Part shown: one piece after another, positions 1 to 64,000 of the stretch | Position numbering within the stretch: the stretch's first letter is position 1 | Layout: each line of letters starts with the position of its first letter | Program-made: the position numbers and the translations under genes | From: a bacterium | GTDB taxonomy: Bacteria; UBA10199; 2-02-FULL-50-16; JAJFLM01 | NCBI GenBank assembly: GCA_965216315.1 | Contig: CBDCFN010000016.1 | Location: 2,277,060 to 2,341,059, forward strand | Direction: 5' to 3' | DNA length: 64,000 nucleotides | The notes under the pieces: generated by a model | Databases searched by the model: none | Seen by the model: only the letters and a program-made list of their open reading frames with translations | What the model was told of the DNA's origin: nothing

Positions 1-101
1 TCAACATCCGTGTCACCATCTTTTTGGTTAACAGTAAACGTCGCCGCCGTCGCAGTCGCACTCGTGAACAAGATAAATAACGTGATGACCCATTTGGACA
101 T
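1..101 (-). CDS. partial CDS (5' end only, runs off window start): secreted protein, apparent third paralog of the CSLREA/beta-helix family
   Basis: rc ATG at 99-101 preceded by AAGGGGGAA SD; translation MSKWVITLFILFTSATATAATFTVNQKDGDTDVD = signal peptide then A-T-[FY]-x-V-[DN]...D-G/D-D motif like the mature N-termini of the 329-1891 and 12702-14180 products; absent from ORF track because under 60 codons lie inside the window. Confidence 0.4.
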   Translation of the reverse strand, partial: MSKWVITLFILFTSATATAATFTVNQKDGDTDV

Positions 102-328
102 GATTCCCCCTTGTAAGTTGCGCCCAGGCGTGACCGCATGAAGGCGTTATTGTACGCATGTGGGGTGGAGATAGGCAAGCACAAGGCCCGTGATCAGCGG
201 CTTAGAGGCCTACCTGGCTCAAAATGGCCTAAATAACCATGAATTACAGGCGATCCCTCGCTTGTATTCGTGAGATTGCCACGTCGGCTTTGAGCCGACT
301 CGCAATGACAACAATTGATTTTATTAAA

Positions 329-1891
329 TTACTTCCTAATCAACGAACAGCCACCGGAACCGCCGCTTTCATCCGTACAGGTACTGCTGCAACCATCCCC
401 GGCCGTCGTATTGCCATCGTCGCACTCCTCGCCGGTCTGGAGAATCCCGTCGCCGCAAGCGGCCGCCCCTTCATTTTGACAAGTGGAAGAACAACCATCA
501 CCGTCAGCCGTGTTCCCGTCGTCACACTGCTCGCCCGCATCGACGGTGCCATCGCCGCAGGCAGCACCGCCGCCGGTCTCAGTCGTGCAATCCGCCGCAC
601 AGCCGTCGCCGTCCGTCGTATTACCATCGTCACATTCTTCACCGGTGTCGACGTTGCCATTCCCGCAACCGACCTCGACGGCGCCCGCATCACACAAGGC
701 CGTCCCGTCGCCGTCCCCGTCGGCAGGACGCGTAAAGCCACGCTGGTCTGCGGTCAACTCAATCGCGTCTTCATCGACGCAGGAGCCGTCGGCAATGAGA
801 TCGATCGCCGGGCTATTGGCCGCCAGCGTGTGCGTCGGTGTCGGTCCTCCGTTATCCGCCAGTGTCGCTGCGACGATGGGATCGGTTACGGAGTTGTCGT
901 CGCCGGTCTGATTAAACTGACCTGCGCAGGTCGCATCATCGCTGAGGTTATGGCCATCGGAGCTGAGATTGGCAAGAGTACCCGCACAATTTTGCTTCAC
1001 GCCATTAGCCGTATTATTAACGAAAATAGAATTTTGTATTGTCGCATTCTGCGTAATCAGCAGCGCACCACCCGCGCCGGCTGGATCAGCAGCTTCATTG
1101 TTAACAAACGTCGAACTAAAAACATTCAGTGTCCCGGTACTGTTTTCTATAGCGCCACCACCCGTTGTATTGCTGGTCGATGTGTTGTTCGAGAACGTGC
1201 TGTTAATAACGAAACATGTCCCCGTTTCACAGAAAAAGGCTCCGCCACGACTACTCGCCGTATTATCGGACAGAGTTGTGTTACGGAAGATGACCGTCTG
1301 ATTATTGTTCATCGCCACGCTGCCACCGTCAGTACCATCTCCATTTTTTAAGTGGCATTCCTCTATAAGAAGCGCGAATTTGGTGTCGTCACCCGCACCG
1401 TCGCTGACGGTATACACGTGACCTCCGCGACCACTCGACGGGAGGTTGTCGGCATCAAGTGTCATCCCCTTAATGACCACTGTACCATTGGTCGCAAGAT
1501 TCGGATGAAAATGCCGGTCATCAAAGCCGGGGCCGGATTTTATCGTCGTCAGATCGGCGCCGGCTCCCATGATCGTCACCGGTTCAAAAATATCCAGGTC
1601 CCCGATATTTTCAAATTGATTGAACGCGTCTTGATCCGTCTCCGTATTGGCATTGCGGTCGATGTCAATTATGTATTCCCCTTCACCGAGTATAATCACA
1701 TCATGCGCCGCATCGGTATTGGCCTTAATCACCGCTCCACGCAAACTGCAGTCATTATCCGTCGCGTCATCACAAGTTGTCGCTGCCGCATTATCGTCGG
1801 TGCGATCAACGAGGTAGGTCGCCGCCTGAATCTGCGTTGAAAAAAACAGCGCCGCTAACGTTATTACGATATAAGAATAAAATTTTGCCAT
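329..1891 (-). CDS. secreted right-handed beta-helix protein with CSLREA-type N-terminal motif and three C-terminal Myxococcus-type cysteine-rich repeats
   Basis: 520 aa ORF; signal peptide MAKFYSYIVITLAALFFSTQIQA; CSLRGAV motif; N/T/G-rich beta-helix-like middle; three CGNG-x-VD-x-GE(E/Q)CDDGN-x3-GDGC repeats; ends GGCSLIRK without a hydrophobic tail; the many + strand ORFs over 239-1840 are shadow frames. Confidence 0.75.
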   Translation of the reverse strand: MAKFYSYIVITLAALFFSTQIQAATYLVDRTDDNAAATTCDDATDNDCSLRGAVIKANTDAAHDVIILGEGEYIIDIDRNANTETDQDAFNQFENIGDLDIFEPVTIMGAGADLTTIKSGPGFDDRHFHPNLATNGTVVIKGMTLDADNLPSSGRGGHVYTVSDGAGDDTKFALLIEECHLKNGDGTDGGSVAMNNNQTVIFRNTTLSDNTASSRGGAFFCETGTCFVINSTFSNNTSTSNTTGGGAIENSTGTLNVFSSTFVNNEAADPAGAGGALLITQNATIQNSIFVNNTANGVKQNCAGTLANLSSDGHNLSDDATCAGQFNQTGDDNSVTDPIVAATLADNGGPTPTHTLAANSPAIDLIADGSCVDEDAIELTADQRGFTRPADGDGDGTALCDAGAVEVGCGNGNVDTGEECDDGNTTDGDGCAADCTTETGGGAACGDGTVDAGEQCDDGNTADGDGCSSTCQNEGAAACGDGILQTGEECDDGNTTAGDGCSSTCTDESGGSGGCSLIRK

Positions 1892-2014
1892 GATATCGAC
1901 CCCCTGGTTTCGTGGAATCGTAAGTATACCCTATTGAGCAAAGCAGACAAGTTTTGTCGGATATGTGTATCAATTGGCAGGAATCAAGGGCAGAGGCCTC
2001 GATCTATCGAATTT

Positions 2015-2794
2015 CTATTCGGGCATTTCCTCGACCGACCCATCCGTATTCATCATTGCCCCGTCTTTTGCGATACGCTCCATGAGTTCGTGTAGTGGAA
2101 CGGCATGACTCCGACGGGATTCAAACTTTCGCTCTTCATGCTTTTCATCCGTCGCCGCACCTTCTTCCGCGTCGTCATCCTCCCGCATTTCCTTTGCTTG
2201 CATCGGCATCAATCCAGCCAGATGACCGTAACTGGATTTATTTAAAGTTGTGAATGAAGTATCCGTCTCTGCTTCGGTATTCGGAAGCGCGACCCAACGA
2301 TCGTCGTCGAGAGCCAGACCAAGCTGTCCCCAGCTTAGCGGACGTTCGCTCGCCTCGACATGAAGCTGTTCACTCAAACCCTCTTCCGTCGTGAAAAGCA
2401 AAGGGATCTGCTCCTCGCTGCTGAGACTCAAGGAGAAATGATAATACTGCCCGGTCTCAACCCAAAAACTAAAACGACACTCGAAATCGACCGAACCGAT
2501 GACGACGGTTTGAGGACCCTGCTGCACCCAAATCTGGCGTCCGACGCAGTCGCCGTCGCCCGCGAATTCCGCTTCTGCCTGCCACTCGGACTGCGGCGGC
2601 ACCATGCCGATGATCTGGCGATAGGCGGACGGTGGATTACCGGCCTCGGTCCCGCCTTGAAACTGGCTTAGCGGCGGCTGCGTGCCGCAGGCAAAGCCGC
2701 CCAGGGCCTGAATGAACAGGCCCACCACGATGACGATGCATTTTCGTATGGTGTATTCTCCCGATAAGATATTTTGCTTAAGTGAGAACATCAC
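2015..2794 (-). CDS. lipoprotein with GGTEAGNP motif (third gene of the module at 2.0-4.6 kb)
   Basis: 259 aa ORF; N-terminus charged n-region then hydrophobic stretch and lipobox GGFAC; GGTEAGNPP motif soon after the Cys; acidic C-terminal region. Confidence 0.55.
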   Translation of the reverse strand: MMFSLKQNILSGEYTIRKCIVIVVGLFIQALGGFACGTQPPLSQFQGGTEAGNPPSAYRQIIGMVPPQSEWQAEAEFAGDGDCVGRQIWVQQGPQTVVIGSVDFECRFSFWVETGQYYHFSLSLSSEEQIPLLFTTEEGLSEQLHVEASERPLSWGQLGLALDDDRWVALPNTEAETDTSFTTLNKSSYGHLAGLMPMQAKEMREDDDAEEGAATDEKHEERKFESRRSHAVPLHELMERIAKDGAMMNTDGSVEEMPE

Positions 2795-2835
2795 CTAAGT
2801 TATCGAAAGAATAAAGGAAATGTTGTATACAGCGG

Positions 2836-2862
2836 AAAATATCTGTTGACTCAAGTCAACAG
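2836..2862 (-). promoter_or_regulatory. motif copy CTGTTGAC-TTGA-GTCAACAGATATTTT (read on minus strand), upstream of the 2015-2794 lipoprotein gene
   Basis: perfect 8 bp inverted repeat with 4 nt spacer plus AGATA extension; overlaps a 10 bp stem hairpin (2859-2883) that spans the stop codon of 2871-3695. Confidence 0.45.
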
Positions 2863-2870
2863 CTGCGCCT

Positions 2871-3695
2871 TTAGCGCAGCTGTTCGTGCAGATCTTCCGG
2901 ATCTTCGATCGGCTGCTGCGCGCCACCGATCTCATTCAATGATTTGATGACCTTAATAACGCTGTCTCTTTTGATCATCATTTTATCATCACCCTGTTCT
3001 TCTTCCTGCTCCGTAATACCGTAAGTTCCGGTGAACGGATTAGTCACCTCTTCGGCGCCTTGATTCTCCTCGGTGCCGCCAAAGCCTTCTGCAGGACCGG
3101 CCTGTTCCGTCTCGTCTTCACCTTCGCCCTCAGGATAATAGGGACCGCCGGTCCCTTCACTGGACCCGCCCGCCCGGGCGGCATAACTATCGCCTTGCTG
3201 GTAGAAGGAGATCTTGCCAATATCGTGGGTCACTCCGCGGCCTTCGAAACGGACATGAGGCGTATCATCATCGCCAAAGCCAACTCGAACCCGGGTGCCG
3301 TCAGGCATTTCAATATCAAACATATACTTGTCGCCAGACCGCAATCCAGGGATCGTAAAATCACAACTCGGCGTTACAGACGCACTTGTCTCTAAATGAG
3401 TGTGCACGTTCGTGGCAATAACCTTAACGCCCGCGCAGGCGTTCGGTAAATTCGGATCAAAACCGGGAATCTCCTGCATACGAGGAACGTTACCGGTCAC
3501 CGAAACGATGCCGGGGTTTTCGGCCTGCCCGGGATCTTGATCAGTCACCGAGGGACCGTTCCTGGGGTTACCCGCTTCGGTACCGCCTCGAAGTCCGGGA
3601 TTTCCTAAACCGCCACCACTACCCCCAGTATTGCAAGCAGTGACCGTTATCGCCACGACAGCCAAGGTTAAAACTAAATTAAATGCTTTCTTCAT
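2871..3695 (-). CDS. lipoprotein with GTEAGNP motif, coupled to upstream TIGR02147-like gene
   Basis: ORF 2871-3734; internal Met (rc ATG 3693-3695) gives lipoprotein signal MKKAFNLVLTLAVVAITVTAC; motifs GLGNPG and GGTEAGNP; 25 bp after stop of 3721-4569. Confidence 0.65.
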   Translation of the reverse strand: MKKAFNLVLTLAVVAITVTACNTGGSGGGLGNPGLRGGTEAGNPRNGPSVTDQDPGQAENPGIVSVTGNVPRMQEIPGFDPNLPNACAGVKVIATNVHTHLETSASVTPSCDFTIPGLRSGDKYMFDIEMPDGTRVRVGFGDDDTPHVRFEGRGVTHDIGKISFYQQGDSYAARAGGSSEGTGGPYYPEGEGEDETEQAGPAEGFGGTEENQGAEEVTNPFTGTYGITEQEEEQGDDKMMIKRDSVIKVIKSLNEIGGAQQPIEDPEDLHEQLR

Positions 3696-3720
3696 GATGT
3701 AACACCCTTTCGTACGCTTC

Positions 3721-4569
3721 TTACGCTCTTTCATGTTTTGTCACCGGCAGCATCTGGATACTGAGCAAGACAACATCATCTGGATTGTCATCGTCAGCAA
3801 CCAACTGGAGGATTTCGCGTCGAAACTCCTGAATGCGTTTTTTGATCTGCGGGACTCTTTCTTTAATAATTCCTAAAGTCAGAGCACTGACATCCCGTTC
3901 TTTTTGTTCCACCTCGGGAAGCTGCCCTTTTAATAAATCAAACAAACTCTGGTGATAATTTAAAAGCACGAGGGAATCGGCTTCGGCACCGCTCGTTACA
4001 AGCGGTGTCGCCTGTTTCCACTTATTGGTCACCGCATCACGCTCAATAAAATGAAGTCGCGCCAACAATTCGACGGACTTTTTTACTTGCGCGGGAGACA
4101 CTTCCGGCTGCAATCTTTTAGCCAACCACTCGATTGAACCGTCAAAATCCTTAGAAATGATCAACTCGCGCACAACCGGATGATACCAGGTTGAAAAATA
4201 CTCGTAACGATCCTGCGCAAGTGGCTCTAACTGACTGTAGCGTTGAGAACGAATCAACTTCTTATAGTAAGCGTTTTTTTCCGCGTGCGTTTTCGCCTGA
4301 TTAAAGAAGACGAGATTACGAAAGTGCTCGCGCTCCGGACGCTCCAGTTTGATTCCTTTAATGAATTTCTTGAGGCTTTCCTCAGTCAGGTTACGTTCGC
4401 CATCCATGACGAGTTTAAAAATATTGGAGGATTTAAAGCCGGCTTGCCGGGAAAAGACCCGATATGAAAACCCGTACCGCTCTTTGGCCGATTCATACCA
4501 ATCGCGCAAGAAGGCCCGGTAATCCATATAATCGAATACTGAGACGTTATTGTTGCCGTTGTTACCCAT
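3721..4569 (-). CDS. XRE-type HTH protein, TIGR02147/DUF4423-like paralog 1
   Basis: 282 aa; conserved N-terminal block DYRAFLRDWYESAKERYGFSYRVFSRQAGFKSSNIFKLVMDGERNLT (HTH_XRE-like, GxRNLS end); paralogous to 7373-8233, 10214-11062, 18151-18723, 43573-44427. Confidence 0.75.
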   Translation of the reverse strand: MGNNGNNNVSVFDYMDYRAFLRDWYESAKERYGFSYRVFSRQAGFKSSNIFKLVMDGERNLTEESLKKFIKGIKLERPEREHFRNLVFFNQAKTHAEKNAYYKKLIRSQRYSQLEPLAQDRYEYFSTWYHPVVRELIISKDFDGSIEWLAKRLQPEVSPAQVKKSVELLARLHFIERDAVTNKWKQATPLVTSGAEADSLVLLNYHQSLFDLLKGQLPEVEQKERDVSALTLGIIKERVPQIKKRIQEFRREILQLVADDDNPDDVVLLSIQMLPVTKHERA

Positions 4570-4751
4570 GTCACTTACCTATACGCTATTATACCCTGTA
4601 TACTGCCTGTTCTCTAGTTATCGTTCAGCGTCCGGCTTGAGTTGCCTCATTTTGACGAAATTTATCAATTTTTTGTATGCAGCAATCCCTATCTAACTAT
4701 CTGTTATTATTAATTTTTTAATTTCTATCTTATTTATGCCCTTTTTTTTGA

Positions 4752-4790
4752 GTCAACAGGCCCCCCTGTTGACCCAGGTCAACAGATAAT
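4752..4790 (+). promoter_or_regulatory. motif copy GTCAACAGG-cccc-CCTGTTGAC-ccag-GTCAACAGATAAT, upstream of 4873-5463
   Basis: three half-sites of the same 8-mer in alternating orientation about 80 bp upstream of the ORF. Confidence 0.45.
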
Positions 4791-4872
4791 CCTGACGAAA
4801 CGCAACGAAGACTCGAACGAATCCGATAAGTCTCAACGAAACGAACCGCAATTTCTGAGCATGGAGGCAACA

Positions 4873-5463
4873 ATGGGTGAACCAAGCACACTTCTTAATA
4901 TCTATAATAGCACCAAAGACTATATTTGGAACTTAGCCGCTGCGCAGCCCGTGGAAACGGATAGCGATGTCGCTTCCGGCGCTGATGACACGGCGCAAAC
5001 TCATGCGAATACGGATTTACTAGACAAGACCGTCACCCCCTGCAAAAAGGCAACTCCTTCGGTCGTTCGCCTTCATCAAGCCCCGATGCGCCCCGGCCAG
5101 CGGGACGATGGGGATACCGAATTCACCAATTTCATGAAACGACCCGGTTTCGGGCACGACGAACGCGTCGTCAGAGAGCTTGGTTATGCGTTTGACAAGT
5201 CGAAACTACCGGACACGATTACAGTCCGCATGCAAATATCGTCCAATGGAAGTATTGCGGTCGCCGAACTCCCGGAAGACTACAAACCACCGAAGGGCAT
5301 TTCACGGGAGGAAATGAACCACATCATTCATCGAGCGCTCGTGCCTTTTAGCGTGCCTAGCTATGCAGTGCCGGAAGCATCGCGAACGAATCCATGCGCG
5401 TGGATCACGCACACCATATCGCTGAATCCGACACCGGATCCGGCATCAGTACCTAACAGTTAA
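4873..5463 (+). CDS. hypothetical protein
   Basis: ORF 4861-5463; GGAGG SD at 4864-4868 favours the ATG at 4873 (MGEPST...); followed by an intrinsic terminator at 5498-5538; no recognisable domain. Confidence 0.5.
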   Translation: MGEPSTLLNIYNSTKDYIWNLAAAQPVETDSDVASGADDTAQTHANTDLLDKTVTPCKKATPSVVRLHQAPMRPGQRDDGDTEFTNFMKRPGFGHDERVVRELGYAFDKSKLPDTITVRMQISSNGSIAVAELPEDYKPPKGISREEMNHIIHRALVPFSVPSYAVPEASRTNPCAWITHTISLNPTPDPASVPNS

Positions 5464-5470
5464 AAACAGC

Positions 5471-5510
5471 TTACACATACGCACCCATGACACTCCGAAA
5501 AAGGTCATCC
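5471..5510 (+). repeat. direct repeat copy 1 (TTACACATACGCACCCATGACACTCC-G-AAAAAGGTCATCC)
   Basis: 40 bp, 39/40 identical to 5636-5675; runs into terminator hairpin. Confidence 0.7.
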
Positions 5511-5538
5511 TCTTCACCCCTTGAGGATGGCTTTTTTT
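5498..5538 (+). terminator. intrinsic terminator after 4873-5463
   Basis: CATCCTC...GAGGATG stem followed by TTTTTTT (5532-5538). Confidence 0.55.
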
Positions 5539-5548
5539 CGTTCACTCG

Positions 5549-5572
5549 TGTTGACTGACGTTAACAGATAAA
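5549..5572 (+). promoter_or_regulatory. motif copy TGTTGAC-TGAC-GTTAACAGATAA
   Basis: same architecture as 4767-4790 and 5711-5733; sits between terminator 1 and a candidate short transcript. Confidence 0.4.
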
Positions 5573-5635
5573 CTTTTTGCAACGCAACAGTGTGTCGGTA
5601 GGTACCGATAACTAATATACAACAAGTTATTCAAC

Positions 5636-5675
5636 TTACACATACGCACCCATGACACTCCAAAAAGGTCATCCC
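5636..5675 (+). repeat. direct repeat copy 2
   Basis: see 5471-5510. Confidence 0.7.
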
Positions 5676-5700
5676 TCTCCCCGGGGGGATGACCTTTTTA
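5662..5700 (+). terminator. intrinsic terminator, bidirectional architecture
   Basis: AAAAA-GGTCATCCC-tctccccggg-GGGATGACC-TTTTTACTTTT; perfect 9 bp GC-rich stem. Confidence 0.6.
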
Positions 5701-5710
5701 CTTTTAAAGG

Positions 5711-5733
5711 TGTTAACTTACGTCAACAGATAA
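5711..5733 (+). promoter_or_regulatory. motif copy TGTTAAC-TTAC-GTCAACAGATAAAG, upstream of the LysM gene
   Basis: about 100 bp upstream of ATG 5832. Confidence 0.4.
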
Positions 5734-5831
5734 AGCCTTCGTTAACGAATATTAAACAACATCGTTTGCGAATAACCGATAATACTACAGGTAGGCTAAC
5801 TGATAACTCGTTTCAGAAAGGTTGGGATAAC

Positions 5832-6179
5832 ATGTCGTATCAAATTCATACCGTCCGTCCGGGAGACACGTTGGCAAGCATTGCGCGGCACTACGGCGTC
5901 ACCATGCAGCAACTCCGGAAGCTGAATGTTCATCTCACGCAATCGAGTGGCTCGATTCCTCGTACGAGTGCAGGAAGTAAGATTTACGTCGGTGACGAAG
6001 TCCGTATTAAAGAGCTCCTTGAGTGCGGCCGCAACGTCGGGCCTTTTCAGTTGGGTTGTCGTTATGCGTCGAGTGACACATTAAAACTGGAGTTTGGTAT
6101 CAAGGGCGACGTAAGCACACAACCCCTTAATTCCTCAATCATGGTTGGCGCCAGAATCACTTTTTCCGGGGGCAACTAA
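5832..6179 (+). CDS. LysM domain protein
   Basis: MSYQIHTVRPGDTLASIARHYGVTMQQLRKLN is a canonical LysM motif; start taken at the internal ATG 5832 because the upstream part of ORF 5652-6179 crosses a terminator hairpin and a promoter-like motif. Confidence 0.6.
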   Translation: MSYQIHTVRPGDTLASIARHYGVTMQQLRKLNVHLTQSSGSIPRTSAGSKIYVGDEVRIKELLECGRNVGPFQLGCRYASSDTLKLEFGIKGDVSTQPLNSSIMVGARITFSGGN

Positions 6180-6188
6180 ATAGCTGAA

Positions 6189-7376
6189 CTAGGGTTGCGC
6201 CGTAAACGAAGTCGTTGCGGCCTTGGTCTTACCGCCCGTCCCGCAGTCGATTTCATCGACCTTGACCTCGTATTCGGTCCCGGCGGCAAAGGGGTCAACG
6301 CCGTGCTCGCACGCGATCTCATCCGCCCCCAGCTGATGGTTGGTGCAATCGACGTCGATCGCGAGTCCTTTGGGCTGAATAATCAGCGCGCTGGGAAAAT
6401 CGATCAGGCCAAGATGATATTTGCAGCCCAAGCGAACAATCACCTGTTCCGAGAGGCCTACGCCCGTCTGACCGTTGAAGGGATAAATTCTCAAGACCGG
6501 AACCATCCCCCCCAAATCTTCCTCACGACAAGGTGAGCCGGGATCATTGTCATCGATAAAACCATTGAGGTCACAATCCCGCTCCATTTGATCAAGTACG
6601 CCGTCGTTATCATCGTCCGTGTCGATCGCATCCGAGTCCCCATCCTCGTCGCGGTCCGTATAGATCTCCGGATTGTGTTCCGGAATCGCGTCAAGACCCT
6701 CGATCTGCACCCGACCTAAGTCAACGGGTTTCTCGGCCGGGAGCCCGACGTAAAACTCATTTTGGCGGATAAAGGCGCGCTGCTTACTGAGATGTTCCAT
6801 CTTCACGACCAGGCGCGCGACGAGGTCACCGGTCTTTTTTCGGAACTCCAGCATATAAGCGCGCTTGGTCGGCACAGCGAGCTTAAAAGAGCAATCCGAT
6901 TCAATTCTCGTAGTGAGCTCTTGTCGTGCAGAGTTGATCGCGGTCACGGTCGCGGCCGGACAGACCTTGACTACCGCAATTTTAGTCGCCTGCTCGGCCC
7001 ATTCCGTCCGGATGTTTACCAGACTCATCTGCATGAGCGGCCTGATATCCTTATACGGCAATTCGCGCACCGGGCTCTCGATCAGCTGCCGTTCCTCTTC
7101 CACGGGCTGCAGCTGACCGATGATCAGGCGTAGCGGAGCCGGATCCTGATCGTAAGGTGTTCCCGGCCGTGGCCCTGGTCCCGGATCAGTCGGCGTCGCT
7201 TCCGGATTCCCGAAATCCGTTCCCCCGAACTCTGGGTTCCCGAAATCCGTTCCGCTGATCGTTTGCTCGGTATCGACAATGTCCGGTGGTGCGGTATCCG
7301 CTCCCTGCGGCTGGACGCACGCGGCAATAAAAAAGACGAGCGCAATAGTACTGAGCAACCGGCTCCAGCAGGTCAT
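6189..7376 (-). CDS. lipoprotein with tandem GTDFGNPE motifs and thrombospondin-type-3-like Asp-rich calcium-binding repeats
   Basis: 395 aa; lipobox FIAAC; GTDFGNPEFGGTDFGNPE; DRDEDGDSDAIDTDDDNDGVLD and DCDLNGFIDDND; start overlaps stop of 7373-8233 by 4 bp; paralogous to 11507-12652. Confidence 0.7.
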   Translation of the reverse strand: MTCWSRLLSTIALVFFIAACVQPQGADTAPPDIVDTEQTISGTDFGNPEFGGTDFGNPEATPTDPGPGPRPGTPYDQDPAPLRLIIGQLQPVEEERQLIESPVRELPYKDIRPLMQMSLVNIRTEWAEQATKIAVVKVCPAATVTAINSARQELTTRIESDCSFKLAVPTKRAYMLEFRKKTGDLVARLVVKMEHLSKQRAFIRQNEFYVGLPAEKPVDLGRVQIEGLDAIPEHNPEIYTDRDEDGDSDAIDTDDDNDGVLDQMERDCDLNGFIDDNDPGSPCREEDLGGMVPVLRIYPFNGQTGVGLSEQVIVRLGCKYHLGLIDFPSALIIQPKGLAIDVDCTNHQLGADEIACEHGVDPFAAGTEYEVKVDEIDCGTGGKTKAATTSFTAQP

Positions 7377-8233
7377 GATCCACCTGCCTCGTCCGTCGGC
7401 TCTTCGACCATCGGGAATAAATAGATATTCAACTGCAAGACCTCCTCCGTCTCCGTATCATCGGCGACCAGCTTGAGGATGTCCTGTCGAAATTTTTCGA
7501 TTTTCTTCTTTATCTGGTGCAGGCGGGGCTTGGTTACTCCCAAGGTCAACGCCCCCATATAGCGCCTCGGTGCCGGAACGGCCCCAAGCAGGTGGGGGAG
7601 AAGCTTCATCATAGTCTTATGATAATTGAAAAGCTCAACGGATTCAATAGCGGTCCCGGGGGCGAGCACGGAAGAGCTCTGTTCCCAGCGTCCTGACGGG
7701 CTGCGATGGATCAATTCGAGCTTTTCCAAGAGCTCGAGCGAGGCTTCGACCTGCTCCAATTTGATCCGTTTTCCGAGCCGCGTCATCAACCATTCCGGGG
7801 TTCCATCATAGTCCTTGGCCGTGATGAGCTCGCGAATGACCGCATGGTACCAAGCCGAACAATATTCATGCTGATGGGCTCTAATCGGTTGTCTTTGTTG
7901 GTATTTTTTCGAACGCAGCAACAAGTTGTAGTAACGATCCTCTTCTTCATGGGTCTTGGCCTGGTTATACGCGACCAGATTGCTAAAAAAATCGGCGTCC
8001 TGGGCCGCCAGCTTCAAGGCCTTAACCGTCTTCGGCAAGGTATCCGCAGTTAAGTTCCGTTTTCCCTGAATGACCAACATGATGTAGTTGGAGGACTTGA
8101 ACCCGGCGCGTTCCGCAAATCTTCGATAGGACATGGAGGCCCGGGTCTTTTTCTTCGCCTCAAACCAGTCGCGCAAATAGGTACGATAATCGTTGTAATC
8201 GTAGAGATTTATGTCCTCTGCCGGCTCCGACAC
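7373..8233 (-). CDS. XRE-type HTH protein, TIGR02147/DUF4423-like paralog 2
   Basis: 286 aa; DYRTYLRDWFEAKKKTRASMSYRRFAERAGFKSSNYIMLVIQGKRNLT; shared central CSAWYHAVIRELI block. Confidence 0.75.
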   Translation of the reverse strand: MSEPAEDINLYDYNDYRTYLRDWFEAKKKTRASMSYRRFAERAGFKSSNYIMLVIQGKRNLTADTLPKTVKALKLAAQDADFFSNLVAYNQAKTHEEEDRYYNLLLRSKKYQQRQPIRAHQHEYCSAWYHAVIRELITAKDYDGTPEWLMTRLGKRIKLEQVEASLELLEKLELIHRSPSGRWEQSSSVLAPGTAIESVELFNYHKTMMKLLPHLLGAVPAPRRYMGALTLGVTKPRLHQIKKKIEKFRQDILKLVADDTETEEVLQLNIYLFPMVEEPTDEAGGS

Positions 8234-8298
8234 CTACCAAAAATACCTGTAATTACTTGTAGGCGCAACTAAATGGTCTCTTTGGGAGTTCTGGACCG

Positions 8299-10185
8299 CT
8301 AACCCTCACCATTCGGGTCTTGGATGACCATGCGTGCCGCCGCCGTCCAATAGTCGACGTCAATCTCCGCATCGACGAGGAGGCGTGCCCCGGCCAAGGT
8401 CGTAATCTCCGGATGTTCGTGGAAGCGAATCGGGATCAACGGGATAAAGTAAGGTGGGTAACGCTCCAATACATAATCAAGCAGCTCCATTTTATCATCG
8501 TCGCTAAGCCACTCGAGTCGCGCTAACCCCAAAAACCGAAAGGCCTGTCGCAAGTTGAGCGGCTTCGGATAGAGCGACACATGGGCCGTTTGATAGATAT
8601 TCCATAATTCGTGGAGGTGGCTCTCGATCTGACTGCGCTGTTTCTGCGGCGAGGTCACGCCGCCACCTACGAAGATGATGTGCTGTCCCGGATAACGCAA
8701 AAACCGTTTGGCAAATTCCGCAAATTTCTCGACATACTTACCCGAGATATAAACAGACTCATCAAAAATAAACACTGTCGGTTGCACGATATCATCGATC
8801 TCGCGGATCAAGCCGATGGCCCGATCACCTCCCCCCATCGCCTGGGCATCAAGCGAAACGACTCGGTGCCCCCTTTCTGATAAGACCCGTTCCAAATTCC
8901 AGATGAGAACCTCACTTTTTCCGGAGCCCGAAAGGCCGGTCGAAGAGACGAGCTGGACACCATCCTCAATCGCGCTAACGACCTGATCGACTTCGGAAGC
9001 ACGATAGTCACGAAGCGACTTATCCGAAGGATCTCGATCGATCGACCGCAGCAGCCGACTATCCTGAGTACGAAAGCCCACCACATGATAAGGGGATCGC
9101 GGTTGAGTCCGCTGCGATAAGTCAGGAATCGGCGGGGTCTGACGCGGGCGCGGAAATAGGTGGGGTCGATAAATAATCAAGGCATTGCGCACCGTCTCCG
9201 GCAAATTGGTAAAGGGCATCCCGAGCACACCCCGTACACGACGGAGAATGCGGCCGCCGCGTCCCGCAATAACCGATTCACGAAAACGGCTGATAGTCTC
9301 ATCATCCTTTAAATCCAATTGCATCGTGTAGCTGGAGCGATCGAGCAAGAAGGCCAGCCCCGGACGGCGCGCCACGTCCACGACCTGATCAACCGTAAAC
9401 TGATAACCATGACGCTCAATAATCTCGGACACAACTCGCAGCCAGCCGAGTTTAATCCGGGGGAGCACAATAAACCCAGCGAGTTCGCGTGGACTCCTCA
9501 GTTCATTGTATTTATCTTGAGCAAAGGCCTCGCCGTAATCGCCCGCAAATTCCTTCAGTTTATTGCCGATGGCATTGCGAGTTCCCTGATCGATCGTAAC
9601 CCCATCAAAGAAGCGGTAGGCATAACGGCCGACCTCACGCGCTTCGATCTGGAAGTCACTCACCATCCCACTCTTGCGCGCAAAATGAAGTAGATTTTGA
9701 TGGATCTGCAGAGCCAGTCGGGACTTGGATCCCGTAATTTCTATGGATGTATCACTCCTTCGCGTCAGCGATCCGTCCGCATTCCGTTGCCAGACGTACG
9801 TACAACTTCCATTGATACTGTCACCATTCCCTTTAAACTCGGCGTGCGTCTCAAAAGTATTTTCGTTGTGTCTCGCCACACGCAGGCAATCAAGCTTCAA
9901 GGAAATGTTCATTCCTTCAAAGGCATTAATCAGATCCTGGATGGTGACCCGCTCCCCAAAGAATTGCGCAAACGCTTGATGCAAAGCGGGATGCCGCGAC
10001 GCATCCTCAATCGCATAGTCGACATCGTCGATCGATACGGAGCTGAGCCGGTGCGTTTGAATAGGAAACGGCCCCGAAGGAGGATTTAAAATATCGAAAG
10101 AATCCCCGGAGGCCAGAACAGTCGTCATCAAGCCTATTGAGGCTAAACCGTTCGTATAGGAGGACACCACAGGCAGCATACTCAC
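8299..10185 (-). CDS. large protein of unknown function with C-terminal P-loop kinase-like domain (APS-kinase/small-molecule-kinase-like Walker A)
   Basis: 628 aa; track start is GTG at 10183-10185, an ATG lies two codons in (10177-10179); hydrophobic N-terminal stretch; Walker A STGLSGSGKSEV, then VSLDAQAMGGG, Walker B-like VFIFDE; lies between two TIGR02147-like genes with 28 and 65 bp gaps. Confidence 0.65.
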   Translation of the reverse strand: MSMLPVVSSYTNGLASIGLMTTVLASGDSFDILNPPSGPFPIQTHRLSSVSIDDVDYAIEDASRHPALHQAFAQFFGERVTIQDLINAFEGMNISLKLDCLRVARHNENTFETHAEFKGNGDSINGSCTYVWQRNADGSLTRRSDTSIEITGSKSRLALQIHQNLLHFARKSGMVSDFQIEAREVGRYAYRFFDGVTIDQGTRNAIGNKLKEFAGDYGEAFAQDKYNELRSPRELAGFIVLPRIKLGWLRVVSEIIERHGYQFTVDQVVDVARRPGLAFLLDRSSYTMQLDLKDDETISRFRESVIAGRGGRILRRVRGVLGMPFTNLPETVRNALIIYRPHLFPRPRQTPPIPDLSQRTQPRSPYHVVGFRTQDSRLLRSIDRDPSDKSLRDYRASEVDQVVSAIEDGVQLVSSTGLSGSGKSEVLIWNLERVLSERGHRVVSLDAQAMGGGDRAIGLIREIDDIVQPTVFIFDESVYISGKYVEKFAEFAKRFLRYPGQHIIFVGGGVTSPQKQRSQIESHLHELWNIYQTAHVSLYPKPLNLRQAFRFLGLARLEWLSDDDKMELLDYVLERYPPYFIPLIPIRFHEHPEITTLAGARLLVDAEIDVDYWTAAARMVIQDPNGEG

Positions 10186-10213
10186 TTCATCGCCGCTCTG
10201 CGTAAGAAGTTGC

Positions 10214-11062
10214 TTAAGCCTTGGGGCTCGTTAACGGAAACATGTGAATATTGACCTGAACGACCTCTTCCGGGGTTTCATCTGCGGAGACGAATTTGAG
10301 GATGTCCTGACGAAATTTTTGGACTTTTTTCTTGAGTTGCTCCAGCCTTTCTTTACGCACCCCGAGGGTCAATGCACTGATATCGCGTCGTTCTCCCGGT
10401 ACGGTATCAAGAACCTCCTTGGTCAACTCGAGCATATTATAATGATATGCAAATAATTCGATCGAGCGAACATCCGCCCCCGTCGAAACTAAACTATGGC
10501 TCTGTTTCCACCGACCTTTTTTATTGCGCTTGGCGAAGCCCAAGGTTTCTAATAATTCGAGAGAATGCGTCACATCGGCAACAGATACTTTCGGAAAAAT
10601 CCGTTCCGCAATCCATTCAGCAGTCCCGTCATATTCTTTTGCCGTAATGAGTTCGCGAATGACGGCATGGTACCAACGAGAGCAATATTCATATTGGTGC
10701 GTGCGTATCGGTTCTAACTGGTTATACTTTCTCGACCGCAGCATGCGTTGATAATAACGCTCTTTGTCCCGCTGATGTTCCTCCTGCGTATAATGAACCA
10801 GGTTTTCAAAAAATTCCGTCTCCTGCTTGTTCAGCTTGAGCGCCTTGGCCACTTTAGGAATGCTTTCTTGGCTCAAATTTCGCTTGCCCTGCAACACCAT
10901 CATAATGAAATTCCAGGACTTGAGGCCGGCACGCTCCGAGAACTTTCGATACGACATGCCCGCCCGGGTCTGTTTAGCAGCTTTGTACCAATCGTTTAGA
11001 AAATCACGATAATCTAGATAACTAAACGGGCTGACCTGATTGGCAATGCGTGACTGTGACAT
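10214..11062 (-). CDS. XRE-type HTH protein, TIGR02147/DUF4423-like paralog 3
   Basis: 282 aa; DYRDFLNDWYKAAKQTRAGMSYRKFSERAGLKSWNFIMMVLQGKRNLS; closest in sequence to paralog 5. Confidence 0.75.
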   Translation of the reverse strand: MSQSRIANQVSPFSYLDYRDFLNDWYKAAKQTRAGMSYRKFSERAGLKSWNFIMMVLQGKRNLSQESIPKVAKALKLNKQETEFFENLVHYTQEEHQRDKERYYQRMLRSRKYNQLEPIRTHQYEYCSRWYHAVIRELITAKEYDGTAEWIAERIFPKVSVADVTHSLELLETLGFAKRNKKGRWKQSHSLVSTGADVRSIELFAYHYNMLELTKEVLDTVPGERRDISALTLGVRKERLEQLKKKVQKFRQDILKFVSADETPEEVVQVNIHMFPLTSPKA

Positions 11063-11440
11063 AGGGGTTTCAATGATCTTATAACAACCCCCTCATCAAG
11101 TACACAGAAATTGGCATGATGCTTTTAAAGAAAAGAGGCTAATAATACCTCGCTTTTTAGCAGCGAGTTTTCTGTACACGCTCAATGCACAGAGCCTTGT
11201 TGCAGAGGACACCGGCAAGGCGGCACAGCAGGCAATGACGGGGCGACGACCGGAGAGACGCCGCCCCGCCCAGGGTTCAGCTAGCGGTATTGACCGATTC
11301 CAAGGAAACGGACGCACCCGACAACCACCAGCAGAGCCAGAGTGCCTACAGAGAGAAGAACTGATGACTCGCCCGAACAGTTAGTTATCGGATATATGAG
11401 GTCCGCGGATGCGGATTATCAGCAGAATATTCTATAATCA

Positions 11441-11456
11441 GTGTACTTTAGTACAC
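11441..11456. promoter_or_regulatory. palindromic operator-like site GTGTAC-ttta-GTACAC
   Basis: perfect 6 bp half-sites; preceded by TATAAT on the + strand; in the 445 bp region upstream of paralog 3. Confidence 0.45.
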
Positions 11457-11506
11457 TAACAAGTCTCATTTATTTAACAATTCTAAGCAACTATGATTAG
11501 TCGATT

Positions 11507-12652
11507 CTATAAAGCCGTCTTAAAAGTCCAACTCGTCTGCGGAATACTTTCCCCGCCGTCACAGTCGGTCTCCAGCAGCGTCGCCGTGTACGTCATGTTG
11601 TGCACAAAGGGAAGCGCGTGCGTACACTCAATAACCGTATTGCCAACAAAGAGAACCGACACGCACGCAATCGTGGCAGCCACTTCATCCTCGAGTTTGA
11701 TCTTGCCCGAATCAAACTGGCCGACATCAACGGGGCAACTGACCTTGACCCGTATCTTTTGCAACTCACCTATATCCGTTTCGCCACTAAAAGGAGACGC
11801 TGCGAGCACTCGCGGTCCGGAAGAGGATCCTCCTGCGGAACACGCGGAATCTTCGTCGCCATCATCGGGAAAGCCATCGAGGTCACAGTCCGGCTCTTCC
11901 ACATCAGGAATTCCATCATTATCGTCGTCAGGATCGTCTTTGTCATTGAGGCCATCTCCGTCGCGGTCACTCCACGCGCGCGGATCATTGGCCGCCGTTG
12001 CAATCTTACCTGTGCGCGCAATAGCCCCCAAATCGAGCGGGGTGTCCGAAGCCGGGATGTTGAAAGTATGAAGCGGAACGCCTCCGACTACTGAGACGAC
12101 TAAACGCGATTGGATCGAGCCTGCCGACCAAAAACTCATATGATAAAGTTGATTGGAGGGGACCTCAATACGGAAAGAACAATCGTCTTGAATATCGGAC
12201 TCATGAACCTCTCCATCGGAAGCGGTTAACTTGACGTGGTCGACCCCGCAAATCAGCTTCGGCGGGGTCGCGAAGGAACCGGGACCAGGCGCGGGCGGTT
12301 CCGGCACGGTACTTCCTCCCGTCGTAAACCCCGGGGCCAAACCTACCTGGTCGCCCGCGAATCCAGGATTGTCTCCCGGTGCCGGCTCCTCGTTCCCTGA
12401 AGGGGCCTTTTCTGCAATGAGTTTCAACTGACCCGTCACGAGAGCGATGGGATTGCCGAATTCGGAACCCCCTTGAGGATTACCAAATTCCGAACCTCCC
12501 TGTTCCTGCGGATTACCGAATTCGGAAGCGCCGGTCTTTTCGACCTCAGCCCCAGTGGGGACGTTATCGGGAGAATCAAGACCGCCTCCCGGTACACAGG
12601 ATGTCAGTAGGAATAACAGGGCCGTAATCGAAACAATTGAACGCGCGTGCAT
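11507..12652 (-). CDS. lipoprotein with three GSEFGNP motifs and thrombospondin-type-3-like Asp-rich repeats
   Basis: 381 aa; lipobox LLTSC; GASEFGNPQEQGGSEFGNPQGGSEFGNP; DRDGDGLNDKDDPDDDNDGIPD and DCDLDGFPDDGDED; paralog of 6189-7376. Confidence 0.7.
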   Translation of the reverse strand: MHARSIVSITALLFLLTSCVPGGGLDSPDNVPTGAEVEKTGASEFGNPQEQGGSEFGNPQGGSEFGNPIALVTGQLKLIAEKAPSGNEEPAPGDNPGFAGDQVGLAPGFTTGGSTVPEPPAPGPGSFATPPKLICGVDHVKLTASDGEVHESDIQDDCSFRIEVPSNQLYHMSFWSAGSIQSRLVVSVVGGVPLHTFNIPASDTPLDLGAIARTGKIATAANDPRAWSDRDGDGLNDKDDPDDDNDGIPDVEEPDCDLDGFPDDGDEDSACSAGGSSSGPRVLAASPFSGETDIGELQKIRVKVSCPVDVGQFDSGKIKLEDEVAATIACVSVLFVGNTVIECTHALPFVHNMTYTATLLETDCDGGESIPQTSWTFKTAL

Positions 12653-12701
12653 AGACTCTCCCTTTATACCATGTTGTCCCCCGTCAGGGAATAACTACCG
12701 A

Positions 12702-14180
12702 TTATTGTCTCAACAGCGCACGGCGCCCAAACAACACGCCTAATGCTGCCAAGGCCATCACGAAGAGGCCGAGTGTATTTGCCGCGTGAGGCGTCGCGTT
12801 CAGGCTACAACCACCCGATGTCGCGAGTGATTCACTTTCTTCACCCGTTCCATCACCGACGATAACTTCTTCATTTTCCGCCGGATTCTCTTCCGCATCC
12901 TCTCCCTTATCCGCGTCTATGTTTATAAGTTCGCCTTCACATTGATCATCACAACCGTCGCCATTTTCTTCATTCCCGTCGTCGCAGTCCTCTCCCTCAT
13001 CCACAATACCATTGCCACAGAGACCTTTTTCGAAGGCCCCGACATCCGAACTGACCCCAAGAGGCCTCGGAAAACCGCGCTGGTCTTCAGCCAGCTTGAC
13101 AATGATGGCGGCATCAATAGCGAGGCTGCCGGCTCCAAGCGCATGTGTGCGGGTGTCTCCGCCGTTAAAAGCCAAGGCTTGCAACTTAAGATCGGCACTG
13201 TCGACTCCCGATTGATCCGTCGTTTCCGTAAGGTTACAGGTTCCGTCGACATCAATGTTGCCACCACCCGATGTAATCGTCCCGAGACCACCGGACGTAT
13301 CGCAATTCGCGTCAACGCCGCCGGATCCGTCTACCTGTGCCAACAAACTATTATACAAATTCACTTCGCCATCACCGGCAACGAGATGAGCCGCTAGCAG
13401 GTCAGCACGATTATGATAGAAAGTGACATGCCAGAGATCCACATCGTCCGCGAGACTCACCAGCCCGCCACCGGTCGGCGCCGTATTGTTACTGATCGTG
13501 ACATTCACCAACTTGATGTTGCTAGAGCCCGTTCCAACGGCAACACCGCCACCAAAATCGGCAGCGCTATTGTCGCTGACCAAACAGCGCTCCATATCAA
13601 GCGTTCCGGTTCCTATCGCCAGACCGCCGCCAGCGTCGGCTTCATTGCCGATAAGCTCGACATCACGCAAAATAATATCACCGGATCCATCCGAATAGAT
13701 TCCGGCACCGGGTTCCGTGGGGCTCGATCCACTCTGAATCGAGAGTCGCTCAAAAGTTACGTTCGCATTATTTAAAACGTGAAACACTCGACTGTGTTGA
13801 CCACCACTGATAATCGGCAGAGGCAATTTCTTAAGCGGGATAGCACCCGAACTCAAACTCGGGTCCCCTTGGATGATGACATCATCCGTGATATCAAAAT
13901 CGCGCAGGCCATTCGCATCATCATCGACAAGCATCGTCTCATCGATTCCATAAATGCCGTTGGCAATGATAATCGTATCTTCGCCGGGATTGCTATTCGC
14001 TAGATTAATCGCCGCACGCAAGGTGCATGACGTTCCGCCACCGAGCATGAAGAAACAGATACCACCATCTTCCGTTCGATCCACGGTATAAGTCTCCGCG
14101 TGGACTTGAGCCGCCGCCAACATCGCGACAACCACCGCGCTAATAATTGAGAATTTTTTAATCGTTTCCAGTATACCCAT
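12702..14180 (-). CDS. secreted beta-helix protein with CSLREA-type motif, one Myxococcus-type cysteine-rich repeat and MYXO-CTERM-like C-terminal sorting signal
   Basis: 492 aa; signal peptide; CTLRAAINLAN motif; CGNGIVDEGEDCDDGNEENGDGCDDQC; C-terminus SGGCS...TLGLFVMALAALGVLFGRRALLRQ (Cys motif, hydrophobic helix, basic tail). Confidence 0.75.
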   Translation of the reverse strand: MGILETIKKFSIISAVVVAMLAAAQVHAETYTVDRTEDGGICFFMLGGGTSCTLRAAINLANSNPGEDTIIIANGIYGIDETMLVDDDANGLRDFDITDDVIIQGDPSLSSGAIPLKKLPLPIISGGQHSRVFHVLNNANVTFERLSIQSGSSPTEPGAGIYSDGSGDIILRDVELIGNEADAGGGLAIGTGTLDMERCLVSDNSAADFGGGVAVGTGSSNIKLVNVTISNNTAPTGGGLVSLADDVDLWHVTFYHNRADLLAAHLVAGDGEVNLYNSLLAQVDGSGGVDANCDTSGGLGTITSGGGNIDVDGTCNLTETTDQSGVDSADLKLQALAFNGGDTRTHALGAGSLAIDAAIIVKLAEDQRGFPRPLGVSSDVGAFEKGLCGNGIVDEGEDCDDGNEENGDGCDDQCEGELINIDADKGEDAEENPAENEEVIVGDGTGEESESLATSGGCSLNATPHAANTLGLFVMALAALGVLFGRRALLRQ

Positions 14181-14275
14181 GATCTTTCCTCCAGTTAGAA
14201 ATTTTTCGGTCCTACTAGTTATCGACTCCGGTGGGGTCTAAGTTGAGCGTCAATGAGGAATATTTACCTAAAACA

Positions 14276-14291
14276 GTGTACATGAGTACAC
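14276..14291. promoter_or_regulatory. palindromic operator-like site GTGTAC-atga-GTACAC
   Basis: 96 bp upstream of the 12702-14180 start, in an AT-rich promoter region. Confidence 0.45.
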
Positions 14292-14396
14292 ATATAATCT
14301 TAATAAAACTTAATTATTTTAATTAGTTAGATAATATTTATTTGAGATATTTGCGAAATTGTTGTCCACATAGACTTGTGGAGTCGGACTGAGGGG

Positions 14397-14434
14397 CATA
14401 AAAAAAGGGCCGGGCCCCGAAGAGCCCGACCCAG
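14397..14434 (-). terminator. intrinsic terminator downstream of 14455-14985
   Basis: minus-strand reading gives GGGTCGGGCTCTTCGGGGCCCGGCCC hairpin followed by TTTTTTT (forward A-run 14400-14406). Confidence 0.6.
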
Positions 14435-14454
14435 GTGTGTCTCATGCGTATGGG

Positions 14455-14985
14455 TTAGGTGTTCACAAAAGGATTAACTACCTTTGGCGCTTTCGACGTG
14501 GCTGGTTTGTATGGTCCGCCGCGATAGACGAACGGACTCTGATTCGCCCTCTTGTCGAGCGCGTCGATCTCGTCCGTCGAAAGGCGATGTTCCGCACAAT
14601 AGTCATGAATCTGATCGGATAGCTGCCAATAATTACTGCGATTTCCGGCCTTAATCTGACTGGCCGCTTGCTTCATCATCCCTTCCGCTTCGGCTTTGTA
14701 GAGCGCATGATTTTCCGTGCGTTCCAACGCAACGTTTACGGCACGTAATTTAACCGTTTGTACGTAACTCTCCGGCAAAAAAGAACCGAGTTCTTCCGCC
14801 CGAACGGCCAAATGATCCAAAGCCGCGTCGACAGTGACAAGACTTTCAAACTGGCCGGCCTCAACAAGCTCAACCACGCGCGTCATATCTTCATGTAAAC
14901 GCAGTTCCTGGCGATTCATCTGATTATAATTAATATTCGGTAATTTGTGTGTTGCTCGTATAGACATTGGTCTCCCCCAATACAC
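14455..14985 (-). CDS. hypothetical protein
   Basis: 176 aa ORF with ordinary composition; terminator immediately downstream; no recognised domain. Confidence 0.45.
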   Translation of the reverse strand: MYWGRPMSIRATHKLPNINYNQMNRQELRLHEDMTRVVELVEAGQFESLVTVDAALDHLAVRAEELGSFLPESYVQTVKLRAVNVALERTENHALYKAEAEGMMKQAASQIKAGNRSNYWQLSDQIHDYCAEHRLSTDEIDALDKRANQSPFVYRGGPYKPATSKAPKVVNPFVNT

Positions 14986-15066
14986 TTTGAGTTAATATTT
15001 TAATTCTCCAATGTCGCTTATTATCGGGAGATGCCATTGAAACGTTTCGTCGGCGCCTAAATTAAC

Positions 15067-15082
15067 GTGTACCATGGTCCAC
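15067..15082. promoter_or_regulatory. palindromic operator-like site GTGTAC-catg-GTCCAC (variant half-site)
   Basis: in divergent region between 14455-14985 and 15144-15686. Confidence 0.4.
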
Positions 15083-15143
15083 TAGAATACCTACCACTCG
15101 ACAGATACAACACAACGCACACACAATCGAACCGATAAACTAT

Positions 15144-15686
15144 TTGCATAAGGAGTTTGTCATGAGCATTTATTCACTTCCTAAAACACAGGACGAACAA
15201 AAAAATATTCTGACAGAGTCGGCGTCAGAACAGGAAGAAGACTATTCATTTACCATTGACGGCAACTTAATGGTCGACACGGGGGCCAATATAAGCACGG
15301 ATAAGGCCACCGCTTCGATGACTTTTCAGCTGGGCGGCACTTTCTTTTGGCATCTCCACCCTGACATCTCGCCCGGCTTTTACGTCGGTGCCCGCTATCA
15401 CTTAGTTCCGGAACGCGCCCATCGCGTCCACCGTGTCGGCCTCACTGCGAGTCCCGCGTTGATGATTCATCTAGCACGCACAACAATCATCGCCGAGGGC
15501 GGTCTACGCCCTCAATATAATCACACTGACGCGGCTTTTGATCTCGGCGGCGGAGGTTCCATCAATATTGTATTTTCCGATTGGGGCGTGGGCGTTTTTG
15601 CGGAGCAACACGACATTCTCATGGATAGAATGCGCGATGGCGTGAGTCTTGGTATCCGCCTCTTTACTCATTTTATCCTGTACTAG
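15144..15686 (+). CDS. hypothetical protein
   Basis: 180 aa ORF; GTGTAC-N4-GTCCAC palindrome about 62 bp upstream; start could be the second Met. Confidence 0.45.
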   Translation: MHKEFVMSIYSLPKTQDEQKNILTESASEQEEDYSFTIDGNLMVDTGANISTDKATASMTFQLGGTFFWHLHPDISPGFYVGARYHLVPERAHRVHRVGLTASPALMIHLARTTIIAEGGLRPQYNHTDAAFDLGGGGSINIVFSDWGVGVFAEQHDILMDRMRDGVSLGIRLFTHFILY

Positions 15687-15732
15687 GTCCTATCTTGCTT
15701 CCAGCATTGATTTAGTTTAAAGCTTGGAGCCC

Positions 15733-16572
15733 ATGTCCACCGCGATTTCAATCAAGGGGCTCTACAAGAAGTATGGCAAGTTTGAGGCCTTGCGCAATGT
15801 GGAACTCGAAATCCCACAAGGCGAATTTTTCGGCCTGTTGGGTCCTAATGGGGCCGGTAAAACAACCCTCATCAAGACGATTGTTGGCCTCGCGAAAAAG
15901 AATGCCGGCTCGGTTGAAGTCTGCGGCCTGGATGTCACTCAACACTATATCCGGACACGTGCCTTGATCGGCCTTTCTCCGCAAGAACCCAACGTCGACC
16001 GCTATTTTAAGGTCCGCAAATTGATGGAGTTTCAAGGCGGCTTTTATGGACAGTCACGAACGGAACGGCGGCACCGCACGGAAGAGTTGATTGAACAGTT
16101 CGGATTGACTGAAAAAATTAACACTCAATTCTGGCGGCTCTCCGGCGGCATGCAAAAGCGCGTCATGGTCGCGCGTTCGATGATGGCGTATCCTAAAATC
16201 CTCATCTTAGACGAGCCTACTTCGGGAGTGGATGTGGAACAACGCTATGAACTTTGGGAACAGCTGCGTGGCCTTAATAAAGATGGGACAACGATTATCC
16301 TCACCACTCACTATATTGATGAAGCCGAACAACTCTGCGAACGAGTCGGCATTATTGATCAAGGACAGATCATCGAAATAGGCCCTCCTCAAGAATTGAT
16401 TCAACGGCACTGCCAACAATACTTCATCGTCAATGGCGAACAGCATCAACAAATCAATGGACTGCAAGTCAATGACGTCCAAATTGAAAAAGGCAGCCTC
16501 GAAAAGGTCTTTTTGAAACTGACAGGTCATTCCATTCATCAAGATGAAGCTCGGGAGGACACGTCCGCATGA
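15733..16572 (+). CDS. ABC transporter ATP-binding protein (ABC-2 type)
   Basis: Walker A GPNGAGKTT, ABC signature LSGGMQKR, Walker B ILILDEP; track ORF begins at TTG 15724, ATG 15733 has GGAG SD. Confidence 0.85.
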   Translation: MSTAISIKGLYKKYGKFEALRNVELEIPQGEFFGLLGPNGAGKTTLIKTIVGLAKKNAGSVEVCGLDVTQHYIRTRALIGLSPQEPNVDRYFKVRKLMEFQGGFYGQSRTERRHRTEELIEQFGLTEKINTQFWRLSGGMQKRVMVARSMMAYPKILILDEPTSGVDVEQRYELWEQLRGLNKDGTTIILTTHYIDEAEQLCERVGIIDQGQIIEIGPPQELIQRHCQQYFIVNGEQHQQINGLQVNDVQIEKGSLEKVFLKLTGHSIHQDEAREDTSA

Positions 16573-17333
16573 AATCATGGAATGCAATCTCCACGCTGAT
16601 CGAACGCGAGTTCTATCGTTTTTTCCGTCTTGCCGGCCAGACTATTGCCCCACCGGTCATCATGACCATCTTATTTATTGTGATTTTCGGCTATTCACTC
16701 GGTAGTCGCATCCGTGAGATCTCGGGTTTTTCCTATATTATCTATATCATTCCGGGGCTCGCGGGAATGGGCGTCATCAATAACGCCTATGCCAATTGCA
16801 CCACGTCGCTTTTCATGGCGCGCAGTGACCGATCAATTGAAAACATCCTCGTCACTCCTATCAGCTATATACGTATCGTCTCTTCGATGGTCATGGGCGG
16901 CATGGCCCGCGGAATGATTGTCGGCGGCATCACCGTCGCGGTCGCCGTTCCTTTAACCGGACTCGAGATCGCATCAATCCCCGCCACGATAGGAGTGATG
17001 ATCCTTGTCGCAATTTGCTTCGCGTCCTTTGGAGTCATCAACGGACTCTGGGCTGAGAGTTGGGATCACGTCGCCACGGTAGCCAATTTCGTTATTACGC
17101 CGTTCATCTACCTTGGTGGTGTCTTTTATTCGATTTCCATGCTGCCGCCAACCTGGAGACAGGTCTCTGCCGGCAATCCACTTTACTACATGATTGACTC
17201 GATGCGCTGGGCCATCCTGGGCAGCAGTGATATCGATCCGTCAATCAGTATCAGCATCATCGCTGGGCTGGCCTTGATCACCTTTTCGACTGCTGTCTAT
17301 CTATTTCGGCGCGGCTACAAACTCGTTGTCTAA
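16569..17333 (+). CDS. ABC-2 family transporter permease
   Basis: 254 aa polytopic membrane protein; start overlaps ATPase stop by 4 bp. Confidence 0.8.
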   Translation: MKSWNAISTLIEREFYRFFRLAGQTIAPPVIMTILFIVIFGYSLGSRIREISGFSYIIYIIPGLAGMGVINNAYANCTTSLFMARSDRSIENILVTPISYIRIVSSMVMGGMARGMIVGGITVAVAVPLTGLEIASIPATIGVMILVAICFASFGVINGLWAESWDHVATVANFVITPFIYLGGVFYSISMLPPTWRQVSAGNPLYYMIDSMRWAILGSSDIDPSISISIIAGLALITFSTAVYLFRRGYKLVV

Positions 17334-18124
17334 GAGCGTGCTATTTTAGCCTTTAAGATCTCTTTTTTGATAAGCGACCTAAACTCTTCGACTTTTTTAG
17401 CGATCTTTTGCTCACTCCCAAGGTCTTGCAAGGTCACTCGCTGCGGCGCTCCCCATCTCATCACTACTTTTGATGGAAACAGGAATGGTAGTTTCGGAAT
17501 AATCATGAACGGCGTTTTCACCAACGGCTTTACGAGACTATCGATAACAAATTTGTTTTGAATGAGCCAAATCTTAAGTGTTTTCTCCAAACCTGCATGC
17601 CCAATCGGAATGATCGATACTGACTCTTTACCTGTCTCCTTTAAATACTGCTTGGCAATCCTTAAGAAACCCGCATGAAAGGCCGCCACCGAGTGGCCGT
17701 TATTAAATGCTTTAACAAAATCCAATCCTTCCGGAAATAGTAAGATATGACGACGTTTCAGCGCTTGAACCCCTGTTGCAACTGAAAGCGGAACACATTG
17801 CCCTAACTGGAGATATTCTCTGAAAATAGGTATTTTGAAGGCCTCGCGCAACACCATCATATGAATCTTTCCAGCGCCTTGAGAGAAGACATGCTGACAC
17901 ACCAGCGGCGCCTCAAGGGTCAGAGCATGATTGAGAATGAAAATTACGTGCTCCTTTTTCGCCCGCACTATACCTTCCTCGACAGAACCTTCGTGCCGAA
18001 CACGATAGTGTAAGTCATGAAGATACTTAAGCCAGGATTTCGCATGGAGCTCGTAGACAGAATCGCTGACAATGGAATCGTCATAATTGAAGGAAAAAAC
18101 CTTTTTTAATAGTCGTGGCATCAT
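17330..18124 (-). CDS. lysophospholipid acyltransferase-like protein
   Basis: 264 aa; NH motif (ILNHALTLEAP) and LLFPEG motif typical of PlsC-type acyltransferases. Confidence 0.55.
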   Translation of the reverse strand: MMPRLLKKVFSFNYDDSIVSDSVYELHAKSWLKYLHDLHYRVRHEGSVEEGIVRAKKEHVIFILNHALTLEAPLVCQHVFSQGAGKIHMMVLREAFKIPIFREYLQLGQCVPLSVATGVQALKRRHILLFPEGLDFVKAFNNGHSVAAFHAGFLRIAKQYLKETGKESVSIIPIGHAGLEKTLKIWLIQNKFVIDSLVKPLVKTPFMIIPKLPFLFPSKVVMRWGAPQRVTLQDLGSEQKIAKKVEEFRSLIKKEILKAKIARS

Positions 18125-18150
18125 CGCAACTATTATGAATATTAATTAAA

Positions 18151-18723
18151 TCAAACTGGTCTGTCTAATTTTTTATATGTTAGCTTTTTTTCGTCTGGAA
18201 TCACGGGGATGAGTTCGATCGACATCGTCATCATCTCTTCAGGAACGACATCATCGTCGACTAAATTGAGAAGTTTACTCCGAAACTCTCGGATTATTTT
18301 TTTGAGTTGAGGCAAGTTATCTCTAATGATTCCAAAAGTAATCTCACTTAAATCGCGTTTACCCTGATCGAGGCTGAGTGTTTGAAGGCGATGCACATTA
18401 CGAATAGCCATCAGTTCTAGATAGTGTTCCTTAATTTCGTCAGGGCTCTCAGCCTGATTTAAGAAGACGAGATGCCGAAAATACTCCGCTTCGTCGTCTT
18501 CCAAGCGCAAACCTCGAATAAATTTTCTTAAACTTTTTAGTGTTAGGTTGCGGTCGCCATCCATAACGAGCTTGAGGATATTAGAAGAACCAAACCCGGC
18601 ATGTTGTGAAAAGATACGGAGAGAAAATCCGTAGGTCAGGCGCTTGGCACTCTCATACCAGTCCTTGAGAAAAGTCCTATAATCGAGATAATCATAGACA
18701 CAGATGTCGGATACAATATTCAT
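18151..18723 (-). CDS. XRE-type HTH protein, TIGR02147/DUF4423-like paralog 4, shortened (about 190 aa versus about 283)
   Basis: YDYLDYRTFLKDWYESAK...SLRIFSQHAGFGSSNILKLVMDGDRNLT conserved; central block present in the other four copies is missing; start taken at rc ATG 18721-18723; no lipoprotein partner downstream. Confidence 0.6.
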   Translation of the reverse strand: MNIVSDICVYDYLDYRTFLKDWYESAKRLTYGFSLRIFSQHAGFGSSNILKLVMDGDRNLTLKSLRKFIRGLRLEDDEAEYFRHLVFLNQAESPDEIKEHYLELMAIRNVHRLQTLSLDQGKRDLSEITFGIIRDNLPQLKKIIREFRSKLLNLVDDDVVPEEMMTMSIELIPVIPDEKKLTYKKLDRPV

Positions 18724-18936
18724 GCTAAACCTGTATCCGCTTTGATGCCCACTTTCCTTATCGGTCAAAGCCAAATTTTGTTTTCAACTATTTTTAATTT
18801 TTTGAAAAAACTCTTAATTTCAGCGACTTATAATGACTACGAGGCAGGCGGAACGGACCGCAGCCTCTCGGTCCGCCCGCCAGCAGTGCTATCGCACCGG
18901 TCATACCCTCGCGATAGGTGGAGTCATTTTCATCGA

Positions 18937-19512
18937 TTAGGGTGCCCGCAGGAATTCAAACGAAAGGCTCACCCCAAGCGTGACAGCCCACGAGTCAAGC
19001 TCCGTAACATCCATAAAGCCGGCTTTCAGATAAATCGGTATTTCGACAGATGGCAGGATTCCAAACGCGCCCGCGGCAGCGCCGACTTGAGTTTTATCGG
19101 CATTAAGATCGCGAAGTACCTCAGCTTCAACTCCAGCCCAGACCCCAAAAAAGACGGGGCCCATAACGTTGGCACTGCCACCCACGCGTTTACTGTCCGC
19201 ACTCATATAACTGCTGACACCAATGCCCAGGCTCATGCCGGTGGTATCCGTGGCCTGCAGGTTTAGGGCCGCGTTCCCCCCCACCTGATGACCATTCTCG
19301 GTCGGTACCGCCGCTCCGCCAACGCGCCAAAGATCATGCAGTCTCAATTCCTCTCCAAATAATTTGATCGTCTTTCCTGGTCCACCCATAATTATTCCTC
19401 CTTCGCCCCAATAAGCTAAGAGAAATTTCGGCACGTGAGTGGAAATGTTTCTCGTCAATTCAAACGAAACGTTAATCTTTGCATTCGTTTGGATGCGATT
19501 AGGACGGGACAC
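18937..19512 (-). CDS. hypothetical protein, possibly a truncated outer-membrane beta-barrel remnant
   Basis: 191 aa; Gly/Ala/Val-rich alternating pattern, C-terminal ...SFEFLRAP; no signal peptide within the ORF, so could be a fragment or mispredicted. Confidence 0.3.
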   Translation of the reverse strand: MSRPNRIQTNAKINVSFELTRNISTHVPKFLLAYWGEGGIIMGGPGKTIKLFGEELRLHDLWRVGGAAVPTENGHQVGGNAALNLQATDTTGMSLGIGVSSYMSADSKRVGGSANVMGPVFFGVWAGVEAEVLRDLNADKTQVGAAAGAFGILPSVEIPIYLKAGFMDVTELDSWAVTLGVSLSFEFLRAP

Positions 19513-19693
19513 CGCACGGGGATAACGATGCCCCGCCGTTGCGTTCGGCTAACGACGTGCACGCACCTCAACCGAGTCACGTACACTCCCCGGTCACCAG
19601 CTGTATGCACTCATTACAGTATTAAGATTTTGAATGGGAGCAAAGAAAAGAAACAAACGCGCAATTCTTTTTGCATTCATTTGTATGCAGCGA

Positions 19694-20140
19694 CTATGGA
19701 GTAACTGATTTGCGATTCTGAAACCAACCAATTCCCGCACCGAGTAAAGCGGCGATGGGCGCCGTCAACCAACCGAACAACAAGAGACTCCAAAAAGTAA
19801 AAGCAAGACTCCCATAGAGCCCATCGATCGGACCAATTGGGGGCTCATTGAGTGAAGAACGTGAGTCAATGATGTTTAAATAAAGTATATGAATATACCA
19901 AGTCACTGGATGCGACGCGATGCCGACGATCAATCCGATTAAGGCCCCGCGCTTGCCGTTGACAAAAGACCATTTCTTAATAACCAAGTACCAGAGTCCC
20001 AATGAGACGAGAAAGGCAGCCAGGCCCGCGGACCCAGTCAGTTGCATCCAACCCCCACCTTCCGCGGAAGCCAACACCAACATGGCGACAAAGGCACCCG
20101 TTAGTCCGAAAACCAATGCCGCCTTGACAGAACGAATCAT
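19694..20140 (-). CDS. small integral membrane protein
   Basis: 148 aa with about four hydrophobic helices. Confidence 0.5.
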   Translation of the reverse strand: MIRSVKAALVFGLTGAFVAMLVLASAEGGGWMQLTGSAGLAAFLVSLGLWYLVIKKWSFVNGKRGALIGLIVGIASHPVTWYIHILYLNIIDSRSSLNEPPIGPIDGLYGSLAFTFWSLLLFGWLTAPIAALLGAGIGWFQNRKSVTP

Positions 20141-20255
20141 ATTCGAAGTCTAACTGATATCGACGAATCGTTCTACTACTCACACACTTACATTTACGAC
20201 GTTTTGAGCTGTAATTATAACTGATGACAAGAAGCGTGCGGCTTAGTAAAGGAGT

Positions 20256-22316
20256 ATGTCGATGTCGGAACCTAAACACACGAATCGTCTCGCCCAAGAA
20301 AAAAGCCCGTATCTCCTCCAACACGCCCACAATCCGGTCGACTGGTATCCCTGGGGCCCGGAAGCGTTTGAGAAAGCCAAGGCCGAAGACAAAGCGATTT
20401 TTCTCTCCATCGGTTACGCGACCTGCCATTGGTGTCACGTGATGGAACGCGAGTCCTTCGAAAATGAAGAAATCGCTAAGATCATGAACGAACACTTTAT
20501 CAATATTAAAGTCGACCGCGAGGAGCGCCCCGATGTCGATCAGATTTATATGACCGCAGTCCAGGCCATGACCGGCGGCGGGGGCTGGCCCCTCTCAGCC
20601 TTCTTAACACCCGAACGCACCCCTTTTTACGGCGGAACTTATTTTCCGCCTGATCGCCGTTATGGACGCCCGGGCTTTCCCGAAATACTCGAAGAAATTG
20701 CGCGCGTCTGGCGCGAAGAACGCGATCGTGTCATCGGCACCAGCAAACAATTAACGGAGGTCATTGAACAAAACCTCACGAATCAACCGGGTGAACTTCT
20801 CGATGAAGCGGTCCTCAAGAAATTTTATCAACACACCTCCCATAGCTTTGATGCCGAATATGGCGGCTTCGGCCCTGCACCGAAGTTTCCGCGGAGCGAG
20901 CAGATCTCGATCTTACTTCGGATCCATCGGAGAACCGGTGAAAAACGGGCTCTCGAAATGGCGACACGCACGCTGGATGCCATGGCGCGGGGAGGAATCT
21001 ATGATCACTTGGGAGGCGGCTTTGCGCGTTATGCAACGGACCAGCGCTGGTTGATTCCGCACTTTGAGAAAATGCTCTACGACAATGCCCTGCTCACGCG
21101 TTCTTATCTCGAGGCCTACCAGGTCACCCATAACGAAGACTGGGCGAGTATCGCTAAAGAAACTTTGGATTACGTCTTGCGCGACATGACGGCAGAGTCC
21201 GGCGGCTTCTTTTCCGCGGAAGACGCGGATAGCGAAGATGAAGAAGGAAAATTTTATACCTGGTCCGAACCGGAACTAAAAACCGTTCTCACGGAGGCCG
21301 AATTAAAGGAGTTCAAGCAGCTGTTTCCCCTCAGCCTTGCCAGCATACTCGATGGCAAGTTTGTCCTGCACCTGGACCCAAAAGCCCCCTGGCAAGAACG
21401 CTATACACAAGGCAATAAAGGGATTCTGCAAAAACTCTTTGAGCAGCGTGCGCGGCGAATACGCCCGCTACTGGACGACAAAATCCTTGCCTCCTGGAAT
21501 GGGCTGATGATCAGTGCCATGGCGCAAGCGGCCGGCATTCTGCAAGAAGTGCGCTACTTGGCAGCGGCTCAAAATGCGATGCATTTTATCATCGACAACT
21601 TTTGGGATGGCGAGATCTTGAAGCGACGCTATCGTGCCGGTGAGGTGCGTTACAATGGTTCCCTCGACGATTATGCCTGCATCATCGCGGCCCTGCTCGA
21701 CCTCTACGCAGCGGATTTTGACTCCCAATGGTTTACCCTCGCGGTTAATCTACAAAAAAGTGTGGATCGCTTATTTTGGGACGCGTCTGCAAGCGGCTAC
21801 TACTACACGGATGCAACGGACAATTCACTGATCACTCGCACCAAGGAACTCTACGATGGTGCCATGCCTTCGGGAAACTCCATCACGGCAATGAATCTCA
21901 TCCGGCTTTACCATTACACCCTAGATGAAAGGTATCTGCAACGTTTTCACGAAGTCATTCGTGCCGTTTCGGGGCGTCTCAAAGACAATCCCCTCATTGC
22001 CCCGGCGTTACTACTCGCCATCGACTTTGCAACAGATGAGCCGGCCGAAATCGTCATTGCCGGGATGAAGGATGATCCCTGCGTCCAAGAAACACTCAAC
22101 GATCTCGCGCAGAGTTTTTTACCGAATAAAGTCGTTGCCCTTGCCGACAGTATGGATCCAGAGCGCCTCCAACAAATGCCACTTATCGAAGGCAAGGTGC
22201 CTCAGAACAATAGGGCCACCATCTATATCTGTAAAAACCATAGCTGTCAGAAACCGGTACACGAATGGCCCAAAGCCAAGAAATCCTTAACTCCCAGTAA
22301 ATACGATATTTCTTAG
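20256..22316 (+). CDS. thioredoxin-domain protein of the DUF255/YyaL family
   Basis: N-terminal [22 protein letters not shown]...[12 protein letters not shown] thioredoxin-like CxxC block; long alpha-helical C-terminal domain; 686 aa. Confidence 0.85.
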
Positions 22317-22337
22317 CTCTCACCTTTAAGATTTCAT

Positions 22338-22353
22338 GTGGACCTAGGTACAC
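22338..22353. promoter_or_regulatory. palindromic operator-like site GTGGAC-ctag-GTACAC (variant half-site)
   Basis: 114 bp upstream of 22467-22880; a further GGTACACA half-site at 22368-22375. Confidence 0.4.
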
Positions 22354-22466
22354 TGAGAATTATTTCAGGTACACAACAACGCCTCCACTCAAACCGATAA
22401 AACCCAACGTAGTCATTTATAAAAACTAACAGAGAGTCATCAAATACTCATCGTTAAGGAGATCTC

Positions 22467-22880
22467 ATGAAACCGCGTATCGTATCTAAAGAACAGTTTA
22501 ATAATATGACCAGCAAAGAGGTCTGCGGTGACGCCTGGACCGGACCTCAAGTCGAAGACAAAGGCAAAATAGGCACGCTTGAGCTGACGGACGGTCAGGT
22601 TGTTCATCCTATTTGTGGCATGCAAACCTCACCTGCCGGACCCGACGGCGAGCTGATCAGCATTGACCGTACTTGGTACGATGGAAACAGCGGACATTTA
22701 TCTAATGTTCGTTGGTACTTTAGCGCTAACCCTACTTACAATTCCTTTTCGAATGAATCGCCGCTGACGCGTTTAAAAGATGTCCTTCAAGCCAATCCGA
22801 ACATCACTAATGTGTCTTCGAACCTGTGGAAATACATTACACAGCAGGAGATCATCTGGAACAACATGTCCGAATGTTAA
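22467..22880 (+). CDS. hypothetical protein
   Basis: 137 aa ORF with RBS AAGGAG upstream; GTGGAC-N4-GTACAC palindrome 114 bp upstream. Confidence 0.45.
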   Translation: MKPRIVSKEQFNNMTSKEVCGDAWTGPQVEDKGKIGTLELTDGQVVHPICGMQTSPAGPDGELISIDRTWYDGNSGHLSNVRWYFSANPTYNSFSNESPLTRLKDVLQANPNITNVSSNLWKYITQQEIIWNNMSEC

Positions 22881-22894
22881 AGAGAGGATCCACG

Positions 22895-23203
22895 TCACGA
22901 CTCTGGTCTGTCATCGCGCTTTTGCCATTCGCTAAAGGCCTGAGGATTCGTTGCTAAATCAAGAGCCGATATCTTCTTTGAGTGCCCCCGTGTAGCTTTA
23001 GCGTAGCCCATCACAAAACCGATAAGCCCTATCGGCACCGCGGCTATACCGCCCCAAACAACGGGCATGACGCACAGACCTGCAACATACGATGTCCCCG
23101 AATCGGCAGCACAAACAATCACACTAAAGAGCGCACCGAGCGCCACACAAATTCCTGCGGCACCGAAACCCCAAACTATGGCCCTTAAAAAGCGTTGTTT
23201 CAT
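22895..23203 (-). CDS. small membrane protein
   Basis: 102 aa, two or three hydrophobic helices. Confidence 0.4.
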   Translation of the reverse strand: MKQRFLRAIVWGFGAAGICVALGALFSVIVCAADSGTSYVAGLCVMPVVWGGIAAVPIGLIGFVMGYAKATRGHSKKISALDLATNPQAFSEWQKRDDRPES

Positions 23204-23384
23204 TATCGCGTAAATCTACTCCGGCCCGTCATTTTATTCCAGTTTCCTTACACCTCAGGCATTCGCGTTACTCGAATGTACTACTATCCAGTCGAATTGA
23301 TCCTTAAAAAATAAGGACTGAGACTTGTCACATAAGCAACAATTACTTCTTGTCGTGAGTTTATTCCTTATATAGAGTCCCCCA

Positions 23385-25637
23385 ATGCTGCGTCGTCTGA
23401 CCCCGGCCATAGTTATCGCATTGATCATTGGAGCGGTCTATCTGCTGTATCTCCACCATCAAATCATCTCCAAGTTTGAGTACCATCGGTGGAATTTGCC
23501 CTCACGGGTCTATTCGGATGCTTTCCCACTCTATCCGGGACGGCAGGTCCCGGCCTCGGCCATCCATCAGCGACTCCGCCATTTAGGTTATATTTCCGTC
23601 GGCTCGCAACCACGTCACCACGGCCAGTACCATTACGCCGGTGGGCAGTTTGCAATTTATCTCCACAGCTTCGACTACCCCGAAGACAAGTTTGAAGGAT
23701 ATCCCATCTCATTCAGCGTTGGCGATGGTGTCGTTCAAGACCTGATCCGACGGGATACCGGCGAGCCACTCTCCCTGACCCGACTCGAACCGGAGTTGGT
23801 TGCCTCGATCTTTGACCAGGAGATGGAAGACCGAACCGTCGTCAAACTCGAACAAGTCCCGGATGACCTGATTGAATCCATTATCGCGATCGAAGACGAA
23901 CGCTACTATTCGCACTTTGGGGTGGATCCCATCGGCATTGCCCGCGCCTTTGTCTCCAATATCACTAAGGGCGGTATTGTTCAGGGCGGTTCAACCCTGA
24001 CCCAACAACTCGTAAAGAATATTTTTCTTTATCCAAAAAAATCCTTCGTCCGTAAATTCAACGAAATGATCATGGCCCTGATGATGGAGATTCGCTACAG
24101 CAAAGATGAAATCCTGCAGGCCTATCTCAACGAAATTTACCTAGGACAACAGGGGGCGGCCAGCATCTCCGGCGTTGCCGAAGCGTCACGCTACTATTTC
24201 TCCAAAGAGGTCAGTCAGCTCAGCGTGGCCGAATGTGCCCTGCTTGCCGGCATGATCCGCTCTCCCGGCTATTACTCGCCCTTCAATAATCCGAAACGGG
24301 CACGCGACCGCCGCAACTTCGTTTTAAAACGCCTCCATGATAAGAAACTGATCCTCGCCCAAGAGTACAAACAGGCGCGTCAAGTGCCGTTGCCCAAGAA
24401 ACGTAAGCGCGACAAGCTAAGTAATGCCCCTTTCTTTGTCGATTTTGTCCAAAAACAGCTCAAAGAAAATTTTCCGGCCGACAAACTTCGTTCGGAAGGC
24501 CTGAGAATCTTCACAACCTTAGACATGAGCATGCAGCGAGCGGCGGAAAAGTCGGTCTCTGATTGGCTCAACCGCCTGGAAAAAGATTATGCCTATCTCA
24601 AAAAGAAAGCCAAAGAAGGGAAGCACTTGGAATCCGCGCTCATCGCCGTGCAACCACAAACAGGCTATGTCAGGGCCTATGTCGGCGGCCGTGACTACAC
24701 CAAAGTGCAATTCGACCACATCAGTGATGCGCGCCGCCAACCCGGCTCCGCCTTCAAACCCTTTGTCTTCCTCACGGCCTTAGATCCGTCACGCCGGGAT
24801 CCACCCTTCACCTTATCTTCTCTCATTGACGATGATCCGTTTCATGTGAAGGCGGGCGGCAAGCGTTGGTCACCGAAGAACTATGACAAAAAAAACCACG
24901 GCAAAGTCCGCCTCCGGACGGCACTCGAAAAAAGTCTCAACGTTGCCACTTCGCGATTAGCCTTAGAGGTCGGACTGGAACACGTGGTCTACACGGCACG
25001 TGAAGCGGGCATCACCAGCAAACTGGAAGCCTATCCGTCGCTCGCGTTGGGTTCCTTTGAAGTCACTCCTTTGGAACTCGTTGCCGCCTACACAATCTTT
25101 CCGAATCAGGGAGTCCGCACCCGCCCCGTCGCCATCCGCCAGGTTGTCACTAAGGAGGGCGAGGTCTTGGAGAAGAAAGACTTTCAGATGAAGCGGATTT
25201 TTTCGGAAGACGTTATCTATTTAATGAACCGATTGCTCGCCGGCGTCGTCGATCGAGGCACGGCGACACGCGCACGCAGCATGGGTCTTACCGGCATTGC
25301 GGCAGGCAAAACGGGAACGACGACGGACTATCGAGACGCCTGGTTTGTGGGCTATACACCGGACTTGCTGGCCCTCTCCTGGGTTGGCTATGATGATAAT
25401 GCCAAGACCCAACGTTCCGGCTCTAGCGGCGCCCTGCCTATTTGGACCAATTTCATGAAGCAGGCGACAAGGGGCCGTCAGTACAAAGATTTTATCGCGA
25501 CTCCGAAGATAATCGTCGTTGATGTTGACAAACAGACCGGGCTCTTGTCCAAAAGAAGCTGTGGACCAAGTTATGAAGAGTATTTCATCGAAAAGACCGA
25601 ACCGACGCGCTTCTGCGACGAGCCGGACCTCCCCTAA
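23385..25637 (+). CDS. class A penicillin-binding protein (bifunctional glycosyltransferase/transpeptidase, PBP1A family)
   Basis: N-terminal TM anchor; glycosyltransferase motifs IAIEDERYYSHFGVD and GGSTLTQQLVKN; transpeptidase domain with SAFKPF; 750 aa. Confidence 0.9.
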   Translation: MLRRLTPAIVIALIIGAVYLLYLHHQIISKFEYHRWNLPSRVYSDAFPLYPGRQVPASAIHQRLRHLGYISVGSQPRHHGQYHYAGGQFAIYLHSFDYPEDKFEGYPISFSVGDGVVQDLIRRDTGEPLSLTRLEPELVASIFDQEMEDRTVVKLEQVPDDLIESIIAIEDERYYSHFGVDPIGIARAFVSNITKGGIVQGGSTLTQQLVKNIFLYPKKSFVRKFNEMIMALMMEIRYSKDEILQAYLNEIYLGQQGAASISGVAEASRYYFSKEVSQLSVAECALLAGMIRSPGYYSPFNNPKRARDRRNFVLKRLHDKKLILAQEYKQARQVPLPKKRKRDKLSNAPFFVDFVQKQLKENFPADKLRSEGLRIFTTLDMSMQRAAEKSVSDWLNRLEKDYAYLKKKAKEGKHLESALIAVQPQTGYVRAYVGGRDYTKVQFDHISDARRQPGSAFKPFVFLTALDPSRRDPPFTLSSLIDDDPFHVKAGGKRWSPKNYDKKNHGKVRLRTALEKSLNVATSRLALEVGLEHVVYTAREAGITSKLEAYPSLALGSFEVTPLELVAAYTIFPNQGVRTRPVAIRQVVTKEGEVLEKKDFQMKRIFSEDVIYLMNRLLAGVVDRGTATRARSMGLTGIAAGKTGTTTDYRDAWFVGYTPDLLALSWVGYDDNAKTQRSGSSGALPIWTNFMKQATRGRQYKDFIATPKIIVVDVDKQTGLLSKRSCGPSYEEYFIEKTEPTRFCDEPDLP

Positions 25638-25671
25638 CCCCTCCTTGGTAAGGAGGGGAAGTCTCTGCATC

Positions 25672-26067
25672 TTGTTGGTTGCGTTGTGTTTGACCTTTAC
25701 CGCATGTCCCAAGCGGCCAACAACGCGTCCTCCCCGACCTGAGGTCGAACATCGCCGCCCCGAGGTCATTCGCCCCAACGGACAAGACTCGCCGGAACAA
25801 AAGGCCGCCGATCAACTGATCGTCGCGGGGATTGCCGCGCTCAAAGACGATGACGCGGAAAAAGCTGCAACTCATTTCGAGCAGGCCGTTCGCATCGCTT
25901 CCTCTTACGGTCCCGCCTACTATTGGCTGGCACGTGCCAAGTATGACCTCGACCAACTCACGCGCGCCTGGGATTTGCTCGACCGCGCGGAATTATTGAT
26001 CGGCCATGAGAGCCGCTGGCTCGAGCGCATCGACCAGCTCCGCGCCGCAATTTCCGACGCACGGTAG
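25672..26067 (+). CDS. putative small lipoprotein with TPR-like helical region
   Basis: AAGGAGGGG SD at 25650-25658; probable TTG start 25672 giving LLVALCLTFTAC lipobox; the upstream part of ORF 25519-26067 overlaps the PBP 3' end and is probably not translated. Confidence 0.4.
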   Translation: MLVALCLTFTACPKRPTTRPPRPEVEHRRPEVIRPNGQDSPEQKAADQLIVAGIAALKDDDAEKAATHFEQAVRIASSYGPAYYWLARAKYDLDQLTRAWDLLDRAELLIGHESRWLERIDQLRAAISDAR

Positions 26068-26098
26068 CCCCTTTCCCCGCGCCCCAATAGCGAGTATA

Positions 26099-26608
26099 AT
26101 GAAGCCATTCGACATGGCGACACGGAAGCAGGCAGCAGCGGACCCGAAGAAAAAGCCGGCCAAAAAGCGCGTCAAAAAAAAGCACGTCGTCGACTCAGTC
26201 AGATTCTCTAAACAATTAAAGTGGTTGGAGCCTTATCTGCGCCGGGCCAAGGACAAGATGCCCAGCCTGGAGCTGCCCCGCTACGTCCGTCCGTTCAAAC
26301 CTTCAAAAAACAAGATCTTGAGGACGCTGGGCAATGCCTTCTTTGAAACCAAGACGATTTCACTCGCGACCCACGATCAGCTGCTCCAAAAGCAACCGGA
26401 CAATACGTATCTGGTCTATCGCATCGTCAAACTGCATCGAAAACGCATCTTGGAAACCTTTGCGCACGAACTCGCCCACTTCCGCTATCCGGATCACAAC
26501 TACGAACAGGAAGAGTATACCAAGTCGATTTTTAAGGCCTTCGAGATGAAAGAGACCTGCCCCACCTGCAAGGGCACGGGTAAGGTGCATGCCCTCTGTG
26601 AAAGCTAA
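26099..26608 (+). CDS. putative zinc metallopeptidase-like protein (HExxH motif plus C-terminal CxxC zinc-ribbon-like element; SprT/YgjP-like)
   Basis: start taken at MKPFDMATRK; lysine-rich basic N-region; HELAH motif; CPTCKGTG near C-terminus. Confidence 0.45.
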   Translation: MKPFDMATRKQAAADPKKKPAKKRVKKKHVVDSVRFSKQLKWLEPYLRRAKDKMPSLELPRYVRPFKPSKNKILRTLGNAFFETKTISLATHDQLLQKQPDNTYLVYRIVKLHRKRILETFAHELAHFRYPDHNYEQEEYTKSIFKAFEMKETCPTCKGTGKVHALCES

Positions 26609-26688
26609 ACCGACCTCACAGGGATGAGTAGCGGTTCAATGAATTGAACCGCTACCAACCCTGGAATGAGGAGGTCTCACCCTAGCTC

Positions 26689-27369
26689 TTAGTGAACCGG
26701 AGACTGCGTGAGGTGTTCACGGATCTGTGCAAGCGCATCCGGGTTATCACGGAAGTACGCCTGGGCCAACGACTGGGCATCCCGGCTACCGCCGACGTAA
26801 ATATCCCGCGTCGCAATGGGCGCCACCGGTACGGCTGGTTCATCCGGCGGATTTCCCGTCACGACGACGGGGGTCCGAACGGGCCCGCCTGCATTGGCAA
26901 GGGGCATGGCTCCGGCGGGTCGGCGGTTAGCAAAGTTTGCCGAAAAGGTCAGGGTCTGGCCCTGGTAACGAACGGTTGCCACATTGGAGTCGCTTAGATT
27001 CGGTACCGTACCCGGCTGACCGACTCCGCCGCGAGCCATCGTTCCCTGCGAGCGCGCGATGATCGCATCGACAGGACTAAACAGGTTGGCGGGTTGCCGC
27101 GTCGTGCCGCTATCCGGCGCTTGAGTGGCGCGTGCCACTATCGGATTAGCAGGCGGGGGCGTCGGTTCGGGCAAACTCGCCAACAGATCCTCAGCTGGGT
27201 CCGCAGGGGCTGTTTGGCCGTGAGCTCGATCGTAAGTTGCAAGCGCTTCATCTACCGACTGCGTAATAGGATCTGCCGATGCTGTCGGGCTGGCTTGGCC
27301 GTGAGCTCGATCGTAAGATTGAAGGGCCGCGTCAACGACGGCCCCGATATCGATTGTATTTCCACCCAT
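26689..27369 (-). CDS. low-complexity Ala/Pro/Thr-rich protein of unknown function, paralog A (MGGNTI N-terminus)
   Basis: 226 aa; strong SD AAGGAG 8 nt upstream of ATG; internal repeats DAALQSYDRAHGQ and DEALATYDRAHGQ; no signal peptide; paralog of 28539-29087. Confidence 0.6.
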   Translation of the reverse strand: MGGNTIDIGAVVDAALQSYDRAHGQASPTASADPITQSVDEALATYDRAHGQTAPADPAEDLLASLPEPTPPPANPIVARATQAPDSGTTRQPANLFSPVDAIIARSQGTMARGGVGQPGTVPNLSDSNVATVRYQGQTLTFSANFANRRPAGAMPLANAGGPVRTPVVVTGNPPDEPAVPVAPIATRDIYVGGSRDAQSLAQAYFRDNPDALAQIREHLTQSPVH

Positions 27370-27476
27370 GATAAGTCTCCTTGTTTTATACGGTTTTGGT
27401 TAAATCCTTCATTGGACACAACGTTTCGCGTTCGGCTTCGATAAGGGTCGCGTCATGGGAATCAGACACTATTGTT

Positions 27477-28574
27477 ATGCCTGGATTCCAAAATCTCACG
27501 ACCGTGGCCCGACGTCTGCGCGTCCATCTGCAGCAGCATCACGGGCCGAATGACCCCGCGCTTGATCGCGGGATTCCTCTGCGCCGTTGGGCTGCCCCTT
27601 CTTCTTCCGGTCTCAGTTCCCAAGCCCCACAGCTTGTCCCGGGTCAGGCCGATACTCTGGTCAGCGTCCCGGAAATCTTTCAAGAAAGTCTGCGTCGTCT
27701 AGAACAAATTCGTTTTGGCTCGACTTCCTTTGCCAGGGAGGTGGCTTCAACCAACCCGACCGCCACTGACTTCTATAATGACTACCGCCGCGACGCGGCT
27801 TACTTTCCCCCCTGGCTCATCGATGATGGCAACCCCATCAACTTGGCGGATCATGCCTTGCGGGCCCGTATCGATTCCGTCGTTCAGACAGCTCAGCGGG
27901 AAGCACAACGCAGGGGCCACCGACGGGGATCGGTCCCCTACAATGACCTGGTTTTGACGCGGCTGTTGCAATCGCTCCGCCAGGCTCAAAGTGCCGGCGG
28001 TTTTGGCCTGAGCTACGTCTTCAGTGCCGGCAACCGCCATCGGCGCCGTAATGCCATCGAGGCCTTCGCCGCCCATCAAGGTGACTGCAATGCCTTCTCG
28101 TTTCTCTTCTACGCCTTGGCACGACGTGCGGGACTCAATCCCCGCTTCATCAGTATTCCGGGGGAGCGCCAAAGCTACACGGGACCGTTTCGGGCGATCT
28201 ATCACGTCGGCGTCGCCGTCGAAGTTCGTCCCGGCGCCTTACGGCCCTGTGATCCGAGTCGCGGGGTCCGTGTCGATGAAGGGCGTTATCAATGGTATCC
28301 GCTGACCAACCTCGAAATGCTGGCCAGTTTCCTGCGGGATGTCGGCCTCTACAATGTAAGTCGACCCGCAGAACAAGAGCAGATCTTGCTCCAGGCCTAT
28401 CGACTGGCTCCGAACAGCTTCGACATCGCTCACGACGTCAGCTGGTTTTATCGGAACATCCGGCACAGCCCCCGAAGGGCTGCGCCCTACGTGCGTAGGG
28501 CGCAGCAGATTAATCCTTCGATGCAGCCGATCTGGGAATCAGTCCAGCGTCAGCGGGCCGGGCGTCCGAAGTAA
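27477..28574 (+). CDS. transglutaminase-like cysteine peptidase superfamily protein
   Basis: Cys motif GDCNAFSFLFYALARRAGLNPRFISIP, His motif YHVGVAVEV and Asp CDPS in canonical order and spacing; start uncertain (track TTG 27381 is 12 bp from the divergent gene, ATG 27477 preferred). Confidence 0.6.
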   Translation: MPGFQNLTTVARRLRVHLQQHHGPNDPALDRGIPLRRWAAPSSSGLSSQAPQLVPGQADTLVSVPEIFQESLRRLEQIRFGSTSFAREVASTNPTATDFYNDYRRDAAYFPPWLIDDGNPINLADHALRARIDSVVQTAQREAQRRGHRRGSVPYNDLVLTRLLQSLRQAQSAGGFGLSYVFSAGNRHRRRNAIEAFAAHQGDCNAFSFLFYALARRAGLNPRFISIPGERQSYTGPFRAIYHVGVAVEVRPGALRPCDPSRGVRVDEGRYQWYPLTNLEMLASFLRDVGLYNVSRPAEQEQILLQAYRLAPNSFDIAHDVSWFYRNIRHSPRRAAPYVRRAQQINPSMQPIWESVQRQRAGRPK

Positions 28575-29087
28575 CGCCGCACGGTCATTGGGACGGGCCC
28601 AAAGAGTCTGACCGCCGTGGCTGCGAACCGCGACAAAACCTTCGCTGGGCGCGCTGGCGCCAGCAGACGTCACGATGACCGGATGACCTTGGATGGTGCC
28701 GGTGCGAACACTCGGCGTTCCGCTCCCACCACGGGCCATTGGCGTATCCGAGGTTACAGGAGCGTCAATAGGACGCTCGGTTACAGGTCTCGGCTGACTA
28801 AAACGAGCGGCACTGCGTGCCACTGCGCCAGCAGTAGGAGCACTACCGCTCGTCGATCCATTGTGGTTGGCATCATAAGAAGCGAGTGCACTATTCACCT
28901 GCGGTTCAACAGCGTTGTTATCATAGGAGTCTAACGCAGCATCGACGATGGCGACCGTTTGGCGCGCCTCAGGTGTGGTTGCGGGAGCATCAGACAGCGG
29001 CACGGAATCGAGTAATTCCGTATTCGGTTCAGGCGCGGCCTGTTGCATGAGAGTTTCAAGACTTGGTCTAATAGTATTATCCCCCAT
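28539..29087 (-). CDS. low-complexity Ala/Pro/Ser/Thr-rich protein of unknown function, paralog B (MGDNTI N-terminus)
   Basis: GAGGAGG SD 8 nt upstream of ATG at 29085-29087; shares MG-x-NTI start, VDAALxSYD, ALASYD and MARGG-x-G-x-P segments with 26689-27369; 3' end overlaps the convergent 27477-28574 by 36 bp. Confidence 0.55.
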   Translation of the reverse strand: MGDNTIRPSLETLMQQAAPEPNTELLDSVPLSDAPATTPEARQTVAIVDAALDSYDNNAVEPQVNSALASYDANHNGSTSGSAPTAGAVARSAARFSQPRPVTERPIDAPVTSDTPMARGGSGTPSVRTGTIQGHPVIVTSAGASAPSEGFVAVRSHGGQTLWARPNDRAALLRTPGPLTLD

Positions 29088-29238
29088 TGTATTTACCTCC
29101 TCAAGTAAAAGGGTGAATTGTTTGAGCACTACTAGAGCAAAGAGTGTGCCAGCAGAGGCATTTAGGAATAAAAGTTATAACACTATGAAAGTATTATGAG
29201 TATCGTACGTGAGGTGGGAGGTCGCCAGGACCTAAAAC

Positions 29239-29275
29239 GTGAACAACGTGAACATATATTGTTTACGTTGTTCAC
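29239..29275. promoter_or_regulatory. large inverted repeat GTGAACAACGTGAACA-tatat-TGTTTACGTTGTTCAC in divergent promoter region
   Basis: 16 bp arms matching 15/16 with 5 nt AT spacer; the left arm carries a tandem CGTGAACA direct repeat. Confidence 0.5.
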
Positions 29276-29333
29276 ACTATTGTGGGCTCAAAAGGAAATT
29301 GCACCTCTGCCCGGAATGGCATAGAGCTGCTGC

Positions 29334-29837
29334 ATGGCGACCAAGATCTTCATCGACGGCTACAATCTCCTCTGGGCCTCCGACACCCATCGCCCCGAGG
29401 CGATTCGCAACTTCGAGCACTCACGCGAAGAGTTGATCCAACGCCTCGCCGGCAGTCCGCGGCTCGCGCGCCATCAAGTCACAATTGTTTTTGACGCGCA
29501 CAAAACGGACGCCTACGACCTGAGTTCAGAAACCATCGATGGGATTGAGGTCCAGTTTACCAGGCAGGGCCAATCCGCCGACAGCGTGCTCAAAAAGCTG
29601 GCGCGTCAACATGGCAGTGCGGCCGTCATCATTAGTTCGGATCGAGAAGTCGCGCGTTATGCGGAAAAAAGGGGTTGCGGCGTATTAGGCTCTCATGAAT
29701 TTGACCTCCTCTTGGATAGTCCACCGGCCAGTGAGGATGACGCCTTCGAGGACGCCGACGAGATCAGTTATAGCAAAAAAGGACCCGCGCGCCGTGACCC
29801 CAAAGCACGGCGTCGCGCCCTCGCGCGGCTGCGCTAG
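29334..29837 (+). CDS. NYN-domain (YacP-like) predicted RNA-binding nuclease
   Basis: N-terminus KIFIDGYNLLWA matches YacP/NYN family starts; 167 aa; basic C-terminal tail. Confidence 0.65.
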   Translation: MATKIFIDGYNLLWASDTHRPEAIRNFEHSREELIQRLAGSPRLARHQVTIVFDAHKTDAYDLSSETIDGIEVQFTRQGQSADSVLKKLARQHGSAAVIISSDREVARYAEKRGCGVLGSHEFDLLLDSPPASEDDAFEDADEISYSKKGPARRDPKARRRALARLR

Positions 29838-29851
29838 GCCTATTCCCTCAC

Positions 29852-30190
29852 TTAATGAACCTGCTGGGCAACGGGAATCGCTAATTGACGCCGCCCGATC
29901 GCCAAGGCCGTGACGAGGCCGCCCTCAAAGTAGGCCCCGATCTGCGCCTCCAAACGTTGTTTGATGAAGCGAAAGGGACCGGGCTCACAACTGAGCGGTT
30001 CCGCGTAAATATCCGCGCGAACATTGGTCATCCGGCCCTCGCCGGTCACTGTATAAGTAAATCGAACCAGCCCATTAAATGAGTAAGGGACTCGAGAGAC
30101 GATTCTCTGTACCCCGCGTACCAGCTCCGCTTGGGTCCACTCCGGTTCGGCAGACTCTATCCTCAGTGTGGAATCGATATGGTGTGACAT
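29852..30190 (-). CDS. hypothetical protein
   Basis: 112 aa; strong SD AAGGAGGG 5 nt upstream of ATG. Confidence 0.5.
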   Translation of the reverse strand: MSHHIDSTLRIESAEPEWTQAELVRGVQRIVSRVPYSFNGLVRFTYTVTGEGRMTNVRADIYAEPLSCEPGPFRFIKQRLEAQIGAYFEGGLVTALAIGRRQLAIPVAQQVH

Positions 30191-30295
30191 GCTTACCCTC
30201 CTTAATGCCCACTAACGTAGCAAGTACCATGCCAAAAAAATCGCGTTCATTTTTTGGACCCAGTTGAAATCATTCAGTAAAGTTATCAACAGATT

Positions 30296-30327
30296 TTCTC
30301 ATTTTGATAACGTTATCAAAATGAGAA
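30296..30327. promoter_or_regulatory. perfect 32 bp palindrome TTCTCATTTTGATAAC|GTTATCAAAATGAGAA
   Basis: lies 106 bp upstream of 29852-30190 start and about 120 bp downstream of tRNA-Pro; no T-run follows on either strand, so operator-like rather than terminator-like. Confidence 0.5.
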
Positions 30328-30443
30328 TGTGGAAACGGGTCATCGCAAATATCCTTTTATTTTATCGATAGTTCGCAGCGATATCTGGAGTGAGCTAGGC
30401 GCAGGAGTGACCTAGGGTGCCGAAATTGTGAGCGAAGCAATTG

Positions 30444-30517
30444 TCGGGGAGACAGGATTTGAACCTGCGACCCCTGCGTCCCGAACGCAGTGCTCTACCA
30501 GGCTGAGCTACTCCCCG
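30444..30517 (-). tRNA. tRNA-Pro (anticodon CGG)
   Basis: cloverleaf readable by eye: acceptor CGGGGAG/CTCCCCG, D-arm GCTC..GAGC, anticodon stem CTGCG/CGCAG with loop TTCGGGA, T-arm GGTTCAAATCC; CCA not encoded. Confidence 0.9.
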
Positions 30518-30725
30518 TAATAATGGGGGTGTGTGCTTCGCCAAGCTAGCTTGGAACACACCCTTCTTACTATCGCGCCGTTTGCCTCGTGCCCTCCGCG
30601 GCACGAGTTTACCGGCTTGATCCCCCAAACCCCCGCTCCTCGATAAGCAAAGCTTTCTCGGAACGACGGCTCGACCGAAGCGAATGATGTCCTAAATTTC
30701 TGCGGAAAAAGCAAAGGAATATCCT

Positions 30726-31700
30726 TTAGGACCCTGACATCACGACACCGCGAGGCGGGGTAAAGGTCAAGTGCCCGCGTCCCGCCTGGGTAAAGGCCAT
30801 CGAGCGCAAGATTTCATGAGGGGTCGAGGTTGCGTCATCCACGGTCGCCAAGAGAACGTAGCCACAACCGGCGTGATACGCCGACCCCTTTTTATAAGGG
30901 ACGGGATGGTATTCGGTGCCCTCAATGACGTACGGATCCCCTCCCTCGCCGGCTTGGGGAATGCCTGCCTGACCCACGGGGGCTATCATGACATTGTCGA
31001 AGGTCCGCGTATAGGTCACACCCTCCGCCGTGCGTCCCGTCACTCCCAGCTGTCCTGCCACCGGGTTAAAAGGGCCCTGGAGAGGAAGACGAATCGAATC
31101 ACTGGAAAGATGGGACGTCCCGCCAAAACGAATGTCGCTGGCCAGATAAACCTGAGCCCCGTCGCTACCTTCCACCGTCTTACCGGCGATCGAGACGAGG
31201 AGCCCCTCGAGCTCCGTCGATTGACTCAAGGCCGTCTGAATATCACGGACCAGTGCCTGCTCCTGGCTGTCACTAAGATCCAATCCCGAGGCGAAGACCT
31301 GCACGCGGTCCAGAGACGCCATGGTCAGCCCCTCGGTATTCGCAACCGTCGCATCGAGATAAATCATCAAGGATCCGGTATCGAGACGGGTGTAGCGATC
31401 GCCCAAGGCTCCGGTCAGGGTCTCTCCCACGATTCGATTGACCTCCGGATTGGAGAGGCGATGGCCGGGGTCCGACATGGGCGGCGTCGACGCTGAAGAG
31501 GCCGGGAGGGTCCGTGCCATCACGGATGTACCGCCGTTGGCACCTGAAGACCCCGCCATCGCTTGAAACGAACGGCTTACCTCGGCCTCCGTCATAGTTG
31601 GCTCGGCCGCTACGGCGGTATCACTGGATACAAATTGTGCTGTATTGATATCGGCCATGGTGCGAACCATGGCGCTTCCTTGAATAATTGTTTCAGACAT
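30726..31700 (-). CDS. hypothetical protein
   Basis: start at MSETIIQ with GGAGG SD; 5' UTR and upstream operator nearly identical to those of 42867-43409; no recognised domain. Confidence 0.5.
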   Translation of the reverse strand: MSETIIQGSAMVRTMADINTAQFVSSDTAVAAEPTMTEAEVSRSFQAMAGSSGANGGTSVMARTLPASSASTPPMSDPGHRLSNPEVNRIVGETLTGALGDRYTRLDTGSLMIYLDATVANTEGLTMASLDRVQVFASGLDLSDSQEQALVRDIQTALSQSTELEGLLVSIAGKTVEGSDGAQVYLASDIRFGGTSHLSSDSIRLPLQGPFNPVAGQLGVTGRTAEGVTYTRTFDNVMIAPVGQAGIPQAGEGGDPYVIEGTEYHPVPYKKGSAYHAGCGYVLLATVDDATSTPHEILRSMAFTQAGRGHLTFTPPRGVVMSGS

Positions 31701-31769
31701 TACACACCTCCATGCCTTATTTATTTTCGTCACAATACTCAGGGCAGTTGTGAATGGCGCCGAGATTCA

Positions 31770-31786
31770 GTGTACTCTCAGTACAC
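31770..31786. promoter_or_regulatory. palindromic operator-like site GTGTACT-ctc-AGTACAC
   Basis: 70 bp upstream of 30726-31700 start; the extended 19 bp match CGTGTACTCT-N-AGTACACG is shared with 43478-43496. Confidence 0.5.
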
Positions 31787-31950
31787 GATATTATATGTTA
31801 TAACTATTTGTTTTTATTTATTATTCTATCTATTCTATTTTTTATGTGATTATATATGAAGGAGTTAAAAGTACACGAGGCGAGAACGCAGCAACTTAGA
31901 ATTAATGCCGTCGATAAGACCTCGACTCAAGTGAGGGAGGCTTGTGTGGT

Positions 31951-32853
31951 GTGAGTGGAAACTTCTGTAAACCCTTAAAAGATCAAGATCCGACCGCTCA
32001 TGCGCTCTGTAACCAACTGCGTCATGCCGGCGTCACGAGGGACACACTCGACCAAGGTTCGACTCGCCCTGACTACCAGAACTTCGGCCGTCACCAACTC
32101 GAGGTCACCGACACGTCCGGTTTCTCAATGGCGCACAATGGCGTCCTTGAAATCGCAGAAATTTATGACGCGGCCCTAGCCGCTGCGAGCCTGGCCTGGC
32201 AGCAACCCAGCCGGTACCACGTCGACCCTCGGTCGCAACTAGCCATCCCTTGGCTCCCATCGACCGGCAGTGGTGACACCTCAGTGGATCGCCAACTAGA
32301 AGCCTTGATCCAAAATCCAGCCGCGGCCCTGCCCACCCATGAACCTCCGGGTAGCCCGGCCGCCCATCGTCAGCTGGCCCAACTCCTTTATACAATCTTG
32401 TTACCGGCACTGAACCCAGGGACAGACCTTGACGCCTACCTCTATGCTTCCTACTGCCGCAAACTCGGCATTGTCGCCCAACCGATAGAGTTGACCCTGT
32501 CCGATCGCGTACTGATCGGACTCCAGCTCGATCCCCAGTGGCCCAACCACCTGACATTTGTCGACTTTACGAGAGGGCCGCGCGGTTTTGACGTGACCCT
32601 CTTTGCCGGCGATTGGGTCGCCATCTCCGAGCGAGAGCTGCTCGCCTATCATTATCTCCAGCAAGCGGCCCAACCCCAGGGACTCCAGCGGGCCCTCATG
32701 ATCGCCCCGCAGAACTACCGCGTCATTGCCGCCGAGGCCCGCTTCTTAATGGAAAACGGTTCGCGTGATCAGGCCTGCCAGCGGCTCCGCGAGAGCCTCC
32801 GCCTCAACGCCGTCTTCGCCGGCGCCAGTCAGATGTACGCCCATGACTGCTAA
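31951..32853 (+). CDS. hypothetical protein, possible Cys-His-Asp hydrolase-like fold
   Basis: ORF 31942-32853; GAGGGAGG SD at 31933-31940 favours the GTG at 31951; ordered motifs ASYCRKLGI, NHLTFVDF, GDWV noted, but assignment is weak. Confidence 0.45.
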   Translation: MSGNFCKPLKDQDPTAHALCNQLRHAGVTRDTLDQGSTRPDYQNFGRHQLEVTDTSGFSMAHNGVLEIAEIYDAALAAASLAWQQPSRYHVDPRSQLAIPWLPSTGSGDTSVDRQLEALIQNPAAALPTHEPPGSPAAHRQLAQLLYTILLPALNPGTDLDAYLYASYCRKLGIVAQPIELTLSDRVLIGLQLDPQWPNHLTFVDFTRGPRGFDVTLFAGDWVAISERELLAYHYLQQAAQPQGLQRALMIAPQNYRVIAAEARFLMENGSRDQACQRLRESLRLNAVFAGASQMYAHDC

Positions 32854-32900
32854 CACACGCGCACCGTGACAAAGTTGCAGGGCTCTGTTAGGCCCAAGGC

Positions 32901-34976
<2,076 letters not shown>

Positions 34977-34988
34977 GAAATAGACACT

Positions 34989-35549
34989 ATGCTGTTAGAC
35001 ATCGTTAAATACCCGAACCCGGAACTCACGAAGGCCTGTGCCCCCGTTGACGCCGTTAATCAGGACATCCGTCAACTCGTGACCGATATGTTCGAAACCA
35101 TGTACGCCAATCAGGGCGTCGGGTTGGCGGCCCCCCAGGTAGGCGTCCCTCTCGACCTACTCGTTATCGACGTCGGGCGGCTCGAAAATGAAGAGACTAA
35201 GCCGGACCCGATTGCCTTGATCAATCCTCAACTTAAGAGCCAAGAAGGCAAAATTATCTGGGAAGAAGGCTGCCTTTCGTTGCCTGAGCTCATCGTCCCG
35301 GTCGAGCGTTCCGCCAAGGTCGTCGTGACGGCCCTCAATCCGGATGGAAAGGAAATTACCCTCCTCGGGGAAGAACTACTGGCCGTTGCCCTCCAGCACG
35401 AGATCGACCACCTCAACGGCATCCTCCTCGTCGACAAGGTCTCGCGGCTCAAGCGTGACCTCTATCGCAAAAAATTGGCTAAGCATGAGGTCATCGAGGA
35501 ATCGATCGAGGCCCCCGCCGTAGCCAGTCGAAAACCTTATCTGGGGTAG
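34989..35549 (+). CDS. def: peptide deformylase
   Basis: motifs GVGLAAPQVG, EGCLS, QHEIDHLNG. Confidence 0.9.
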   Translation: MLLDIVKYPNPELTKACAPVDAVNQDIRQLVTDMFETMYANQGVGLAAPQVGVPLDLLVIDVGRLENEETKPDPIALINPQLKSQEGKIIWEEGCLSLPELIVPVERSAKVVVTALNPDGKEITLLGEELLAVALQHEIDHLNGILLVDKVSRLKRDLYRKKLAKHEVIEESIEAPAVASRKPYLG

Positions 35550-35554
35550 AAGCG

Positions 35555-36556
35555 ATGACGTCACCCCTTCGCATCCTCTTTATGGGTAGTCCCGCCGCTG
35601 CGGTCCCCTGTCTCGATTATCTCCATGAATCAGAACATGAGCTGGTCGCCGTCGTCACGCAACCGGATCGTCCGGTGGGGCGCGGCCGCCACCTGACTCC
35701 TTGTGCCGTCGCGGCGCGCGCCCGCGAATTGGATCTGCCCCTCTATCAGCCCGACAAATTGACACAACCTCCCTTCAGCGACACCCTCAAGCCGCTCGCG
35801 ATCGACCTCGCCATCGTCGTCGCCTACGGCAAGCTGTTGAGACCTGATATACTGCAAGCCCCCCGCTATGGCTGTTGGAATGTCCACTTCTCGCTCCTGC
35901 CCAAGTATCGCGGGGCGGCCCCCTGTCAATGGGCCCTCATCAATGGCGAAGCTGAGACGGGCATCAGTATCATTCGCCTGGTTGAGGCGCTGGACGCCGG
36001 CCCGATTCTCAACCAGGCCCGCACTCCCATCGATGCCAACGAAACGGCGGGTGAGCTACTGACGCGACTCGCCGCACAAAGCCCGGCGCTCCTTGCGAAG
36101 ACCCTCAAGGAGCTCCAAATGGATCGCCTCAATGAAACGGTCCAGGATGACGCAGCGGCCAGCCTCGCCCCCATCCTCAAAAAGGAGGATGGCCACTTGG
36201 ATTGGACGCAGAACGCGCTTCAGCTCAAGAACCGAATTCGGGGACTCAACCCCTGGCCCGGGGCCTATAGTTATTTGCCCCATGAGATAGGCTCGGCGCC
36301 ATCACACAGGGGACCCTCCGTTGACAAGATCCGGCTGAAAATCTACAGTGCCCAAACCGTCACATCACCGGGCCCTGAAGCTAACAAGGCAAGCCCGGGA
36401 ACAATACTCCAGGCGGACATCAAAGCGGGACTCTGGGTGGCCTGTGGCGACGGCGCCCTGCAAATCGACGAACTCCAGTCCCCTGGGAAGAAACGCATGC
36501 GTGCCGCCGATTTTTTACGGGGGCACCCGCTCAATGAGGAGTCACAGCTCTTATGA
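35555..36556 (+). CDS. fmt: methionyl-tRNA formyltransferase
   Basis: N-terminal formyltransferase domain (RILFMGSP, NVHFSLLPKYRGAAP) directly downstream of def. Confidence 0.9.
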   Translation: MTSPLRILFMGSPAAAVPCLDYLHESEHELVAVVTQPDRPVGRGRHLTPCAVAARARELDLPLYQPDKLTQPPFSDTLKPLAIDLAIVVAYGKLLRPDILQAPRYGCWNVHFSLLPKYRGAAPCQWALINGEAETGISIIRLVEALDAGPILNQARTPIDANETAGELLTRLAAQSPALLAKTLKELQMDRLNETVQDDAAASLAPILKKEDGHLDWTQNALQLKNRIRGLNPWPGAYSYLPHEIGSAPSHRGPSVDKIRLKIYSAQTVTSPGPEANKASPGTILQADIKAGLWVACGDGALQIDELQSPGKKRMRAADFLRGHPLNEESQLL

Positions 36557-37206
36557 AACTCATCGCTCCTTCCATCCTTTCGGCCGATTTTGCGAACCTC
36601 GGCACTGAAATCCAGGCGGTCGAGCAGGCCGGCGCCGACTGGATCCACTGCGACGTCATGGACGGCCATTTCGTCCCGGCCCTGACGATAGGACCCATGC
36701 TGGTCGAAGCCGCGGCACGCAGCACGAGCCTCCCGCTCGACGTCCACCTGATGATTGAAAATCCGGACGACTACATCCCCGAATTTGCAAAGGCGGGGGC
36801 CCAGTATATCACCGTCCATCAGGAGGCCTGCCCCCACCTGCATCGGACGATACAGCTCATTAGAGACAACGGCGCCAAACCAGGCGTCTCGCTGAATCCA
36901 TCGACCCCCGTCAGCACACTTGAGGACATTCTCGAAGACGTGGACCTCGTACTGATCATGACCGTCAATCCGGGTTTTGGGGGCCAGGAGTTTATCGAAG
37001 GCTGCCTGCCCAAGATCTCCAAGCTGCGTCAAATGATCGATGCGGGCACGCACCCCGTCCTCCTCGAGGTCGATGGCGGCGTCAAGGCCCACAACATCGC
37101 CCGCCTCTCCGAAGCGGGGGCCGATGTCTTCGTCGCCGGGTCTGCCATCTTTGGCAGCGACGACTATGCTAGCACCATCGCAGCCTTTCGCAAGGCCATC
37201 GCCTAG
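36553..37206 (+). CDS. rpe: ribulose-phosphate 3-epimerase
   Basis: MKLIAPSILSADFANLG..., HCDVMDGHFVP, TVNPGFGGQ motifs; 4 bp overlap with fmt. Confidence 0.9.
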   Translation: MKLIAPSILSADFANLGTEIQAVEQAGADWIHCDVMDGHFVPALTIGPMLVEAAARSTSLPLDVHLMIENPDDYIPEFAKAGAQYITVHQEACPHLHRTIQLIRDNGAKPGVSLNPSTPVSTLEDILEDVDLVLIMTVNPGFGGQEFIEGCLPKISKLRQMIDAGTHPVLLEVDGGVKAHNIARLSEAGADVFVAGSAIFGSDDYASTIAAFRKAIA

Positions 37207-37359
37207 ACCTGATCTGCGTCATTTCATAGCGAACAAAGTGAGCGAGAGGGGGAGGCTCCAGGAGCTTTGCTTCTGGAGGGGGCGACGCAAGCCCCTACGA
37301 CGTCCTGGTGCGTCATAAATCCTGGACAATGCGTCATTGGATATGTAAGCATAGGATGT

Positions 37360-37569
37360 ATGGAGCTCGAAATCTATCGTGCCGCAATCGGAGGACTCGG
37401 ACCGTGGGAACTGGTCATCATTCTCGCAGTCGTCTTAGTCGTGTTTGGTGCCGGCAAGCTCCCGAAGGTGGGATCATCAATCGGTGAGGCCCTCAAGAAT
37501 TTTAAAAAATCAGTCAGTAGTGACGATGACGATCAAAATAAGAAACCGGATGGAGGGGATGCATCATGA
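37360..37569 (+). CDS. tatA: twin-arginine translocase subunit TatA/E
   Basis: GGLGPWELVIILAVVLVVFGAGKLPKVGSSIGEALKNFKK is the TatA TM plus amphipathic helix signature; start taken at in-frame ATG 37360; acidic C-terminus. Confidence 0.7.
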   Translation: MELEIYRAAIGGLGPWELVIILAVVLVVFGAGKLPKVGSSIGEALKNFKKSVSSDDDDQNKKPDGGDAS

Positions 37570-38084
37570 CGGCCAAAAAGGAACGGATAATTAAGCGCTA
37601 TCAAAACCGTAAGCTCTATGACACGAGCCAAAGCCGGTACGTAACGCTCAACGATATCGCCGACATGATCAAGAACGGTGAAGACGTCAAGATTATTGAT
37701 AACCAGTCCAAAGAGGATCTGACCTCGCTGACTTTGACGCAGATTATCTTTGAACAAGAAAAGAAGAAAAAAAGCCTCCTCCCGCTTCCAGCGCTGCGGG
37801 ACATCATTCGCAGTGGACCGAGCCAAGTCGTCGATTTTGTCGCCAGTAAGGCCGACGAGGTCGTGCACTCCATTACCCATGCCCGCGATGAGGTGGAAGA
37901 CTATCTGGATAAAATGATCAAAAAAGGCGATCTCTCGCTCGAAGATATGCGCCAGCTCCTCCGCTCCTTCGTCGACAATAAGATCAAGCCGAAGATCGGT
38001 GTCCCCGGCTTCCAGTCCGAAGTCCATCAGATGCGCAAGAAGATCGACGATCTGGAGAAGAAGCTTCAGCAGTATGAAAAGTAG
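37566..38084 (+). CDS. PhaR-like DNA-binding protein (PHA synthesis repressor family N-terminal domain)
   Basis: RIIKRYQNRKLYDTSQSRYVTLNDIADMIKNGEDVKIIDNQSKEDLTSLTLTQIIFEQE closely matches the PhaR N-terminal domain; coiled-coil C-terminus; start overlaps tatA stop. Confidence 0.7.
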   Translation: MTAKKERIIKRYQNRKLYDTSQSRYVTLNDIADMIKNGEDVKIIDNQSKEDLTSLTLTQIIFEQEKKKKSLLPLPALRDIIRSGPSQVVDFVASKADEVVHSITHARDEVEDYLDKMIKKGDLSLEDMRQLLRSFVDNKIKPKIGVPGFQSEVHQMRKKIDDLEKKLQQYEK

Positions 38085-39007
38085 TGTTCGCAGACCTGTC
38101 TCGAAAAAAGCTCATCCTCGTCTCCGGTAAAGGGGGCGTCGGCAAAACGACGATCAGCGCGGCGCTCGCCTGGCACTTAAGCCAGGCTGGCCGCAAGGTC
38201 CTGCTCGCTACGATCGATTGCGAGGACCAAATCCCCTCCCTCTTTGACCGCAAGCCGATGGGCTATGAACCGAGTCCACTCCGCCCCCAACTCTCCGGCA
38301 TCAACATTACCGCCCGTAAGGCTTTTGAAGAATATGTCGTCCGACAGATCATGTTTCACTCGATCTATTCAGCCGTCTTCGACAATAAATACGTGCGCGC
38401 TTTTATTGAGGGCACCCCGGGCATGGCGGAGCTCATGTGCATCGGTAAGGTCTACGACATGGTCGATGAATACGACACGATCGTGCTCGATGCCCCCGCA
38501 ACCGGACATGGTAAGTCGCTCCTCCAAGTCCCGACGGTTGTTGCCGAAGCCGTCCGGGTTGGTCCTCTGAAGACAAATTCCGAGAAAATTGAAGCCCTTC
38601 TTAAGGACTCAACAAAAACCGGCCTGCTCATCGTCAGTCTTGCCGAGGAAATGCCGGTTGAGGAGACCCTCGAACTGCGGGAATGGATCCAAAGCCATCT
38701 CGGCATTGAGCCAACCGGGGTTATCATTAACGGCCTGTTTACACCGTTGTTCCCCCACCACTCCGATCAAGAACGATGTGAGACTTTTTTCCGCGAACAC
38801 AACTCCAACCCCGTCATGGAAGGCTTACGTCATAGCTATTATATGCGCATGAAACGCTCGGAGCTCCATGCGCACTACACGCAACAGCTGCAAGAACAAC
38901 TTAAAGGGCTCCCAACCGTAGAAATCCCGTTTTATTTTTGCGAATCTATTGGGACAACTGAGCTCAAAGACATTGGAGAACGCATCGAAAGCCATGAATC
39001 AACGTAA
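38084..39007 (+). CDS. ArsA/GET3-family P-loop ATPase (single domain), copy 1
   Basis: GTG start overlapping PhaR-like stop; deviant Walker A VSGKGGVGKTT; DAPATGH switch motif. Confidence 0.75.
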   Translation: MFADLSRKKLILVSGKGGVGKTTISAALAWHLSQAGRKVLLATIDCEDQIPSLFDRKPMGYEPSPLRPQLSGINITARKAFEEYVVRQIMFHSIYSAVFDNKYVRAFIEGTPGMAELMCIGKVYDMVDEYDTIVLDAPATGHGKSLLQVPTVVAEAVRVGPLKTNSEKIEALLKDSTKTGLLIVSLAEEMPVEETLELREWIQSHLGIEPTGVIINGLFTPLFPHHSDQERCETFFREHNSNPVMEGLRHSYYMRMKRSELHAHYTQQLQEQLKGLPTVEIPFYFCESIGTTELKDIGERIESHEST

Positions 39008-40124
39008 AGGCAAACCCAAACTCTCCGCACTGATCCAATCCCAGGAGATTCTCGTCGTCTGTGGCAGCGGTGGCGTCGGCAAAACAACCTCGGCGGCCGC
39101 CATCGCAATGCAAGCGGCCATGATCGGCAAACGAGCTATCGTCCTCACGATTGATCCCGCCAAGAGATTGGCTTCTTCAATGGGTCTCGAGGCCCTCACG
39201 GATGAACCGATGCAAATACAGGACGATTATTTTCCGAGCCCGCCTAAGGGATCGCTCCATGCCATGATGCTCGATACCAAACGGACCTTTGATCGTATCA
39301 TCGAAAAATATGCCCCCTCGGTGGAGGCACGACAGGCCATCTTGGAGAACCGTCTCTATCAACAAATGTCCAATATGCTCGCCGGCTCGCATGAGTACAT
39401 GGCCATGGAACGACTGTATGAAATCCACCATGATGGTAATTTCGATCTGGTCGTCCTGGATACGCCACCGACGCGTAACGCCCTTAATTTTCTCGACTCA
39501 CCTAAAAAAATGGTCGACCTGACGCGCCACTCCGTCATCAAGTGGTTTCTTAAACCAGGGGTCTTTGCCGGCAAAGTCAGCTTTGGGCTCTTCCAAAAAA
39601 CAGCGGAAAAAGTCCTCAATGTCTTCGATCAACTTGCCGGTTTTAGTTTTCTCCATGAGCTAGCGGAAATGATTAGCGGCATGGCCGATATGTTGGGGGG
39701 GTTTGGTGAACGCGCCGAAAAGATTTATGAGCTGCTACGCTCGTCAAAAGTCAGTTTCATCTTAGTCGCTACTCCTGAAAAAATGGCATTGCAAGACGCA
39801 CGCTACTTTCATGAGCAGATCGGCGAATATGAATTACCTCTCGCCGGTTTTGTATTTAACCGGGTCTATCCGAATTACATTCCATCGGAGGAAGCGATTG
39901 AAGAGGCCAGGGCCCAACTCAAATCACTCCCCAACAACGTCGAAATCGGCTTGATCAAGAATCTTGAGGACTTTTTTATGCTGCAAAAGAGACATGAATT
40001 GAGCATCAAGGAATTCAAAAAGGCATGTGGCTCCAAGACCTTCTACACGTCCGTCCCTTTTTTAGAGACGGACGTGCATGACATGGAAGGACTTGCCGAA
40101 ATTAATCGGTATTTATTCGCTTAA
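38994..40124 (+). CDS. ArsA/GET3-family P-loop ATPase (single domain), copy 2
   Basis: Walker A CGSGGVGKTT, LDTPPTRN motif; ORF track start 38949, ATG 38994 chosen to minimise overlap. Confidence 0.75.
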   Translation: MNQRKGKPKLSALIQSQEILVVCGSGGVGKTTSAAAIAMQAAMIGKRAIVLTIDPAKRLASSMGLEALTDEPMQIQDDYFPSPPKGSLHAMMLDTKRTFDRIIEKYAPSVEARQAILENRLYQQMSNMLAGSHEYMAMERLYEIHHDGNFDLVVLDTPPTRNALNFLDSPKKMVDLTRHSVIKWFLKPGVFAGKVSFGLFQKTAEKVLNVFDQLAGFSFLHELAEMISGMADMLGGFGERAEKIYELLRSSKVSFILVATPEKMALQDARYFHEQIGEYELPLAGFVFNRVYPNYIPSEEAIEEARAQLKSLPNNVEIGLIKNLEDFFMLQKRHELSIKEFKKACGSKTFYTSVPFLETDVHDMEGLAEINRYLFA

Positions 40125-40125
40125 A

Positions 40126-40710
40126 CTATCCGAAGTATTCTTTGAGGCCTTCACTGTTCGGCTTCATCGACTTCTCACCCTCTTGCCAGTTGGCCGGGCA
40201 AACTTCGCCGTGTTTCTCATGAAACTGCAGGGCCTCCACCATGCGAAGGGCCTCATCCACGCTGCGGCCTAATGGCAGATCATTGACCACTTGATGACGC
40301 ACTTTACCATCCTTATCGATCAAGAAGAGACCACGATAGGCAATACCCGCACCTGGAACAAGCACGTCATAATCAGCGGCAATCGACTTACTCAGATCGG
40401 ATACCAACGGATACGTCACGCCTTCGATACCACCGACTTTCTTAGGTGTATTGACCCACGCCAGATGAGAGAAATGTGAATCAACTGAACATCCAATAAC
40501 TTGAACATCCTTGGCTTCAAATTCGGCCAGCTTCTCTTGAAAGGCATGGATTTCAGTCGGACATACAAAAGTAAAATCGAGGGGATAGAAAAAAAGTACG
40601 ACATACTTCTTCCCCTTGAATTGCGACAAGGTAAATCCATCTTGGATATCGCCATTGACAACCGCGTTAGCTTTAAAATCTGGAGCCGGTTTTCCGACTA
40701 GTACACTCAT
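40126..40710 (-). CDS. typical 2-Cys peroxiredoxin (AhpC/Tsa family)
   Basis: FFYPLDFTFVCPTE peroxidatic Cys motif and C-terminal resolving Cys (EVCPANW). Confidence 0.9.
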   Translation of the reverse strand: MSVLVGKPAPDFKANAVVNGDIQDGFTLSQFKGKKYVVLFFYPLDFTFVCPTEIHAFQEKLAEFEAKDVQVIGCSVDSHFSHLAWVNTPKKVGGIEGVTYPLVSDLSKSIAADYDVLVPGAGIAYRGLFLIDKDGKVRHQVVNDLPLGRSVDEALRMVEALQFHEKHGEVCPANWQEGEKSMKPNSEGLKEYFG

Positions 40711-40737
40711 GATTCACTCCTTTTTATCATCTTGTGA

Positions 40738-41154
40738 TTACGTTGTTGCTATACAATCTTGACAAATCCCCGTGAGAACAACTGAGACAGAGTCGACACG
40801 ATTGTTTGTCCTTTTTTCAAAATCTTTAAAAGTAGGCAGCCCACCCTCATCGGGAATATCTAAAATCGCGTGGCATTCCGAACAACAGAAATGGTGATGA
40901 GGCTTTGTCTCCGGGTCGAAACTGACCTGATCTTCGTAAAACTTATATTTTCGGACCAAGCCCAATTCACTCAACATGTTGAGCGTATTATAAACAGTGG
41001 CCATGCTCATCGTCGGGTAGGCCGGCTTGAGATCTTCGTAAACCCGCGCCGCAGTGGGATGGGACCTGTTGCCCTCCATATAATCGACGATCGAGAGGCG
41101 CTGCGGGGTAAGCTTGAAACCTGATTCCTTCAATTTTTCAGTGAGTTGGCTCAT
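40738..41154 (-). CDS. Fur-family metalloregulator, likely PerR-type given adjacent peroxiredoxin
   Basis: Fur-type HTH (LKLTPQRLSIVDYM), HHHFCC..C metal-site motifs; 138 aa; 21 bp palindrome immediately upstream. Confidence 0.8.
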   Translation of the reverse strand: MSQLTEKLKESGFKLTPQRLSIVDYMEGNRSHPTAARVYEDLKPAYPTMSMATVYNTLNMLSELGLVRKYKFYEDQVSFDPETKPHHHFCCSECHAILDIPDEGGLPTFKDFEKRTNNRVDSVSVVLTGICQDCIATT

Positions 41155-41158
41155 TACT

Positions 41159-41179
41159 AATTAAGAATAATTCTTAATT
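41159..41179. promoter_or_regulatory. perfect 21 bp palindrome AATTAAGAAT-A-ATTCTTAATT, candidate Fur/PerR-type operator for the regulator-peroxiredoxin operon
   Basis: 7-1-7/10-1-10 inverted repeat architecture resembling Fur/PerR boxes, located 5 bp upstream of the regulator start codon. Confidence 0.55.
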
Positions 41180-41217
41180 TAGAATTATTATAACTTAGAA
41201 CAAGGAAGTCAAGGGGC

Positions 41218-41556
41218 CTATTCAGCCGTGTACGCCACGATGGCCTCATGGTCCGTGGAGCCAAGGTCGATAAAACGGATCCCGAGTCCGGAGACACCAG
41301 GATAAGTAGGGGCCAGCTTTTCGAGCCGAACCACCTCGCCGGTCGTACGAATCGGCGCCTCCGTCGGCCCCAATGAAAAAGAAAGAAACATCTTCGTACC
41401 TAATTTGAGTGGAATTTCCGACTCGATAAACAGGCCACCCAAACTAATATCCGTTGTATAGAAGTAAATAAATCCTTCTCCGAATTCATCTTCGAGAACA
41501 ACTTGAGTTCTCAAAGTCTTGCGCGGATGAATGCGTTTTTCAGATGCGTCTGCCAT
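41218..41556 (-). CDS. PilZ domain protein (putative c-di-GMP receptor)
   Basis: RIHPRK (RxxxR) and DISLGG (D-x-S-x-x-G) motifs; 112 aa. Confidence 0.7.
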   Translation of the reverse strand: MADASEKRIHPRKTLRTQVVLEDEFGEGFIYFYTTDISLGGLFIESEIPLKLGTKMFLSFSLGPTEAPIRTTGEVVRLEKLAPTYPGVSGLGIRFIDLGSTDHEAIVAYTAE

Positions 41557-41990
41557 TAGCCTTTGGCACTCCTTTTAAGTCGCCGTTTCTTAGGGGCCGG
41601 CGCCGGTTCTGTCGAACCACTGAGCGGATGAAATTTAGAAGCCACTCGATTGATGACGGTGATCAAGTCGTAAGGATAAAACGGCTTCGGCACGAGCTCG
41701 ACCTTGTCTTCTTCGCGAGCCAACTCTTTGAGATCCATCCGTTGCGGGCCACTGATCAACACCGTCGGATATTCATCGATAAAGGCCGGCCGGCCTTCCT
41801 GCTCGATCGCATTGCCATTAATGAGAATCACGTGAGGTTTCGCTCGGCGTTGGCGGGCATCCAGACCGTCTGCACTCTCGGCAAATTCAATCCGATAACC
41901 GGGCAGATCCCTGAAGAGCAGCCCATACATATTCTTGGCTAATTCCGAGCGATCAATGATCAAAAGACGCAAAGTAGAGGTGCGACGCAT
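41556..41990 (-). CDS. response-regulator receiver-like protein (divergent REC domain)
   Basis: LLIIDRSE...VILINGN pattern like CheY-fold receivers; basic C-terminal tail; overlaps PilZ start by 1 nt. Confidence 0.5.
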   Translation of the reverse strand: MRRTSTLRLLIIDRSELAKNMYGLLFRDLPGYRIEFAESADGLDARQRRAKPHVILINGNAIEQEGRPAFIDEYPTVLISGPQRMDLKELAREEDKVELVPKPFYPYDLITVINRVASKFHPLSGSTEPAPAPKKRRLKRSAKG

Positions 41991-42185
41991 GGGAGAGAAC
42001 CTACTTCAATAGGACGCGGATGACAAGCCTTACGAAAAAGGCGTCATAGGTGGGCCAGGGGTGGGATTTGCTCGCTACGCTCACCGCAATCTAAGGAATT
42101 ACATCCTGGTCTTCGCCTTCGGCGAAGCGGATTGTCGAACCCACTGCCTGTGGCAGGGGCTTCTCATCCTCCACTACAAATAAAA

Positions 42186-42215
42186 ATAAGGACCCCAGTT
42201 AGGGTCCTTATTTTT
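42186..42215 (-). terminator. intrinsic terminator downstream of tRNA-Ser(GCU), hairpin flanked by A and T runs on both sides
   Basis: AAGGACCC-cagtta-GGGTCCTT perfect 8 bp stem flanked by AAAAAT and ATTTTTAT. Confidence 0.65.
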
Positions 42216-42218
42216 ATG

Positions 42219-42305
42219 CGGAGAGGGTGGGATTCGAACCCACGGTGCAGTTTCCCGCACACTTCCTTAGCAGGGAAGCGCCTTCAGCCACTCGGCCACC
42301 TCTCC
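42219..42305 (-). tRNA. tRNA-Ser (anticodon GCU)
   Basis: acceptor GGAGAGG/CCTCTCC, anticodon stem CTTCC/GGAAG with loop CTGCTAA, long variable arm, T-arm GGTTCGAATCC; 87 nt. Confidence 0.9.
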
Positions 42306-42552
42306 GATCCGAAAACGAAAGCGCAGCTTCCGCTTTCTTTAGTTAAGGGGAAGATACTGCTCTCCCCCTTAACTATCCCTCATCTGTCATAATCGCCTCA
42401 ATTTCAAGATATTTTCTAAGGAGGGGGTACCAGCGAGCGCAGCGAGTGTCCGTAGGGGGAACCTGGGTTCCCCCTCGGAAATATTCGAAAGTGACAATTG
42501 GATTCAATCTATGAGCTTCGTTTTAGCGAAGCCCTCTAGGTCACTACAGATG

Positions 42553-42637
42553 CGGAGGGGGTGGGATTCGAACCCACGGTACCTTGCGGCACGGCGGTTT
42601 TCAAGACCGCTGCCTTCAACCACTCGGCCACCCCTCC
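42553..42637 (-). tRNA. tRNA-Ser (anticodon UGA)
   Basis: acceptor GGAGGGG/CCCCTCC, anticodon stem GCGGT/ACCGC with loop CTTGAAA, long variable arm, T-arm GGTTCGAATCC; 85 nt. Confidence 0.9.
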
Positions 42638-42805
42638 AATTCGCCAGCGAAAGCATGAGCTTTCACTGGCCTTAGTTAAGGGGGGAGATAAGGGCCTCCC
42701 CCCCTAACAATTCCCCTCTGTCTTGTTCAGACGGGGGTACGGAGAAGTGTCACATCCTAGCGACGTTGAAGTATGTTGGCAAGTCAGGTGTTCATTTACA
42801 CACCC

Positions 42806-42826
42806 AAAAAGCCCCTCGCGGGGCTC
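42806..42826 (-). terminator. intrinsic terminator downstream of 42867-43409
   Basis: minus-strand GCCCC-GCGA-GGGGC hairpin followed by TTTTT. Confidence 0.55.
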
Positions 42827-42866
42827 TTGGGGTGTGTATTGGGTGATGTAAAGAAAAACTTTCAAC

Positions 42867-43409
42867 TTATTTTGCGTCAGCCACGACTCCAGTATCCAAA
42901 TTAAGGTAGTGACGGTGTCTTCCCGTCGCATCTGTATAGACAAGCTTAACTTCATGGTCGTTACGCCCTGCCGTAATACGGACATTCCGCTTAATGTAAT
43001 TGAAGCCATTTAGGTCGCGATCAAATTTTCCAATAGTTGAACCAATCAATCGATACTGACCATCCGACATCAACGCAGACGTTTCTTCCCAGCCAGAACC
43101 GTCACCCCAATACCGTGTATTATCATCTCTACGGGTTAGGGATACGAAATGACGGTCCAAAGTTTTTTGGGCTCTTTTGCTGGTCTTGTAGCGTGTGTCA
43201 TGATCGAGTCGATTTTTACATAGATCATCCAGTGCCCTCCGAGGATCGATTGAGCGCTCGACTCCATCGATTGTTTGGCAAAACGCATCCCCTTCATCGA
43301 CAACCCCATTCTCATTGAGATCACGAACTCTCATGCCAGCGGGATTATTAGAATTGTACTCGTCGACAGATACCTGTTTAAATAACTTCGGATTCTTTAT
43401 TTCCGCCAT
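42867..43409 (-). CDS. hypothetical protein
   Basis: start at MAEIKNPKLF with GGAGG SD; 5' UTR and operator nearly identical to those of 30726-31700; terminator downstream. Confidence 0.5.
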   Translation of the reverse strand: MAEIKNPKLFKQVSVDEYNSNNPAGMRVRDLNENGVVDEGDAFCQTIDGVERSIDPRRALDDLCKNRLDHDTRYKTSKRAQKTLDRHFVSLTRRDDNTRYWGDGSGWEETSALMSDGQYRLIGSTIGKFDRDLNGFNYIKRNVRITAGRNDHEVKLVYTDATGRHRHYLNLDTGVVADAK

Positions 43410-43478
43410 CACACACCTCCATGCTTTTCAAATTTTCGTCAGTATTGACACGAGAGTTGCTACAAGAGAGGTATTTCC

Positions 43479-43495
43479 GTGTACTCTAAGTACAC
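43479..43495. promoter_or_regulatory. palindromic operator-like site GTGTACT-cta-AGTACAC
   Basis: 70 bp upstream of 42867-43409 and 78 bp upstream of paralog 5. Confidence 0.5.
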
Positions 43496-43572
43496 GCTCA
43501 TAATGCCATATAGCCCTTTTTAAACACTAAATAAGTAGGATATTGTCCTTAATATAGACGGAAATTTCGGGT

Positions 43573-44427
43573 ATGATAGTACACGTGACCCCAGTCAAGC
43601 TCTTCGAATACCTCGATTACCGCGAATACCTCAAAGCTTGGTTTGAGGCAGCCAAACAGACACGGGCGGGGATGTCGTACCGGCTCTTTTCCAAGCGGGC
43701 CGGGCTCAAATCGACTAACTTCATCATGCTCGTCATGCAGGGCAAACGGAACTTGAGTGACAAAGCGGCCAAAATGGTCGCGAAAGGGCTCAAGCTGTCC
43801 AAGGAAGAGTCGGAGTTCTTCCGCTATCTCGTCCTCTTTAACCAGGCCGAGGCCCATAACGATAAGGCCCTGTATTATGAGCAGATGCTGCAATTTCGAC
43901 AGTACCGCAAGCACCGGCCGATTAGCCAGGAAGAGTATGCATACTGCTCTCAATGGTATCATGCGGCCATTCGCGAGCTGATCCTTGATCCTGATTTTGA
44001 TGGCAAGCCCACCTGGATCGCGGAACGGCTTGGCAATCGAATTAGCCGCGAGGAGGCTGCAGAATCGCTGAAGTTACTGCAAAAACTGAACTTTGTGCAG
44101 CGCACCCCATCAGGTCGCTGGCAGCAACAGGATGTGACGCTGACGGCGGGATCTCGGGTTGTATCTCTCGAGTTATTCAATTATCATTTAAGTATGATGG
44201 CGCTGTCCCCCCAGTTACTTGAAAGCCTGCCCGGGCAGCGTCGCGATATGAGCGCGGTCACGATGGGTATCGCAGCAGGACGTTTGCCTGAGCTCAAAAA
44301 GAAACTCCAGAAATTCCGTAAGAGTCTCCTCAAATTTTCCGCTGAAGCGGCCGACCCCGAGGAAGTGGTGCAGGTCAATCTCTACATGTTCCCCTTAACC
44401 GTCCCGAAAGGGTGCAAAGACTCATGA
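43573..44427 (+). CDS. XRE-type HTH protein, TIGR02147/DUF4423-like paralog 5
   Basis: 284 aa; YLDYREYLKAWFEAAKQTRAGMSYRLFSKRAGLKSTNFIMLVMQGKRNLS. Confidence 0.75.
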   Translation: MIVHVTPVKLFEYLDYREYLKAWFEAAKQTRAGMSYRLFSKRAGLKSTNFIMLVMQGKRNLSDKAAKMVAKGLKLSKEESEFFRYLVLFNQAEAHNDKALYYEQMLQFRQYRKHRPISQEEYAYCSQWYHAAIRELILDPDFDGKPTWIAERLGNRISREEAAESLKLLQKLNFVQRTPSGRWQQQDVTLTAGSRVVSLELFNYHLSMMALSPQLLESLPGQRRDMSAVTMGIAAGRLPELKKKLQKFRKSLLKFSAEAADPEEVVQVNLYMFPLTVPKGCKDS

Positions 44428-45065
44428 AATTCATATTACTAGGAACTCTGCTCTTCTTATTAAGTGCCTGCGCACCGGGGATGTCTCCCCTTAGCAGCAG
44501 TCCTACTTCAATGGATGCGGAAACGGCAGGTGGTGAGACTGCAGCTCCCGACGACGTCGACGCCGGGAGCCCCCAAGTTGGGGGGACTGAATTTGAAAAT
44601 CCCGAAGCCGGCGGCGCGCCTCCCGATGTACCGGGAGAAGATATCCCCGTCAGCGACGAAGATGATGACCCTAAAGGAAACCCTGCGGACACCGTACAAA
44701 ACAATACGACACGTATTGTCGTAGGCCACTTACAAACCGAAGGGGGAGATAACGATGGCGCGGCCAACCCTCACGTCACGGTTCTCGGCTATGTGAACTC
44801 GAGTTGTCCCGCGGACGATCTTATCATCGTTGACCCGAACGCGAAGGAACAATCGGTCAAGATTGGTCCGAAATGTCTCTTTCAATTCAGTGCCCTAACA
44901 GGTCTTCATTACCAGGTACGCTTCCTAAAAGACGGCGAAATGGTCGCTAAATTTCCCACGCCCCTACTGGTCAAACAGGGGAACCCCCCCCTCGACCTGG
45001 GGAAAATTCGATTTCAGGATGGGCTGGCAATCCGGACCGCTATAGAAAAGAAACTCTCTCCCTGA
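44424..45065 (+). CDS. lipoprotein with GGTEFENPE motif, coupled to paralog 5
   Basis: start MKFILLGTLLFLLSAC overlaps upstream stop (ATGA); GGTEFENPEAGG motif; acidic region. Confidence 0.65.
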   Translation: MKFILLGTLLFLLSACAPGMSPLSSSPTSMDAETAGGETAAPDDVDAGSPQVGGTEFENPEAGGAPPDVPGEDIPVSDEDDDPKGNPADTVQNNTTRIVVGHLQTEGGDNDGAANPHVTVLGYVNSSCPADDLIIVDPNAKEQSVKIGPKCLFQFSALTGLHYQVRFLKDGEMVAKFPTPLLVKQGNPPLDLGKIRFQDGLAIRTAIEKKLSP

Positions 45066-45071
45066 CAAATA

Positions 45072-45371
45072 TTAGCGATACTTTTCGGCCTTGTGGTGGT
45101 TATGCACCTTGATTTCTTTGGGAATCTCAACGTCCCGAAAGATCATCTTACAACGATAGCAGACGAGTTGAGTCGGTACGACCAGAAAAAGGACACCATC
45201 AATGATAATAGCGCCGATCCACGAGAGATTATAGGTCCAAAAACTCGTCACCGCAGCCACCAGAATCACCGCAATCCCTAACTTTTTAGGAAAGCGCTTT
45301 TCCTTATAGACATCCGGGCATTGACATTCTGGACATATAAAAGGGCTTGTCTGTGCAGCTGCTTCCATCAC
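45072..45371 (-). CDS. small membrane protein with two CxxC pairs (zinc-ribbon-like)
   Basis: CPECQC...CYRCK flanking two hydrophobic helices; 99 aa. Confidence 0.45.
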   Translation of the reverse strand: MMEAAAQTSPFICPECQCPDVYKEKRFPKKLGIAVILVAAVTSFWTYNLSWIGAIIIDGVLFLVVPTQLVCYRCKMIFRDVEIPKEIKVHNHHKAEKYR

Positions 45372-45381
45372 TCATTCCTCG

Positions 45382-46199
45382 TTATGACGGCACGGAAGAA
45401 AATGCGAAGATAAACTGCGAAATCAGTTCGCCAATGATAATAAATACAAAACCGATATACATAAAGGCGGTTGCTGACTGATTGGACCCGATGCGTGACG
45501 TCGACCAAATCATGTAGGCTAGAATGGCCGGGATCCCGAGACCCACACAGATCCGCAACCAGAAGAAGATTCCATAGCCTTGAAAGGACGTCAGCAAGGC
45601 GACAATGGTCTTCATTTCGCCCGTTGGATTCATCAACAACCAAGTCGCCCCGACCGCCAGAATTTTAAGGGTGATTGTAATAATGACGATTGCCGCCATA
45701 CGGTTAAGCAATTTTTTTGGCATATCCGTACCAACTAAATACCAATGACCAAAAAGCATTCCGCCCAAAAAGGCTCCCAGCAGCCAGCTGGTCGTCAGGA
45801 AATGAGTCGTGACCAGAAATCCCGGCAAACCTAATGTGGGTCGAGCCCCCATGAAAAGGAGGCTATCAACGATAATTGCCGCAATGGCCAACAATCCGGT
45901 TAACTTCAAAAAAATCTTGTACGTATCCTTGAGGGTTAAATAGATAATGCCCCAGCCTAGCAATGCCATCGCCGCAACCACACCGTACAAAACATTTGCA
46001 TAGACAGTCAGGCTACTGGCTGGCACATCGCCATAGTGCCAACGCAGCAATAATCCACCGATGATGAACAGAAAGGAGAGCAAATTAATCCACTTGAAAA
46101 AATTCGCATCTATTTCGTCTTGTTGAAGGAATAAGCAAAGCGCCAGCATTCCGCAGCCCATCTGCAACAGAAATAAGTTGAAAATAATAGTGACGCTCA

Positions 46200-46200
<1 letters not shown>
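45382..46200 (-). CDS. polytopic integral membrane protein of unknown function
   Basis: 272 aa, seven or more hydrophobic helices; start overlaps serS stop. Confidence 0.5.
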
Positions 46201-47477
<1,277 letters not shown>

Positions 47478-48515
47478 TTAGTTAGCCCTCGACAATTCGT
47501 CATCAATGACCTCTTTGAATGCCGGAAATGGGCGCGCACCGGAAAGCATGCGACCATTAATAAAAAATGCCGGCGTTCCCGAAACCCCAACGGACTGCCC
47601 GTAACGAAGTGAATCTTGCACTAACTTGGCATATTTATCGGAAGACAGGCAGCTCTCAAAGTCCGCTTGCTTCAGCTTGAGCTCTTTTGCGTATTTCTTG
47701 AGGGCATCTTCACTCAAGGCTTTTTGGGATTTAAAGAGCCTGTCATTATATTCCCAGTACTTGCCCTGTTCACGTGCGCAATGAGCGGCCTCGTGAGCCT
47801 TCTGCGCCTCCTTGTGAAAGGAGAGCGGGAAGTCTCTAAAAACATAATGCACCTTCTCACCATACTCAGTAATAATCTGATTCACCGTCTCGCGAGCTCG
47901 TCCGCAAAAAGGACACTGGTAATCTGAAAACTCAATAATTTTGACAGGGGCGCCTTCCGGACCTTTGCCCGGATGATCGCCGCCAGCAACTTCCACTCGC
48001 GGCGGCGTAATCAAAAACTTAATATCCGCGTCTTTGCGCAGCTTGGCAATTAGCGCCCCACGAGCCTCACGAAATTTCTGTTGATACATGTAACCGCGAA
48101 TCAGCCCCTTGACCTCATCAAACTTCTTTCCTTGAAACCGCGCTTTGCGTTGATTGTAATAGTCTTCAATGACGTCATCCGTGATACTGATTTTTCCGCT
48201 GATTTCTCTCTTGTTAAGTTCTTCAATAGAAATGCCCTGCTTAGCCGCTTCGGCTTCGATAAGTTTCTGATTGATAATCTGATCCACGCCACTCTTTTGG
48301 GCCGCATACATATCCATGCGCGCCTGCCGTAATTGTCCCGACGCAATTTGCTCGATATCCGCCTCTGTCACTGCCTTGCCATTGACCGTTGCCAACACAA
48401 CGTTGTCCGTATCGCCTTGCGCAGTTGATGAAGACGTCGCTGACTTCGGCCCGCCTTGATTACAGGCTAACAATAAACTCACTAAGGCAATCAGGGGAAT
48501 GGATCTCTTGAACAT
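47478..48515 (-). CDS. DsbA-family thiol:disulfide oxidoreductase lipoprotein with N-terminal chaperone-like domain
   Basis: lipobox LLLAC; thioredoxin-fold CPFC active site (FSDYQCPFCGRA); start at internal ATG 48513-48515. Confidence 0.7.
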   Translation of the reverse strand: MFKRSIPLIALVSLLLACNQGGPKSATSSSTAQGDTDNVVLATVNGKAVTEADIEQIASGQLRQARMDMYAAQKSGVDQIINQKLIEAEAAKQGISIEELNKREISGKISITDDVIEDYYNQRKARFQGKKFDEVKGLIRGYMYQQKFREARGALIAKLRKDADIKFLITPPRVEVAGGDHPGKGPEGAPVKIIEFSDYQCPFCGRARETVNQIITEYGEKVHYVFRDFPLSFHKEAQKAHEAAHCAREQGKYWEYNDRLFKSQKALSEDALKKYAKELKLKQADFESCLSSDKYAKLVQDSLRYGQSVGVSGTPAFFINGRMLSGARPFPAFKEVIDDELSRAN

Positions 48516-48586
48516 GATGAACTCCTTAGGCATGAAATATAACAAAGTAGGGGCGACCAGACCGGCCGCCCCTACTGAATTGTTAT

Positions 48587-49999
48587 CTATATATCATAAT
48601 ACAGAGAAAACTCAAAAGGAACCGGACGCAGTTTCATCGGGTTCACTTCTTCATTTGTCTTGTAATCAATCCACATCTGGATCACGTCTTCGGTAAAGAC
48701 ATCACCCTTGAGCAAGAAGCCATGGTCTTCCTTGAGGGCTTCCAACGCTTCTTCAAGTGAGCCAGGTGTGCTCGGCACATTGGCCAACTCTTCAGGGGAG
48801 AGTGAATAGATGTCTTTATCCAACGGATCACCCGGATCAATGCGGTTCTGAATTCCATCCAGGCCCGCCATCAACATGCAAGCAAAGGCCAGATAGCCGT
48901 TACAGGATGGATCCGGAAAGCGGCACTCAAGGCGCTTGGCCTTGGGTGAGTTGGAATACATGGGAATACGTATTGCCGCAGAACGGTTGCGACTTGAGTA
49001 GGCCAGATTAACCGGCGCTTCAAATCCAGGCACCAAACGACGATAAGAATTAGTCGTCGCGTTACTGAAAGCACAGATTGAACGGGCATGTTTAAGAATG
49101 CCGCCCATATAATGGAGGGCCGTTTCCGACAAACCACCGTACTTGTCACCGGCAAAAGTCGGGTCCCCACCCTTCCAAATGGATTGGTGGACGTGCATGC
49201 CGCTGCCATTATCTTCAAAAATCGGCTTCGGCATAAAAGTAACGGTCTTATTGTGACGACGTGCTACGTTCTTGACGATATATTTAAACCACATCAGCTT
49301 GTCAGCCATTCGCGTCAATTCGTCAAAACGCATGTCGATCTCAGCCTGGCCGGCTGTTGCCACTTCATGATGTTGGCATTCAACATGAATCCCAATTCTT
49401 TCCATTTCCAAGACCATTTCAGAACGAATATCCTGAAAGCTGTCCGTAGGAGGCACTGGAAAATACCCTTCTTTGTAGCGAGGTTTATAACCAAGATTCG
49501 GATTTTCATCACGTCCGGTGTTCCAACGACCTTCCTTGGAATCAACATAGTAAAAACCATGTTGTTGTGATTGGTCGAAACGAACATCATCAAAGATGAA
49601 AAATTCTGCTTCAGGACCAAAAAAGACTTTGTCACCGATACCTGTTGACTTCAGATACTCTTCAGCCTTCTGAGCAACATTGCGAGGATCGCGCGTATAC
49701 TTTTCTTTAGTGATCGGATCCATGATATTACAAATCAACGACAACGTCGGAACTTGCATGAAAGGATCCATCATAGCCGTAGCGGGATCAGGCATCACCA
49801 GCATGTCAGATGCGTGAATTGCCTGCCATCCGCGAATAGATGATCCATCGAATCCATAACCATCTTCAAACGAAGATTCATCTAACTCACTCATGGGGAT
49901 CGTAAAATGCTGCCACACGCCAGGAAAGTCGATGAACTTCAGATCGACCATCTTGGCATTATTTTCTTTGGCATAGGCCAGTGCTTCTTTAGGCTTCAT
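48587..49999 (-). CDS. glnA: glutamine synthetase type I
   Basis: 470 aa; GS catalytic motifs ([23 protein letters not shown], adenylylation-region NLAYSS); downstream of glnB. Confidence 0.92.
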
Positions 50000-50024
50000 T
50001 GCAAAACTCCTTCTCTAATATAGT

Positions 50025-50384
<360 letters not shown>

Positions 50385-50551
50385 CTATCGTCTTAGTCGA
50401 TTCCGATAAGGCCTGTCTAGGGGGAAATTGGCTTAGGGAAATGTTGTTAAATTACTAAAGCTTACCCTGTCAGTGCCGTCAAAAGAACGACACTGACAGG
50501 CGACAAAAATGTCATTGGCCGACAATTTTATGCGGTTACAGGGGCCCCACG

Positions 50552-51244
50552 TCAGGCCGATGGCCCGGATGAAACTGTAAAGGCGTCATAGTCACAGGCC
50601 GACGGGGCCCGGACCTTATCCGCATTGCCGTCGGTCAGGATACCAAAGCCGGTCGGACTCTTTTGGATCTCTTCACCAAAGTTGGCTTTGTAGTCCTCCG
50701 GAATATTAACGGACACGGTCTGCCAAGCCCCCGGATCCGCCGGAGGGCCGGAGTTCTTGATGATCATATGAAACTTATTGGGTTTCTTCCGAATCACCGT
50801 ACCGACCGGAACGGAGGTCGACCAGGTATATTTCAAGGCCTTGCCGCTATACTTCCCAAAGACAATGTAGATCCCACAGGCCGAATCGTTGGTGTTCTTG
50901 AAGTCACGTTCGTCGGCACCCTTCGGCAACGTCCGTGCCCGCCATTTCCAACTGATCCAAGGATGCTTTTTAACATCCCACAGAAACTGACGCATCACCT
51001 GAACCGAGAGATTCTTGTCATCTTTAGCGCGCAAAAACTTATTTCCGCCTTCTTCGGCAACAACGTACACTTCCTGGGCTTTGCCGCGTTGAAACGGATA
51101 GGTGCGCAAGCGCTTGGGAAACTTCCCTACTTTATAATCGGAAAATGATTCGATGACTCTGGAATCTGCATGCGTAGCATTCACACTGCTTGTGACAAAA
51201 AAACCGGCTGCAATAAACATGAGAAACAATTTTAATAGGCTCAT
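50552..51244 (-). CDS. secreted protein of unknown function
   Basis: 230 aa with signal peptide; translationally coupled to galU upstream; hairpin downstream. Confidence 0.45.
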   Translation of the reverse strand: MSLLKLFLMFIAAGFFVTSSVNATHADSRVIESFSDYKVGKFPKRLRTYPFQRGKAQEVYVVAEEGGNKFLRAKDDKNLSVQVMRQFLWDVKKHPWISWKWRARTLPKGADERDFKNTNDSACGIYIVFGKYSGKALKYTWSTSVPVGTVIRKKPNKFHMIIKNSGPPADPGAWQTVSVNIPEDYKANFGEEIQKSPTGFGILTDGNADKVRAPSACDYDAFTVSSGPSA

Positions 51245-52119
51245 AGCTGTACATTCTCCTTTATGAAATCTCGTAATCCCTCGCCGATATCTGGATGAGC
51301 GAGGCCATAGGCCAAACTAGCTGTCGCGTAACCCAATGGGTTGCCCGCATCATAATGTTCACCACTAAATTCATAACCAATCAAACCTTCGGCTTGCGCT
51401 AATTCTTGCAAGGCATCTGTCAATTGAATCTCGCCAACGGCTCCCGGCGTAAGGCGTTCTAACGAATCAAATATCTTTGATGGTAACAGATAACGGCCCA
51501 CAATGGCTAGATCTGATGGAGCGTCGCTAATAGCCGGTTTTTCAACAACTGTTTTCACTTGATGCACCCTATCCTGCGTGGCCGTAACATCAACGATACC
51601 GTAACGCGTTACTTGTTCCGTTGGAACGCGACGAAGCGCGACACAGGCCAATTTTTCCTTGTCCCATACGGACATCATCTGCTGCAAACAGGGGACTTCC
51701 GAGCGCACCAAATCATCGGGAAGCAGCACCGCAAAGGACTCATCACCAACGGCCTCTCGTGCCATCAACACAGCATGTCCCAGGCCGAGTGCCTCTTCTT
51801 GAATCACTTCCGTCACTTTGATGCCTTGTTGAATTTGTTGGAGAACAGCCAACAGGTCGGCCTGACCCTTCTTTTCGAGGTGCCTCATTAAATCAGTGTC
51901 CGGCTCAAAGTAATCCATCAAGGCATACTTGCGGGGGCTGACGACTAAGATCACCTCCTCGATCCCGGAAGCCACAACTTCATCGATATTCAACTGGAGC
52001 AACGGACGGTCCACAATTGGGAACAGCTCTTTGGGCGTCACTTTAGAGGCCGGCAAAAAGCGGGTACCCAGACCTGCAGCCGGGATGACGACCTTACGTA
52101 TCGAAGATGCTTTTGTCAT
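51241..52119 (-). CDS. galU: UTP--glucose-1-phosphate uridylyltransferase
   Basis: N-terminal KVVIPAAGLGTRFLPASK nucleotidyltransferase motif; 292 aa. Confidence 0.85.
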   Translation of the reverse strand: MTKASSIRKVVIPAAGLGTRFLPASKVTPKELFPIVDRPLLQLNIDEVVASGIEEVILVVSPRKYALMDYFEPDTDLMRHLEKKGQADLLAVLQQIQQGIKVTEVIQEEALGLGHAVLMAREAVGDESFAVLLPDDLVRSEVPCLQQMMSVWDKEKLACVALRRVPTEQVTRYGIVDVTATQDRVHQVKTVVEKPAISDAPSDLAIVGRYLLPSKIFDSLERLTPGAVGEIQLTDALQELAQAEGLIGYEFSGEHYDAGNPLGYATASLAYGLAHPDIGEGLRDFIKENVQL

Positions 52120-52121
52120 GA

Positions 52122-53219
52122 TTAGGGTTTTGCAACGACCTTTAAAGGAGTGACATTAACCGGTGGCGTACGACTTTTACTAACAGCTACTTTATCGTGT
52201 TCTTTGAGCCAACTCAATATTTGCGGATAGACTTCCTTGGGCGCATTAATTCCGAGCACGAGATCCAAATGGCCATAATCACTTTTGTATCCGAACTCTT
52301 TGCCGAACACGATGAATTTTTTCTTACGTGATTTCACGCGATCATAACCATAATAAACATCGGGAAGCGGTGTCAGCCCATCCACGGAACCGGCCAACAC
52401 CATCCAAGGGGCCTTAATGGAATGCAAACTATGATGATAGCTAAAGCGTCTATCTAGGGTATCAAAGTGATTTTCTTGATACCAACGATGGAGCTGCAAA
52501 AAAAGTGGTACGGAAATATTTTCGACCGCAACGCGAGAAGCAATACGAAGCGTCTTCTTATCAATATTATCGAGACAGTAATAAAAATTATCCAGTAATG
52601 GCGCCGCTAAGCCAACCGCGGGAAAAGCCAGCGATGAAAGATATTTGCCGGGAATAACCGGGACCCATTTCAATAAGCGATCCTCAATCTTGATCAGCAG
52701 TTGAGCAAAACCAGGCTTGGCATGGGCGTTCATCGCCGAAGCGATGGCAACAGCACTGCGGCAGATCTTATTTCCCATCGTCTGCACCACTGCATAGATT
52801 AAGGCTCCCCCCAAACTGTGCCCTACCCAATGAAAAGATTTGTGGCCGGTTTCTTTTTTGATGTGATCAATAAACTTCGGAATATCCGTAAAGACGTGGT
52901 CATCAAAGGTCCAATCCGGACGGATCAACGATTGCACCCGCTTCATCGGCGAGAGGGCCTGGCTCTTGCCTGCCCCGCGCAGTTCTAAAATCCAGACATC
53001 AAAGCCCCTGCGATAGAGGTATTTCGCCAACGAAATATTCTCGTCAGGAAAGTCGACGTCATAGCGATTCGTCCCCAGCCCGTGGATGAGCAACACCGGT
53101 GCCCGTTGGGTCTTGCGCCCATAGCGGTAGGCCGCAAGACGCCACCCATCTTGGGTCTCAATGAAATATTCGATCGGTTCGAGCCTTCGCTTGGCCATAC
53201 TACTCCACAAATTCTCCAT
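52122..53219 (-). CDS. alpha/beta-fold hydrolase
   Basis: HGLGTN oxyanion region and nucleophile elbow GHSLGG; 365 aa. Confidence 0.7.
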   Translation of the reverse strand: MENLWSSMAKRRLEPIEYFIETQDGWRLAAYRYGRKTQRAPVLLIHGLGTNRYDVDFPDENISLAKYLYRRGFDVWILELRGAGKSQALSPMKRVQSLIRPDWTFDDHVFTDIPKFIDHIKKETGHKSFHWVGHSLGGALIYAVVQTMGNKICRSAVAIASAMNAHAKPGFAQLLIKIEDRLLKWVPVIPGKYLSSLAFPAVGLAAPLLDNFYYCLDNIDKKTLRIASRVAVENISVPLFLQLHRWYQENHFDTLDRRFSYHHSLHSIKAPWMVLAGSVDGLTPLPDVYYGYDRVKSRKKKFIVFGKEFGYKSDYGHLDLVLGINAPKEVYPQILSWLKEHDKVAVSKSRTPPVNVTPLKVVAKP

Positions 53220-53391
53220 TATTATTACGAATTTGTTTCGCGCCGCAGGAGAACATCTGACTTGAGCATAGAGGGAAAATAGGGGTCCTGTCTAGGGGAT
53301 TAGCAAAGACGCCGAGAGTACTTAATGAACTGAAATAATTGCTTTTTTCAGCTGATGTGGCTCTATAAGCCAAATCACGCAAACCACATGA

Positions 53392-53637
53392 ATGAACCCA
53401 GAGGAGCCAATCATGACTGAAAAAGCCGAACGCGATATCGAAAAAGGCTATAGCACGTCCGAATTTGTCGCTAAATTACGCCGCTTAGCGGACTCGCTTG
53501 AAAATGGTGAGAAATTTGAGATCCAGATCGCCAATGAACGGATCTACATCCCCGTGCGCGCCGAATTTAATATTGAGCACGAGCGTGAAGGCGATGAGGA
53601 AGAGATCGAGTTTCAGATCAAATGGAAGAACGATTGA
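53392..53637 (+). CDS. small acidic protein, amphi-Trp-domain-like
   Basis: 81 aa, Glu-rich, C-terminal IEFQIKW; family call recalled from memory. Confidence 0.4.
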   Translation: MNPEEPIMTEKAERDIEKGYSTSEFVAKLRRLADSLENGEKFEIQIANERIYIPVRAEFNIEHEREGDEEEIEFQIKWKND

Positions 53638-53652
53638 TTATTTCCTTGCTAT

Positions 53653-53668
53653 TTGAACGATCGTTCAA
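53653..53668. promoter_or_regulatory. candidate SOS (LexA) box, perfect palindrome TTGAACGATCGTTCAA of GAAC-N4-GTTC type
   Basis: 16 bp perfect inverted repeat 50 bp upstream of the lexA-like start. Confidence 0.6.
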
Positions 53669-53717
53669 TAGACTCTTTTGAGTGCCAACTCGAAACCCTA
53701 ATAGCCTCGAATCTACC

Positions 53718-54269
53718 ATGACGCCCCTGAGACGCTTCTATCGCGTCCAGGGGCGCATGCCTAGCTACGAGGAGATGAAGGAGCTGTATGGCTATGCCTC
53801 CAAGAATGCCGCTTATTACCTGGCGAATAAGCTGATCGAGGCGGGATATATTATTAAAGATGCTACCGGACGCTTGTTGCCAGCGGGGAAGCACTTTGGT
53901 CTGCCTGTCCTAGGCTATGTGCAGGCCGGCTTCCCCAGCCCGGCGGAAGAGGAACTCATCGATACCCTGAGCCTGGACGAGTACCTGATCGAGAGCCCGG
54001 AGATGAGCTTTATGCTCAAGGTCACGGGAGACTCGATGATTGAGGCGGGGATCCATCCGGAAGACCTCGTCATCGTCGAACGAGGCCAACAACCGAAGAA
54101 CGGCAACATCGTCTTGGCTCAAGTGGATGGGGAATGGACTCTCAAGTATTATCAAAAAAAGAAGAACCAACTCTTCCTCGTCCCCGCCAATCATAAGTAT
54201 CCGATTATCCGACCCGAACGCGAATTGAGGGTCGAGGGAATTATTCGCGCCGTTATTCGAAAATATTGA
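53718..54269 (+). CDS. lexA: LexA-like repressor (S24 peptidase family)
   Basis: N-terminal winged-helix region, Ala-Gly cleavage site context (VQAGFP), S24 catalytic GDSM and downstream Lys; start at ATG 53718. Confidence 0.75.
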   Translation: MTPLRRFYRVQGRMPSYEEMKELYGYASKNAAYYLANKLIEAGYIIKDATGRLLPAGKHFGLPVLGYVQAGFPSPAEEELIDTLSLDEYLIESPEMSFMLKVTGDSMIEAGIHPEDLVIVERGQQPKNGNIVLAQVDGEWTLKYYQKKKNQLFLVPANHKYPIIRPERELRVEGIIRAVIRKY

Positions 54270-54303
54270 CCACAATTGATTTATAAGTGGACGCCGGGTG
54301 GTT

Positions 54304-54368
54304 CGAGCTGCCTTCGGACCGTCTGCGTTTTGAGACGCAGCCGAAGGTCTGCGAAGAATCAGGACCCG
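54304..54368. repeat. structured repeat copy in lexA/Y-family-polymerase intergenic region
   Basis: nested inverted repeats CCTTCGG...CCGAAGG and CTGCGT...ACGCAG; homologous to 33357-33419. Confidence 0.6.
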
Positions 54369-54384
54369 GCGCAATTGAAATAAA

Positions 54385-55686
54385 ATGAACCCGATCACAA
54401 TTCGTTCTTGGCCCAGTGCGATCGCGCACGTGGATGCCGATGCCTTTTTTGCAAGCGTGGAACAGGCCCTCCATCCCGAATACCGTGGTAAACCCATCAT
54501 TACCGGCGCTGAACGTGGCATTGTCGCGTGTGCCAGTTACGAGGCCAAGGCCCTCGGCATCCGACGGGCCGTGAGCCTCAAAGAAGCCAAGGCCATCTGC
54601 CCGCAGCTTATTATCGTCCCTAGCGACTATGAGACTTACAGTCTGTTTTCCAAACGCATCTTCGCAATTCTCCGCCGTTTCTCTCCCCAGGTCGAAGAGT
54701 ACTCCATCGACGAAGCCTTCGTAGACCTCAAAGGACTGCGCCGCGTCCATCATTGCTCTTACCCTCAGATTGCTGAAAAGATGAAAACCGCGATTGAGAG
54801 TGAGCTGGGCATTACCGTCTCGGTAGGTCTCAGCCTTTCCAAGAGCTTAGCAAAACTCTGTTCTAAACGAGATAAACCCGATGGTTTTACGGCAATCCCG
54901 GGTCGAGAGATCCACCAACTCTTACAAACCACACCACTCCAAGAGGTTTGGGGCTTCGGACCTAACACCACGGCCCTGCTCCAAAAAAACGGGCTCCGTA
55001 GCGCTTGGGATTATCTACAGTTGCCGATTGATTTTATTAAGAAGCGTCTCGGCAAAGTGGGATTGGAACTCTACTATGAACTCAGAGGCGAATCACTTTA
55101 CAAAGTCGACCGCGTCCTCAAATCGACTTATGCGAGTATTTCCAAATTCAAAACCTTTGCCCCGGCTTCACGTGACCGATCGATGGTTTATGCTCGGGCC
55201 TTACGTAACCTCGAATCCGCTTGTATCAAGGCCCGCCGCTATCAACTCCAGACCAAGCGACTTGTCTTGATATTGCGTGCCCAGGACTTTTCCAGTCGTG
55301 CGCAAGAAGTCCGGCTCTCTCGACCTAGCGCCTATCCACTCGAACTTCAAACCGCACTCCAACAACTCTTTGCTAATCTGTTTGAGCCCAGACAACTCTA
55401 CCGCGCCACCGGCATAGTCCTCACTCACCTGACCACCACTGACGGCCAACAATTTGATCTCTTCGAAGATCCCGTTCGTGTCATCAAAATCAGCCAGCTT
55501 TATGAGTCGATTGACGAGATCAATGCGCGCTATGGCAAACACACAGTGTTTTTAGGGAATGAAGTGGTGATTCGCGGCGCTCATTCCGGCCGCCGCGGCA
55601 AAGCCCCCACGCGCCAAAAGAATTTACTCAAAGGAGAAACGGGGCGACAAAGAATTGGAATTCCTCGACTGGAATATAAAATCTAG
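54385..55686 (+). CDS. Y-family DNA polymerase (UmuC/DinB-like translesion polymerase)
   Basis: IAHVDADAFFASVEQ, SIDEAF catalytic motifs; 433 aa; downstream of lexA-like gene. Confidence 0.85.
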   Translation: MNPITIRSWPSAIAHVDADAFFASVEQALHPEYRGKPIITGAERGIVACASYEAKALGIRRAVSLKEAKAICPQLIIVPSDYETYSLFSKRIFAILRRFSPQVEEYSIDEAFVDLKGLRRVHHCSYPQIAEKMKTAIESELGITVSVGLSLSKSLAKLCSKRDKPDGFTAIPGREIHQLLQTTPLQEVWGFGPNTTALLQKNGLRSAWDYLQLPIDFIKKRLGKVGLELYYELRGESLYKVDRVLKSTYASISKFKTFAPASRDRSMVYARALRNLESACIKARRYQLQTKRLVLILRAQDFSSRAQEVRLSRPSAYPLELQTALQQLFANLFEPRQLYRATGIVLTHLTTTDGQQFDLFEDPVRVIKISQLYESIDEINARYGKHTVFLGNEVVIRGAHSGRRGKAPTRQKNLLKGETGRQRIGIPRLEYKI

Positions 55687-56486
55687 GCATTGAGCCGATA
55701 GAGAATAAAAGTAATATCATCGGGCTTCGATGGCTTGCCGTTTTTCGGAGCCTGCATCCGCTGTTGCGCTTCAGCAACTAGATCCGACATAATACATTCA
55801 AGCTTGCCCTTGCGAATACGCTCGATCAATTCATCATTGGTGAAATTATCCGCGAGTCCATCCGAACAGACCAGTACCGTATCACGAGAGCGCAAACGAC
55901 GCGGCATCCCGACCTCAATGTGCAAATCACTCGCCCCGATCACGTTCGACACGATGTGCAAGTCATCATGAGCCAAGGCTTCCTTTTCATTCAAAACTCC
56001 CGCCTCGACCGCATAACCGACCGGCGAATGGGAAATACTCTGAGAGCGCACCTTACCTCGCTGCCCCACCGCCACGATGTGAGAATCCCCGACATGATAG
56101 TTTCGAATTAAGTCGCCCATGACACCAACGACGGAAAGAGTCGTTGCAGCCCCTGTCCCAAGATTGCGGACGGCTTTATTGGCTGCTTCAAATCCATTGA
56201 GCACATAAGGGCGCCAGGTCTTCGCCTCCAGATCAACCGTTTCAAGAGCTTTTTGTAATTTGGTAACCGCCAGCGCCGCCGCTTTGGCTCCACCGCGATG
56301 CCCACCTAAACCATCCGCGACGGCCAACACCACGCCTTTTCTTCCGATAGGAATAATCGCGGCAGCATCTTCGTTAGGGCCTTCTTTATCAGGTGCGCGT
56401 GCACTGAAAACTCCGACGACTCCCCAATCCAATAAACATATCTCTCCGGCTTCCATCGTCGCTTCGAGATATGTTTTTACTCCCAT
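55683..56486 (-). CDS. PP2C-family Ser/Thr protein phosphatase
   Basis: AVADGLGGH and VCSDGLAD metal-binding motifs; 267 aa. Confidence 0.8.
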   Translation of the reverse strand: MGVKTYLEATMEAGEICLLDWGVVGVFSARAPDKEGPNEDAAAIIPIGRKGVVLAVADGLGGHRGGAKAAALAVTKLQKALETVDLEAKTWRPYVLNGFEAANKAVRNLGTGAATTLSVVGVMGDLIRNYHVGDSHIVAVGQRGKVRSQSISHSPVGYAVEAGVLNEKEALAHDDLHIVSNVIGASDLHIEVGMPRRLRSRDTVLVCSDGLADNFTNDELIERIRKGKLECIMSDLVAEAQQRMQAPKNGKPSKPDDITFILYRLNA

Positions 56487-57211
56487 TCCAGGCTCTCCAG
56501 ATACTGCCGCAATTGACCTGCCGTCTTAAATTTTTTAAGGATCATGGACCGCTTCAATCCACAACAAATGTCCTTCACCACCGCAGGCTGTTTCGCATAA
56601 CGCTTGGCTCCCCCAATGATATCGTAAAAGAGCCGGATCATATCACAGACATCATCTTTAATATTTTGCGGCCTAGGGGCCTTCCAATGGAAAAGATCGA
56701 TCAACTTCAGGTCAAATCCCAACCCATACCGTTGCACAATAATATTATCGGTATGAAGATCCCCGTGATACTCATTGAGGGCATGAATCTCTTCCATCCC
56801 GGTAGCCAGGTCATGCAATAAACAGAGTGCTTCAAAGAAATTAAAGCGTTTGCCCGCCTGTCGTTTTAAAAACTCACTGAGCAACTCACCTTCTACAAAT
56901 TCCGATACTAGGAAAGTAACCGGCACCTTGCGGAACTGAATCGTTTCCTGCGTATGATAATGCATGACTATAGGACAATGTCTCAGCTTATAGAGTTTTT
57001 TGGCATGAAACTTCACCATACGGTTTTGTAGATTTCTATGAGGGAAAAAGAACTTGCCCGCCTTTTCAATACCGGTTTTGAGCTCTCTCAGCAGATAGAC
57101 CTCACCTTCCCAGCCTGAGCCAATCCGTTCTAGGACTTCATACTTACGGACAAGGATACGGCCTGCGTTAAAACCAAATGAGGTGACTCTTTTAGATGAT
57201 TGGACTGCCAT
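56477..57211 (-). CDS. small protein-kinase-like protein (minimal eukaryotic-like kinase fold)
   Basis: glycine-rich loop GSGWEGEVY, Lys in AGKFFF, catalytic-loop-like HGDLHTDNI, DLF; 244 aa; 10 bp overlap with PP2C gene. Confidence 0.6.
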   Translation of the reverse strand: MAVQSSKRVTSFGFNAGRILVRKYEVLERIGSGWEGEVYLLRELKTGIEKAGKFFFPHRNLQNRMVKFHAKKLYKLRHCPIVMHYHTQETIQFRKVPVTFLVSEFVEGELLSEFLKRQAGKRFNFFEALCLLHDLATGMEEIHALNEYHGDLHTDNIIVQRYGLGFDLKLIDLFHWKAPRPQNIKDDVCDMIRLFYDIIGGAKRYAKQPAVVKDICCGLKRSMILKKFKTAGQLRQYLESLEWE

Positions 57212-57318
57212 TGTAACTCATCAAGAATATCGTGCTCAATAAATCAATTTCTGCCTTTTTAAAAGATTTTTTCGTGTCACTTGACGATTTTAAACCATAT
57301 CATTATTTATTCCCCGCC

Positions 57319-57588
57319 ATGCCTATCTACGAATACATCTGCCAAAAATGTGGCCAGGAGATTGAGGCCATCCAAAAGGTCTCAGAAGCACCGCTGACTC
57401 AACATGACGACTGTGGCGGCAAACTCGAAAAAAAACTCTCTCTCTCCGCTTTTCATCTCAAGGGGGGTGGCTGGTACGCAGATGGCTATAGCCAAAAGAG
57501 CAGCAAACCTGATAAAAAAGAACCTAAAACGAGCTCAGACGATAAAAAAACAACGTCAAAGAAAAAAGAAAAGACGCCGTCATCGTAG
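57319..57588 (+). CDS. FmdB-family zinc-ribbon protein
   Basis: MPIYEYICQKCGQEIE...CGGK CxxC-CxxC start typical of the family; Lys/Ser-rich tail. Confidence 0.6.
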   Translation: MPIYEYICQKCGQEIEAIQKVSEAPLTQHDDCGGKLEKKLSLSAFHLKGGGWYADGYSQKSSKPDKKEPKTSSDDKKTTSKKKEKTPSS

Positions 57589-57644
57589 CATGCAGTGGCT
57601 GAACCCGTTATTTTGCCTTACAATAAGCGTAGGAACCTTAAGAA

Positions 57645-58838
57645 ATGAAAGCATTAATACTTGCGCTTAGCCTACTGAATTCTATCTTTATACTTGCTTG
57701 TTCTTCATCATCTGATGATGTCGAACACCGCGCTGTCAAATGGGTTCTTTCCCGACCCGTCAGTTTTGACCTCAGAATCCCCCCCCAGATTTTCAAGGGT
57801 CAATTGCCGAGCGATCCTGAGCTGGCCGAATGTCATACGCAAGGCATGGAAATCGTCAATGAAAATGTCATTATCAGCTGTAGTCTGTACAATTCCCGCC
57901 AAAAAATTCGCCGGAGCTATGCGGCCGAAAGCCTACTCCTCAAAGCTCCATTAAAAGACATTACTAACACAGCCCAGAAACATCACATCGCCTGGTCAAT
58001 GAAGAAAATCACTGAGACCGTTCCCGCTGCCGAACAAAAACGAATTACTGATTCAATGATTCGCAATATTCCAAGCACCCTCGGCACTTTCATGAATTGG
58101 TTTTTGCCTTTAGATGATATTGAGCACGTCATGGGACATCCGTCGGGCCTTGCTTATGACCAGAAAGCCGGCGGGCTCTGGGTCGCAAACGCCGTCTATG
58201 GATGGGATTCTTATACTCATCTACTCCTCTTAGACCCAGACACGCTTGAACCTATTCCCAAGCACCAACCACTCGCCGTTCACGATCACCTTGGTTTTGT
58301 TGCGACGACAGCAGGCCCTTTTCTCTGGTCTTTCAACTGGGGAAAAGAACCGCGTATGATTATTATTGATCCAAGCACGGGAAAGACACGGTGGCGACCG
58401 CGCCCTGTTCCTAATAATATCGCGTATCAGGACTGCGACAACCTTGATGAGCATACTATACTATGCGCAGGAGGCATGAAACTGCCTAATAGTTGGTACC
58501 CGCAACGGGATGGTGTCCTCCACATGCTGAGTGTAAGCGGTAATGAACTTGATTATTTAAAAGTCTATCACACCGAAACACTTGTATGGAGACCTAAATT
58601 CGCAGAGAAGGTATCATCAAAATTCGGCTCAAGAAGCTTTGTCAGTGTAGAAACAATCGGTGACATCGAAATGGATGAATCTAATTACTACGGGGATTAC
58701 ACGACACCACTACCACTCACCAATGCCGGTATGGCTGTCGGCCCAAACAAGAAATATATCTATTTCCTGCCTGATGATCTGCCCCATGCACGGTTGATAA
58801 GATTTGAGCTGAGTAAGGTTCCTGCCGGTAAGGACTAG
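57645..58838 (+). CDS. lipoprotein of unknown function
   Basis: 397 aa; lipobox FILAC; no recognised domain. Confidence 0.5.
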
Positions 58839-61300
58839 TGAGTAATTGTAGCTGAATCGGATTGAGTAACATCCTTAGAAAAGATTTCTTCAGAATCTTC
58901 CGCACCACCATCATCGACGAGAGGACTCTTTTTAAATAGGCTTTCGGGATTCTCCATCCGCAATGCAATCATCAGGACATCGTCCATATTCTCAACCGGC
59001 CTGACATCAAGCTGCTTGAGAATCTTCTTAGGAATATCCTTCAGATCTTTTTCATTTTCTTTGGGGATAATAATGAGTTTGATGCCGCCTCGATGCGCTG
59101 CAAGACTCTTCTCCTTGAGCCCGCCGATAGGAAGAACGCGTCCGCGCAAGGTAATTTCACCGGTCATCGCCACATCTTTACGAACAGGTATCTTTAAAAG
59201 AGCCGAGACAATCGCTGTCGCCATCGTAATACCTGCCGACGGACCATCTTTGGGAGTGGCTCCTTCCGGAACATGTATATGAATATCGAGACGTTGATAA
59301 AAATTGCGCGGCAGTCCAAAGGCCTGTGCGCGTGAACGCACATAACTCATCGCCGCCTGCGCCGACTCCTGCATGACATCACCTAGTTTGCCGGTCACCG
59401 TCAATTTTCCTTTACCAGGCACGACACTGACCTCGGTTTGAAGCAGTTCACCACCAAACTCAGTCCAAGCCAAGCCTGTTGACATGCCAACTTCATCCTT
59501 TTCCTCCATCGCCCCATATCGAAACTTAGGTGGTCCTAAATAGGTAGGAATGTTTTTAGCCGCCACACGCACGCTTTTCTCAGATCCTTCTTCCGTTAAT
59601 TTGCGCGCGACTTTACGGCAAATTTTGGCAATGACTCGATCGAGGTTTCTCACCCCGGCTTCACGCGTATAACGTCGAATGATATGCTTAATCGCGCTAT
59701 CCAGTACCAGCAATTTCTCACTTGTCAGCCCGTGATCCTCGAGTTGTTTTCGAACCAAATACTTTTTAGCAATATTAAGTTTTTCATCTTCCGTATACCC
59801 AGGGATACGAATCATTTCCATACGGTCAAGCAATGGATGTGGGATTGAAGACAGCGTGTTGGCTGTCGTAATAAACATAACATGGGAAAGATCGTAATCC
59901 AGATCCAGATAATGATCGTTGAAAGTTGTGTTTTGTTCCGGATCTAGAACCTCCAGCAGGGCCGCCGACGGGTCACCACGAAAGTCCATTGACATTTTAT
60001 CGACCTCATCGAGAAGGAAGACCGGATTACTGGAACCTGCCTTTTTAAGGCTTTGAATAATCTTGCCCGGTAGCGCACCGATATAGGTCCGGCGATGGCC
60101 TCGAATCTCAGCCTCATCTCGAACGCCCCCTAAAGAGCAACGAATAAACTTGCGGCCCATCGCACGCGCAATTGAGCGCGCCAGCGATGTCTTTCCGACA
60201 CCCGGAGGTCCGACCAGGCACAAGATAGGGCCCTTCATCTTCTCAACCCGACTCAGTACGGCAAGATATTCGAGAATCCGTTCTTTCGGCTCATCAAGCC
60301 CATAATGATCCTCGTCGAGTACGTTGCGAGCCACTTTGATATCAACCTTGTCCTCTGTCATGTCATACCATGGCAGGGAAATCGCCCAATCGATATAATT
60401 ACGCACGACCGTCGCTTCGGCACTCATCGGACTCATCATCTTTAACTTGCGAAATTCTTTTTGGACTTTTTTGGTCGCCTCGGCGCTCATCTTCTTGCTC
60501 TTGATTTCGTCTTCCAGTTCTTGGAGTTCGCTCCTAAACTCATCTCTCTCTCCGAGCTCACGCTGAATGGCCTGCATTTGTTCATTGAGGTAATATTCCT
60601 TTTGCGTCTTCTCCATTTGCTTCTTGACGCGACCACGAATTTTTTTCTCAACCTGCAAGATCTCTATTTCCGACTGCAAATGACCATAGAGTTTTTCAAG
60701 GCGTTCGGCTGGAATTTCCGTTTCTAATAATTTTTGTTTATCAGATAACTTCAATTGGAGATGAGCAACGATCGTATCGGCTAAACGCGAAGGGTCATCA
60801 ATCGTCGCAACAGACGTCATCATTTCAGGCGGAATATATTTGTTCAACTTGATGTATTGCTCAAAGGTCGTCTTGACGGTACGCATGAGAGCTTCGATCT
60901 CTGTCGTCAACTCCCGATTCTCATACACTTCATCGACCTCGGCTAAAAAGAACGGCGTTTTTGCTACAAACTCTTTAATACGTGCGCGCCGTTTACCTTC
61001 TACCAGCACCTTGACAGTCCCATCGGGCAAACGCAGGAGCTGAATGATCGTCCCCAGCGTTCCCATCCTATAAATATCTTCTTCTTTGGGGTCATTCGTT
61101 TTGGCATTGACCTGTGCCGCCAGCAAAATGTCCTTCTCTTTGCTCATCGCCTCATCCAAGGCGGCTATCGATTTCTCCCGGCCAACAAAAAGGGGCACGA
61201 CCATGTGGGGAAAGACAATGATGTCACGAAGCGGCAGCAGGGGAACACCGACTCCCTTAGGCCCTTTCGCTTCTTCCATATCATCCTTAACAAAACCCAT
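58835..61300 (-). CDS. lon: ATP-dependent Lon protease
   Basis: N-terminal LON domain, Walker [10 protein letters not shown], proteolytic Ser in PKDGPSAGI; 821 aa. Confidence 0.95.
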
Positions 61301-61345
61301 AGTAATTCTCTTTAACTAAAGATTGAACTGCCGCCGTATCTGCCG

Positions 61346-62599
61346 TTAAGCAGATTCGGCCTCTTTTTCATAGACGACGACCGGTTCGCCCTTCTTAACG
61401 ATAACATCTTCGTTAATGATAACTTCCTTGATATCGTCGTTAGAAGGGACATCGTACATTATGTCTAACATAATGTGCTCGAGGATGGCACGCAAGCCCC
61501 GAGCCCCGGATTTTCTTTTAGCGGCCTCTCGGGCGACGGCACGGAGCGCGCCCTCCCGGAATTTCAGCTTCACCTTCTCAAAATCGAAAAGGCGTTGATA
61601 CTGCTTCACCAGGGCGTTTCTCGGCTTGGTCATTATCTCAACCAAGGAGTTTTCATCTAACTCCCCTAAGGTCGCAATGACGGGAATACGCCCAATGAAC
61701 TCTGGGATAAGCCCGAATTTCAACAGATCTTCAGTCAGTGTCTTAGGCAATAGTTGACTAACACCCATTTCCTTATGTGTCTGCAGATCTGCCCCAAAAC
61801 CTAAGCTCTTAGTTCCGATGCGGCGCCGAATAATGTCCTCGAGACCAACAAACGCACCACCAACGATAAATAAAATGTTGGAGGTATCAATCGGAATAAA
61901 CTCTTGCTGCGGATGCTTGCGTCCCCCTTTGGGAGGCACATTGGCAACCGTTCCCTCAATAATTTTCAGTAATGCCTGCTGAACCCCTTCGCCTGAAACG
62001 TCGCGTGTAATGGAGGGACTATCGGCCTTGCGACTTATCTTATCAATTTCATCGATGTAGACAATGCCCCGCTCACAGCGCGCCTTATCATAGTCCGCGG
62101 CCTGCAAGAGATTGAGAATAATATTCTCGACGTCTTCACCAACATAACCGGCTTCGGTCAGGGTTGTAGCATCAGCAATCGTAAAAGGAACATTAAGAAT
62201 TTTTGCCAACGTCTGTGCGAGCAACGTCTTACCGCAACCCGTCGGACCAATCAGTAGGATATTGCTCTTTTGGAGTTCGACATCGCTCGTTGAACCCCGT
62301 GCCTCAATCCGTTTGTAGTGGTTATAAACCGCGACAGCCAGAACCTTCTTGGCCCGTTCCTGGCCGATGACATATTCGTCTAAGATATTTTTGATTTCAT
62401 GCGGCTTGGGAATACCGGTCTTAGCAGTCGATTGATCTGTCCGTGCATTCTCTTCGGCGATAATGTCATTACATAGATCAATACATTCATCGCAAATATA
62501 GACCGTGGGTCCTGCGATCAGCTTTCTAACTTCCTTTTGCGACTTGCCACAAAAGGAACAAGAAAGATTCGTTGGGTCATCCACATAATTTCGACTCAT
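61346..62599 (-). CDS. clpX: ATP-dependent Clp protease ATP-binding subunit ClpX
   Basis: N-terminal zinc finger CSFCGK...CDEC, Walker A GPTGCGKT, 417 aa. Confidence 0.95.
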
Positions 62600-62607
62600 T
62601 GAATCAC

Positions 62608-63249
62608 CTACTTCTTGGTGCCACTCACAACTTCCATTTTTTTATCAATATCTCGTGACCTAATCACGTCATCTACCAAGCCGTACTCAACGGCCTCCTC
62701 GCCAGACATGAAAAAATCACGCTCCGTATCGGCCTGTATCTTCTTAATCGACTGGCCCGTTGCCTTAGCTAGTATGTTATTCAGTTCCTCGCGCAATCGC
62801 AAGATTTCTCGGGCATGGATATCAATATCGGTCGCTTGGCCTTGAAATCCGCCCATTGGCTGGTGGATGAGGATGCGGGAATGCGGGAGGGCATGGCGTT
62901 TGCCTTTAGTCCCGGCAGCAAGCAGTACAGCCCCCATAGAGGCCGCCTGACCCACACAGAGAGTCGACACGTCCGGTTTTACATACCGCATCGTGTCAAG
63001 AATGGCGAGACCGGCAGTGACGGAACCGCCCGGCGAATTGACATAGACGTAAATATCTTTTTCCGGGTCATCTGATTCCAAAAAAAGCATCTGCGCAATG
63101 ATCAAATTGGCCATATCATCCCCAATGGCCGTCCCGATAAAGATAATTCGGTCTTTTAAGAGCCGAGAAAAGATGTCATAGGCCCGCTCCCCTCGGTGGG
63201 TCTGCTCAATGACCATGGGCACTAACGTCGAGGCATACGGTCCGCTCAT
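62608..63249 (-). CDS. clpP: ATP-dependent Clp protease proteolytic subunit
   Basis: catalytic Ser in GQAASMGA, His in HQP; 213 aa. Confidence 0.95.
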
Positions 63250-63273
63250 AATTCCCCCATTAAGTATTTAAAT

Positions 63274-64000
63274 TTATTCACTTTTTTTTGCCTGCTTTGT
63301 ATCGATTTTAGCTTCAGCCAGAATAAAATCAAGGGTTTTGTCCTGCAGGATCAAGGCATCCAATTGGCGCATTCGATCCTGATTGGCTTCGTAGAACTGC
63401 CGCACATTCACTTTTTGCTGATTCGTCATGCGCGCCACTTCCTCCAACTTCGCTTCCCTATCTTCATCGTTGACCTGAATGCTTTCATCAATCCAGATTC
63501 TCTCAAAAAGCAACATGCCTTTCACGCGCAACGTCGCCTCGGCTAAATTCTTTTCGCGGAACACTTCCGGTGTAATTCCAAGGGCCTCTGCTGACTGACC
63601 CTGCATCTTTAAATTCTGAGTCAGTTGATCAAACATGCTCGCAAGTTCGCTTTCAATCATCGACTCAGGAACCTCAAACTCATTCGCTTTCACAAGTGAC
63701 TCGACAACTTCCCGATGGAGTCTGCCTCTATCGGCGCGCTTTTTCTGTCCAGCCAGGTCCTCCTTGATCTGTTTTTTTAAAGCTTTCAGATCTTCCTGGC
63801 CCAAGTCTTTGGCAAACTCATCATCTAACTTGGGCAACACCTTTTGTTTCACATCCTTTAAATGCACGGAGTAATGCATTTTTTTGCCTGCAAAGTTCTT
63901 ATCGGCAAAATCATCCGGTAGAGTTACGTCTATTTCCCGTTTATCACCAATTTTAGCGTCTTTGAGATTATCTTCGAATTCTTTCAGCAGGGTCCCGCTG
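63274..64000 (-). CDS. tig: trigger factor, 3' part only (ORF remains open to the window end)
   Basis: reading frame continues upstream of the track Met through position 64000; C-terminal chaperone domain; canonical tig-clpP-clpX-lon order. Confidence 0.85.
   Translation of the reverse strand, partial: SGTLLKEFEDNLKDAKIGDKREIDVTLPDDFADKNFAGKKMHYSVHLKDVKQKVLPKLDDEFAKDLGQEDLKALKKQIKEDLAGQKKRADRGRLHREVVESLVKANEFEVPESMIESELASMFDQLTQNLKMQGQSAEALGITPEVFREKNLAEATLRVKGMLLFERIWIDESIQVNDEDREAKLEEVARMTNQQKVNVRQFYEANQDRMRQLDALILQDKTLDFILAEAKIDTKQAKKSE

Follow-up and report, generated by a model that had tools for sequence, protein, structure and literature searches.

The analyzed window, a stretch of 64 kb, harbors two minus-strand genes with similar control regions: gene A (30726..31700), encoding a protein of 324 aa without family match, and gene B (42867..43409), whose product of 180 aa belongs to a small uncharacterised family. 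Their control regions were found on the minus strand where the first-pass annotation had placed them. Upstream of gene A, the palindrome GTGTACT-GAG-AGTACAC (31770..31786), a predicted transcription factor operator, is one of two such matches in the window. It is followed after 19 nt by the -35-like block CAACT (31746..31750, minus strand), then by the -10-like block TGACGAAAAT (31723..31732, minus strand), which carries CGAAAA as compared with CGATAA in the window motif and GCCGATAA for sigma-28, and finally by GCATGGAGGTGTGT (31702..31715, minus strand), comprising the predicted start-site region and the Shine-Dalgarno (SD) sequence GGAGG in front of the ATG at 31698-31700. Farther upstream, at 90 bp from the palindrome, an auxiliary half-site, CGTGTACT (31870..31877, minus strand), is located. 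The counterpart at gene B consists of the palindrome GTGTACT-TAG-AGTACAC (43479..43495), here with perfect 8-bp arms over 43478-43496, followed on the minus strand by CAACT (43455..43459), the -10-like block TGACGAAAAT (43432..43441), and the start-site region with SD GCATGGAGGTGTGT (43411..43424), preceding the ATG at 43407-43409.

The upstream neighbors of both genes are non-homologous. Divergently from gene B, a TIGR02147/DUF4423 protein is encoded (43573..44427, plus strand), representing a candidate regulator; its gene starts 86 bp from the center of the module B palindrome, and the auxiliary half-site of module B (43578..43585, minus strand, 89 bp from the palindrome) falls within codons 2-5 of this ORF. 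At locus A, the neighbor encodes an unrelated hypothetical protein, and the palindrome dyad is present with no TIGR02147 gene nearby. A putative divergent promoter, CAACT-N15-TCGATAA (31892..31917, plus strand), would serve the hypothetical gene 31942-32853, and the half-site of module A is situated approximately 15 nt upstream of its -35 element. Both cargo genes are adjoined by tRNA genes.

Gapless comparison of the stretches between palindrome and ATG revealed 60 matching positions out of 87 (69%), whereas pairwise comparison of 87-nt upstream regions across the window (2,211 pairs) gave a mean identity of 25.5% (sd 4.8%, maximum 41%). The identity amounts to 77% in the last 35 nt before the start, close to the 80% estimated previously, to 47% at positions -69 to -35, and drops to the chance level of 24% at -200 to -100. 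The two regions share one layout with equal spacing, i.e., GTGTACT-N3-AGTACAC, 19 nt, CAACT, 16 nt, CGAAAAT, 7 nt, GCATGGAGGTGTGT(A/G)ATG, and in each, exactly 58 nt separate the palindrome from GGAGG. The first-pass annotation was thus right in describing an identical SD context and the same palindrome at the same distance; of the palindrome as it was quoted, the core is found in both copies, while the outer C/G pair is complementary in copy B only. Its term "near-identical 5' UTR" proved too strong for a module with 67-69% identity and block-wise conservation. Three shared elements had gone unmentioned, namely the identical blocks CAACT and TGACGAAAAT as well as the upstream half-site. Since the first two stand between SD and palindrome, the similarity extends beyond these outer elements. 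The half-site 8-mer occurs five times in the window, always within the A and B regions (0.53 expected), and a search for GTGTACT-N3-AGTACAC with up to two mismatches returned the A and B copies only (0.02 expected). The 64 kb contain two full copies of the module. The encoded proteins indeed lack detectable similarity (best BLASTP E = 1.6). Taken together, genes A and B are preceded by a homologous regulatory module and are, as had been proposed, very likely co-regulated.

The cargo genes themselves are poorly conserved. Neither gene A nor gene B was matched in Pfam, NCBIfam, PHROGs, or PADLOC. Gene A has one homolog (68% identity), from whose upstream region the module is absent; gene B has about 10 distant homologs over its full length, most of them sharing 29-37% identity, with a conserved N-terminus, and no palindrome was found upstream of the one in locus L092. 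This shared N-terminus (M-x-x..KNP.L) is native to the gene and led us to reject a mobile cassette reaching into the start codon and first codons. A pseudogenised TIGR02147 copy upstream of A would have pointed to a single large segmental duplication; a tblastn search found no such remnant near gene A.

Taken as a 5' UTR, the shared region would be an untranslated stretch of 70-90 nt with the palindrome at the transcription start. The blocks inside this region, however, match a promoter motif of the window: AAC-N16/17-CGA(A/T)AA occurs 18 times in comparison to 1.8 times in shuffled sequences, and at least 12 of these copies, including those at A and B, are intergenic, with a gene starting 10-75 nt downstream. 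CGATAA is found at the 16 other sites, and A and B carry GACGAAAA, retaining the CGA core with two mismatches to CCGATAA. Their spacing (AAC, 17 nt, CGA) fits the sigma-28 -35/-10 distance of 15-16 nt, while the -35 block CAACT has the AA core alone in common with the canonical TAAA/TTAAG. Judged from the sequence, CAACT and CGAAAAT fit the sigma-28-like promoter type abundant in this window; an ECF-type sigma factor (AAC-N17-CG) would fit about equally well. A sigma-54 promoter was rejected on inspection, the GG/GC spacing being wrong. As the blocks of the supposed untranslated region match the promoter motif, the shared region is probably composed of operator, promoter, and a leader of approximately 16 nt, and is mostly not 5' UTR, with the palindrome centered near -62.

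A reading closer to the original description would place a sigma-70 promoter just before the palindrome, which would then be a repressor operator over the start, with the next 87 nt forming a long shared 5' UTR. Compatible with this are -10-like hexamers 2-3 nt upstream of the palindrome, i.e., TATAAT at A, CATTAT with an upstream TG at B, and TATTCT at the corresponding locus of a related MAG (L091, described below), as well as the very AT-rich sequence upstream of A; the same TIGR02147 protein could still bind the palindrome. These hexamers, however, lack a conserved -35, a consensus scan yielded no promoter there, and the predicted folds of the two untranslated regions are unremarkable (z = -0.99 for A and -2.29 for B). 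The conserved blocks would moreover coincide with the over-represented promoter motif in both sequence and spacing, and among TIGR02147 loci the palindrome is found upstream of a -35 element and not on the start: 16 out of 34 loci of the family have a TTG -35 beginning 17-19 nt past it, the same distance as for CAACT at A and B. We therefore regard the long-UTR arrangement as unlikely.

GTGTAC palindromes also precede two further promoters of the same type, and the heptamer GTGTACT occurs 11 times in the window (2.3 expected). Palindrome C, AGTGTACT-TT-AGTACACT (GTGTAC-N4-GTACAC, 11440..11457), is located upstream of a TIGR02147 paralog (10214..11062, minus strand) that is 53% identical to the protein encoded at 43573-44427; the CGATAA of its promoter (11385-11390, minus strand) follows 50 nt downstream, and an additional half-site is found at 11099-11105. 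Palindrome D, GTGTAC-TCAT-GTACAC (14276..14291), lies upstream of a secreted-protein gene (12702-14180, minus strand), with CAACT at 14241-14245 and CGATAA at 14219-14224. Palindrome and CGA are 50 nt apart at C and 51 nt at D as compared with 40 nt at A and B, which corresponds to one additional helical turn.

Extension of the analysis toward the protein family connected the palindrome with a candidate binding partner. The protein divergent from gene B is a full-length TIGR02147 member (scoring 256 bits, with the cutoff at 50; DUF4423 E = 2.4e-38) and one of five paralogs in the window, each followed by a lipoprotein-like gene; 3721-4569 is another of these paralogs. Its structure model, calculated from 78 sequences, displays an XRE-HTH plus a winged helix. 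This model superseded one from five sequences (pLDDT 66, too weak), for which a Foldseek search against the PDB gave no match at E <= 0.001 (best 0.16). A GTnTnC-N4/5-GnAnAC palindrome was detected within 200 nt upstream of 40 out of 74 metagenomic TIGR02147 loci in comparison to three of the 78 intragenic segments serving as controls. Family palindromes are mostly centered 55-85 nt from the TIGR02147 gene start, with the dyad at locus B at 86 bp and a dyad likewise present at the orthologous L011/L091 locus. The stricter pattern GTGTAC-N3-6-GTACAC was counted four times in 289 kb (~0.07 expected). Furthermore, the arm sequence covaries with the predicted recognition helix (Fisher p = 9e-6): all five loci with an MLV(M/I)QG helix have GTG arms, and 34 of the 35 with KLV(M/I)DG have GTA or GTT arms. 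The protein encoded at 43573-44427, with the predicted recognition helix NFIMLVMQGKRN, is of the Q type (MLVMQG) and has GTG arms at its locus.

On this sequence basis, the TIGR02147/DUF4423 protein divergent from gene B probably has its operator in the palindrome, and 43573-44427 is the most likely binder of the sites at both A and B. The window contains three Q-type paralogs, and the other two (10214-11062 and 7373-8233) may be additional or alternative binders of GTGTAC sites. According to their source annotations, homologs of the family originate from Bdellovibrionales, Polyangiales, Deltaproteobacteria, and Chitinivibrionales/Chitinispirillales. No function has been described for TIGR02147 (Fsuc_second)/DUF4423; a full-text literature search turned up a single paper, in which a DUF4423 protein appears only as an entry in a proteome table. 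That the family has a regulator role, and that it uses this operator motif and recognition-helix code, is proposed here and was not previously known.

The same covariation bears on the question of whether the palindrome might act in RNA, either as an mRNA-stabilising 5' stem-loop or together with a leader that controls translation as a riboswitch, sRNA target, or CsrA target. It would form a hairpin of 7-8 bp in both predicted RNAs, the two genes have 14 identical nt around the SD, and the leader of B contains an anti-SD stretch, UACCUCUC, that pairs with GGAGGUGU (z = -2.29). This pairing is not conserved in A (z = -0.99), however, and the predicted structures of A and B differ. Rfam searches yielded no match with the gathering threshold and none with E <= 1, so that neither folds nor Rfam gave conserved support for a CsrA site, a riboswitch, or an anti-SD leader, and these candidates were rejected. 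The arms are invariant and hence show no compensatory change. Neither the upstream half-site nor those palindromes that precede the -35 boxes of TIGR02147 genes would be part of the gene's transcript. Arms that vary in step with a protein recognition helix are expected of a DNA operator and not of an RNA hairpin; overall, we consider a function at the RNA level very improbable.

The locus of the related MAG (L091/L011) provided direct support for the earlier proposal of a cassette placed in front of different cargo genes. There, the module adjoins the orthologous TIGR02147 gene (85% protein identity), and it drives an unrelated signal-peptide protein, not a gene B counterpart. In A, B, and L091, the blocks (palindrome, 19 nt, CAACT, 16 nt, CGAAAAT, 7 nt, GCATGGA) are identical with zero indels, while the spacers between them are 37-63% identical; the half-site at 89 bp is kept in the ortholog locus. 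Within the 78-nt core, A and B (67%) are no closer to each other than A is to L091 (73%) or B is to L091 (76%), and a recent duplication is not supported by these values. A contig search with CGTGTACTNAGAGTACAC, whose results did not include the source genome, returned five single, unrelated matches and, in addition, four matches in one Spirochaetota MAG. The latter four were rejected as module copies: they are part of a structured repeat of another kind, which lacks a neighboring TIGR02147 gene and has no Rfam match.

Putative mobile promoters are defined by at least 50 nt aligned upstream at >=80% identity (PMC3488235). A and B have the non-homologous downstream and upstream CDSs expected of such elements, but the best gapless 50-nt window between them reaches 38/50 (76%), and this classification is not supported. 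More generally, the shared region could be a neutral remnant of a segmental duplication, a gene conversion, or a small mobile element without shared regulation, as might be suggested by the restriction to two full copies, by the weak conservation and tRNA proximity of the cargo genes, and by the missing module at gene A's sole homolog. Block-wise conservation amid spacers at random level and without indels indicates selection on spaced sites instead of decay, and the blocks persist at the relative's orthologous locus. Neither terminal repeats nor target duplications can be seen, and the 80% identity over 50 nt is not reached. A neutral origin thus appears extremely unlikely.

In our view, the best explanation is that A and B probably carry copies of one cis-regulatory module, consisting of a TIGR02147 operator and a sigma-28/FliA-like promoter. 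The HTH regulator, most plausibly 43573-44427, would bind GTGTACT-N3-AGTACAC, from which the promoter (-35 CAACT, 16 nt, -10 CGAAAAT) is separated by 19 bp. Transcription would start about 7-9 nt after CGAAAAT, in GCATGG, leaving a leader with little beyond the strong SD. The regulator would act as an upstream, class-I-like activator: the operator center near -62 together with the non-consensus -10 (CGAAAA, not CGATAA) favors activation, and a site at this position can repress as well. The half-site 89/90 bp away may serve as a second contact, either cooperative or autoregulatory. A, B, and the other genes with GTGTAC sites would constitute a small regulon, and the module would belong with the regulator gene and have been reused before unrelated, lineage-specific cargo genes.

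A more general and rather tentative extension is that TIGR02147/DUF4423 represents a large family of dual-HTH transcription activators that duplicates rapidly, with each paralog possibly reading a GTnTAC-type dyad of its own, some 62 bp ahead of the promoter, by a simple code (helix K..D for GTATAC, M/V..Q for GTGTAC). Here, these activators might be coupled to normally activator-independent sigma-28-like promoters, switching on lineage-specific secreted or orphan genes, with the operator-promoter unit being portable to new cargo. An operator and promoter common to two genes is ordinary regulon biology. Tying a conserved DNA dyad to an uncharacterised family, in turn, gives orphan proteins a testable function, the prediction being that GTnTAC-N4/5-GTAnAC is bound and that two helix positions set the third arm base. 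It also suggests that some sigma-28-like promoters need an additional upstream factor, in an organism rich in such promoters, and one regulatory module in front of different lineage-specific genes in sister genomes provides a clean example.

At class I activator-dependent promoters, CRP-type sites are centered near -61.5, -71.5, and so on. The arrangement described here resembles them in the position of the dyad, some 62 bp before the predicted start, in the non-consensus core promoter, and in the related C and D sites lying one helical turn farther (50 and 51 instead of 40 nt). In contrast to CRP/FNR, the fold is an XRE-HTH with a winged helix, the regulator would pair with an alternative sigma holoenzyme, and activation is deduced from position alone. 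With mobile promoters (Matus-Garcia, Nijveen and van Passel 2012, PMC3488235), the module shares homologous upstream sequences in front of non-homologous genes and flanks and a cargo that differs between related genomes; unlike these, its copies are old and block-conserved, not recent and near-identical, and have no IS or MITE link. For FliA promoters of the Bdellovibrio bacteriovorus attack phase, the consensus TTAAG-N16-CCGATA was mapped (Karunker et al. 2013, PMC3627812). The promoters of our window differ by CAAC(T) in place of TTAAG, those at A and B additionally by CGAAAA in place of CGATAA and by a palindromic transcription factor site at fixed distance, which was not reported in that study. 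Common to both are the bipartite structure, in which a spacer of approximately 16 nt precedes a -10 of the CCGATA type, as well as the high frequency in the genome, here 18 sites in 64 kb, in front of many non-flagellar, uncharacterised, and secreted-protein genes.

The upstream regions of the minus-strand hypothetical genes A (30726-31700) and B (42867-43409) aligned without gaps, sharing 60 of 87 positions (69%) between palindrome and ATG, which bears out the close similarity claimed by the first-pass annotation. Among 2,211 pairs of 87-nt upstream regions from the same window, serving as null, identity averaged 25.5% (sd 4.8) with a maximum of 41%. The similarity is block-wise, amounting to 77% over the last 35 nt, 47% from -69 to -35, and 24% from -200 to -100. 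Both regions carry the palindrome GTGTACT-N3-AGTACAC, the two copies being the sole matches in the window at up to two mismatches (expected 0.02), besides the common blocks GAA, CAACT, TGACGAAAAT, and GCATGGAGGTGTGT(A/G)ATG. The half-site CGTGTACT lies upstream of the palindrome by 90 bp in A and 89 bp in B, and all five window copies of this 8-mer fall within the A and B regions (expected 0.53).

The encoded proteins are unrelated on comparison, as had also been annotated, and neither matched an entry in Pfam, NCBIfam, PHROGs, or PADLOC. For B, no close relative was found; it is nevertheless considered a real gene with its native start because about 10 remote full-length homologs share a conserved N-terminus. 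A has a single homolog, P0005 (68% identical), on the 2.7-kb metagenome contig L010. The region upstream of P0005 lacks palindrome and SD, but shares with that of A an AT-rich stretch of ~45 nt and CAAATAGTT (L010:1-180 vs window 31700-31860). P0005 appears leaderless (TATAAT, 8 nt, ATG within GCATGG). Directly downstream of each gene, on the same strand, tRNA genes are located (A: 30443-30517, Pro-CGG; B: 42218-42305 and 42552-42637, Ser-TGA then Ser-GCT), and read-through from the module into the tRNAs may be possible. The two tRNA-Ser genes, along with ~25-45 nt of flanks, are tandemly duplicated at a period of 333 bp.

Divergently from B, 43573-44427 (+) encodes a full-length protein of the TIGR02147/DUF4423 family, for which a literature search retrieved no functional study. 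Modeling from 78 homologs (pLDDT 90.9, pTM 0.80) predicted a winged helix as well as an XRE/HigA-like HTH at the N-terminus. The 64 kb hold five paralogs (3721-4569, 7373-8233, 10214-11062, 18151-18774, and 43573-44427), the others being 35-52% identical to this candidate regulator in the paralog alignment, and downstream of each, in the same orientation, comes a gene for a lipoprotein-like or signal-peptide protein. None has a recognizable SD, many metagenomic members look leaderless with a -10 ~6-8 nt before the start codon, and 18151-18774 lacks ~77 residues covering the winged-helix region.

Scanning metagenomes with the paralog alignment yielded 80 loci, 74 of them usable. A GTnTnC-N4/5-GnAnAC palindrome was present within 200 nt upstream in 40 of the 74 loci, mostly centered 55-85 nt from the start, vs 3 of 78 intragenic control segments; GTGTAC-type dyads occurred four times in 289 kb (~0.07 expected). 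In 16 of 34 loci, a TTG -35 on the side of the TF gene begins 17-19 nt past the palindrome, matching the distance at which CAACT lies in A and B. Arm sequence and predicted recognition helix co-vary (Fisher p = 9e-6): MLV(M/I)QG (Q type; 43573-44427, 10214-11062, and 7373-8233) goes with GTG arms in 5/5 loci, KLV(M/I)DG with GTA or GTT in 34/35. It is on this evidence above all that the palindrome is predicted to be a DNA operator read by TIGR02147 proteins; an element acting at the RNA level is unlikely, and tRNAs were the only Rfam matches.

An 85% identical regulator ortholog is encoded in L011 and L091, loci of MAG GCA_964401985.1, which retain palindrome, 19 nt, CAACT, 16 nt, CGAAAAT, 7 nt, and GCATGGA, with the half-site at 89 bp. 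There, the module would drive a gene for a 236-aa signal-peptide protein that is not an ortholog of B. The 78-nt cores are 67% (A-B), 73% (A-L091), and 76% (B-L091) identical without indels; therefore, the copies are old and blocks and spacing are under selection, a neutral remnant being unlikely. Among A, B, and L091, the SD segment past GCATGGA is common to A and B only (17/22 positions). As to the earlier proposal, a cassette duplicated before different cargo or co-regulation, the different cargo in L091 supports a cassette and co-regulation of A and B is very likely, while the age of the copies (A-B 67% vs A-L091 73%) speaks against recent duplication; at 76%, the A-B pair lies narrowly below the mobile-promoter criterion of at least 80% over 50 nt (PMC3488235).

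GTGTACT occurs 11 times in the window vs 2.3 expected. Palindromes C (11440-11457, upstream of a TIGR02147 paralog) and D (14276-14291, preceding the signal-peptide protein gene 12702-14180) both read GTGTAC-N4-GTACAC. C is located 50 nt and D 51 nt upstream of a CGATAA, whereas the corresponding distance in A and B is 40 nt, which puts C and D farther away by one helical turn. Four sites (2843-2862, 4752-4785, 5549-5566, and 5711-5728; 0.15 expected) belong to another palindrome family, CTGTTGAC-N2-GTCAACAG, in most cases with ATAA following. At 4766, 5549, and 5711, a CGATAA promoter element follows 38-47 nt downstream; site 4766 is flanked by the K/D-type paralog 3721-4569 and by gene 4873-5463, whose SD context is also GCATGGAGG-N5-ATG. 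This arrangement looks like a parallel operator/regulator pair of different specificity. Positions 5467-5740 comprise two tandem units of ~165 bp, which may encode small RNAs or other short transcripts. In each unit, a segment of 35 nt is conserved (5467-5501; 5632-5666), and there are a terminator-like hairpin (5498-5537; 5662-5699) and a TGTTGAC-type palindrome with a CGATAA promoter. ORF 5652-6179 (175 aa) lacks a coding-like GC pattern. Overlapping AT-rich palindromes (AATTAAGAATAATTCTTAATT and AATAATTCTTAATTTAGAATTATT, 41159-41189), immediately upstream of a PerR-like Fur-family gene (40738-41154) and a peroxiredoxin gene (40126-40710), look like an autoregulatory site of the Fur/PerR-box type. 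The module's 18-mer CGTGTACTNAGAGTACAC recurs in a ~110-nt repeat on at least four contigs of Spirochaetota MAG JBCCIA01 (L001:1544-1790, L002, L005, and L008), where it occupies the tip of a long hairpin with imperfect pairing; a second hairpin follows, with compensatory changes between copies. The repeat has no Rfam match and no TIGR02147 gene in its vicinity. It is probably unrelated, either a structured repeat or a small mobile element.

The window contains 18 instances of the motif AAC-N16/17-CGA(A/T)AA, vs 1.8 in shuffles, and at least 12 of them are intergenic, with a gene start 10-75 nt downstream. Examples of the (C)AAC-N16/17-CGATAA form are 4824, 5606, 15133, 22395, and 31912 (+) and 2805, 4623, 14224, 15026, and 18763 (-). 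Matches include A, B, and 31942-32853 (divergent from A), with CAACT and CGAAAAT of A and B occupying exactly its two element positions. The conserved blocks thus resemble a promoter rather than the 5' UTR initially annotated. We infer a start in GCATGG, a leader of ~16 nt, and a palindrome center near -62. In A, B, and L091, the ATG inside GCATGG at the predicted 5' end opens short out-of-frame ORFs of 6, 14, and 14 codons, respectively. The main rival, a sigma-70 promoter directly preceding the palindrome, which would then be a repressor operator followed by a long UTR, can point to -10-like hexamers at that position, but appears rather improbable. The best explanation, held with somewhat better than even confidence from sequence patterns, is a predicted TF operator next to an alternative-sigma promoter and a short leader, uniting A and B in one regulon, to which D, C, and the regulator gene probably belong as well, and with the module being reused before different cargo genes. 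Activation is favored as the putative mode of regulation because of the -62 position, helical phasing, and non-consensus -10. The promoter motif is similar to the experimentally mapped FliA consensus of attack-phase Bdellovibrio, TTAAG-N16-CCGATA (PMC3627812), although the -35 here is CAAC(T). Its abundance suggests that a sigma-28-like factor may drive a large share of this organism's transcription, which is what has been reported for Bdellovibrio in its attack phase.
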